NCBI GenBank assembly: GCA_020137815.1
Contig: CM035353.1
Location: 3,162,001-3,226,000 of the forward strand
DNA: 64,000 nt
Source of the DNA: Hormiphora californensis
Lineage: Eukaryota > Animalia > Ctenophora
Reading direction: 5' to 3'
The translations under genes and the position numbers were made by a program. The notes under the pieces were generated by a model that saw only the letters and a list, made by a program, of their open reading frames with translations, did no database searches and was not told the origin of the DNA. Below, piece by piece: positions 1 to 64,000 of this stretch. Position 1 is the first letter of the stretch. The number at the start of each line of letters is the position of its first letter.

Positions 1-363
1 TTCCAAATGTATTAGAGGTGAATTCATTCATAACTAAGCTATAGTCTAGTCAGAATAAATTCCACAAGATTGGAATTTCATGACCATATATGGAAGTATG
101 TGATACACCTTTGTTGTTAAACATGTGGTGGAATCGCTACCGGTCGCTACTTCCTGTAGAATGCAGGTCCTGGTTACTATACAAACTAGTACCATACGTT
201 TTAGATAGGTTTTAGACAAGTTTTCGATAACTTTTCATGAGAAGGTCCTGTAAATTTTCATTTTTAGGTAGGCGGTATTGTAACCCCTATATGCAATAAT
301 AGGGGTGACTTCGTAACCAATAATGCCGTATTATATGAATGGCTTATCCTGTCCCATTTTCAG

Positions 364-1021
364 GTACAAGCAGCCCATTCACCGACGAGTCCTCATTCTC
401 CTAATCCTCCTACCGTGGGTGCTATCCCTCCTCTCCTTCTTCTTTCTCTGCTCCTCCTCTACCACTCTCTACGGGAATGTGTGCCGGGAACATTTCCGAG
501 AGGAAAGCAAGCTCAAGATTCTATTTTATTGTATCTTCTTTGGTGCCCCCTTGGCCATCAACGTCTTTGCGTACACGGCCATTGTCCGCCGTTTGTTCGC
601 CAAATCCCGGAGAACGAGTAAGATCAGCATTGTGCGACGTACCTCTTTGGATCCTGGAATGATAATGATCCGAGCGCTCATTATAAACATAACATTTACT
701 CTCCCCTGGATACCGTATTTTGTTGTCACTGAAGGTACCAGCGCTGGTGGATATTACAGCACGAAACACGATGTTGTCCAAGCTCTTCTCTATCTCAACT
801 GTCTTACTGATCCCCTTCTTTATGCCTTCTCTAGCTGCTTCGTAAAATGGTTTTCCCTCTGGTTCCGAAAGCGACAACATAAATCACAGAAACCAAAGAT
901 CAGCACCAGCCCCCCACCCTCCCTGCCGAAGGATCCTGCACCGTACGATGGGGCGATTTTGGAGACCACCAAACCGCCAGTGGACAGTCGACAAACTGTT
1001 CATAATGTGACGTTGGTTTAA
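364..1021 (+). CDS. Rhodopsin-class (class A) orphan GPCR 1, terminal exon (TM4-TM7 and C-tail); upstream exons lie outside the window
   Basis: Acceptor ttttcag|G at 363/364 has the same phase-2 'PIR|Y' intron position as the two paralogs. Hydrophobic TMs, TM5 'PLAINVFAY', TM6 'FTLPWIP', TM7 'YLNCLTDPLLY'; stop at 1019-1021. Confidence 0.88.
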
Positions 1022-1025
1022 GGGA

Positions 1026-1219
1026 CCAGTTACAAAATTGAAACCTGATATCAGTTGGTGTCAGGTTCTCTTTGGAGTGCTGACACGCTACTTTCAATGC
1101 AATTCACATCGATCACGCGATCGAAAATGTCGGATCGAAAATGTCGCACGTGGCATGGTTCACCAGGAGTGTCCCAGCTGTCCAGAGAAACTGATATCAG
1201 GTTTCAATTTTGTAACTGG
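1026..1219. mobile_element. MITE with ~30-bp terminal inverted repeats
   Basis: ccagttacaaaattgaaacctgatatcagtt ... aactgatatcaggtttcaattttgtaactgg. Confidence 0.75.
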
Positions 1220-1233
1220 AGCGTAATGGTCCT

Positions 1234-1440
1234 TTCTCGGAACATGCTCCTCTAACAATCTGCGCGTCTTTCACGTTTAGGTCGACCCAAACCCGGGTGT
1301 GAATGCTTACAACAGTGAAATTACATGCGATATACTACATCACGCGCATGTAATTTCACTGTTGTTAGCATTCACACCCGGGTTTGGGTCGACCTAAACG
1401 TGAAAGACGTGCAGATTGTTAGAGGAGCATGTTCCGAGAA
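1234..1440. repeat. Near-perfect ~95-bp-arm palindrome (foldback MITE) just downstream of GPCR1
   Basis: ttctcggaacatgctcctctaacaatc...attacatgcg / cgcatgtaat...gattgttagaggagcatgttccgagaa with a ~15-nt loop. Confidence 0.9.
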
Positions 1441-1678
1441 TGCAGCATAATGTTACTAGAAACTGCATGAGGCGAAATCTAGAGAAAATTTCATTATCTG
1501 TCCACGTATTTGCCAGTATTTTTATCATTAACATAATATAATATTATATGCTAGCTGTATATATGTATATATTGTGTGTAATATTGCTTTGTTTTTGTTC
1601 CAATTGATGATCAATGTAAATACATGTAATATCACTTGTTCACTCCGTTCAAACATCAAAAATCTAAAGGGCCTAAAT

Positions 1679-2457
1679 ACCCAAATTTTATTTATTTATT
1701 TTGAACACTACATCGTAACAAAAATGCTATTGGAGTCCCAAAAAACATAGGTACACGCCCCACGGGCCCAATGTTACCCCAGGGGAGCCCCTCATATTGG
1801 GGCCGGCCCAGTTGGGGTCCCCTTGTAAACACGCTTGATCCTCTCTGACACGCTTGATCCTCTGTGAAATTTGAAGTTTTGGGTAAAATTTAGCCTTGTG
1901 TTTCAGGTGAGTACATAATCTTTCTTGGCTCTGTATTCTGGTAATTTTTCTCCTAGTTTTGATAGGCTTAAATAATAATTGATGAGAAAGATTATGAAAT
2001 CTATTAAAACACAAGGATAGTTTCTATCCTAAATTTTATATTTGAGAGAGGATCATATTGTTAGCATTTCAAGGAGTACAAGCGTGTTTACAAGGGGACC
2101 CCAAATGGGCCCGAATTTGAGGGGCTCCCCCTGGGCTCACCTGGGGCCGGTGTGGCATGTACCTATGTTTTTTGGAATAGCATGCTTGTTACAGAGCAAC
2201 TTACAAAAAAGTTCGGGTATTTATGTGTTTGGGGTCCCCCCCCCCTTTGGGGTATACTAACCCACGCGCCACCGCCACACGTATTTTGATTGGGTTGTTT
2301 GCACTCATGCCGCACGAGTAAGTTAACCCTTGCGCAGCTCTCACACGTATTTTGATACAAACATACCCGAGTACTTATGGTTAACTAACCCGGGTACTTT
2401 TTTGTAAGTTGGTCCCTTACGATGGAGTGTTCAAAATAAATAAATAGAATTTGGGTT
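1679..2457. mobile_element. Non-autonomous DNA element with TIRs and internal inverted blocks
   Basis: acccaaattttatttatttattttgaacact ... agtgttcaaaataaataaatagaatttgggt; internal inverted segments at ~1725-1815 and ~2078-2185. Confidence 0.7.
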
Positions 2458-3563
2458 TGAAAAAACTATTTTGGTTAGATTGAATCTTCATTCTGAGCTC
2501 TCCACGTTCTGTCAGGAGGAATGGTCTGAGGCCCGGAAAGCCCAGTGTCAAAAAACCACGAATATGCGAATCTAATTTCCAATGCTTTTAGAAAAAATAA
2601 TGCCAAAATAATGCCAAAATAATGCCAAGCCTAGTTCCCCAATCACACACATTAATTGTCAGTGTAATGTGAACCCAAAACAAGAAATTATACAGCTGTT
2701 TCTCCCCTCACTCTCTCCCTCTCTCCTCTATTCTTCTCTCTCTTTCTCTCTGTCTATCTCTGTCTCTCTCTCCCTCTCTCTCTCTGTCTTTCTCTCTGTC
2801 CCTCTCTCTCTCTCTCACTCTCTCTCTCACCCACTCTCACTTTCTCTCTCTCTCACTTCCTCTCTCTCTCTCCCTCTAATTAGCTCGTGCTAATAAGGTA
2901 GTGTGCTAGGTATCAGATTTCATGGGATTCTGAGATTCTAGGGCATTATTTTTGCGCGTTTTTGGGACTCTGAGGGACTCTGGGGCATTATTGGGACTCT
3001 GGGGGCATTATTGGGACTCCAGAATCCAAATAATGCCCTCCTTAGTTTATCACTCAAAACTGTTTTTTAGCTTCAAAAACGATTCAATGAGATAGGCAAT
3101 CATTATAAGGGTCACATAAAACAAAATAGGGAGAGTTGATGTGCCACAAATTAGAACAATTAACCTATTTTATAATTAACTTAATTAAAAAAATTAAATT
3201 ATTAAAAATTTTTTCTTCAAAATTCGCCAGATTTTGATTCAAAATGACTTATTATGATAGGGAATGGTTCCCTGGGGCTCTATAAAGTCATTCCAAGCAC
3301 TAAATTCATGCAAATTTGACAAATTTCAACAGAGTCTCAAGATGGCATTATCGGGCATTATTTAAAAAGATGCCTGGATAAACGAATAAACTGTTAACTA
3401 ATGTCTTCTATGTACTATCTAGTATGATTGCCAACACTTTTTAGTTAGAAAATAATGCCTTTTTTTAAGAAATTTTCGGAGTCTAATGCCTTTCGAAATA
3501 AGTTGACACTGGGCCGGAAAGTTAATCATGAATTTAGATACAATGAATACTGAATGGTAGGAA

Positions 3564-3770
<207 letters not shown>

Positions 3771-4084
3771 CAAATTAGAAGATGGAGAGAACTTGTTGCA
3801 TAATGTAGGGTAAATACATTTTTTTGAACAGGTGCAGAAGTCATAAGAAAGTGATTGATAGACAGAAACGAGTTTTTGCATCCCAAAAGGACAATGACAT
3901 ACGCTAAACAAAACGCTGGGTTGTTTTGTCCCGCCCGGCGAAAGACATTTTTGTACGTTGTTAATTAAGAGGTGCATAAGTGCTGAGGTAAGAGAGAGAA
4001 AGTGATCGGCAAGTTTTCACAGTGTGTGTACTAGGAGAGATAAGAGTACAAAGAGGAATCAATGTGGAGAACAGGGAGTGAGAT

Positions 4085-4123
<39 letters not shown>

Positions 4124-4614
4124 CAGGAACAGTTGAAATGCAGAGTAGAAAAGAGATTTGTGTATCTTCCCTCTCCTCAGATAGTTCCATGTGTGCGCGC
4201 CACATCTTACGCGCATCCCAACTGCTGACGGTAGCATAACACCATACAAATTACCAATTAGACCCACCAATTATAACTTTGCGGTCCAACATGACGACAT
4301 AACCCCTTAACAACGATGACGTCACATACACATGTGCCCAGTTTATCGTTGTTTTGTCCAACATGTTCAGTGTAGTCAACACCCTATATTTGCCTTATTC
4401 ACCCCTTATTTCACACTCTTGGCTGGAACACCTAGTAAATTCACGTCATCCAAGTAACTAAGGAACCGAGAAAAAAAGGTCCCCTCTAAAAAAAAGACCC
4501 ACTTAAAGGCCAATCGAAATAGATATATCTAATAGAACAAATCCTTGTGTTTCAATAACATCATACCTCATTAAGCAAACCGAAGCCTTTTAAAACATCC
4601 CATAACTTACTATA

Positions 4615-5071
4615 TTAAAGGTTGACAAGATGCCTAGGACTTTTCGTGTGTCGTCTTGTTTTGATTTATCATTAGTTTTCAGCGTTTTTTCGGAGTTTTT
4701 TGTCGGCTAGAAAAAAATTCGAAATAGGGGGTCTACCGATATTGTCAGCACTGGTTTTACTGGGCACACTCACTGCGTCTCGCAAATTGAAATTCACGTT
4801 TCCGGTTCCTCAAAAGATAGCTACTTGATCTTGGTTGCGTTGGATTGGCCTTAATAAGACCTTTCCAGCGCTACCAGGACGGTTTCTGTATCTCATCAGG
4901 AACCGGAGATATTCCAGTGTCAATTTTAAAAAGGCACACTCATTTGTCAGTAGACCCCCTATTTTGCACATATTTCTGGCCGGCGGGAAATTCTGAGGGA
5001 ATGCTGGGAGTTGGTGGTGGGTCGGAATAGGACGGTGTGCGGGGGGTTTTGGGTATCTTGTCAACCTTTAA
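4615..5071. mobile_element. TTAA-flanked MITE (Kolobok-like termini)
   Basis: TTAAaggttgacaagatgcc ... ggtatcttgtcaacctTTAA. Confidence 0.7.
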
Positions 5072-5636
5072 CAAATTAGAACCGCCGCATTTATTGTAAC
5101 TCGGATTCACTCTTTTAGTATTAACTACCACTCCTCCTTGCTAAACTATCTATAAAAATAATTGTAACTTCGATATCACGGCGTTTCTTGCAGTTGTGAT
5201 TCACTCTTTTAGTATTAAGTACCACCTCCTATCTATAAAATAATTGTAATTTTGATATCACTTTCACAACATTATCACTACACTTTGCCATAATTATAGA
5301 CACCCTTTACCATACACGGTAGAGACAATAATTGCTACCTCGTCTCACAACCAACCAACATTGATAGAGCAAATTGAGGATGAGAGATGGGCGATAGTGA
5401 GCGAAAGAGGGTGGGAAGATCGGGATAGGGAGAGAGAGAGAGAGATATAGATAGTCAGAGTAAACTAGAGATAACGCATACCTAACGTCAATTGTTATAG
5501 AGAATGTAAAATACATCACGAGCACTTCAACCATCATCAACATCACCTACACCTCAACATACTCATCCAACAACACATCAGCCCAAGGATAAAGCCTGTC
5601 ACCAGCAAGGCCTACTAGGCAGTGTGATAGATACAG

Positions 5637-8600
5637 ATGAGAGTTCTTCAATGGAACCTAAGGAAGATGGACGCCCCCGCGGTCGAAGTTAATAACCTGC
5701 TAAACAGAGTACCGGAAAGCGTTGCATTAATAACTGAACCAGTATACAGGAGGACTGGGTTTGGTAACCTGATGGTATTCCCAAGTTATGAACCTGGTTC
5801 AGGACAGAGGGCGTGCGTGGTGTGTAACAATGCACTAAGGAATGAAGTAAGGGAGTTACAAAAGTTTTCCAGCAAAGATGTATCTACAGTGATCATAGGA
5901 GACATAGTCTTCTGTTCGATTTATTGGGGGCAGGATGTACCAAACTTTCCGGAATTAGCAGAGGATGTGATACAATGGTGCAACTCCAACGGTAAGCAGC
6001 TTATTTTAGCGGGCGACCTGAATGCGAAACACGATACGTGGGATAAGGTTTCCAATAGACGAGGAGAGGCACTAAAAGACTTCATAGACACATACAGTTT
6101 GGTACTGTTGAACGAGGTGGGGGTTCCGACCCGTGAAGAAAACGGTTCTTCATCTACTATCGACTTGACATTGTCTACCGGCTCTCTAGTCAACAAAGTA
6201 TCCAGTTGGACACGGAAAGACCTAAGATTTGGATCGGATCATTACCCTATAGTTTTTCAAGTAACCACTTCAGGACACAAAGGTAAAACAAAGGCCAGCA
6301 AGCAAGTGTCCAACTTGAACTCGGAGAAGCTAAATTCTACGTTGCGGGAAGAGCTCCCAAAATTCCATTGGGGGCCTTCCCCAACAACCAACAGACTTGA
6401 ACAGAAGAACCGGAACTTTACAGCAACTTTACAGATCTCCACAAGACTTTCAACAACTATCTCCTACATCAAAGAGAAGGTCAGCCAACCATGGTTCGAC
6501 GAGGAAATTCAGAAACTGTGGGAGAGAAGTAAGGAGCTGGAAAGCAAGGACAACATCGACAGCGATGAAGAAAAAGAACTGACAACATTTAGGAAAACTT
6601 TTGGAAAGCTGTCTAAGATCAAAAAGAGAAATTCTTTTCGCCAGTCCTGTACCACCGCTGGAATATCCAAAGCATCCAGACTAATGCAGCAAATGTCACG
6701 AGGGAAGCGACTCCAAGGACTGCCGCCTATTACCAAAGGAGGGGAGCCTGTACAGGACACTTTAGAAGCACTGAACTTTATTGCAGATTCGCTCATAGGA
6801 GGAGATGACCAAAGTACAAGGGTTGCGGTAGAGAAAAGACTGACAGCGGAAGAGATCATAAGAAACACTCGGTTAGCGGAAACAGTATTCACGGAGAAGC
6901 GCTTGGCAGATGCTATCAGGACAGTAACGAATATCGACAGTGCTCCAGGAAAGGATGGCATCAAGTGGAGGATACTGAAGGAGGCACTACCATCAATCTC
7001 AAGCGAACTTCTCAGTATATACAAAGACTGCATATGTCTAGAGTACATCCCTGAAGCGTGGTGTAAAACAAAAGGGGTCATGATTCAGAAACCAAACAGG
7101 GATTGGACAGACCCCACAGGATACCGTACGATTACCCTAGCCTCAGTACTATATAAGTTGATGGAGAAAATACTGCTCGACTATTTAAAGACCGAGCAGC
7201 AGATTTACCAGAAACTACATCCGCTCCAGTTTGGCTCCGTACCGGGGAAAGGATGTACTAAGGCACTCTCTGCACTGGTAGACCAGATAGAACAAGCACT
7301 CCACAAAAGAGAGTACGCCTTAGTAATATTTATGGATATCCGCGGCGCTTTTGATAATGTTTCCAAAGGGAAATTGATCGAATACCTGAAAGGGCACGGA
7401 TGCCCACAGCCAATTGCGTCAATATTTGAACACTTCCTAGACAATAGAAGTATCTCCATAGAAATGGGCGAGTGTGAGACAACCAGACATAACCTACCCG
7501 GAGGGGCACAAGGCACTTCGGCAATGCCTTTAAAGTGGAATGTAGGAACCACTTCGCTCCTCGAAACTGTTAATTCGAGAGAGTACCTACAAGGGGTTGT
7601 TGACGACCTGGCAAGCGTGATTACGGGCCCGAACTTAGAAGTCTTACTACAGAGAGGCCAGTGGGTAATGGACCAGGTCACTAACTGGTGCAACGAGATG
7701 GGGTTAGAACTTTCAATAGACAAAACAAAGTATATGGTGTGTACTCATAAGATCAAGTACGCTACTCCTACCTCTAACTTACTGTATAAAGGCACTCCCA
7801 TAGGAAGGACATACCTATACAGGTACCTGGGCATTGATTTCGACCCTAAGCTAACATTCGCGGCACACTACAAGCGAACATGTTCAGAAGCGGTCAGACT
7901 CGATTCCATGGTAAATCGAACAATTGGGACTACTTGGGGACTGAATCCAGCCGTGCAAAGATGGATATGGTCAGCCATCTTCTGCTCGAAATTCTTGTAT
8001 GGGTGTCACGTTACACTCAGGGGACTAGAGTCAACTCAGGTAAAAGAAAAGATGCGGTCCTTACACTACAAGGCATCGAAAAGAATTCTGGGATGCTCCA
8101 CCACAACTCCAAAGTTGGTGGCGTGTTCTATGGCCGCGATAGAACCCCTGGAGGTGGCAGCAAGAAGGAGGGCAATAACAAACCAGATAAAAGACTCCTG
8201 CAACGATATGTGTCCCCCCCAACCTCACTAAAGGGTCGAAATGGATGAGCCATCGAGCAATCGTCTCCGATGATGCGCGGAGATTGACCAAAGAAAATCC
8301 GATAGACGAATGCCAACCGGACTTCAAAGTTATTCTCTTCAAAGTCCAGACTGAACAGACATCCATACCAACACCTCAACCAGACAACATCCAAGTGTAC
8401 TCGGACGGTTCGGTAAAAGGGGAATATGTAGGCGGGGGGTGGTGCCTGTTGAGAGATGGAAAGACGGTGTATGAGGGACAATGCAAACTCCATTCTTCTG
8501 AGACGATCACATCCGCTGAAACCAAGGCACTCCAACTAGCCGCAGAGGATGCGCTTAGGACCATTCTTACAGACCTTACCATAAAGAGTGTTAGCCTTTT

Positions 8601-9228
8601 CACGGACAGTATGGTTGTGCTAATGAGATTGGTGGACACCTTGAACAACCTGGCATCAAGAGTAGAGACTACGGTGAATTGGTGTCCTGGGCACACGGGC
8701 ATCGCGGGTAATGAAAGAGCCGATACCCTTGCCAAAGAGGCAGCGACAATAGAATTTCCCGATCCTGAAAGCTACCTAATTCCCCAAACGGAGATAAAAA
8801 ACAACCTGAAGAAAGAGTGGAGGAAATCGCAGGTGGACAACTACAGGGACACGTTAAGGAAACAGCTCACAACAACTAATAGCTTAATTCCCCACCTGGA
8901 ACCACTGTTGTCCAACCCACAGGAGAGCCCACATAGGAATGTTATTAACTTCCTTTCGAATAGAGGCTCGCTAGGACAATTTCTGCACAAGAGGAAACTA
9001 ATTTCTTCCCCAGACTGCAGATTTTGCGGACTAGGTGAGCCAGAAGACAGCAAACATATACTATGTGTATGTCCGGGGCTTTTCAAAATTAGGGCCAAAG
9101 TTTTCCACTCGTACACACTCCCTCCAACGGCGATAGGCCATATGGATCTCAATACACTATTAAACTTTCTGAATCTTTGTGGTGTGATGGATGGACACCC
9201 CGAGCTCAACCCAGATAGGGAGGAATAA
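5637..9228 (+). CDS. Non-LTR polyprotein: AP endonuclease + reverse transcriptase + RNase H + CCHC finger; split by a 1-nt frameshift in a C7 run near 8214-8220
   Basis: EN motifs LQWN, TEP, GDLNAKH, TIDLT, SDHYPI. RT motifs SAPGKDGI, YRTITL, FMDIRGAFDNV, VVDD, YRYLGI. RNase H motifs YSDGS, AETKA, FTDS, WCPGH, GNERAD. Zinc finger CRFC...H....C. Removing one C joins the two ORFs (CPPNLTKGSKWMSHRA), giving ~1196 aa. Confidence 0.93.
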
Positions 9229-9805
9229 TCCCTAGTTACGATACCGATTATTTAATTATGTGAGTTAGAAATTCGTTCAATTTGTTTTTTGTTGTTTGGT
9301 TTTGTAAAGTTTTAATTTATAAGTTAAGGTTAGTTTTGTAAAGTAATTGGTTTAGACATTACCATGATTTTCTATCAACAATGGTTTCCTTTATGTGCCC
9401 GTAGAACCCCGTTGCAATAATATAACCTCCTCATAACCATAACTATCCCTCCTTCCACCTAGGAAATGTCCTGATACTCAGCACTCACCAGGGTACCTAT
9501 TACAACAATTGACCGTGGAGATCGTACGGTCAACAGTCCACAATGTATGTCCATCATATGTATTTTGAAACACAGGAACAAAGCAACAAAGTGGATCGAC
9601 CTTTCAAATCCTGGTACACTGAAAGGGGAAAGAGATCTAACCAAACACGATGCCCTCAAAAAAAAACGTTTCCGAGTCCAAGACACTACAAAACAACTGC
9701 AACCGGGGCAGTGCGCGGCTTATAACCGCGCTTGAGCTCTTGCGGAAGAAGATCATTTAATCCGCGCGCTACGTCTGGATTGTAGATACAGTGCAGACTA
9801 CAGGA

Positions 9806-9954
9806 CCAGACCAAACCAACCACATTTCACTCTCAAAGGCAAAACGATACCTTGTTCCAGACCAAACCAACCACATTTCACTCTCAAAGGCAAAACGATA
9901 CCTTGTTCCAGACCAACTAAACTCAAGAAACTCTCAAAGGCAAAACGATACCTT
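9806..9954 (+). repeat. 51-bp tandem repeat (~3 copies) in the retroelement 3' UTR
   Basis: ccagaccaaaccaaccacatttcactctcaaaggcaaaacgataccttgtt starting at 9806, 9857 and (diverged) 9908. Confidence 0.9.
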
Positions 9955-12900
9955 CACCCACTCATCTATGATGTTGTTTATACCTTCAATTCTACTCTTT
10001 GGTTAGCCACCTAATACCTAGTACCAACGAGCAGAGTGAGTTGTGCCGGTAACGCAAAGAGTGCGGCCGTCTGCCAACACTGCAATTATCGTAGGGAAAA
10101 GTAGGCAGTGTTCTAACCCTACAAAGACAGACCAAGACAGACACAATGACAAGCGTAGGGCCCTCCAATGTGCACTGCTCTCCCTTGAATTTTCAAGGGA
10201 GTTCGTACGGAGGGTTCCAGGCTATGCCGTCTATACCCGGGTGGTATGAGACTTGGTACGCCTTAGCTTAATGCCCCAAAAAAAAAAAGAAAAAAAGTGC
10301 TGAGGTACCCACGTACTACGATAGATTGCCTTTCGAAGATGGGATTGGGAAAGAGAGACGGTGCTTGCAAAATATACGTGGGAACTGGGCAGGAGGTGAC
10401 ATTTATATACCGTGAGAGGAAAGAATGAGAGAGGGGGGTAGTATACGGAAGCGTGCGAAGAAGATCTAGTGCTGTTGGGACATGGAAGGCCATTAGTAGT
10501 AGATCTGGCACCATTAGCAAGATGTGCCTGTCACATTGTGTTGTGGGAACATGGTCATTGTATAATAAAACAGAGAGAAGGAGATATATAGAGAGGGAGA
10601 GAATGAGATATATAGAGAGAGGGAGAGAAGACAGCTAATGACACTTTTTGTTAGCAGGAGCTGCTGGGGGTACTTTACAATGTTCAGTATATCTATAGCT
10701 ATAGAACACCTGTCCTGGATCCGTTATACGGGTGATCATTGTCTGTTTGTTTATTGGTGCACACTGTGTAAGTGTGGCCTTTCTGAGAAGGGCCTTGTCT
10801 AGTCTCTATATCTCTGTTTCTCCCTCTCCCCTTTAGCTTTTCTCTGTTTCTCTTTGTCTTTCTGTCCCACTTTACTTTTGTTAAGCAGTTTAGACGGATA
10901 TGATAACAACGTAGCTTGGAACGCTTAAAGTGAGAGTGGACCGAAACATAATTGTACAAGCTTGGTCTAGGTAGTATATAGAGCATAACTCTAATATCAA
11001 CATCAAGCATGTACAATTCTGTTTCGGTCCACTTTCACTTTAAACGCTTTTTTTATTTATTCTTTTGTGGGAGGAAAAAAATATTAAAAAAGGATAACAA
11101 TCAAATTTGTGTCTTCTTCCTTTACTTGAGATAAAGCAGGTTGTAGTCCACACTGTCATCCACTCGACATGGACGCCTCCCTCGGTATCCTCTAAGAATG
11201 ATGACGGTCGTCTTTTTTATTTTAGGTTGATACGAGTGCTTCTTCATAAACTCTTTGGATGCGATTTGTTAAATGCAATGTACATTGTTGAATTAACCCT
11301 TATTTGGATATAATCCAGTAGTCATATTTTCGATTTCTTGATTTCATTTCACATTACCCCACTCACGTTTAACTATCCCACTATAACATAGTACATTCTT
11401 AGTTTAGCCTTTGCATTGGTAATAATATGAGTATGAATGAGAGAATCTTTGAAGGTTCGGGGTGAATCTATGCACCGACCAATATAATGTCATTAATGAA
11501 AGAAAGGTCCATATATAAGCACGTGTATCAGTTCGCCGTGTGGTAGTATATAGCTGCTCTGGTGAGTGCACACTGCACAGGTAATCGAAGAATATCGTTT
11601 CTATTCAGATCAATGAGATACATGATATGTGTAGTATCAGCTGTCTCATAGTACTCATAGCACTATCTACTATAACACACCACATACCATATATAGTGTA
11701 TGGACAAGGGTGTGACAAACGCCCCTACTCATGTGAAATTTTAAAGTTTATCCGATTTTCTCCAGACTTTGTTGTAAGATCATCATATATTCAGCCAATA
11801 ATCTGATGCCTTTCCCATCCGACTGGATTCTCGTTACACTTGCACAGCTTATAATATGCAGTCTGACTTACACTCTCTCGCTGCATCACTGCATATATTT
11901 AGCAGTAGTAAAGGGGTCTAGGAACACCATATACATCCATATTCAGGAGCACAAGTTTCTTTCTCGCGACCTCTCCGCGTCCTTGGTGTCACTTAGGAGC
12001 ACAAGTTATATATTTAGATCATGAGCATTGGATATAGGAGTTCATTTAAATGCAAACTAGCGGAATCTAATTGGTGATTCGTACGATTTTAAGAGGCCGC
12101 GGATCGCCTGGGTGGATACAGGATAATTCAAATTTCGTAAGGTGCCATGCGTTACACAAGGTCAGTAAATTCACTTAGCCTGACTCAGGGGGATTACTGC
12201 AGCCACACACATATACAGCGATCCGTTATTTCAGATGAAAGTGGGTATATCTTACTCGATTATAATATAGATCGAAAAACCGCATCTCGATTTGAACGAA
12301 ACCGTTTGAAAATTGTCTAGCTCTTGCCATATGTTTAAATGATACCATTCAATGTATATTAGAGTGGTATTATTCCCCCGCATGCTACTCGCCATGTATT
12401 ATAATACCTGCACATATTAGATCTCGCATATTATTGTCTTTCATACAACAACAGCTGTGCAACTATTTAGATGACAATTTTGAAATCGATTTCTGTAAGA
12501 GCTGAGTTGCTGTTGTGACGCGTCTGTTTTGATACAAGAATAGCTCTTTGTTTAGAGGAAGCTTCACCCATTGTCATATAATAATACAACAATGGGGCCT
12601 TATATAATGCTCCTGTAAATACAATAGACTTGCTTTATTACAATATATGCTGGATAATACACGGTGTCCAGCTGCTAGACCAGAGAGATTCACAAATTTA
12701 TATTTTGTATAAATTAGATAACTATTTAAGGGTACATGCATATAATACAGTGCATGGATCCATTTAAATATCTATTGGACACCACACATGATCACCAACA
12801 TACTATATATTTTATTCTACTCATAGTACCTCCAAATAGACTATAATATCGGGGTCCGACTGTATATCTATATATCAAATGGACCACTCTCCTAGCTTAG

Positions 12901-13125
12901 TTCCAACTCAGTGGTGTAATTTCTGCTGTAATCCATCACATTCCACATGTACCAGCTAGAAAGGGAGGTTTGGTTGTTCTGTAGTTGATCGAGCTGCCAT
13001 GATCGCGAATTATTATATTAGTTACAACACGTGGTTTTCTCACCCAAGAAAATATAAAGCTAATGTATGTTTTTGTACTAAGCATTCTTGGTGAGTTCAA
13101 CCTTTATTATCACATACACGTCATA

Positions 13126-13470
13126 TTAGGGCGGAATCACACCAAGATCTTCGAAAGAATTGTTTCGACGCACCAAACCCAATCACACTGAAAAGTTTGG
13201 TTGGTTCTTCACAGCAGGCGTTCAGTTGTTGTGAACGCCTGCTGTGCACGGCGCATTGGCACGTGCATCTTGGGCGCTGGCAGGCTTTCACATGTTGTAA
13301 CATATAGAAACCTGCCAGCGCCCAAAGATGCACGTGCCAATGCGCCGCGCACAGCAGGCGTTCACAACAACTGACCGCCTGCCGTGAAGAACCAACCAAA
13401 ATTTTCAGTGTGATTGGGTTTGGTGCGTCGAAACAATTCTTTCGAAGATCTTGGTGTGATTCCGCCCTAA
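13126..13470. mobile_element. Fully palindromic MITE, PIF/Harbinger (Tourist)-like
   Basis: TTAgggcggaatcacaccaagatc ... gatcttggtgtgattccgcccTAA; ~165-bp arms, near-identical. Confidence 0.85.
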
Positions 13471-14579
13471 CTGGCTAGACGTTTCTGTCAGGTATGGGCA
13501 CCAGCCGTTTATCTTCTCACCCTTGATAGTGAAATATATCTCTTAACAGCTTGTCAATGCTAGTTATTCTGAAGATTTAGGGGATACGTGACTGAGATTG
13601 ACAGAAAGTGACAGAAAGTGAAGAGAGAAACTATAGGGAGGGGTGCGGCACCAAATAATTCGATTTTTAAAGGTCATGCGTCAGAGTAATTATAATGGTT
13701 TTGAAAGTTTTTGTGGACAAGCATAGGGAACGTGAGATAACTAGAGATACAAGGAGAAATGGTTGGAGAGATGAGCTGCTAGGGGTAAGAATTTAAAAAA
13801 GGAAAATGTCAAGTTTGCAAATTGAGTCAGCAATTAATCAATTAAAAACACTTTTTATATACATATCCTAACAGGCTGTACTTTTGTGCTATTTTTGTGC
13901 ATTTAGTTTGGCTCTTTAATTTGCTCTTTAATTTGGCTCTTTGATTTGGCTCTTTGATTTGGCTCTTTATTTAACTCTCTGCCCCGATCTTGTCGCTATT
14001 TGACTTGCTCAATTGTTATAAAACATGTTTTCTATAAGCACGTGTTTTCTAAGTGCACGTGTAACAGCCGTTAGGGATTCACGAGATTCCATCTCTCTCT
14101 CTCTCTCGCTGACTGTGCACAGTGTGCACTGTGCAGTCGTCAACATTGCGACATTGATTTCCCATAGGATCCGAATAATGATTCAATATGTATTAATATA
14201 TTATGAAACTGTGCTGTATTTACTAAGCTGCTTGTGGTGACAATACAATATCAGTTCAACACGGTAAGACCACGCACAAGCGGAGCCAATCAACGCACTA
14301 ATATGATGTGATGACCAAATTCCCTTGTAACAGTTTTTTGACTCACGCTTTACGCAAAGTCCGTATCATTACGGTATCCGCCATTACCGTGTCTGTACTA
14401 CAAGCACCCCTGTTACAGTATATATAACACAGATCCATTGTTTAGATCGACTGAACCAAACCTGCCAGACTAGACTACTGCATGAATTGAGATTGAAAGA
14501 GATATAGATCAGAGCTAGAATATCATGAACAGGCACATTATTATCATTCATTTGTTTTTCCGTTTTTCCCTGCCCGGAT

Positions 14580-14762
14580 GCCTTTTTGCTTTTGCCTTTT
14601 GCTTTTGCCTTTTGCTTTTGCAAAAAGGCATAGCATAGTTGGGCGCTATGGATACATTTTCATCCTGGTCTACTGGAATTCCCGAACGCCTTGAACAAGT
14701 TTTCTCCACGCATCACGTTCCTCCATATGGTTCTTGTTAAGTGCCATTCTCATCTTGGTCTA
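14580..14762 (-). mobile_element. 3' fragment of an RTE-like LINE
   Basis: Minus strand reads ...MALNKNHMEERDAWRKLVQGVREFQ*, an RTE-like C-terminus, followed by a short UTR and a (gcaaaa)n tail. Confidence 0.5.
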
Positions 14763-15287
14763 CCTTTTTTAATTACTCTGCAGTAATTCAATGAGAAACT
14801 AGAAACATTTAACTGGAGAAAGAGAGCGATAGATAGAGGGAAGAGAGAGCGATAGACATAGAGGGAAGAGAGAGCGATAGATAGAGGGAAGAGACAGAGA
14901 GACAGAGGGAACAGACAGAGAGACAGAGAACAAAAGAGATGGAATGGTCAATGGAAAAAGATAAACTATACATCTGCAGCTGTGTGGGACTCATCATGAG
15001 CCGAGAAGACAACATGAACTTTTTAACAGTGTGTATTATTTGCAATATAATATAAACTTCCTCCAGTCCCCATGCACTATATCCCATGAGGTTAATTTGA
15101 TGTACGTCTAATAGCCTTTGGTATTGGTATAGGATATATATTATATATAAGTGAATATGGCCCTTTGTGACCATATAGCACCCGATAGATGCTTTTGGCC
15201 ATGAGGGATTTTTAGCCAAGTGAAATTTAGTACAGGAAAATTTTATATGATCTTAATATCGTAATTTATTATGTCTTAACTCTATTA

Positions 15288-16149
15288 CAGTCGGACCCCG
15301 ATTTAGTGGCATCCTCGGGGGAAAAAAATCCTGCCACTAAATCGGGGTGCCACTAAATCGGGGAGATCCATATTTGTCCCATAAAAACCTATTTTATGCC
15401 CAAAATGCCATACTAAGACTAAAGACACCTCTAACTGATATATGCAATATTCATGTATTGATGACATGATCATTTCTGATTAGAAATAGAAAACTATAAA
15501 ATAATTTTTTCAAAAAAATTGTGAAAAATTTTCTAAGTTATACCAGCCCGTCCGATTTGTGTTTCGAATCGGTGCAGCTTACTGGATGTCCTGTCTAATT
15601 AGCGGGTTCGAAACGAACCGACACGTGATACCATGCCGAATTGGGGCACCCTAAGCGGGTGAGGAAGTATCAAAATTTCAAAATAACTTTTTCTCTCAAA
15701 ATTTATGGGGAGCACCGATCAAAGCATTAACAATCGTACTGTAAAATTTTGCAAAAAAAAAAAATTTAAATTTTTTAAAAGGCATACCAGCCACGTCCGA
15801 ATCATGTTTCGAATCGGTGCATCTTATCGCAATATGTCATGCTGCTAATTAGACGGTTCGGAACGAATCGAAACGTGATCCCCATCGAATCGAAATTTTG
15901 ACGCTTGGTGAACTTGTGATTCAATGGCCCCATGTACATGGGGATCACGTATCGGTTCGCTCCGAACCGTCTAATTAGCAGCAGGACATGCGATAAGATT
16001 CACTGATTCGAAACACGATTCGGACGTGACCTTTGAAAAATTTTCAAAAAAAATTCACAAAAAAAATTCAAAAAATTTTTGGGGGAAAAAATCGTGCCAC
16101 TAAATCGGGGTGCCACTAAATCGGGGGCCACTAAATCGGGGTCCGACTG
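15288..16149. mobile_element. Tc1/mariner-like MITE family with CAGTCGGACCCCGATTTA termini
   Basis: TA|cagtcggaccccgatttag ... ctaaatcggggtccgactg|TA. Related copies at 20927-20994, 27906-28047, 35570-36438, 44503-44674, 55811-55878. Confidence 0.85.
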
Positions 16150-17826
16150 TATATGTATGTTGTTCTGTCATAATATAATCTGCTCTATGAAAGTGTCTTG
16201 TAATTACTCGAGCTGGTCAAATTCGTCTTGTTTGTTATCAGCCTAGGTGATTAATGCCAAGATTACATGATGTAATATTATAAACTATCACGCAGTAACT
16301 ATGTGTACATAGTTTATCTCGTTATAACTTGGTATAACTTTGGTATTTATACCTTCTGGGGAGGTTATTCGACCAGGAACCGACCGAATCAGGAAATACT
16401 GGTCCCTGATTGGCTGATAACCAGTCAATATATATATATAACCAGTGGCAAAATATATATTAAAGGGAAGAAGTGGAAGACAAAGTGGGCAAGTCTCTCT
16501 ATTTTTTCCCTCAGTTGTGTGTTTGTTGATCCCAACAAACCTTTATACCCAACACTGTCGAGATCCTAGTTGCCATGTCTCGCTTTATCTTTAAAATCTC
16601 TCCACGACACCTTATTATTATAATTTCTTATACCACCGGCCTAGATAAATATATTCATTTCTCCAAGATGTGCCTGTCACCTAAAGTTTCTGTATAATAA
16701 CTAGGCCACACACAGTATATAAATGCACACTCCTTTGATCTCTCCCTCAGCTCTATCGGCCAGGCCTTTATAAACAAACCTCCGATTCTACTCAACTTTG
16801 GTTTTATAGTTAGATTACATTTCCACCGCGCCCTTCGATGTATAACTCTGGTTCCTTTCTAAATAGTATCACCGTCCCACACTATAAGCCACCTGTAAAT
16901 CATCTTCCGAAGATCATTCGCCCTATGTTCTACTTTCTTTGGGCAGATCAGTCCTATTTGAAATATTATTATATGTATCCATCTATGTACTTCTCACTCC
17001 TTTTTTCACTATTTCCCAGTTCATTATGAAAATGAGTTATATAGTTACATCATGCTACAATAATATGCTCTGGATATTATTTCTAGAAACATTGCTGCAG
17101 TATAACAGGCATTATATAATATTGCTGCAGCGATGTGTAATATGTTTTTGTATAGTTTACAACAATTACAATACAACAATTGTTCTATTTTTCTGGATAA
17201 TTGTTTTATAAATAACCGCTCCGACCATTGATAAAAGCCCACTACGTGCTGGTGCTCTCACAAAAGGTTTTATTTATGGATAGTCTTAGGTGTGAGCAGG
17301 TTAGTTTAGTTTTTCCCCCGTTATTCTTGAATCTAAATTTGGTTGAGTGTGTCTGTAAACTGCTCTGATAATACTCCTTGAGTGGCAGTTATGCAGCTAA
17401 GCTATGGTTGATAAAAGGCATGATAAAAGTTTGGAAATTGTTATTTTCATATCTTTTTAACTTCTTCTTGTAACTCCACAGAAATGTGGTAAAAAGTTAA
17501 CTCGGACCACTTGCACTAACTACCCGTTTCGGCAAACCCAAATTTGCACATGCTTGTTCAGCTAAACGGCCATTAAGTGGCTTTTGTATGTACTTTCCCT
17601 AAAACCACATTTCCTGTGTGTTGCGTTTTGTCCGGGATGAAATCATTATTGTTTCGCTGAATTTATCTTTGATACTCTCCACATCCAAGACGAGAACTAT
17701 GGCTATGGCTATATTTGAAGACTGTCTTGAACTACAAACATATTGTTTGGGGGAGGGAGGAATAGGATCCGGGTGCTTACCAGCTATGCTGTTAAAATAC
17801 TAACAAACACAATACTCCCCCAAGGC

Positions 17827-19084
17827 ATGACTATTATAACGGCCCGCCAAGCAGGGCTGACCCTAATTGCTATGTGCTCCATGGCTGTCCTGATGAATGC
17901 CGTGATGATAACGATGTTTGTGTTGGAGAAAAAGAAGCGTAAAACATATAAAATGGCGTTTCTTAATCTGGCTATTTCTGATTTGATTCTTGCTATGTAT
18001 GGCGCCATCTTTAAAGGGAGAGGTAATCTGATTAATTTTTATACCCCCGGACCCCCCCCCCCCCTCTGGCCTTAAGTCGCAGTATTGAATGAAATATACG
18101 GAATATGATGACTTAGCTCGGACTGACAATTAGATACTCATATAACAGGCTTTGAATTTCAGATTTTATAACCAGCCCCGAGGAAGATTCATTTTTCTGT
18201 ACGATGGATCCCGTCTTCAGCATCTTTGCGGTGGCTCTCAACTTTGTCAGTTTCCTCCCCATCACCCTGGACCGAGTGGTTGCAGTAATGGGACCAATCA
18301 GGTATACTTGCAGTAATTAGTAATGTGATCCAATAATATCCAGCGAGTCTAACTAGTCCAATCAACACATGAAATATGATCCATTATACATCATATTGTC
18401 ATGTAAACTCCAACCTTGTATTGCAGGTATCGACGACCCTCCCACCGGCACACCATAGCCGCCAGTATTATCTTCTGTTGGACCACTGCCGTGGCGGTCA
18501 CCGCAGTCTACATGTTACTAGCCTACACCAACAGGTCCACTATCACCATGCTAAACCCCGTCACGCAGCAGTGCTGGTTTGATGTGGTGGATGACACAAA
18601 GGAGACAATGACAATGGTCATTAAGATATTGTTCATGGTGATACCACTGATACTTAACATTGTGGCTTATCTTGGCATCGTCTTCAGACTTCTTATCCGG
18701 TCTAGGTCCGCGGAATGCCGGTTAATCTTCACCAAAGCGGTGTTGATTTGTATTTTCTTCACTCTCAGTTGGCTACCAATGTTCATATTGGAAACGTTCT
18801 TCAATCATAAGATCCCCACAAATAGGGAGATACTAATTATCTGCATTGTTCTCCTCTATCTGAACTGTCTGACTGATCCAGTCCTATACTTCATATCAAA
18901 CTGTATATTCCGACTGTGTTTCCGACTTGGCAGGGGCAGGAGGAGGCCACACGGAGGAGGAGGGTTTGAAGGAACATCGGTGGTAGAAAGAAAGAATGAC
19001 CAATCAGCGGTTAAAACTGGAGGAAGTACAGGAGTTGAGATGAACATACAATTTAGTAACAATTTAGCAAACTCAACAATGTAG
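17827..19084 (+). CDS. Rhodopsin-class orphan GPCR 2 (3 coding exons)
   Basis: Exons 17827-18022, 18163-18301, 18427-19084, all GT-AG and in frame. TM1 'LMNAV', TM2 'NLAISD', TM3 Cys and 'LDRVVAV..PIRY', TM6 'SWLP', TM7 'NCLTDPVLY'. An extra upstream exon cannot be excluded. Confidence 0.92.
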
Positions 19085-19187
19085 TATAATTATAGTGAAT
19101 CTTGAATCTTGAATCTTGAATCTAGTGATATTCGCAAGAATCAATTTCTTCGTGGGACATTGTGACTTGTGAGACGGCGTAAATGCT

Positions 19188-19255
<68 letters not shown>

Positions 19256-19272
19256 GATAGAGAGAAGGAGAA

Positions 19273-19325
<53 letters not shown>

Positions 19326-19347
19326 AGAAGGAGAGAGAGAAGGAGAA

Positions 19348-19406
<59 letters not shown>

Positions 19407-20693
19407 AAGAAAGAGAGAGTACATATATGTCGGTTATGTTTCTGTTTTTATCTTGACTCACTATTATATTATGTTCGTCTAAAAATGCCTTGCTTGATCG
19501 TAAGCTTACAAACCAGAAACATACATGTCAATTTTTCCGCCCAAATGTAATTTCAGGTGGACTACCAATCACCATTTTGCAAATTTGCTAAATTATATAT
19601 AGTGGTATTCCTTTTACTATCACTGGTATAATATTCTCCCATTTTCCAATCTTTCTTTCTCTCTACCTTCTCCGTGCATCAGGTGAAACAAACAAAATTG
19701 GGGGGTAGGGTGTGTCAGGAGCCCCTCAAAATTTAAAAATGGCCTACCTTTTTTCTGGTGGTGACAAATGGCCTAAAAAGCAACTCTGCAAATTTTTTTT
19801 GAAATCGAACTTAATTAAGCTTAGCAGCAACATGACTTAATTTTTAAGGCTTATTTAATGCGTGTGTGCCAGGCACATCCAATTACAGTGACTTCCGGGA
19901 CCCTTTGATGGTCGAAAACACTACTAGCCGATCCGGAATGACCATGTTTATATAGGACTTATGAAGCAACATATAGCCTAAAATGCTTATTTTTGGCGCT
20001 ACGGGCGATTTTCTGTTTTGGGCAAAATATGACTGTTTTGAATGGATATTGTGCCCAAACATAAAATCACCCGTAGCGCCAAAAATAAGCCAGATCAATC
20101 CCGGATTTTAGGGTTTGGGTTTTTTTGGCCCTACTTTTTTGGTCATTTTGGCATGTAATTCTAACATTGTATGGTCTGTATGATATTAAAAGCACTTTAA
20201 AATGGCTTCTTTGATCAAGTTTAACCATTTTACCCAACTTTAACAAATGTACACCACTTGCCATATCTCAATTATTCTCACTATAGCAACTGCAATCTGG
20301 GGGGGGGGGGGGGGTCCAGCCCTAAAAAAGCTAAGCCATCGGCCTAAATTAGGGTACCTTTAGCTTTATTTTAGCTTTTTTAGCTAGCCGTGTAAAACCT
20401 CATAAGACCTAGTAGGGTTGTGCCAAAACCGTTATTTTGTAGCATGAACAGATCAAATTAATCTCCCTCTCCAGACCTACACAGTGGTGTATAGCAGTAA
20501 TCTGATCTCCTTGTCTCACTATAAGATCCTCGCACTACAATATGATTCATATCCCCAAGCCTTGCCTTGGTCCTGTTTATTACGATTACTGCATGCGTTG
20601 TAGGCGTGTTCAAGAGCGTATGAATTACTTTTAATACCCAGTGATTTGTGATTGGCATACAGTTGGCAAAGAGAGAGGGGAGATAGAGAGAGA

Positions 20694-20789
<96 letters not shown>

Positions 20790-21182
20790 AGAAAAAATGA
20801 GTCAATTTTTAAACACCATCTTTATTACGTTACGATTCGTCGCTCGAAAGATTGTATTCTGAGTCTGGCAAGCCTTGCTCGAAGAAAATCTAATGCCAAA
20901 CATTGTTCCTAACGTAATACACTGTACAGTCGAACCCGGATGTACGGGGATGCTCGGGGGAAGTTTATCCTCCCGTTAAATCGGGGTTCGACTGTATCCA
21001 CAAACTTAACTGTTATTATTTCTTCTTCTATTTCTATATATTATCATGTATAAGAGTGCCAAAAGTAGTTTTTGGCTGACTCAAGACGTGTAACTATGGT
21101 TAGAAGGGAGGTGAGAAAACGTTCTAGTGCACCAGGTGTGAAACAGATATATATGCACTCTCTCTCTCTCTCCCTTTTTTTT

Positions 21183-21217
<35 letters not shown>

Positions 21218-21436
21218 CCTCTCTCTCTCTCTCTCTTCTCTCTCTCTTCTCTCCTAACAGTATTTACATCCAACGGTTTCTCGTCATAGCCCCTGAATTC
21301 AGTGATTGTGTGTGTATGCGTGCACCATGTCCTAGCTCCTCGTCTTAAAACCTTGCCTTGCTCATTTCTTATATAAGTTAATCAAACAAAACATTATACA
21401 AAACATTACGCCCATTATACAAACCCGGGTTTATGT

Positions 21437-22928
<1,492 letters not shown>

Positions 22929-23101
22929 GGTTTATGCTATGAAGCGGGTCACCCGGTAGGGTGATTCGCTACACTGTATGCCTATAAGACCGATCATAAT
23001 GCGATACATGCTACACTATCATCGAGAGCCGTGATATGAATCAGTAACGTGTGTAAACACGACATTCTTTCTGGGACAACCTAATATATAGGTTCTCTTT
23101 T

Positions 23102-23260
<159 letters not shown>

Positions 23261-23909
23261 AGATGCAGAGCAAATACCCCAGGGTGCTGATCAGCACCAT
23301 CACACATGAACGACCAAACAAGTGAAACAACCTATCAACTCGTTATTTAGGTGCAGTGAAGACTGTTGATCTAGCCACATCCTATAGGGGGACCAGTATA
23401 ATTATCAGCACCATCGATTATCAACAGGTCATTTGTAGTAAGTTAGCTCGAGTTGGACCATGTTTTTCCCCCCGCCAATCTACTATTTATGTGGGAAGGT
23501 TGAGGTACGAGAGATTGTGAATCATAAATTTAAAATGATCGGAGAAGAAAGAGAAGGAGAGAGAGGAGAGAGAGGTGGAGAGAGAGGAGAAGGGGGAGGA
23601 AGAGAAGAGAGAGAGAGAGATTGAGTTTTTTTAAGAGAGAAGAAGAAAGGAGCTAGGAGGAATAGAGGGGAGCGAGAGAGAGAGAGAAGATGCAGAGAAG
23701 AGAGAGGATAGAGAGAGACGAGAAAAGAGACGAGAGAGAGAAGGACGAGTAAGAGGGGAGAAGAGAGATAGAGAGAGGGTGGGTGGGGGTGCGTTGCAAG
23801 CATATGTTATAACCATTCCTGCTTGACTAGAATTCGAAAGTAATCTCTTTTTGTGAATAACTTGACAGGATTCATCTTAGAGCCTCAGAACTCAGATATG
23901 TTTTATCTG

Positions 23910-25257
23910 TTAAACGCATAACAATTAACGGGATGCGATCAAAGGCACCGGCGCACTTGAGGGGCCCACCCAAAAGACTTCACCGGGTTTTTAGGCCATA
24001 CAAATGGACCTCAAATATGAAATTTTAGCCCAAAAGGGCAAATTTCATAGGGGGCACAGCCATTTTCAAAGGCTTTTTTTTTTTTCAATTTTTGGTGGAA
24101 TTTTTAACCTCAGGACCACTTTTTTTGAGATAGAAACATTAAATTCTTGGAATTTGAAGAGAATATAAAGGTTAATAAGCCCAAAGAAGGATTTTTGAAA
24201 TGGAGCTTACTTCTGGCCATGAGAACGGTTTACTTTTTTGCTTCTTTGACACGCTGGCTGAGAATGTTCCCATGCTTCATTAGAGCTGAAATCTGGAAAT
24301 AGTTGCTCAAAACGATATCTATGTGGCCCAAAAATTTTGGAACTTTCCCGCCAAAGATGTGGCGTACAGAGCTTGTTTGTGAAACCCATCTTTTTTGAAA
24401 AAGAGGGAAATTCCCTGTATCTCAAAAACGGATGATCGTAGAGACCTGCGACCAAGCTTAATCGATTCAGAAGGTCCGATTTTGGGGGGGTCTTCTGAGA
24501 GACATTTTGCTCCTACTCCAACCGTTTTTGCTGTAATTGCAAAAAACCAATTCTATGAAAAGGGGGAACAACTCTATTCCAGTAGCCTGCTTCGGGCTGA
24601 TTTCCCCCTTACTTGCTGATACCTTTTTCGCAATTACAGCAAAAACGGTTGGAGTAGGAGCAAAATGTCTCTCAGAAGACCCCCCCAAAATCGGACCTTC
24701 TGAATCGATTAAGCTTGGTCGCAGGTCTCTACGATCATCCGTTTTTGAGATACAGGGAATTTCCCTCTTTTTCAAAAAGATGGGTTTCACAAAACAAGCT
24801 CTGTACGCCACATCTTTGGCGGGAAAGTTCCAAAATTTTTGGGCCACATAGATAATCGTTTTGAGCAACTATTTCCAGATTTTCAGCTCTAATGAAGCAT
24901 GGGAACATTCTCAGCCAGCGTGTCAAAGAAGCAAAAAAGTAAACCGTTCTCATGGCCAGAAATAAGCTCCATTTCAAAAATCCTTCTTTGGGCTTATTCA
25001 CCTTTATATTCTCTTCAAATTCCAAGAATTTAATGTTTCTATCTCAAAAAAAGTGGTCCTGAGGTTAAAAATTCCACCAAAAATTGAAAAAACGCCACTT
25101 TGAAAATAGGCTGTAGCAAAAATATGAATTCGACTTTAGGGCTAAAATTGCATATTTGAGGTCCATTTTGTATGGCCTAAACCCTGGTGAAGTCATTTGG
25201 TTGGGCACTCGATGATGAAAAACGCCAGGTGTACCCTTAAATTATTATGCGTTTAAG
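23910..25257. mobile_element. ~1.35-kb foldback element with TTAA-type ends (Kolobok-like)
   Basis: Near-identical inverted arms ~24085-24545 / ~24625-25090, extending with divergence to the TTAA ends. Confidence 0.8.
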
Positions 25258-26744
25258 CTCACGCAGGTTCATAACATAACAATTCAGTAAGATATATATT
25301 ATGGAGCTAGTAAAATCAATTTAATTTTAATTAAATTGATTTTACTAGCTGCATAATATATATACTTCTTACTGATGATGTATTTGATTTAGTGAAATAA
25401 TTTTTCTCTTGAAAAAATCGCTCCTTTTTTGTTCCTTTGTGCAGCTTGGGTACAGTGTCCCCTCTCTTCTTGGGAGCGCGCGAGACAACATGAGAGAGAG
25501 ACAGCGCAGGACGATAGAAGAAAGAGGGGATACCATACCCAATTGTGCAGCTAGTACTAGTGAAATAAATTTGTGTCAGCCTATTCTTGTCCCCAGAAAA
25601 TGAACGTGTCTGATCAGTACCGCACAAGCCCATTATATACGATAATAGGGGTAGGGGGTAACCAATCTCAGCAGTCAGCGTATATACAATGAAGCAAGAA
25701 TATATTAGAGCGTTTCAGAAATAACTTCGTGTCCCGATATCTCCAAAAGTATAAAATATATCTACACGAAACCTTTTCTAGCATGTTATTTGAACTCTTG
25801 ACTACACACAACAATGGTCATTTTGAAAAATTTGATCAGGTGTGGCTATGGACGAACCCGGAAATGTAAGTTACTCAAATTGCCGCTGCACGGGGAAAAC
25901 GTGCATAGTACTGAAAGTTGAAACTGCTGTTCTTCTCAAAAGTTGGTTCTAAGGGATATCTTATTGCATTAAAATACTTGTTCATTAGACAATTCTATTT
26001 TGTTTAAGATGTAATAAAAGGTCCTAGCTTCATTCGTTGCTGAGCAATGGGCCTTTGAAAAATGTTGGCAAAATTTTGAAATATTCACTTCCGGGTCTCA
26101 CTGAAACATGTCAAAATGATCATTTCCCTTCAAATTTCAAGACAAGTTTTGTGGCGATTTGTTGCGTAACACGACGTGGCGATGGAGCATCAACATCTAA
26201 CTGTCATTTCTCTCACTTTGCATCAAGCATTATTTATCAGCCCTATTTACCAGCTGCTAGTGTCTCAATGAGCCTTTCTACAGTTCATTTAAATAATAAA
26301 TTGAAAAAGAATATCAATTTTTGACCAAAGTTTGGGAACAATAAATGAGTTTAGTGGCCAATTTTTAAAAACACTCAACCCCATAAATGGCAATATATAT
26401 CACCTCCAATTGATTCTAGAATTTCTAACCTATTTTATCTTAAATGATAGAGAATATAGGAGAGGCTTGGTTTACTTCCTCCCGTGCACTGTGATGGTTA
26501 ACTTGATAGTGTAGCGTGTATCGCATTATGATATTATGTCTTTGTTATATCAAGATATTGGTTGAAAGGCCCAGCTGTAGTGGTCTGATTAAATCGCTAC
26601 TATATAAGTCTTGTCTTTGACTACACATTTTTCACTGCTTAGCTGGAGATCTGTATGGTACGTGACCGTCAAGTCTCCTGAAGCTTTAGTTCATTTAAAC
26701 AGTGCCATCAGTGTACAGCTTGTACAGTTTCACCGACAATAACG

Positions 26745-26875
26745 CTCATTTCCATTCAGCTTCTTTTCTAGTATTTTCAGTCAGCTTCTTTTCTAGTATT
26801 TCCAGTCAGCTTCTTTTCTAGTATTTCCAGTCAGCTTGTTCAATATTTTCTGTTATTTCCAGTCAGATCTTCTTT
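26745..26875 (+). repeat. 25-bp pyrimidine-rich tandem repeat upstream of the GPCR3 start
   Basis: tttccagtcagcttcttttctagta, about 4-5 copies. Confidence 0.8.
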
Positions 26876-26888
26876 TCGACCAGATATT

Positions 26889-29800
26889 ATGGCAGCAGCA
26901 GCAGTGGAGACGGTGGTCGGAGAGACTCAGCTTGTTCGCGATGAGATTAGCAGGGTAATAGGACTAACTCAAATTGTGCTAATGACACTTGGGATGGTCA
27001 TCAATATTGTCATTATAATTTGGTTTGCAGGTAAATAAATCAGTAGCTAGACAACTGGCAATTATGATTCAATGTTTTTGATTGCGCCTTTATTATTATA
27101 AGTGTTAGCTCTCCCTTGCCTTGCTTGATCATATATTTCAACATTTTCCGTAGTGACTAAAAAGTACAGAAAGAGTTACCATTTGGCGTATCTGAATCTG
27201 GCCGTTAGTGATACACTTATCGGTTTCAACGGTGCCCTCTTTGTTGGAAGAGGTTGGTGTTTACGGAGGGGTGATATTTGCTGGAGTTTTATAGATATAG
27301 AGATGGAGAAAGAGGTAGGGAGGGAGAGAGAGAGAGAGAGAGAGAAACAAAACGAGAGAAAGAGAGAGATATCTCACTATGATCATCACCCCCTGCAGCT
27401 ACTGCGTACGGTGTGGACGAATCCCTGGCCTGCTACATCCTAGGTATGTTATATATAATATGTTCCTAACCCCCTTCTAACCCCCTTATCATATAACAGG
27501 TACAATTGTCGGATCCATTTTGTTGTCAGCTAACTTTGCAGCAGTAGTACCAATTGCATACGATCGTCTTGTGGCCGTCATATTTCCAATCAGGTGAGGT
27601 GACTGGTGAGGTGAGGTGAAGCGATGTGAGGTGACTGGTGAGGTGACTGGTGAGGTGAGGTGAAGCGATGTGAGGTGACTGGTGAGGTGACTGGTGAGGT
27701 GAGGTGAAGCGATGTGAGGTGACTGGTGAGTGGTGACTGGTGTGAGGTGAGGTGACTGGTGTGAAGCGAGGTGAGGTGACTGGTGTGAGGTGACTGGTGA
27801 GTGGTGACTGGTGAAGCGATGTGAGGTGACTGGTGAGTGGTGTCTGGTGACTGGTGACTGGTGAGGTGAAGCGATGTGAGGTGAATGGTGAGGTGAATGA
27901 TTATACAGTTGGACCCCGATTTACCGGAACCCCGATCTTTACCGGGAGGAAAAACTTCCCCCGATTTAGTAAATTAACGGTGTATCACCCCGATTTACCG
28001 GGCAAAACCCTTTCCCCCGAGCATCCCGGTAAATCGGGGTCCGACTGTGATCTATACTTGGTAACGAAGTTACCCCTCCCTTGCCGGCGCGGCGTGCGAA
28101 GCACGCCAAACGAAGGCCGCGAAGCGGCCTGAGTAGGGGTAACAAACCCGCTTTGATTCACTTCAAAAATTAATAGCTCCTCAACCACTCAATGAAAATG
28201 CACCAAATTTTGGTATTCCCCACCAAATTGTCTGAAAATTATAATTCTGTACTCATATTTAAAAAATTATCCCCGGAACCTTGGTTTTGAAATCAGTTTT
28301 AGGTGTTAATGATGAAAAAAAATTTTGAAAAAGTAGGTCAGGTATGCTTAACATCATATCAAAGATCGTGGCAAAGTTTGAAGTTTCTATCTTGAAAGGT
28401 CTGGCCATCAAAATTAAAAAGGTCTTGAAGTTGAACCATTTGTACAAAACATGTTGTAACTCAGCTTCTACTTTGCCAAATTAAACCTGGTTTGCCCCCC
28501 TTATCCTCCCTTATTTGACGTTGCATGTTAAGGGGAGGAGGCACATAGGTCCGACGCTGAGTAATGACAGGAACACCTGGGGGTGGTTAACCACGATAGT
28601 CCTAACAAGACTGGCTGTATTTTATGTACGGTGGCAAACGTGGGCTAGAGTGTGTGGAACCACAGTATATGCACCATTCTGCCTTCTATAGGCTCAGTGG
28701 GTCAGAACTGTGTCAAATCATCCTCAATCACGTACTTCCCTACAGAAGGTTCCCATATACCTTTCTGCAAGGCTTGATTGAATATATTGTGGCAAAATGC
28801 TAGTGATCGCCACCAAGGGGTCACTACGGTCACCAGATGCTGTTTGAAATCTCTGCTAGTGTAGGGTCGGTATTGCACCGTTTTGTTTAATCTTATATGA
28901 TATTTAACGTATACCAGTAAAGGTTCAAAATCCGGCAGCTAGAGGCTAGCAACCTCTACTGTTGTATATCAATTGCTAAAGAAACGTCGAAAAGTAAATC
29001 TCGCTCCGAAAGGAAAGGTCGATCTCGGGCGACAAGAGCCGGTGAGCTCAGCATGACGGGCGCAGGGCAAAGCCGCGAGGACCCCTGCGTGCAGACGGGG
29101 ACAAAGAGATCGTCTCATTGTAACCGAGTTATTAGCTGTGCTATCACCGAAGTGAGCCCCGATTTATCTAAACAGAATCCGTACAACCTTGTAAAATACA
29201 GTTTTAAAATATCAACTTGGAATGTGCTCTCTCTGGAGAGTAGCTCATCGAAATTGTACGAACTAGCGAGGGTGACATCAGAGTATGGAACTGACGTTAT
29301 GACCTTGACAGAAACTCACCGGCCTGGAACTGGTGTGGTAGTGTTGGAGAACGGGAATTTGTTCATTAACTCGGGGAGAATGGATGGGATTCGGAGACAG
29401 GGTGTAGGAGTTGTCTTGTCTAAGAGGGTTAAGAACTCATTGATCTCATATACCCCTGTATCTGAGCGGGTGATGTGGCTGAGGCTCCACTCTAAACAGG
29501 TCAATGTGTCTGTTGTGGTGGCATATGCCCCTACCGAGGATGCGGAGGACAGTGTGAAGGATGGGTTTTACAATGAGGTAACTGGGGTATTGGATGGACT
29601 GCCGGGGCAAGATGTTGTATTCCTCACTGGGGACTTCAATGCTAGGGTAGGGAGTGACAGTGAATCAGTGTCCGGGGTTGTCGGGAAACACTCTTTACAC
29701 GCGGTTTCTAACAACAACGGGAAGCGTCTTGTTGACCTCTGTACACTGTATGGGCTGGTTATCGGTGGCTCCCTTTTTGAGCATCTTAATATTCATAAGG

Positions 29801-32800
29801 GGACCTGGAAATCACCGGATGGTCGGACCGTCACTCAAATTGACCATATCTGTGTGAGCTCTAGGTGGAAATCTTCCCTCCTTGATGTTCGGTCTTATCG
29901 TGGCGCTGATATTGGCTCAGACCACTATCTTGTGGGGGGTCGGTTTCGGCTTCGTCTTAGGGCTAATGGAAGGAGGAAGGGTGAAAGGGTGGCAGTGCCT
30001 GATTTGCAGAAGCTCCGAAATGGGAGTAAGATCGTAGAATACCAGGTTGCTCTCAAAAACCGGTTCGAAGAACTGGAGGATGGAGTAGATTTGGAATCTA
30101 GGTGGGATTTCTTCATGAACACCATCAGAGACACGTCTTTGGAAATTCTGGGGAAACGACCAGCCCAGAAGAGGCAGTGTCATCTGTCTGATACCACCAA
30201 GGATCTTATTAGCCAGAGAGCTGAAGCTAAGAGGAAGGGTGAAACAGCTAGTGAGGATTACGGCAGGTTAAGGAAGGTGGCAAAGAGGAGCAGTAGGGAG
30301 GACGAGCAGTTGTGGGCGGACAAACTAGCTGATGATTTGGAAGGTGCAGCAAGGCGTGGTAACCAGAGGGATGTTTGGCAGCTTACCAAACAGATCGCTG
30401 GTAAGGCGAATTCGAAGGGTGTTGCTGTCCGGGACAATGCGGGTAACCTCCTTTCCGAGGTCGACCAGCAGAGAGGAAGATGGGCGGAACACTTTTCGAC
30501 GCTTCTGAATCCCCAAGCATCTCCGGTTAATCTGGTGGATTTGGGGGAGCTTTCAGGGCGGCCTTGTTTTTCGGAGCTTGAAGATAGCGACGCTGCACCA
30601 ACAATCACTGAGATCAGCACCGCTCTCAAGCGTCTCAAGAACCACAAGTGTCCAGGACTAGACGGAGTTTCAAATGAGGAGCTGAAGTTTGGTAGTGCGG
30701 TGCTTGTGGGACCACTGGAGGCACTGTTTGGAGAGGTGTGGGAGTCTGAGAAGGTACCATCTGACTGGCTCAAGGGAGTTATTACCGTTCTCCCGAAAAA
30801 AGGAGACTCATCGGTATGTGGAAACAACCGCGGAATTACCCTTAGAGCCACCACCTCTAAGCTCTTTCAAATGGTACTTCTGGGCAGAATGGAGGATGGG
30901 CTCGAGAGACTTCTACGAGAAAACCAGTGTGGGTTTCGGAGGGGCCGATCCTGCATTGATCAGATTTTCTCACTGAGGATGGCCATCCACCAGGCTTCAG
31001 AGTATAACCTGCCCCTCTTTGTCAATTTTATTGACTTTAAGGCTGCTTTTGACTCGATTAACAGAGGGTTCATTTGGGCTGCGTTCAAGTACTATGGCCT
31101 CCCCGATAAATACATCAGAATCCTTAGGAGCTTCTTTGATGGGACAGTCAGCGCGGTTAGGTGGGCTGGTGGACTGTCGGATTGGTTCGAGGTTCTATCG
31201 GGCACAGGTCAGGGTGACATTCAGGGGCCTGTGGTGTTTAATGTCTGCCTGAACCTGGCCGTGGAGCTTAGTGAGGTGCATGGAAGTCCGTCCCGAGGGT
31301 TAGTACTGAGGCAGGAAGGAGACTCAGTAGAGACGGTACTTGATTGTGACTACGCTGACGACATGGCGGTCATGGATAGCACAGAGGCGGGGCTGCAGGA
31401 ATCTACTGACTTAATCTGCAAGTTTTCTGAGTATGCCGGGCTGAAGGTGAACACCAGGAAGACCGAGGCCATGGCTGTTGCTAAATCTAGTGTACAGCCT
31501 CCACCAGAAGTCAGTCTTACCATAGGGGACACAGAAATTAGTCAGGTCAGAGATTTCACCTACCTGGGATCGAAGATAAGTTACGATGGGAAACTGGATG
31601 GCGAACTTTCTTCTAGAATTGGGAAGGGATCAGGTGCATTCCGGTGCTTGGGGAAGGTCTGGAACAATCGTAACATCCTGGAGCGAACAAAAATTCGTAT
31701 TTATGAGGCTGCGATCCTGACCATCCTACTGTATGGGAGTGAGACCTGGAACACTACCAAGGCACAGATGCACCGTTTGGAGGTTTTCCACCAGACCTGT
31801 CTCCGCCGTATCCTTAAAATCAGGTGGTACAACAAAGTGAGCAATGTCAAGGTCTTGAAGATAGCGGGAATCAGTACAGTGCAGGGATACATCTCCTCGA
31901 ACCGGCTACGGTGGTTTGGTCATGTGTCCAGGATGCCAGAACATCGGATCCCCAAGATCTTCATGAACTGGGTCCCTAGGCATGGGAAGAGATCTAGAGG
32001 ACGACCTAGGAAGACTTGGCTGCAGTGTGTCCGTGAGGATGCCTGTGCTGTTTCAGGAGTTGATGATACCAATGAGGAGTTGATGGGGAAAGCACAAGAT
32101 CGTGACGAGTGGCGGCGATTTTCAAGAAGAGCGAGATATTCCGACGCGGGCCACTCTAACGATTGAGGAGACCCCTTCAAGTACAAGTAAGTAAGAAACA
32201 CTGAACTGCTAATCTATCCCTCCGAATACGGACGAAGTTTGAAACCGCCAGCTCTATTGGCCGCTCTGCAATACTTGTTTGTGTCAAAGAAATCAGGAAA
32301 GTAACGAGATTTGGTCTCGGTGTGGCCCTGTGCGCGGCTCAAACCCCTTAGCTAGAACTATGTAGTGTAGACTACAACTTTTCAGTGCTCAGTATAACGT
32401 TTTGGGCGCGCTATAAAAATAGGGCAAGCCCTTCTGATACCTCTAAACAGAGTGTGAGGTGTCTTCGATACCAAGATCTATACCTCCCCCCATATATCAC
32501 CCCCTAGATACAACGCGGCCTCACACAAGATAATTCTAAGGGGTATGATAGTAATCATATGGACCATGGCCATGGTGTTTTGGGCCCTCGGTGCTGTTCT
32601 CATCTTCATCAGAGACTATCCCGATGGAAGGGTGAGTAAACTCACCTCACCTCCACTCACCCATCTCCTCCACTCACCCATTTCCTCCACTCACTGTTGA
32701 TTTGATATATTGAATGGTGCTTTGCCGACGACCCCAAATATGGTAATTAAATTGATTGGTATGCGAGCAGTAAGCTCTTCTACTGACGGAGCCCGATTTA

Positions 32801-33634
32801 CTAGGATGCTCAGGGTGAAGGATCGTTCTGGTATAGATCGAGGCCCGACTGTAACTTTCATTTCAGGTCTGGTGGTGGTTCCCAGCTCGTTCTTCACACC
32901 AGGAACCGACCGAATTGGGAAATACTGGTCCCTGATTGGCTGATAACCAGTCACGTGACCTAAATAACAAGTTCTGATTGGTTGTTTACTTGTTTCGGTC
33001 GATTCCTGCTTCACACTCTTCTTCATTTCAGGTGCTTATCTACAACGAGGACGCTCGGCACTGCGAATGGAACTTCGATACATGGTTCCCATTGTTTATC
33101 ACTGTACAAGCAGTCATATTCATGTACCTGCCCCTCTTTTTCAATGTAGTCGCCTACACCATTATCATATTCAAACTGCGAACCCTACGATCCTCGAAAC
33201 GGTCCACGACAACCACTATGGTCACGATCCGGGCTATTATTCTATGCTTCCTGTTCTCCCTAACGTGGTTACCCGGTCAGATAGTCCGACTAATGATAGA
33301 CTCACAGTCAGATAACCATAATGAAATTATCAGGTTGGCTCTGTCTGTGCTCTATGCAAACTGTCTAATTGATCCTATAATGTACACTTGCTCGCCCAGA
33401 TCTATCATCTTGTGCATTAGAAGGTGTAGGGCTGGGGCAGAGGTAATCGGGGGGAGTGGGGCGACAGCTAGGAGGGCCAGCAGACCTGGCAGCGATCAGA
33501 CATCAAGGAACAGTGTCGTCAATACTGGTGTTATGATTCTCAGTGTTAGTGATGTGGCAGCAGCCGGGAAACGAGATGCCTTTACTCGATCTGCAGGGAA
33601 CATTTCTAATCTCCAAATTGTATCTGGGCTGTGA
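26889..33634 (+). CDS. Rhodopsin-class orphan GPCR 3 (6 coding exons)
   Basis: Exons 26889-27030, 27154-27252, 27399-27443, 27500-27593, 32508-32631, 33032-33634, all GT-AG with consistent phases. Motifs GMVIN, NLAVSD, YDRLVAVIFPIRY, TWLP, NCLIDPIMY. Confidence 0.92.
27594..27900 (+). repeat. GGTGAG-based minisatellite beginning at the GPCR3 intron-4 donor
   Basis: Units ggtgaggtgact / ggtgaagcgatgtga repeated over ~300 bp. Confidence 0.9.
28487..32195 (+). mobile_element. Full-length RTE-clade LINE
   Basis: ~570-bp 5' UTR, a single intact ORF, and a very short 3' UTR ending caagtacaagtaagtaag (RTE-type tail). Confidence 0.9.
29053..32166 (+). CDS. RTE endonuclease/reverse transcriptase, 1037 aa, uninterrupted
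   Basis: TWNV, GVG, AYAPT, GDFNA, QIDH, SDH (EN); NRGITL, FIDFKAAFDS, QGD, YADD, FTYLGS (RT); RLRWFGHV and RGRPRKTW (RTE C-terminus). Confidence 0.96.
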   Translation: MTGAGQSREDPCVQTGTKRSSHCNRVISCAITEVSPDLSKQNPYNLVKYSFKISTWNVLSLESSSSKLYELARVTSEYGTDVMTLTETHRPGTGVVVLENGNLFINSGRMDGIRRQGVGVVLSKRVKNSLISYTPVSERVMWLRLHSKQVNVSVVVAYAPTEDAEDSVKDGFYNEVTGVLDGLPGQDVVFLTGDFNARVGSDSESVSGVVGKHSLHAVSNNNGKRLVDLCTLYGLVIGGSLFEHLNIHKGTWKSPDGRTVTQIDHICVSSRWKSSLLDVRSYRGADIGSDHYLVGGRFRLRLRANGRRKGERVAVPDLQKLRNGSKIVEYQVALKNRFEELEDGVDLESRWDFFMNTIRDTSLEILGKRPAQKRQCHLSDTTKDLISQRAEAKRKGETASEDYGRLRKVAKRSSREDEQLWADKLADDLEGAARRGNQRDVWQLTKQIAGKANSKGVAVRDNAGNLLSEVDQQRGRWAEHFSTLLNPQASPVNLVDLGELSGRPCFSELEDSDAAPTITEISTALKRLKNHKCPGLDGVSNEELKFGSAVLVGPLEALFGEVWESEKVPSDWLKGVITVLPKKGDSSVCGNNRGITLRATTSKLFQMVLLGRMEDGLERLLRENQCGFRRGRSCIDQIFSLRMAIHQASEYNLPLFVNFIDFKAAFDSINRGFIWAAFKYYGLPDKYIRILRSFFDGTVSAVRWAGGLSDWFEVLSGTGQGDIQGPVVFNVCLNLAVELSEVHGSPSRGLVLRQEGDSVETVLDCDYADDMAVMDSTEAGLQESTDLICKFSEYAGLKVNTRKTEAMAVAKSSVQPPPEVSLTIGDTEISQVRDFTYLGSKISYDGKLDGELSSRIGKGSGAFRCLGKVWNNRNILERTKIRIYEAAILTILLYGSETWNTTKAQMHRLEVFHQTCLRRILKIRWYNKVSNVKVLKIAGISTVQGYISSNRLRWFGHVSRMPEHRIPKIFMNWVPRHGKRSRGRPRKTWLQCVREDACAVSGVDDTNEELMGKAQDRDEWRRFSRRARYSDAGHSND
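32900..33008. mobile_element. 109-bp hAT-type MITE (CAGGAACCGACCGAA TIR, 8-bp TSD)
   Basis: TSD cttcacac on both sides. Confidence 0.9.
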
Positions 33635-33796
33635 GATAAGTTATTGGACTATATACATGTACATTATTTTTTGAAGTTGTCACCCCAACTTCAAAAAAGC
33701 CGACTTTATTGTAGATCTGTACCTATTTATACCATATCAACGTCTCCTTTTGATTAGCCGCGATATATTATATGTAGTATAATTAATTAATTATAA

Positions 33797-34542
33797 ATGT
33801 GTCATATCCTACCTATGGAGCAGCGTGTGGAATTCAAGGCATGCTTGATGGCGTTTAAAATTGTTCATAACCTAGCCCCGGATTATCTCTGTGACCAAGT
33901 ACCAGTTGAGGACTTGGAGGCTGTTCGAACCACCCGTGGAACTGCAACGCCTGATCACTACAAGCTTAAGTATCCTAAGCTTTCGAGTATTAACGCCAAC
34001 TCCAAGTTGAGAAGGAGGAGACCGTCTGTCTTCCTACCTGAAGTGTGGAATGAGCTCCCCCTGGAGCTTCGATCAGTTGAGTCAGTGGATCTGTTCAAGT
34101 CGAGGTTAAAGACAAGATTGTTTGTGGAAGCATTCGGAGCCAGCGGAGGATGAGGTTCCTTGTTTCGCCTGCTTTCATCAGGTATTTCGCCTAGCTTGTA
34201 TTTATTTTCTTTTGGTTCTGTTTTACCGCTCATGGTAAGGTTTTTATTGGCATTTTATAGCATTTTTTCGAGTGAAGCACGAGTGGAAATGATATTTACA
34301 GACATTTTCTACCATCTAATGTGGACGTTTTTCCATCTATATCAGTCTGTTATCTCATCTGGACAGTTATGTGAGCCGAGAGTGTTTAAATCAGTTTAAT
34401 TCAGTGTTTTGGGTCTACCATTTTTTGATATACGTCTTTAAGTAACCGCTCAGATCGCCTCTCAGTGTCAGTGTCAGTTCTACTACACTGGCCCTGTGAG
34501 GTAAGGGCGGCATATAAATAGACATATTATTATTATTATTAT
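33797..34542 (+). mobile_element. 5'-truncated L2/CR1-group LINE (ORF2 C-terminus, 3' UTR and (ATT)n tail)
   Basis: HILPMEQRVEFKACLMAFK...APDYL...WNELPLELR...FKSRLKTRLF; ends gcggcatataaatagac(att)n. Confidence 0.88.
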
Positions 34543-35006
34543 TGGAACTAAACCGGGACCAGAAAATATAATGTTTTTTCTGTGTTCTAAAGAAGAGTTT
34601 TAATGCTTGGTGTTTAAGAGATTGTCATAGTTTGTGTTTTATAGCAATTTACCATGTCAGAAGAATCATTTAACAGTTCTCGAGATGTGTCGAGTATTGA
34701 CATATAATTATATATCTGAACTTTGTGTCTTCTGAGAATTTCAAATTTCACAACTTCACAATTATACCTCACCCCCCCCCCCCCCAACCTCATCATGTGG
34801 ACCCTGTCAGGTTGAGGTGGTGGGGGTGACAGAAACAACATTTTAATAGATATTTAGCAATCTGATTGCTAAACATCCATCTACTGAAATTTTGAAAGGT
34901 TTGCGAAAAAGCAATGAAATTATATGTCATTGTTATACCTCTAATACTATTTAGATACGTATCAATGATTATAAACGTATCAATTACTAAATAGTTAATA
35001 GATTAT

Positions 35007-35235
35007 ACTTACATGTTCTAGCCAGTTACTATTTTCAATCTCCTACTCACATGTTCTAGCCAGTTACTATTTTCAATCTCCTACTCACATGTTCTAGCCA
35101 GTTACTATTTTCAATCTCCTACTCACATGTTCTAGCCAGTTACTATTTTCAATCTCCTACTCACATGTTCTAGCCAGTTACTATTTTCAATCTCCCACTC
35201 ACATGTTCTAGCCAGTTACTATTTTCAATCTCCTG
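35007..35235 (-). repeat. 38-bp tandem repeat made of SBF exon end plus donor site
   Basis: Minus-strand unit gtgagtag-GAGATTGAAAATAGTAACTGGCTAGAACAT; donors at 35202, 35164, 35126, 35088, 35050 and 35012. Confidence 0.93.
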
Positions 35236-38200
35236 CCAGAAGTTCACACATTTCTCCTTCGGGAAGAGTGCCCCCATCAGGAGCTCATAAGATCGGGCAA
35301 CCTATAGAGAGATAATGGGTTAACTGAGATTAATTATATACAAGGTGGCCCATAAGTTATGATCGCGGGGGACTTAATGGGTTAACTTTCTACTTCTTGG
35401 AGAGGGGAACCAATAAGGTTGCCTGCTTGGGGTGGCGCTCGAGCTATGCTGCAGAGAAATCTGTACCAAAAATGGACCGTCGCTGAACGCCATTCGTAAT
35501 AGGAGATCAGCACCATGGCATCGTTCCGACCTACTTTTTTAAACTTTTATATACTTATTTTGTATATTACAGTCGGACGTCGGTCCCCCGGCTGGATAAA
35601 TTTCCCTCAAAACGTTTTTAACGCTTGGTCAACTTGATAAAGAGGCATGATTCGATGGGGATCACGTATCGGTTCGTTAGCGGGAGCCGGGAGGACATGT
35701 GAAAAAGGCGTGAGAGCCAAAATAAGTTTCCGGCGTGCAAAAAGTGGCAGTAAAGACTCAATTTTTGCCGTTTTTGAGCCGTTTTCGAGCCTTTCCAGCC
35801 ACTTTTTTCGAAATTTTGAGATCGAAAAACACATCCAATTTCCATGAAACTTTGGAATTGACATAGAAAATACCCAAAAAACAGTTTAGCAAAGTCTCAG
35901 CACCAGCAAAAATTCCTTGAACTGGTAGTTTTGATGCCAAAAAGACACTTCTCGGGGTGCTAGATCTCCAAAACCCCCAGGAACCTTGAATGAGGGTATG
36001 GAATAGTCCAAGTATGAAGTTTCATGACCTAATCTTGTCAACTTTTTTTCTGGGTGAAGCACAACGCTTGTAAAGATCCAAAATGAACACCCTGTATGTA
36101 TTTTAAATTTTTCATTGCTAATCAGCAATGATTATGTCATCGATATAACAGTTGGAGGTGCCTTGGCAGGCACTGTTGGTAAAGCCCGACACAATTGGTT
36201 AATAAATCTACACTAATCTCTATTGACCAGGGACCACCCAGAGAGCTAAACAGCTTTCTGGGTGGTCCCTTCAATATTAGACTCACAAAGCTGTCAAGTT
36301 GGCTCTTCTAAGTTCTCAGCGCTATAATCAATAAACCTGGGTATAAACCTGTTCCGTCGGTATTTGCCCCCCCCCCCCCCGCCCCGCCCGAAGAGAACTA
36401 CGGGAGGGGGGCCGGGGGGGGGGGGGGGGGTCCGACTGAATATATATTTTATACAATTGAATCTCCGTGTCAGTGATGTAGCCTATATAATATTATCTAC
36501 TCACATAACGATAGTGGATGTTGTCATTCAGGCCAATGAATTCCACCTCATTATAGTTCTCCAGACGGGCATTCTGAGAGAGGATAGATATATTACTAGT
36601 TGAGAATGAGAAAGTAATAGGACTTTAAAGATCTAAGCGCCCCTTTTCTTCTCTCTTTTATAAAAGGAGCCTAAAATGTTAGCTTCCTACAAAATAAAGG
36701 CTCCTTTCCTTTTGTGGACTCAACTCTCAGTATTACCTTGGTAACGAAGTAACCCTTCCCTTGCCAGCGCACGAAGGTCGCGAGACGACCTGCGCTAGAG
36801 GGGTTTGGTTTCGTAACCAAAGTAAATTACCTGTAGATCGTGGTAACTTCCAATAACAAATAGAGATATCATTCTGTTCTCCTCATCATCCTCCTGGAGA
36901 AGATCCTCACCCTCAGGGATATGGGAGAGCGTCGCTTGGGATCCTGGGGAACGTAATTATATATTAGGGGGGGGGGTGACAAATGGTGATGGTGACACCC
37001 TCTGGGATATGGGAGAGCGTCGCTTGGGATCCTGTAGAATATATAATTTTTAGTACCACGGGGCGAGAAGATCCTCACCCTCTGGGATATGGGAGAGCGT
37101 CGCTTGGGATCCTGGGGGAGTATAATATATTAGGGGGGGGGGGGGTAATCATGGTGATGATCTCTGGAGAAGATCCTCACCCTCTGGGATATGGGAGAGC
37201 GTCGCTTGGGATCCTGTAGAATATATTATTATTAGTACCACGGGGCGAGAAGATCCTCACCCTCTGGGATATGGGAGAGCGTCGCTTGGGATCCTGGGAG
37301 AGTAGAATAATTAGGGGGGGGGGGGGGGTAATCATGGTGACACCCTCTAGGATATGGGTGATGATGACACCCTCTGGGATATGGGAGAGCGTCGCTTGGG
37401 ATCCTGGGGGAGTAGAATATATATTAGCTAATTAGTACCACCACGGGGCGAGCTGGTTTACCCAGTACCATCAATCTGATGAAATCATATTATACCCACA
37501 TGGCATGTGGGGTATTGTCTAGGAACCGACCGAATCAGGAAATACTGGTCCCTGATTGGCTGATAACCAGTCACGTGACCTAAATAACGAGTTCTGATTG
37601 GTTGTTTACTTGTTTCGGTCGGTTCCTGGTATTATCACTCACCGGTACCCGGGAAGAGGTTAGCTGAACTCATTGTCATTGTCTCCTTCAACTTAGTCAT
37701 ACCACGAAACAAAATCTTCTGGAGGTGGTGATTCTTTGTCTTGCCAATGTGATATGCTGTCGTTTTGCAGTTCGCTTGCTGAAAAAGGCATCGCTGTGTG
37801 ACACAGGGAAGTGTTTACTCTTAGTTATAGGGTTTGGGGCCCTCGCCATCTATCCATCTAATTCTCGAGAACATCTAAACTCCCCGTCCACTTTGTATTG
37901 GCCGCGAGTAACCACTTTGGTGGTTACGAAGTCAAGGGCCACCATTCCGTTCTCTGTCACACATGTGATTGGGATAATCAGTTTAAGAGTCACGGCGCAT
38001 CTTACCAACCAACCAACCAATTAACCACCAATAATATCAAATAGTAGTTGAAAACAGATTATTGTCACGAAAATTGTATATAGCTTTTGTCGAGGGGCAG
38101 AGCTAGAGAACTAAATTTACCAGTTGTTTAATAGCGTGTACGAGGATGTTGAGGTAGTTTTCTGTGTGCTCAGATCTGAACCCTGTATCCGGTAGATCGG

Positions 38201-41200
38201 TGGAGGCGCGGTTGTGGGCTGCCACCCTGAGCTTCCAGTTGACCGTTTCTAACCGTCCTTTTTTAACTATCGCTGCTGACCTGAGGATTGAGGGCGGGAA
38301 TTAGGGGGGGGGGAGCGGGAATTGGGTTGATTAGGGGCGGGAATTGGGGGGGGGGGGGGGGGGTGTGAATTGGGTGGATTAGGGGCGGGAATTGGGTGGA
38401 TTAGGGGCGGGAATTGGATGGATTAGGGGCGGGAATTGGGTGGATTAGGGGCGGGAATTGGGTGGATTAGGGGCGGGAATTGGGTGGATTAGGGGCGGGA
38501 ATTGGGTGGATTAGGGGCGGGAATTGGGTGGATTAGGGGCGGGAATTGGGTGGATTAGGGGCGGGAATTGGATGGATTAGGGGCGGGAATTGGGTAGATT
38601 AGGGGCGGGGTAATGGAGGTGTGAAAGATCCCGGAGGGGGTACCTCATTAGTATGGTGGCGGGTTGTCGGGGATGTTTCCACGTCATAACAGGAAACCTA
38701 GATCTGTCAAACTGCCTCGCTACATCGTGCAGTGAGATGTCCGTGGCGAGAGATGGAACAACGAGGATGGCAGGGTAACTTCTACAAAGCTGTGGGGGGA
38801 TATGTATTAGGAACGATTGGGAACAATTGGGAACAGTTGGGAATAATTGGGAATAATTGGGAATAATTGGGAATAATTGGGAATAATTGGGAATAATTGG
38901 GAATAATTTCAGTAGAACAGTTACAAGTCTACAGCTGGAAAATGGGGGCTAAAAAAGTTTTAAAAAATCTAAAAAAAGGTAAAAAGGCCATCGACCAAAA
39001 TTAGGGTATTTTTTTGGGAAAAAAGTCTACACTCTACATACCGTGTAATCTTTGTTGAAGGCCGTCAACCTCCAGGCATTCTTGCTCGAGCTCTTCCCTA
39101 TGTCATTAAATCCCCCAAAACCTAGCCGTGCGAAATCCTCACAATACGTATACTCGTTCCTACACCTGCGATGGGATTACGGTTATTAGTAGACGGGTAG
39201 CTAAACTTTAGGGAATTGACATACAATTTCAAGCGGCTCTGTTGAAAGTAGAGAATTTCCTAAGTTATACATACCTAATTATCGGCCTCCTCTTGGGACG
39301 TTTCATTCTGAAGCTCCCGTGGAAGAAACTAGCTGCAGTAAGCCCAGACGCCAAGGAGATGACATCTGAGTGTTCGTCTCCCAGACCCCCGTTACTGGTT
39401 AATGATTGCATAGACGCAGTGTGAGTCAGCACACCAGGGGGCGGTGCCCGCTGCTGGTCTTTTGATCCCGGTGATTTGGGACCATGATGGTTCTCGTGAT
39501 CATCATTGATCTTCTTACTGCTCTTCATTGATGAGCTGTGCTTCTGGGGGAGCATCATCATACTCTTCCTATAGCTCTTCTTGGTAGCAGCACTGGCGGG
39601 AACAGCACTGGCAGGAATACCCCCTGACCCTCCCCCGGCACCAGTTGGAACACCCCCACCACCCGCCACACCAGGCACTACACCCGCCAGGCTGTCGTGG
39701 AGGGGCTCCGGGTCCGGTCGGACAAAGGCAAACGTTTGGACGATCTTGCTGACTGTTCGTAACCGAACTAATTTCTTCTTGAACAGTTCGATGCCATCAC
39801 TGCTGCGCTCCTTGAAGAAGCCAATACGGAATATTTGGCAGGTAAGGGAGTAGATGGAGAGGTGGTGCTCCACGTTGAGGCAGTCCTCGTCATCATCACC
39901 CTCCGGATCTTGGTCTGGGTCATCGTTATCCATGGAATAGATTGAACCCACCGGAATACACCTGTAGGAGGTAATAAGTTAGAGGTAATTAGTGGGAGGA
40001 TAGTACCACGGAGGTAATTAGTTAATTATATCTTTCCTCCAAAATTGTTATGAGTCGTTACGTAGGTTCTCGAGAATGTATATCATATAAATTCTTGGCC
40101 AATTTAAGCTGCCTACTCTAGAAATCCGGTCTTTCCCTGACCTCTCCCTCCCTTTCTCACCTGTAAATTATTGTATTTTCATCATCACTATTTAGTGGGA
40201 AGCCGATGAAGATGACCCTGTAGTTGGTGAGATAGAGTACTCCCTCTGCTGGTAGGATCTGTGGCTGCACACGAGCCTAAAAATAGAATTATTGTGAACG
40301 GATTTGTTTGTTTGTTTGTGATTGCCGCGTCTGGAGGATGACCTGCCCTAAAGTAGTAGAGTTGTTAGCACTAAATTATGCGGCATTTTACTCATGAGGC
40401 AACATACAGAAGCTTAAATTATGGGTATCATCTTGTCTCTGATTTTGAAATCCCATTCCCATCCCCTACACGACGGTAAACCATTATGTATGGGAACCCA
40501 TATTTGAAGAGACTTCCTCTCTGAGATTAGGGATCGGTTGATTGTTTATAAGTCGCATTATATACGGCATAACCAGTGAATAAATCTTGATTTCTCCTTC
40601 CGGCGACGACGAATTGATAGACGGGTATTTTATTGTATGTAAAAGAAAGCAACCAATTTCGATGCTCAGTATCAGCATCAGGCTCAAATTAATTTATTCA
40701 AAGAAGTGAAGAGTTTGAAAATTATGCTAAGGAACTAAATTGATTGCGTTCTTCTACAATAAAATACCCGTCTATCAAATCGTCCAGCCGGAAAGAGAAA
40801 TCAAGACTGACTCCCATTCTAGTTAACTAGTGGGGGAAGGCCCTTCCCGGAAGGGTCGCCGCAACGAGAAGGGACACAAGTAGCAACCCATATCATTGAA
40901 ACCAACTCCCACCTACCCGTCTACCCACCGAAATACGCCCTGAACACACATGACCCCCTTACCTCTGCCTGCATGGGCATCATATAAACATGGACAGGGT
41001 CCACCTGCATCTTCTCCATGTGCACCATTGGGGGGACCTCCATCCGGGCCTTGAGGAAGGTTGTCTTTTTGACGGGAGGAAGTTTCGCGGCCAACTGCGA
41101 TACCTCTGATATTGTGTCGTAATGCATGCTCAACATCTCGGGTACCTTATAAGATTTGATTTGATTTGATAAGAGCGGTTACCATGGGCGTGAACCCCTG

Positions 41201-42139
41201 TTGGGGACCCTCCGCACTTAGTGATACCAGCACCGCTAATGATGGCCGTGAGGTACTAATATAAGATAAACAAGGATATAAAGTGGTACCAAATCTGTAC
41301 CGAACTTGTTTATACACCTCAAGGGAAATTATCATTGTCTGGAATAGTAAATAAGAGCATTGATCAAACTGTAATACCCTACCCCATAAGGCATAAATCA
41401 AACAAACGGTTTCGGTGACTCACACAGCTGCGGATTCTGTCGATTTCTGAATAGTGCTTCACATCGCATTTCCCCACAATGTGGTCGATAAATCTCTCTA
41501 CAAGCTCAATGATGTCCCTTCTCTTGAACGACTGAAAGGGTTTACAGGGTTATTTTGTTGGATATATTGGGTAAATAAGATGATCATTTGAGGGGAAATC
41601 TATATGATGAAATCTTTCTTATATCTATTTTATCGTTGAATTGTATTTTTGAAGTTTGAAACGATGACTAAACTGAGCAAAGGGGTTCGGGGTTTCATAC
41701 CCGACGAAGATGCGGTGGGAAATAGTTAGTGGTTGCCGTTGAGGTTGAATGAGCGAGGGTGAAAGTGAGTTTACTCTGAAAAGTGTTTTGAAGTGAAATA
41801 TGGAGTGTTTTGAAGTGTTTTGAAGTGAAATATATGGACATTTTTGAGATTGAGTTTGAGATTTACAATCAGAAGATATAACACCCTAATAATCAGAATC
41901 ATGTAGACAATTTACCCTTTTAGGCTCCTTGGTAACGTGTGTATCGTACACATCAATAATCTCGTCTTCTTCCTCGAGCGGGACTAGCAGCCAAATAATC
42001 CGGCTACAAAAATGCCGCACCTGACCAATTATCGTCGTCTCCTCCTGCTCTTTTACCTCCTTGTGCACTTCTTCGTCCCACGAGGGGCAGGACAACATCT
42101 GAGAGAGTGAGAGAGGGGAGAGAGATGGGAGAGAAAGAA

Positions 42140-42171
<32 letters not shown>

Positions 42172-42186
42172 AGAGCAGAGATGAGA

Positions 42187-42243
<57 letters not shown>

Positions 42244-42260
42244 CCGCCTGGGGGGGAGAG

Positions 42261-42318
<58 letters not shown>

Positions 42319-42913
42319 GAGGTAGAGAGAGAAACATATCCAGTGAGATAATATATTTCAGTGAACATTATAGTTACCCGTAAAGCTGAATGGATAAGGG
42401 CACGCTGGGATATTTCTGACATGACTCTGCACATGTTTACTGTCCTCCGTGTACCTAAATAACAGCGTGTGTTAACTCTATGTATGTTGAGGTTCTATCC
42501 ATCAATCAGTGTCAATGTGTGTGATCCAATGCCTGAGAGTGTGTGAGTGCGCCGCGCAGAGCCTAACTTTCCAATACTGACACAAGGAGCTTTCATACGA
42601 TGCGTCTCTGCGCGCACTCCGTGAAACAGCAGGTTTTGTCAGACCTGTCAAGTGCGGCACAACTTTTAAATTCCTCTCTTTGCTGCTGCTGCTGCACCAC
42701 TTTATCATATGTGAATGAACCTGGAACGTAATATATAGCTCAGCCCCCTCTCTCTCCACTCTGCGAGGGACTGTCCCGGTACTATGCAAAAACTCGTGCT
42801 GCTCAGTCATAAATTGCAGAACCGCAGGACTTAATGACAAAGCTATTGGGTAGGAGGGGCGGAGAGAGAGAGAGAGCGAGAGAGAGAGAGAGAGAGAGAG
42901 GACGTAGATTGGA

Positions 42914-42944
<31 letters not shown>

Positions 42945-43723
42945 TAGAGATAGAGAGCGGGCAGAGAGGAGAGAGAGAGCTAGATCGAGAGAGGAGACGA
43001 GAGAGGAGCGAGAGTACAGAGAGAGAGAAGAGAAGAGAGAAGATAGGATGACCGAGGTGTAGATACCTGTACTGATCGAAACGTTCAGTGGCTAATGTAG
43101 CCTGACCAGTGCATTTCCCCATTTGTTTGTTTTGTTACACAGCGAGAGGCGATGTGGGAGAGAGAGAGAGAGAGAGAGTGTTCGTGTGCAAGACATCCGA
43201 AGGACGTTGGTGTGTACCGTGTAGTGTGTAACCCACATACACACAGTGCAGCGTGCAGTACTTTTTTGTTATATCGGGGGTGAAGGGAGAGAAAGGGAGG
43301 CCAAACAAGGCCTTCTTTTCTCCTTCTCCCTTTATCTCCCTCTCTCTCTTTGTACCTCTACACCGCTAGCACTCTCTCTTTCTATGTTTTTATGTCTCTT
43401 TCCCTCTCTGTATCTCTCTCACCCTGGAAGCCTCTCAACACGCCATTACAATGTGGAATGTGACTGAGAAAGTGCCCCCGCTGTGCTATTCCATACTTTA
43501 ATCTTCAGTCACATAACTCTCTCTCCTTCTCTCACTCACCTCTATATCTCCCCCCTCTCTCACCCAAAAAAAGAAGGTGAATGAGAGGACCTCTAAAGTC
43601 CGACCTGGTACTACACTAACCCATTATTGATGATACTCTCATCGTTGCATCGTTGTAACGTCAGCTTGCCCTCTTTCTCCATTGTCTCGAACACCTCCAG
43701 TATGTGTTGCTGAAAGAAAGAGA

Positions 43724-43785
<62 letters not shown>

Positions 43786-43788
43786 TAG

Positions 43789-43843
<55 letters not shown>

Positions 43844-46599
43844 GAGTGAGAGAGAGTGTGTGAGTGTGTATTACCGATAATTGTTGGGCACCTAAAACAA
43901 TTAGCAAGTACGCCACCAACCGGAAGGGTTAACGCTTCCAGAAGGAATTAGAAACAAATCGTCTTCAAAATAATAATTGAACCATACATTGACAAGTTAG
44001 CACATTACAAGAGGTATTATTTAAAACCAATGTATGTACTATGATCTAATAATTGTCTAGGAAGCAACTTTCCGAAGATAACCCTACAATACAAGTATGC
44101 ACTTGAGAGGGGTTACACAGTACACACAGAGGGAAGATCTGTATTTCATCATCTGTGAACAGGAAAGTGGCAATTGATTTTGTTCTAGATACTCGATCCA
44201 GCTAGCAATATAGTCTGAACAAACTTCCTTCACACTCCTGACTAACCTGAACTACCTACGCAGCCACATTTCACTGCGCCCCGCATGTAAAGGGGGGGGG
44301 GGGCAGGGGTTAGAACATTATATATGACAAGACTAACCTGGACAACACAGTAAAACGCACGCTCCCAAAATGCCAGGCTCTGCCAAATGTTGTGAGTCTG
44401 TACAATTGTATACATAAACTGGACAGTGCCGTAGCCAAGTTGCTGAGGAGGGGCGGGAGTTATACATTATTTATATGGGAATATAGTCGTTATATTTTAA
44501 TACAGTCGGACCCCGATTTACCGGGATGCTCGGGGGAAAGGGTTTTGCCCGGTAAATCGGGGTCCCCGGTATATCGGGGCAAAATACCGTCAATTTCCTA
44601 TATCAGGGGAAGTTTATCCTCCCGGTAAATCGGGGTTCCGGTAAATCGGGGCCCGGTAAATCGGGGTCTGACTGTATGTATTAGTGCGTAAATAATACAT
44701 TGAGTAGACTTGCTACTTGCTAGAGCACAAAAACCGACCGAATCAGGAAATACTGGTCCCTTATTGGCTGATAATCAGTCACGTGACCTAAATAACGAGT
44801 TCTGATTGGTTATTTACTTGTTTCGGTCGGTTCCTGATATGTAGCTTACCCGACAGAATTTGTCCGTGAGAGGCATGATTTTAATAGCGAAGTCACCAGC
44901 ATCCACACCTCGATCATTCTGGGAAAACGATTTAAATTTAAAATATTTAAAATTATATTTAAAATGTTTAAATTTAAAATCATTTTCTTCTGTTCTGCTG
45001 AGAGAGAAAAGTATTTAAATGTAAACATATATTATATTCGCTCAATTTCAATCTCGTGTTTCTCTTGTTTGGTCGACCGTAGCCGTATGTGGTGGTGGTG
45101 GTGGTACAGATAGGTTATAGCGTGCCAAACTCTGCCCGTTAGGGCAGAACGACATTGCAACCTCGTCATAGCGTCTGTCATCGTGTTGTGGTCAGTTGAT
45201 ATCATTGCATTCATATTGTCAGTCAGTCATTGTACTTGCAAGACACTTACGCAGCCCCCACGGTTAAAGGTCGGTTGCACTCTTCGCATCTCCGCCCCGT
45301 GAGGACATTGCAGTTATCTTGCGAATAAGCAAAAAGACAAGTTAGGGGGCACATTTTCAAGCTTTGGTGGCTGTGCAGGTAGGCCTGTTCGTTTGTTTGT
45401 TACGACGACGGTCCGTCGAGTGGACACTTCTCAAGCTTGGGTCTGGGGTAGTCTGTCTATAGTAGCTCTAATTAAATTATTGATTGGTAAGGTTTACTCC
45501 GGAATCATTATCAATGGTACACAATAGATGAACAGACAATACAGACAGATGAACTTACAGCTTTTTGATGTATGATTGGTACCGTGATGTTGTTGGTGAT
45601 CAGATGAGAGGTGTACCATTTCCACTTCCAGTAGAGATCAAGATGAACAAAAATGATCAAATACAAATAAGAGGTGGGACAGATTGTAGCGTCCCTAGAA
45701 TGTGTACGATGTTCTATAGGACAAGACGGGTGGAACAGATAAGAACAATTGTGAGTTGTTACACGCGATAAGCGACTTAGTGAGACCACAGTTTTGAAGA
45801 TAGAAACTTGAAATTTTGGGAATCATTAGGGGATATAGAGGAGCATTGGCACAAAGAGTATGTTTTGAGACAGAGCAATATTATGGACGTGACCTGAGTA
45901 CAAGAAAACGAGCAGGTATTGAGTGCGTTAGAAATCAGATATTAGAGGTACTGTGTTGAAAGATACAGGAAAGGAGCACTATTTGACAGAATGACTGAAC
46001 CAGACTAGGCGATGCGGTTGTAAATTGATAGATTTAGGATTAAAGAGAGACTTAGACGGGTGTATGTCAGTGTAACAGAGCATTCAAAATGAAACATATA
46101 TGAAACTGCAAATGTATGAACTCCCGTAGCCGTATGTGTGATTAAATATAATCTCGAGAATTATATTTGAACTCTCCACCTGAATTTATTTCTTTCTCCT
46201 TCAGCTCAGTCTGAGGAATTCTCACTTTCTTTCTATTACTCTCTCGTTATCTGTAGAATTCTCACTTCCTTTCTATTACTTTCTCGTTCTCGGTAGAATT
46301 CTCACTTCCTTTCTATCACTCTCTCGTTCTCGGTAGAATTCTCACTTCCTTTCTATAACTCTCTCGTTCTCTGTAGAATTCTCACTTCCTTTCTATAACT
46401 CTCTCGTTCTCTGTAGAATTCTCACTTCCTTTCTATAACTCTCTCGTTCAATTTCCAATCCATACCAGCCATAATGGCACGCCCAGGCACTCTGTAGATT
46501 ATAGATAGATACCACCCATAACGCCAAATAGATTGCTTACAAACCAACCACCATGATGAAGTGAAGTTACACTCGGACCACCACCCCCACATTAGAAAA

Positions 46600-46664
<65 letters not shown>

Positions 46665-46674
46665 GAGAGAGAGT

Positions 46675-46729
<55 letters not shown>

Positions 46730-46742
46730 AGAGAGAGAGAGT

Positions 46743-46786
<44 letters not shown>

Positions 46787-46802
46787 GAGAGAGAGGAAGA
46801 GC

Positions 46803-46833
<31 letters not shown>

Positions 46834-47205
46834 CGAGATGGAGGAGTATCCATGTATGTGTGTGTGTACAGTGTGTACACGCCGGTGATTGGTGGTGAAG
46901 TCAATTACCAAGTCATATGTCTACGTGTAATGTGCAGTAGTGCAGGGTGGATATCTCTCTCTATCTCCCTCTCTCTATCTATCTCTCCTTCTCTATCTAT
47001 CTGTCCTTCTCTATCTATCTCCTACCCGCACTTCTCTAAAATCGGAAGACATCTCTTCAACAATTCCACTAACTAGTCCTAAATCTCTCCATAACTTTTC
47101 CTTTCATTTTACATGCATGAAATATTACACATTAAATATTACAGTGTACGCCCTCTAACTAAATCCCCCCTCTCTGTCTCTCACTCTCGCTCTTACTCTA
47201 TCTCC

Positions 47206-47285
<80 letters not shown>

Positions 47286-47288
47286 CTA

Positions 47289-47326
<38 letters not shown>

Positions 47327-47328
47327 TA

Positions 47329-47404
<76 letters not shown>

Positions 47405-47527
47405 TATCTCTCTCTCGTCATATGCAACTCACTATTCTCTCACACGTACCACCACACTTAACACATTGATCCAGGTGTTCCAGCGTGTAATATTAGCATT
47501 ATACAGTGACCTAATCCTGAATGGGAT

Positions 47528-47589
<62 letters not shown>

Positions 47590-50500
47590 TGAGAAAGAGA
47601 GAGAGAAAGATAGAGAAAGATAGAGAAAGATAGAGACTGAAAAATATATCTGTACCACTGACAAGGGTGCCTCATTACTCTCACACTTCTCAGTTGTAAA
47701 CAACAAGATCTCAGATATTCCGCATTTAACAGGTGATACATATATTACAACATGCGGAAAGGATTTTTCACACAAAGAATCGGGTTAGAACATTTAACCA
47801 AATTATACCTCAAGACTGGTGTTAATTAGGACGGACAAAATGTCAAACTGGGCCGGTGTCAGGGATGTTTTGTTGTTTGGTATGGCCGTCAGCTCCGCCA
47901 CAAAACTGTTTCGTATCGTTGACTCGTTTAGCGCTACGATTGCTTTATTTTGCAGCTGCGAAGGGGCAATAGAGGATACTATTATGTACAGGAATAGGCA
48001 TACACAAGATTATTAGGGGGTATCATGTATAATCCCGGATAGCTCGGATAGCCCGGATATCAATCGTTAATCAATCGAACTAAATTTTAGTAGGGAGTTG
48101 GAAAAAAAGGAGGATATTCTTCAAAATTTAAAACACAATATTGTACCTTTTTCGCTAGGAATATCTGTTTATTGAACATTGCCGTTAGACAGTTCTGTAA
48201 ATCGTTGTTCATTTTCCGTAATTTCTGTTTTGTCCGGACTGTCCGGGCTGGCTTTATTTCGACAGGTACCGCCCGGTCCCGAATTATCGACTTCGGCTCT
48301 TGTGATACTGCGGAGATGAATTGATCAGTCAAAAACGGTGCACGGATTTGTTTTCCGCTCCTAACAAATACTAACTTGTGATGTGCACCCCAAAAGATAT
48401 AGATATCACATACGCACGAGTTTGGGGTGACAACTTCAAAAAAGCAAACTTTAGGGGTACATTAAATTGTTTATTGTTATTCGTACCAGGAACCGACCAA
48501 ATCAGGAAATACTGGTCCCTGATTGGCTGATAACCAGTCACGTGAACTAAATAACGAGTTCTGATTGGTTGTTTACTTGTTTCGGTCGGTTCCTGATTCG
48601 TACCTGGTGGAGTGGGTGGTTGTGTGGCATCATTCTCAGCCATCATCTCTGCTATCCGATAATCCCGGAGAAAGGGAAACTTCAGGTCGTCTCTGAAATC
48701 ATCATGGGTTCATTACAATATGAAGGAGCCGACCACCGGAAACTTGGTTGGTGACATTGGAAATGAGCGGGGGTTGCCAGAGATATGGAGTTGTATCTAG
48801 TGGGTATATATATGTTGGAAGTGATGATTTAGTGTGAGATGTTGTTGCTGGTTATATATTATGGTATCAGGCAGTAATTTAACTTCTCAGCGACACAGCT
48901 AGATCTACCGCTGACAGCCAGACAGGTTCCTGTTATATCAGGTTGTACAAGCTGTCACGAAATGTTTAGACAACATTTTTCAAACAAGATACATAATATA
49001 TCTTCACCTTTCTTGAAATCTTTCCTTCTAGATCTTATTCTATACTAAGACAAGCATAACTTTCTCTTTTGCACTAGATTATATTCGCTGATTTATTGCC
49101 TCGTGGCTAGTGCAAGACATAAATATCTTAGAAAACAAAAGATACTATCAGAGAAACCTCATACATGGAGATACCGAGGGCGGTAAATTTTAAGAAGAGA
49201 AAGGTAGAAGCGGCGAATTTAGCGAAAAAGAAAGATACCCCATAAGTACATATCGTACAACATACAGACAAACAGAGATACACATTTAATGGGACAAACA
49301 TAGTATTCAAACTAACACATTAATGGATACATATACTAATAACCCTTGAAGGTATAATACTCAGCTTGAGAATAGTAACACATTACAAACACTTCAGCTG
49401 CTATAGGGACCAACTAATGAAATCTTACAAACTGAGAAAGCCGTTGAAGTAGAGCACCGTTGACCCGATTCCCATACGCTCTCCATCACCAATGAATCAC
49501 CCCCACCCGGTACAAATCGCCGCAGCGTGCGTCTTAATCAACTCCTCTAGGGTATGACACCTCCATTGGCAACCCCCCTCTCTTTGCACGTTGGATACTA
49601 CTCATGGCCGTCCACGCATTGCAATTATATAAGGAAATTTCAGATTACAAGATTTGGTACAAGATTTTACAACTATTTCGTCTCAAATAAATAATACAAC
49701 ATATTAAAGTTGGGCGAGAGAGAAGAAGATATAAGAGTTAAATTAGGAAAACAAGACCCAGACAGGACCGACATACTGCACCGACTCAGTGACCAAAATA
49801 TCGAGTTGTATGGTTTTTTTACTTGTGGGGGCCGGTTTCCTATCCTTTATTTTATTATCCCTTGTCGGGGGTGTGTTTACGGTTTGTACGGCTTTTCCCC
49901 GTCTCTTTTTTTAGCAGTTTCCCTGTTAGTCTCGACATCTCGGGGGAGCCCGAAAAGAACCCCGTTATACATAATTTTTGGGGAATTAGGGAAATTTAGG
50001 GGAAGGGTTTTTTTTTCCCCCATATGGAAATTAACATTTCCCCCGATTTATTGGGAACCCCTTTAGGGGAAAGAGTTTTTCCCCCGGGGGCCCAAAGGGG
50101 GTCGGGATTTATTGTCCAAAGTGGATATTTTACTTTAAACAAAATAACAAATTTTTCGGGGGTTGTAACTTTTTCGGCGGTCCTCCATGTTTTTAGCTTG
50201 GGGAAGATGGATATTATAGTGTACAAGAACTAGATAGTACGGGTGTGTGTGTATGTGACATATCTTTCAACGTAGCTATTATCCTCTCTCTCGGCGGGGC
50301 GTCTGTTGTAGAACTAATCAGGGCAGGGGAAAGAGAGGGGAGAGAGAAGAAGGAGAGAGAGAGGGGAAAGAAGAGAGAAAGAGAGAGAGGAGAAAGAGGG
50401 GAGGGAGAGGGAGAGAGAGAAGAGAAGAGAGGAGAGGGGGGGAGGGGAGGGGGGAGAGAGAAGAGGGCGGGAGAGAGAGAAAAAAGAGAGGGGGGGGAGA

Positions 50501-52676
50501 AAAGAGAGAAGGGGGGGAGAGACGGAAGAGGAGAGAGGGGAAAAAATGTGTGTTTTTAGAAGCTAAGAAATTACATCTGTCATAATATATGACTTTAATA
50601 AGTTGCTTTTCCGTCTTCTAAGCTTCACTAAAGGTGTACCTTGCTCACTACTGAGCAGGATTTTATTTAAAGGTTCCAACTGCACGGTTAAAAACCCTTT
50701 CTTCCGACTATCCCGGTAAAGCGGGGTCCGACCGCATGCCATCTAGTTGGGGGGCACATGTGAGTGACAGTAAGCTACTACCCAGGTAGCGTAATCAATG
50801 TATCTTTCCAGTGAATGGTGCGAGTGTGTAAGAAGTGGGGCGCCCTGGGACAATGAGAAAGAGGAGAGAGAGAGAGGGGGGGGGGGGGGTAGGGAAAGAG
50901 AAAAAAAATAAAGAGAAAAAAATAAGCTATTTTGAATGAGGCATGTATCCGATTTCATTGCGGCTTACTTTTTAGGGCTACATGTTCATTATAAAAACAT
51001 GCCATACATTGCACAAATAATCATTCCAAATTGGTTTCTTTTACTCTTTTTGAAGGAATAGACAAACCCAATACTACTTCGCACTGAGATGTACCCCTAA
51101 TGTTCACATCGCCACCATCCCTGACCAGACGTATTGCCTAACTAACACCTAATACTATTACGGACCTGGTCCTGACTGGCGTTCACTCGGGAGGTTTATC
51201 GCTCACACTCTTTACAAGTTCATCAAACAACGTGGCAACTCTGAACGGTGGTCCGTACTCGTCTACGAAATGAGACCAGGACATGGTCTCAAAGAGTTTC
51301 AGTACGCTTTGCTCTTTCTGAGGGGGGACAGATTAGAGGGTTAGTAGGAGGAGATTACTTTAACCCTTCCGTTTACGTTTTGTATAACTTTTGCATACCC
51401 CTTCGAATTCTTTGCCGGGCACAGGTTACATGATCTACTAGGAAGATAAATACGGCGGTATCATTAAACACTCTATTAACTGGTGACGTAATAGCATTAT
51501 TTAGGGGGTGTTATAGGGCATGCACACGATATATATGTAGGACATGTTTTATTTATCTTAGAGAATACCTTGATAGTTGATACATGCTGTATAATTTAGT
51601 TCTCTCTCGTATGTCGTTCAGCTAGCTTTCTCTCTCTCTCTCTCTCTGTCTCGCTATCTCTCTCTCTATCTCTCTATCTCACACTCTCAGATAAGAAGGT
51701 ATGAATTACAATGGTCATTTAACGGCTAAATTTACCAAATCTATGATCTCCCACAGGTGGGTATGAGTGTGAGTGTGTGTGTATAATTGCTTGGAGTCGG
51801 AGATCAAAGAAGAATTTTGTCATGGTCTGGGGGATAATCACTTCAAAAATAGAATGGAATCAAATACAACACAGAAACAAGAATGTCAAGAATTAGCTGA
51901 AATTCTTTCTTCGACAACTGCAGCTTCGCGTAAAAATCGATCAACTAAATTTTTTCCCAGCATAAGTGTGTTGACTGTCGAGTAGGTCGAAACTGTGACC
52001 ACACGTAATTAAATAGTAGTTTGAATGAACAACACAAAATACAAATATGAAATATTGTAATGATGCGTGTAGTAAAAGACTTATAGAAAATCCCTCTGCA
52101 ACCCCTTCCTATTCCGACCCCTTCCCCTCTAGATTGTAACTAGGAACCGACCGAATCAGGAAATACTGGTCCCTGATTGGCTGATAACCAGTCACGTGAC
52201 CTAAATAACGAGTTATGATTGGCTGTTTACTTGCTTCGGTCGGTTCCTGATTGTAACTCTCTGTAAAATTATCATGTACCTGAAATGATCGGATTTCCAG
52301 GAAACGTTGTTCGTTAAAGACAATAACAGGGCGGGGATGGGTCCTCACCACCATTAGGCAACATCTGTACTGGGCCAAGAGCCAGGCAAAAAACTGCATA
52401 AAGACCTGGGAGAAATTATTGATATTGATTATATAATTTGCCTTGCTCAGGCGGGTGCCCGACAAATGTTAAGGTTAGAGTTAGAACAAACCAAGAGCGG
52501 GAGGGGAGGGTACGTACCCTCGCTTACCGGTATACCGGTACTCAGCATTGATCTAGTTTCCATCTTACCGCTCTAATTTCTTTGTCCTGAACAACTGGCG
52601 GGGAGATGGTGCGAGGAACTGGAGCGTAGGCCAGATCATTTACCAGGTACTTCGGATCCAGGATTAGCTGAGAATG

Positions 52677-52743
<67 letters not shown>

Positions 52744-52744
52744 G

Positions 52745-52784
<40 letters not shown>

Positions 52785-55088
52785 TAATGGAAAAAGAAAG
52801 GGTCGAAAGAGGGAGTGAGAAAGAAGGGGAGAAAAATGATTATTTTTACCTTCAAACAGTGTGTGAGATATTTCCGGAACTGTGTGGGTAGTGGCGGGAT
52901 TTCATTCTCAATGGCGGTAGGTACGGTTAGCGTTCCGTTATCTAGATCCACCAACACTGTTCTCTGTAGGAGGAGGGATCATTATGTTGCAAAGTTATTG
53001 GGTGAGATACAGGAAGGATCATTATGTTACAAAGTGAGATACAGGAAGTGATAGTTCCAAATCCCCTCACCCAATTTGTGTGTGTGTGTGTGTGTGATTA
53101 GTCCGCATACTTTCTTTCAACACAGTCTGCTGATCTCTCTCTCTCTAGATCTAGGTTTATTATATCCCTCTTCTGACTATTGCACAGAGAAATGTGGATT
53201 TCATTCCATAGGCTCATGTTAGGATCGTTCTCTGTTTTTCATAACACATTATATTGTGCATTGCATACCACTATCTTTCTCTTTCTATCTCACTCTATCT
53301 CACTCTCTATCTCACTCTCTATCTAACTCTCTCTCACTCTATCTGCCACTTTCATTGTTCCACAATTAACTCCAACCGGTATCCATTCATCCCTAACTTT
53401 GCATATTTTGCATATCAATATTGGACCCGGGTCTGAACAGTGAACACCCTGTACAATGACTCACCCGAGTCTGAAGACAATGTACAATGACTCACAAATA
53501 TCTCTTCCTCAGCAGGGGTTGAGGGGAGGATGGATGGCAGACTGGAGACATGAATACCCGCCAGGTATGGAACTGGACTGTCAATGACTGCCAACAAGGT
53601 ATTGGGCAGCACAGGAATATAGCTGTAATGCCTGAACAGAAGAGAATGGTTTGTTTTAGAATAGGTCCCTACCGATGCCTAGATAGACTCTGCCCGCCCG
53701 CGAAACACAAATGTAAAGGAGGGTTAGGACATAACAACCCTACGTAGGCCTACCGATGATATAAATGTATCAATTAATCAGATAGTAACATACGTTACTG
53801 TGAGAGGGTAGATAAGCCACTGTGCGGCTTGGGCGGATGCCAGTAGGCTGTTGTAGTTGCTACTAATAAACAGTATCTTGTGGTCTGTTATCATGGACGC
53901 CACCAGCTTCAGAGTGTGACCAATACCTGGGGGAGAGGGATAGAGAGGATGTGGAGAGGGGGAGCTGGAGAGAGAGGATGGGGAGCTGGAGAGGGGGAGA
54001 AGGAGAGAGAGGATGGGGATAGAGAGGGGAGAGGGAGCTGGAGAGGGAGAGAGAGGATGCGGAGAGGGAGAAATATCAATTCAGTGCATTTGATATTTGT
54101 TGGATTCCAGTATTTTTTCTTTCTCTTTCCTCAGATGCTGTCTAAAGAAATCTAACGCAACGGTGTAATTTATAACATTTATTCTCAGAAGAAATAAGTG
54201 AGATAGATAACGGAATAAAGAGGCGGAGAGATAAATATTAGATGGATAAAGAGGCGGAGAGATAAATATTATAGATGGGGAGTTGTGAAAAAGGCAGAAA
54301 TAAAGGGAGAAGTGTGTTTATATACACGTTTAGTGCCAGTCTATGGCTTCTCCTCCAGCACAGAGGCAGAGGCTGAAAACGATATACAGCACACATCCAG
54401 CACACTATGATATAATGAAATGACAACCTAACACACCCCATGTTACTGCACTATGTATACAAACTGTGTGTTCCAAAAGACTCCAAAAACCCACCATCCT
54501 ACTACTATACTCACTGAGTATGAAGTATTATATACTGAGTATTAATCAGTATACTGTATACTGTATAGGATCAGTGGGTGAAGTCATTACTACAGCTCTA
54601 GCCCCCAACTTTATCAATTTTATTGTCATACTACATGACGTATGGATAAAATGCTCGCTTTGGAGAGGGCAGTATTAAGGGGGGGGGGCAGTATTTTGTC
54701 TTCTAGGAACATACCAATGGTGGAGACGAGATTGTAGATACTGGTGCCCGTAAAGGGTGGTTGACTTGCCAGATTTGTCTTTGCCACTGTGATGGACCTC
54801 CCGTCCAGGTTTATCACTAGGGGTCGCTCTATAACAAGGGGGTCCGGAACCTGGAAAAAAAGATATCATTTAGACGGCTGGGAACATGAACAGATTGGGG
54901 GCGGACGGATATATAATTGTAATTATATCCAATTGATTGGTTTTGTCTTCAAAGGGTTTAGCCACGTATCACTGACGTCTGACAGTTGAAAGTTGAAACT
55001 GGTCAAGTATAATCGTCAATGTGACCGCAATTCAACTGTGTGTATGTGTATGTGTGTGTATCTAGTGTCTGTGTGTGTATGTATGTGT

Positions 55089-55126
<38 letters not shown>

Positions 55127-55151
55127 GCGTGTGTGTGTGTGTGTGTGTATG

Positions 55152-55190
<39 letters not shown>

Positions 55191-55193
55191 GTG

Positions 55194-55280
<87 letters not shown>

Positions 55281-56524
55281 GGCTGGCAGATTGGGTGTGA
55301 GTTACAATGTAACACTTCCCTCTCCACTAACTTACAGTGACAGGTAAATATTATATCGAGCTCTCTAGTTGCTCAGTGCTGATCAGCTCTAATAATACTA
55401 TACTAATACTAGGATTGTTTTGGTAGTACAGACTCAGCAGTAGAAAAATACTATATTATATCAACAACAACAATGTACAGGGTGTTTTAATGATTGAACC
55501 ATCTCTCGATTTAGAGTGTTCACATTCAAAACTCTTCCATATACTATATAGTCAGAACAGAGCTGAATAACCTCAATCTCCCTCTCAATCTCCCTCTCAA
55601 TCTCCCTCTCAATCTCCCTCTCTATCTCCCTCTCTATCTCCCTTTCTATCTGTATAACCTACCACGGTGGATAGTAGAGTGGCAATGATGTTTTCCACTC
55701 CTTCCATCGCTTCCGCCTCACTCATCTCCTCCGCATCCTCAATGTACCGGTTATACAGTTCACACAAACACTCCTGCAATCAGATATCTGTAACAACTTC
55801 CCATATACTACAATCGGACCCTGATTTACCGGGATGCTCGGGGGAAATGGTTTTGTCCGGTAAATCGGGGTCCGACTGTATATGGAACAAAACAGATTTA
55901 ACTCTTACATTTTGTAACTCTTACATTTTGTAACGCTTACTGTAATTACTCTTACTTTGAACGTGTTGAAAAAGGGAAAGGAGGAGACGACACAGATGCA
56001 CTTGGGAGCGTATAGTGTCTGGGGGAGATCCGGACACGATGCTGACAAGCTTTGTCTTTTGCTGTCACTCCTGAAAATACATATGTCATATAATGAGATG
56101 GAGATGGAGGGAGATAAAGAGGGGGAGATAGAGGGTGGTAGATGGAGATGGAGGGAGATAGAGAGGGAGATATAGGGAGATAGAGAGGGAGATAGAGAGG
56201 GAGATAGAGGGAGAAAGGGAGAGATGTAAATTGTAGACTATGGGAAGAACAGTGGAGTATGTATTGTATATATATCCAGACTTATAATTTGAAGTATTAG
56301 AGAAGCACACTCCACACAGTGTATTTACAGGTGCACAGAAGGAAAACACTCCGGCACATACACTTCCGTCATGTTTTCTTGGGCGAGAGAGCGGTATGTG
56401 TGTATTTTGTGATATATGAAGTAAAGGGGAAAAGCGGGAAGAGTTGGTGCGTGTGTTTTGAAGCTGTGTGTGTAGCTTGGGGAGAGATAGAAAGAAAGAG
56501 AGATAAAAAGAGGGGAAGAGAGAT

Positions 56525-56576
<52 letters not shown>

Positions 56577-58137
56577 AGGGAATGCATGAGTCTGCAAATT
56601 GCATTTTACAGCACACACACATGCGACAGAATTGCGTGTATGTACTGCTCCAGCAGGCGCAGTGACAATTTATAAGAGCTCGCAAGTCACAAAAAAGGAA
56701 GGGGGAGGCTAGAGAGAGAAAGAAGAAAAGAAAAAGAGAAGAGAAGAGGGAAGAGAAGAGCAAGAATGAGAAAGAAATTTCCCCGCCTGGCCTGCCTCTC
56801 CCCTCTTCTCTCAGCGCTCGCGCCCTCCGTCCCTCTCCTTGCCCCTCTCCTCTCTCTCTCCGGCCCTCTCCCCCCTCGCCTCCTCCTTCGCCTCTCCTCT
56901 GCTCTCTCTCTCGCCGCCCTCTCTCCTCCTCTCTCCTCCCCTCTCTCGCCGCACCTCCTCCCTCTCTCGCTTCCTCTTCCCGCTCTCTCTCTCCTCTCCT
57001 TCTCCCGCTCCCTCGCCCTGCGTCTTCTCCCCTATTTTTTTTCCCCCTCTAATCGTGTAAAAGAATTCACACCACCGGTTTTACCGTTATGAGACCCGGC
57101 CCAAATGGAAACCATCTTGGTGAAAATACTACACTGTGGTAAATAGTGGCACCAGTTTCGTACTATTTAGAACTAAAATTTAATTGGTGCACTGATGAAG
57201 TTGTAATACGACAAAAAAAGCAGCCTATTGGACAACTTATTATTGATTCAGTTCTGCGGAATTCCTTAGCTGATACTGCATTATACTCTACTAGAATTAC
57301 TGGACTTGTCAATGTCGAGTAAAGGGATTGAAACTCGTGCTCGATAACCCACGATACAACATTGAAATGCATTTATCATAAATTAAAAAGAAGCATTCGA
57401 GAGGCTTGGTATATCATATTATACGGACTATTTGTATGGAATATGGAGTTGGTAACACTAACCTATAAAAGAAAGATGGTGCAAGTTCCTCGTCTACATC
57501 GATGCAATCCTGCCCCTCGTCCACGCTACATTGCTCAAACACGCTCAGACATGTTATGTAGGTATACTTAGCATCCGCCTTGGTGAAGGTGAAATTACAG
57601 ACTTCTGGGGGCCTCGGGTAGGGGTATGTTCTCCACCCGCTTGGTTGACAAAACTGGAGAGAAAGAAGTCATGGTAATATCATTACTTGACGTGTCGCTC
57701 ACAAAGCACATGATCGATACAGAAGGTGTAACCGAGTAGAGGGTTTGTGCCAGCATGCTTTTCAGGTAATTACCATGAGCAGTCCATCGGTTTGCAGATC
57801 ATTTCCGGGCCAGTCCTCCTTAGGGAATCGTTGTACTATTTTACCATCCGCAACATTATCTACGGACATTTTGGTCAGTTTGGGGCTTGGGCTAATAATT
57901 ACTCTTGATCCCACGAACTAGCCTTCCCCCGGGGCACAGATTCGCAAACAAGTGGTGTACTCCGTAATAATCCCGCAATAATTCCCACTCGACCATTATA
58001 TGATATTATAATGTTAATTGTCAGTTCAATGTACGTTGCTAATTACCATTTCGACGATCCTCATCATCTCCGTCTATGTCATTGTTGTTGTATGCAAGCT
58101 CTAGAATAGCTACATAATCCACTAGACGGAGAACCAT
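35203..58137 (-). CDS. SBF2: SET-binding factor / myotubularin-related protein 5/13 (DENN, SBF2, GRAM and myotubularin domains), multi-exon, 3' end not found
   Basis: Exon 1 58047-58137 [13 protein letters not shown]; 57774-57859 [12 protein letters not shown]; 57599-57653 FCQPSGW; ~55957-56071 [11 protein letters not shown]; ~53795-53926 [10 protein letters not shown]; ~53496-53631 SYIPVLP...SPVPYLAG; ~52850-52963 LVDLDNG; ~52280-52405 [10 protein letters not shown]; ~44338-44442 QFMY...FWE; ~41916-42098 WLLVPL; ~40161-40277 [16 protein letters not shown] (GRAM); ~38645-38790 [12 protein letters not shown]; 36505-36573 NIH; 35203-35301 ENSNWLEH. Some exons contain apparent consensus indels. 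Confidence 0.9.
36738..36820. mobile_element. 83-bp minimal member of the TTGG...CCAA family
   Basis: ttggtaacgaag...ttcgtaaccaa with nested GC hairpins; flanks agtattacc / agtaaattacc. Confidence 0.75.
36895..37452 (-). repeat. Irregular tandem array of an SBF acceptor site plus exon start
   Basis: Six copies of gggatatgggagagcgtcgcttgggatcctg (+ strand) with variable spacers. Confidence 0.9.
37520..37628. mobile_element. 109-bp hAT-type MITE
   Basis: Same family; TSD gtattgtc / gtattatc. Confidence 0.88.
38290..38610 (+). repeat. 22-bp G-rich minisatellite in an SBF intron
   Basis: attaggggcgggaattgggtgg, about 12-13 copies. Confidence 0.93.
38810..38908 (+). repeat. 10-bp tandem repeat
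   Basis: (aattgggaat)n. Confidence 0.9.
40585..40806 (-). mobile_element. Small inverted-repeat retro-insertion containing a spliced-leader-like segment and a degenerate hammerhead-like core (Penelope pLTR-like)
   Basis: Inverted arms 40585-40659 / 40737-40806, each containing AATAAA. The spacer on - reads TTTTCAAACTCTTCACTTCTTTGAATAAATTAATTTGAG-CCTGATGCTGATACTGAGCATCGAAA. Confidence 0.5.
44733..44836. mobile_element. 109-bp-family hAT-type MITE, one end eroded
   Basis: Same internal sequence, with the right TIR intact. Confidence 0.85.
46215..46450 (+). repeat. ~41-bp tandem repeat
   Basis: gaattctcacttcctttctataactctctcgttctctgta, about 5-6 copies. Confidence 0.9.
48487..48595. mobile_element. 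109-bp hAT-type MITE whose TSD duplicates an SBF donor site
   Basis: TSD attcgtac at 48479-48486 and 48596-48603 (gtacgaat on -). Confidence 0.92.
52141..52249. mobile_element. 109-bp hAT-type MITE
   Basis: TSD attgtaac on both sides. Confidence 0.92.
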
Positions 58138-59387
58138 CAACTACATTTACAGCTACAACTAACTGGGAAATTTCAATGTCATTATCAATGTCATAATAAT
58201 ATCTATGTCCCGTACTGCAGTTCAAAAACCATCTACTTTATTAATTACAGCTAAAACTAACAGGGGAATTTCATCGTAATTATCACTGTTTCAATACCAC
58301 CTTTCAGACGCTATTGCCACTGAAACTTTCAGTGGTTTTTGAGTGGTTTTTCTGCTGCTATGATGAGAAATATGTCTTCACATATAATATCCAACTTGGC
58401 AGGATGTGCCAGGGTGGGTCACCTAAGTGTGACTTGTGAGGGTGTAGACTGATGACAAAGGAACGATGGTTGCAAATCACTGCGCTGGCAAGCGCAAAGG
58501 TGACCATCCCCTCCCCCCAGCCGCGCGTGCCAGAGTGCAGTAATAACTTTTTTCAGTTTTTAGCCAAAAATGGCATTTTGCGACTCCCATAGCGTAGCAC
58601 CCACTGCACCGATCGGTCTAAAATTTGGTAAACAGTGTCACATAGTCTAGATCTACTGTAGTTTAAAAGGGCAAGTCTCTATCTCTTTTAGTTTTAGAGA
58701 TATGGCATCGTGAAAAAAGCAATAAATGTCCCGGGTCTATCTATCTATCTATCTATCATCTATCTATGTATCTATGGATAGACGCTGTTTTTACCAAATT
58801 TATAATCATTTTTGAGAGAAAACGACATAAGATAGACACTTCTCGTTTGTTGCACTCGAAAGATAATCGTTCAAATTGTGTAGACGAATAGTTTTCATGT
58901 TCTAGGTCCAACCAGAACGTCTTAACAAACTGTCATAAAGATACGAGTTTTTTCAATTCAACCAAATTTCTTTGAGCTCAATTTAAACCCTGAAGACGGC
59001 TTCTGATCGAAAAACGGAGACCACACTTATGAAAGATAATCGTCTATACTTTCAGAAACTATATAGCGAATTTATGAAACTATATTTCTAAGGGTCTTAA
59101 ATCGCGTCTGAAGTGTTAAGACTGTATGAAAATAGATATGACGATAGTACGTTTTTCGCCATAGCGACCTCAAATCTTATCCAATCGATCTCAAACTTGA
59201 TCAGCATCTTTATCTAGATGAGTCTGATAATAATACATCCCTATCATGACGTTATAACGTCGTGACGTCACTCTATGACGTCATTATGACGTCAAAATTG
59301 AAATTTTCGTACTTTAGCGATTTTTACACGTCCAGACATGTCTTACATCGTATTTCACATCAGAAAATACCAAAAATATACCCCAAT

Positions 59388-59750
59388 TATGCCAAAAACT
59401 AACAGAAATTAGTTGGCTGGAAAGGTGACCGTTTTGTTGTCAAACTGACACCTTTGCCCGGCCCGGGTTACGGATATCATCGATGGGGTAAATCAGTGAG
59501 TTTGAAGAGAGTGGGAGAGATGAGAGAGAGAGAGAGAGAGAACGAGGAGAGAGAGAGAGAGAGAAGAAGATAGAGAGAGATGAAGAGAGATGAAGAGAGA
59601 GAAAAATAGATAGATAGTAGATCAGAAGAGTATAGAATCAGAGAGGGAAATATAAAATGATGAAACCCGGCGGAGAGGGGCGAAGGTGTCAAGTTTGACA
59701 ACAAAATGGTCACCTTTCCAGCCAACTAATTTCTGTTAGTTTTTGGCATA
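59388..59750. mobile_element. MITE with ~67-bp TIRs
   Basis: tatgccaaaaactaacagaaattagttggctggaaaggtgacc... and its inverse at 59683-59750. Confidence 0.8.
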
Positions 59751-59758
59751 TAGTTCAG

Positions 59759-60150
59759 GTTTATCATGGCACCAGGAGTGTGACAGACTGGTCCAGAATC
59801 AGGGACATTGTTAGTGGTATCTTCTCTACAGATTCAGGGGGTCTCGGACAAAGGAAAATATCATTCTACGGGAATGACCCGGTTTGTTAATCAGGAACCG
59901 ACCGAAACAAGTAAACAACTAGTCAGAACTCGTTATTTAGGTCACGTGACTGGTTATCAGCCAATCAGGGACCAGTATTTCCTGATTCGGTCGGTTCCTG
60001 GTTTGTTTTTTCAAGTACTTTGTCCTCCCAGACGACGCCCCCCAGGTTATGCACGTGTGGGGCCATCTCTCCAGGGCTTTGGGCCCCCCCTTTTTTGTCA
60101 TTTTTTTGGGCAATTTGCCATGAAATGATGGGGTACTTGGGGGAAAAATT
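59759..60150 (+). CDS. Tentative exons of an unidentified gene
   Basis: ttcag|VYHGTRSVTDWSRIRDIVSGIFSTDSGGLGQRKISFYGNDP|gt (59759-59881), then aag|YFVLPDDAPQVMHVWGHLSRAL... running into low-quality sequence; no family recognised. Confidence 0.35.
59892..60000. mobile_element. 109-bp hAT-type MITE, opposite orientation to the other copies
   Basis: Reverse complement of the family consensus. Confidence 0.88.
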
Positions 60151-62909
60151 TGCTGTGAAGGTCCCAAATAAAAGGGACAAATCTGAGTAGGAAAGTATTC
60201 TCTTTCTGTTTTTTAAACGGATTTTCTTTCTTTTTTTTTTGCTCCCTTGGTGCCCTTCCTTTTTCTGTTGTGCCCTCCCAACGGCCGAGGTTGTGGACAT
60301 GTCCTCCCCCCCAAAAATCATATCCCCCCCAGGGCCCTCAGTAACTAAAACCCAAAAACCCACAAAAAAAAAATAAACCTTTTGAACTTTGGAGGAGGCT
60401 AAAAAACTCCCCCAATTCCCCCCTTTAAAAAAAGCAAGAGAAAAAAACCCTTTATTCTGATAAAAACCCTTAAAGGCCCCCCCCTTTGGGAAAAAAATCA
60501 AGGGGGATTAATTTTTGGGCTGTTAAAATTTTTTTCTTTAGTTTTTTTTTTAAACTCTTACCCAAACCCTTCCCTTTTTTTTGTTGAAACTCGGGGGTAG
60601 GGAAAACAGGGTCATTGGGATTAATGAAAAAACTTCCCTTTCTCTCTCCCTTCCCTCCCCCTCCTCTCTCCTCTAAGCCAACCCCAAACCCCCCCAACTC
60701 TAACCCTGTTCCCCCCTAACGAACTTTACCGAGCCCCTAACCCCTAAAAAACCCCCGCTGCGCTCAAAAAATCCAGATTTTAAAAAGAAAAAAGAAATTT
60801 GTAAAATGAAAAATTTTTAAAACTTTGGGTTTTGTAAAACCCAAAAAAAAAAAAAGGAAACCCAAAAAAAAAAAGAACCAAACCAAAAAATCAAATTTGG
60901 AAACAAATCATCCCGGATCCTCACTTCTTCCATTCCCCTCTCAAGTCTCAAATCACCATTTCAGTATTTTTTTAGACCCAGTGATAGCAATCTTTCCCCC
61001 GATTTCCTCTTAAAAAGCAATAAGGCAATTTATTCAGGAGGGAGAATCTACCCTCGTCCCAGGTGCCCATAACTTCAAATTTTACGGGTTTTCCGGGTTC
61101 CCTTTTGGAGATTCGGTGTGAGAGAGTCTTTAAACAAACCCTTTTTAAACCCTTTGTTTAAAACCCTTTAAATTTGTAAACTTGGGGGACCCGGCACGCC
61201 CATACGGACTTTTCAAACTCCGCCCCGCCCCCTTTCTGACATTAACGCGCAACACCAAAAGGTGAAAGCGAGGGCCCAAAAATTTTCCCCGCGGGGAAAT
61301 TTTTTTTTGGGTTTTAAAAATTAAAAAGTTTTTCGTGTTTTTTTTCACTTATTTTTTATTCAAGGGGCCCATTTGGCCGCCACCCCCCCCCCCTTTTTAA
61401 AAAAAAAAAAGTTTTGTAGGGGAAAATTTCCCAAAAAGGATTTTTGGGGTTTACCTTTTTTGGGGAAACCTGATTTTTCAGAGTTTCAGGCTCGTCCCAA
61501 AAAAGCTTTCCCGCGGGGGTTTAGCAACGTTTTCCAACCTGAAAAGCAACCGGCAAATTCACGGTTTTTTTGGGTTTGAACGTTTTTTGGGCAAAAAACG
61601 TTTTTGGTCAAAAAACTCCCCCCCTTTTTCCTTTTTAAAGCAACTAACGAATTTACCCCCGCAGTTAGGCTACCGTACTTTTCGCGTTGTATTTAGGAAA
61701 TAAAATTTTAAAATAAATTTGTAAATTTGAATTTTTTTCCAAAAGGGGGGCCCAAAACCTGAAAAAATAATCTAGGATCAATCTGGCACCCCACCTTAAA
61801 CACCTCAAGCACCCATTAAAATGGAACCAAAACAATCCCTTTCTTTCCCTTCCCTCTTGACTTAAGGGGAACCCCCGGGTAAGGTGCCAAATTCCCGCGT
61901 TTGTTTTTGGAAATTTTGGGGGATTTTGAAAAATTTTGGGTTTTAAAATTAAATTTTTTGGGGCCGGGTCCTTTTTTTCGGGAAACTTTCTTTGTTTTTG
62001 AGTGCCTTTGGAGAGCGACCCAAAATTACCGTAAATTGTGGGTAAAAAACGTTTGTAAAATTTTAACAAAATTCAGGGTTTGGCGCACCCCCCAAAAAAA
62101 AATTTTTGGGGTTGGAACTTTTTAAATTAATTTTGGGGAAGCGATCTTAAGTTTTTGGCCCAAATGTTTTTCCCCTAACAAGGTTTTTAATTGTAAGAAA
62201 CCGGATTAGACTTTGGGTTTTTGAACTTTGGTCAAACGTTTTTGGTTATAACTCCGTCAATTCTTGACCAAGTTGCATAAACCTGGGTTCGTTGGAATTT
62301 GGAAAGATGGCATTTCAAACGAGCCCAACTTTAAATTGGTCAAGAATTGACGGAGTTATGAACAAAAACGTTCATTTTCGCACAGGCAGTTCGTTTTAGT
62401 TTCGCATGCACTTTAGGGTAAGTAGTCGGGTGGTTTTTGGGTTTGGGGTTTGGGGCTCGAATTTGGATTAAACGAATTTTTCCAAATAATTTAGGGCCCC
62501 GGGGCCGTCACCTATAAAAGGTTTAAACATGTAGAGATATTTGTTCTAAACTGATCGGGAAAGGTGATTGAAATTTAGATAACAGAATCAAGAAAATTTT
62601 GGGAAGTAAGAGCCAGGGAGAAGGTGTCGAGAAAGAGAGAAATTCATAGAGGTAGAAAGGGGAGGGAGAGAGATTAAACAGAACCCTCGATTTGCGATCG
62701 GTACGATCGCCCCAGTTATACTAGTCAATTTTGATTTGGGCACTGGGGCATGTCACCTAAATTTAAAGTAGTGTCTCTAAGATCTAGTGTCTCGAAGATC
62801 TAGTGTCTCCAAGATGAATAGTGTATCTAAGACCGTGCATGCGTGATATCGTGATGTAGTTGTAGTATAATCATGAACTCTAAAGTATAACTCTTTCTGT
62901 TATAGTAAG

Positions 62910-64000
62910 ATGCCAGGCAGAGAAATTATTGGCCGTCGAGATTATGAGCTCTTTATACGGCCCTTTCCGGAAGATGCAGATTGTGACCGGGTGAAGAAAA
63001 AGATTATCCGGCATACACAGGTATTTAAATCACCAACTCGTGCTCAAACCTAGAATTTTGGGGAATTTTGTTAACATATTAACAGTCGCTTTTTGAAAGC
63101 TTGAATCCTTATAAATTGCTCGATCACTTTCGTAGGAGCTAGCACAAAAATGTAGAACTACACCGATTTAGTCTCTACTCAAGTTTCATGCAACTTAATT
63201 AAATAAGCAATCGTCAGGTCACCTGTTGTTTATTAACAGTATAGTGTTTTTGTATTGGATATCATCTATTCCGCCCATGTTTCTCAACCAACCTCTGTCC
63301 CGCCCACAGGTACCGATAAAGAATGTACGATTAAAAGGAAGTTCTGCGTTTGTTGTGTACAACAATCCCCAGGATGCAGCCAGAGCCATTTCAATTCTTG
63401 AGAAAACCCCACTGATTGGAGCAGATGGCTCCATCATGACGACCAAATACACAGTGGACTACGGTGACGATCCTTATAACAAGGACCTGCCCAGGCGATC
63501 TGCATCTCCTCAGAAACATCTCCTCAGAAACCTGCCCAGGCGATCTGCCTCACCTCAGAAAGGCATGAGGCGATCAATGTCACCCCAAAAGGGAATGAGA
63601 CGTTCTGTATCGCCGGATAAGCAGCGAAGAGGAAACTCTCCAGGAAGAAGTCGAAATGGAAATCGTGGTGGGGGACCTCACTACAGGGAGATCAAGAGGG
63701 TCATGGAGGAGTTTGATGGGCATCCAGAAATGGCAAAGTTATCAAGTTTGATAGGCCAGCGCCTCCCTAGAACGGACATTCCCATACACACGGAGTGCCA
63801 CTGCAAATCAATACATCCTGTATGTGGGTTTTTCCCTGATACTATTCCCATAGTTCCCGCTACCGGGACACCTCCCTCCGTAGTCATGACAACGCAACAA
63901 GCACAGAAGCTATACAATGATTTGTGCACGGCGGGAAAGGAGAAAAAGAAAAAGCCTACCAACAAGAAAAAGTGGTTGTCAATGAGACACCAACCTGTTA
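62910..64000 (+). CDS. RRM-domain protein with RRSxSP(Q/D)K repeats; runs off the window end
   Basis: Exon 62910-63020 MPGREIIGRRDYELFIRPFPED (RNP2-like); exon 63310->64000 KGSSAFVVYNNPQDAARAI (RNP1-like), then RRSASPQK x2, RRSMSPQK and RRSVSPDK; GT-AG phase-0 intron. Confidence 0.75.

Follow-up and report, generated by a model that had tools for sequence, protein, structure and literature searches.

The window analysed here, a 64-kb stretch of Hormiphora californensis DNA, carries a repeated insertion of ~290 bases that, with its flanks, spans about 40511-40820 and lies within an intron (40277-40962, minus strand, recognised by GT/AG borders and open exons) of an SBF/myotubularin-related gene at ~39270-44470 (-). 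This host gene shows an SBF2 domain (E 1.3e-11 at 44245-44466) and a GRAM match below the cut-off (E 3.4e-4 at 40163-40276), and is on the same strand as the spliced-leader (SL) copy that heads the insertion. Read along the minus strand, the order is an SL exon (40722-40683), a single C, a hammerhead-like motif, an arm that runs to 40574, and a tail that runs to ~40523, while 5' of the SL there is a 14-nt linker followed by an inverted second copy. The bases quoted in a first-pass annotation of this DNA are present where it placed them, and on the left, loose ends and depth carry the repeat ~60 nt beyond the start that it gave (40585), to ~40523. The insertion is a real, multi-copy, SL-headed repeat built like the insertion of a Penelope-like element (PLE), and it likely belongs to the PLEs, with no partner ORF seen: no PLE ORF occurs within the ~290-bp insertion or the 64-kb window, the insertion lacks the PLE-type RT and GIY-YIG ORF of an autonomous PLE, and both RT ORFs of the window carry AP-type endonuclease domains. 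A 64-codon open frame (40487-40679, -) has its ATG in the hammerhead core and continues through arm and tail; it runs across positions where the two arms differ by indels and may be due to chance. The ORF of an anole PLE also begins at stem II (PMC11167929).

Inverted arms, tail, and flanks

The pLTR-like arm body (40574-40650, -), 3' of the predicted cut, is multi-copy and aligns with a second, inverted copy on the other side (40737-40808, +), which is 5'-truncated, begins within GAAA, and has no tail. The diverged inverted copy described in the first-pass annotation is thus genuine: the arms are 82-85% complementary, and the hairpin has z = -15, with 0/200 shuffles as stable. The 5'-truncated copy adjoins the 5' end of the first, head to head, across the 14-nt linker (40723-40736; defined from the sequence and of single-copy depth). 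In sequencing runs X3 and X5 the right arm also occurs in a variant that is 8 nt longer and pairs with more of the left arm. The tail occurs at one end only, is 51 nt long here (40523-40573, -), and measures ~39 nt in copies without a 12-nt stretch; depth and loose ends at 40523 and 40567 show that it recurs at other loci, and it is not found in the right arm. An AATAAA noted earlier is indeed present, though a role as 3'-end signal is not supported: it sits inside the arm with ~110 more element bases after it and no poly(A).

Flanking the insertion are two putative 12-bp copies of a target-site duplication (left, 40511-40522; right, 40809-40820) that are identical at 9 of 12 positions, or 10 of 12 with the variant at 40813 in X3 and X5. 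Such a match is uncommon under a fixed-register null (117/62900) but not under a free-register one (373/1500), and it counts as weak; no empty site was seen. The arm ends show no TA or 8-bp duplication, and the insertion does not have the symmetric termini, fixed interior, and superfamily-type target-site duplication of a MITE or foldback element. Hairpins are common in the window, which holds 13 other foldbacks or inverted repeats (1026-1219, 1226-1448, 1715-2192, 10922-11046, 13126-13470, 15792-16028, 19985-20090, 21475-22900, 23964-25206, 25284-25375, 36221-36276, 59388-59750, and 62235-62372), none of them with an SL or hammerhead-like match.

The spliced-leader exon

The SL-like exon (40683-40722, -) is full-length and decayed, and the resemblance noted in the first-pass annotation stands up to alignment: 35 of 43 columns agree with the SL exon of metagenome contig L016 (five substitutions, one 3-nt gap), with a local alignment score of 53 against a maximum of 38 among 100 shuffled SLs and a best score of 32 in the window minus the element. 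That SL is the H. californensis leader printed in PMC8527503, a source that also reports 718 genomic SL copies in this species. Similarity to the real SL of the species is borne out as well by loose ends in the runs of this organism, which give 26/26 letters of the canonical SL. As had been noted, the exon lacks a GT donor, the next bases being CC, while the true SL genes in L016 continue with GT. The sequence 3' of the exon is no closer to the SL gene intron than expected, with 383 of 1000 shuffles scoring as well, so that the GT donor and SL intron which follow the exon in an SL RNA gene are both lacking. Because the SL match is far above shuffles but the downstream sequence is unlike the SL intron, the exon is, judged by its sequence, an orphan SL exon and not an SL gene. 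In the adjoining hammerhead-like motif, the greater part of the helix I 5' strand is supplied by the three bases at the end of this exon.

A gapped SL motif scan of metagenome contigs gave 28 loci, of which 11 carry the exact pleurobrachiid SL; the other 17 were dropped as chance matches in which the canonical SL middle is absent. One of the 11, L016, is a true SL gene array, with a 778-bp tandem unit, a GT donor, and a 5S rRNA gene in the same orientation (SL RNA gene unit and 5S rRNA features at 263-381, 695-735, 1041-1159, and 1473-1513).

A hammerhead-like motif with a deviant core

The SL ends one base before the core of a minimal type-I hammerhead-like motif (40647-40685, -) and is fused to it without a donor, as the first-pass annotation had proposed. 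On the minus strand, helix I pairs 40685-40682 with 40650-40647, the core C3-G8 occupies 40681-40676, position 9 is a C (40675) followed by an extra U (40674), stem II extends over 40673-40661 with the closing pair G10.1-C11.1, GAAA lies at 40660-40657, and U16.1 is at 40652, which places the predicted cut at 40651|40650. A relaxed descriptor, written after the sequence was seen, in which position 9 is free and stem II may hold one mismatch, matched a single site in the 64-kb window, at -40681, against 0.05 expected per shuffled window (60 shuffles). A9 is a conserved hammerhead core base. The deviant core (CUGAUGC) pointed out earlier is confirmed: a strict A9 descriptor has no match in the window, and the locus lacks an intact CUGANGA...GAAA...UH core, position 9 being C. 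A literature search found no paper on an A9C hammerhead. A search of the Rfam models, in line with the check proposed for the hammerhead likeness, gave no hammerhead match in 38000-43000 or 40630-40730; what it did return, one match to a generic plant miRNA hairpin and two below threshold that we attribute to chance, we set aside.

The features listed for PLE minimal hammerheads in PMC4209133 are an extra base between 9 and 10.1, a G10.1-C11.1 pair, a short helix I, and a palindromic 15.2-16.2. The motif has the first three, and the 15.2-16.2 palindrome is perfect only in some copies, including one high-depth variant. For the locus copy, folding puts the hammerhead fold ~10 kcal/mol above the minimum-energy fold; the favoured fold buries the core, and the pair probability of G10.1-C11.1 is 0.0002.

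A dispersed family in the sequencing runs

Five DNA runs of the organism from two studies were available, X1-X3 from one sample that may be the source of the window and X5-X6 from another. Depth and loose ends in these runs answer the question whether the arm is single-copy: it is multi-copy. The summed contig depth over the SL-hairpin junction, which is not a copy number, is 25-56x that of the locus-spanning contig in 5/5 DNA runs, and single junction contigs reach up to 6-7x that depth. In X1, five contigs of 67-435 nt, some of which may be alleles, cross the junction besides that of the window itself. Loose ends show the full SL, a 5'-truncated SL, or a doubled head-to-head SL at the same junction (X1, X2, X6); one locus has a 12-nt SL end joined to a second, inverted SL, and one 5'-truncated-SL copy is joined to unique flank with no inverted arm within 255 letters. 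All junction-crossing copies listed carry the SL at the same base, including one with a clearly diverged arm, and among the loose ends listed (14 of 15) none shows an unspliced form, in which a natural acceptor would stand in place of the SL.

Five head-to-head joints with other centres, each with 20-30 letters per side, were found in X3 and none in X5; these joints could be deletion derivatives or alleles. Two of the five, in which the right arm starts at 40746 and 40748, have the predicted cut site as their centre, a hint of self-cleavage; the two may represent one locus or the product of 2-nt microhomology.

Stem II is restored at 40670 in nearly all copies (8, 9, and 10 contigs in X1, X2, and X6), and two diverged copies have A at position 17 with U16.1 and G1.1-C1.2 kept. 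Since single-contig differences near contig ends do not appear in the tables, position 9 is not directly readable, and we turned to counts of unlisted differences. Among the contigs listed (24 of 40), minus 4 from the locus of the window, each of the 20 non-window contigs differs in one or more unlisted positions, and for the three with the fewest the number is exactly one. In a 7-fold collapsed contig the unlisted difference falls within 40672-40682 if the SL is canonical, and C9 is the only non-consensus core base in that interval; a 3-nt slip observed in X2 and X3 also agrees with a run of triplets, which the sequence contains only if position 9 is A. From these counts, this placement, and the slip, we infer that A9 is quite probably retained in the family, C9 being confined to this locus. 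An earlier reading of the missing 40675 row as absence of A9 from the family was rejected, as no non-window contig has that base far enough from its end for a difference to appear in the tables.

In run X10, which we guess to be RNA, three contigs of 31-32 nt hold the SL and only 4-6 next bases, as ordinary SL-spliced mRNAs might, and runs X7 and X9 gave no contigs on the element; these results do not speak for or against its transcription. A junction 22-mer had no match in metagenome_contigs, an arm 21-mer and an SL 29-mer had none in viral_contigs, and the SL 29-mer had none in genome_contigs.

SL-headed LINE-like contigs and other repeats

Among the 11 exact-SL loci, host mRNAs or mRNA-like sequences account for three: L004 (cysteine protease), L009 (proteasome subunit), and L017 (unnamed). 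Four others (L006, L007, L010, and L028) have a common layout, in which the SL is followed by a leader of 145-190 nt and an ORF of 413-431 aa containing CCHC knuckles, and the ORF is overlapped by a second frame opening with an AP-endonuclease-like motif; in L007, for example, the SL is at 8-48 and the ORF at 211-1497, with 36 homologues of ORF1. L014 resembles these four. We take all five to be LINE-like from their recognisable motifs. Pfam support for their frames is below cut-off, Pfam has no curated match for 7/7 ORF1-like proteins, and a BLASTP comparison of the L006 ORF2 start with a LINE of the window was not significant. The LINE-like nature of L011 and L024 is unproven, and atlas matches of L007 and L011 were to unnamed clusters only. 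Upstream of the SL, the five LINE-like contigs have 7-352 nt of differing non-SL sequence, and part of the L014 flank resembles window 4805-4866, two facts which suggest that these contigs may be genomic copies. They are probably SL-headed LINE families in an animal, to judge from their sequences, and SL-headed retroelements look general in these animals.

Several other observations may be recorded here. L011 and L014 have a second acceptor-like hexamer ending in AG directly after the SL, and L011 has a short hairpin before GAAA (55-150) that failed the hammerhead descriptor. The window contains two LINEs, at 5631-9228 (+) and 28921-32166 (+), with long open ORFs, AP endonuclease, and RT, the former also with RNase H in a shifted frame; both are without an SL. 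A ~120-bp dispersed repeat has seven window copies that are 90-98% identical (16364-16427, 32889-33019, 37514-37640, 44732-44846, 48476-48605, 52133-52260, and 59885-60005), and three related rhodopsin-family receptor exons (317-1021, 18407-19084, and 32978-33634, +) are probably a tandem GPCR cluster.

Origin of the SL-headed copies

The inverted 5'-truncated copy and the 30-40-bp one-sided tail make up the PLE signature (PMC8557442, PMC3846280), and in vitro work on an anole PLE (PMC11167929) describes extension of both target strands from two internal RNA starts that delimit the tail, with uncleaved RNA as the main template. The anatomy is thus PLE-like rather than MITE-like, as the first-pass annotation had it, and the point where the SL is attached is the helix I 5' strand. 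The 3' ends here are 100 and 151 nt from stem II. Considering the PLE signature and the similar start distances, the repeat probably stems from a PLE-type RNA that was SL trans-spliced at helix I and copied twice into one target by a PLE enzyme acting in trans. The locus is one decayed copy of a dispersed non-coding family with the host SL at its head, and we regard it as probable that it is a non-autonomous Penelope-type retrocopy of an SL trans-spliced RNA.

The events would run as follows. A PLE pseudo-LTR would be transcribed, and its RNA would contain a 3' splice site where the 5' strand of helix I begins to form the hammerhead; this acceptor, without an upstream donor, would receive the SL, giving a capped SL-hammerhead RNA in which the last bases of the SL would complete helix I. 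A PLE RT/GIY-YIG protein, acting in trans, would nick both target strands, and reverse transcription would begin at two internal sites ~100 and ~150 nt downstream of stem II, generating the tail. The two cDNAs would stop differently, here at the cap and at GAAA, and, once joined head to head, would be flanked by short target duplications. Copies with an SL would have to derive from RNA that had escaped cleavage, since a cut would take away both SL and core.

Other origins have to be weighed against this one. The SL might have been joined only once to a PLE-type master, by trans-splicing or by an RT template switch, and then inherited without further trans-splicing; such a capture, which we consider unlikely, would fit the SL sitting at the same base in all junction-crossing copies listed and the lack of an unspliced precursor among the loose ends listed (14 of 15), but a neutral SL should drift with the body, whereas the clearly diverged arm keeps its SL at the junction and other loci carry an SL identical to the present-day one (26/26 letters). 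A template switch, moreover, would not be expected to fall exactly at the exon 3' end. At the other extreme, a variant or decayed SL RNA gene, though it would account for the full-length exon and find a place among the 718 reported copies, is largely refuted by the absent donor, by downstream sequence unlike the SL gene intron, and by the real gene lying in a 778-bp tandem unit with 5S rRNA, and we give it next to no credence.

Two further alternatives invoke other kinds of mobile element. Long inverted arms, the abundance of foldbacks in the window, and a CAGTG-like motif at the start of the arm ends, of a kind typical of certain DNA transposons, would suit a foldback or MITE with an SL fragment captured in its loop, and the C9 core without an Rfam match would then be a hammerhead likeness due to chance. 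We think this decidedly improbable: the ends are asymmetric, with a repeated 39-51-nt tail on one side, the centres vary among loci, some truncated-SL copies stand on unique flank without an inverted arm in 255 letters, TA or 8-bp duplications are missing, and hammerhead-like sites are rare in shuffled windows (0.05 each). A LINE-mobilised SINE or a processed pseudogene of an SL-spliced host RNA would be favoured by the two LINEs in the window and by the SL-headed LINE-like contigs; yet the 3' end has neither a poly(A) nor a simple repeat, and two defined 3' ends (with and without the tail) and a head-to-head duplicated 3' segment are PLE features, so that we judge this origin very unlikely.

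Comparison with known systems

In the endonuclease-bearing PLEs (Penelope/Poseidon; PMC3846280, PMC8557442, and PMC11167929), we find in common with the present family a head-to-head 5'-truncated copy, a one-sided tail, and, if the weak 12-bp match is one, a short target-site duplication, and the distances are comparable, the hammerhead-like motif here being ~100-150 nt upstream of the 3' ends and the first anole start at 111-118 nt. In contrast to those elements, the 5' end of the family is the host spliced leader and there is no ORF; and while PLEs are known for keeping introns, the copies here would record spliceosomal processing. In the D. virilis Penelope, the intron ends at the 5' strand of helix I (PMC4209133), so that in both cases the splice junction is at helix I and the upstream exon supplies part of the helix, but here that exon would come from the SL RNA in trans and the spliced form is found in DNA. 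Naiad-clade PLEs have been reported in ctenophores, but they lack canonical hammerheads.

The SL-relict retrogenes of dinoflagellates (Slamovits and Keeling 2008, as summarised in PMC3229502) likewise have genomic SL exons heading reverse-transcribed RNAs, and a possible re-use of the AG of the SL as acceptor is common to both, whereas the present host is an animal, what the SL heads is the non-coding end of a retroelement and not a host gene, and no tandem relict SLs were seen. In Hydra, ~30% of TE long reads carry the SL, which indicates that TE RNAs are trans-spliced in an SL animal; the passage concerned (PMC12220107) deals with RNA only, not with genomic copies, PLEs, or ribozymes. The metazoan non-LTR retrozymes (10.64898/2026.07.22.740005) resemble the family, as interpreted here, in being non-autonomous, PLE-linked, and equipped with a type-I hammerhead, but they form tandem arrays with at least two hammerhead units, whereas the present insertion is solo and inverted and has an SL at its head. 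The label of retrozyme given in the first-pass annotation therefore does not fit, there being no tandem units, one motif, an inverted arrangement, and no second copy in the window. A literature search, with most subscription papers outside its scope, found no publication on an SL joined to a PLE or a hammerhead.

Implications

A more tentative extension, which we hold to be possible at best, is a self-renewing retroelement dependent on trans-splicing. The final AG of a genomic SL would serve as the next acceptor, so that read-through host RNA would be trimmed and re-capped at the element 5' end without a promoter of its own, and completion of helix I by the SL would act as a ribozyme assembly switch; a large part of the 718 loci would in that case be PLE-type and LINE copies headed by an SL. 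Genomic SL copies taken as false shared first exons mislead gene annotation (PMC8527503), and our results suggest that in ctenophores many of the SL copies in the genome head retroelements and are not SL genes.

Whether antisense or unspliced sense RNA is the PLE template was left open in the Discussion of PMC3846280. Because the spliceosome can add an SL only to sense RNA, genomic PLE-type copies headed by an SL would testify to a template that was sense, processed, and uncleaved. If the preferred reading of a Penelope-type retrocopy of SL trans-spliced RNA is true, PLE-type elements can copy from processed sense-strand RNA, and the family would mark each cDNA 5' stop (cap, inside the SL, or cut site), so that two-strand priming and in vivo cleavage may become countable.
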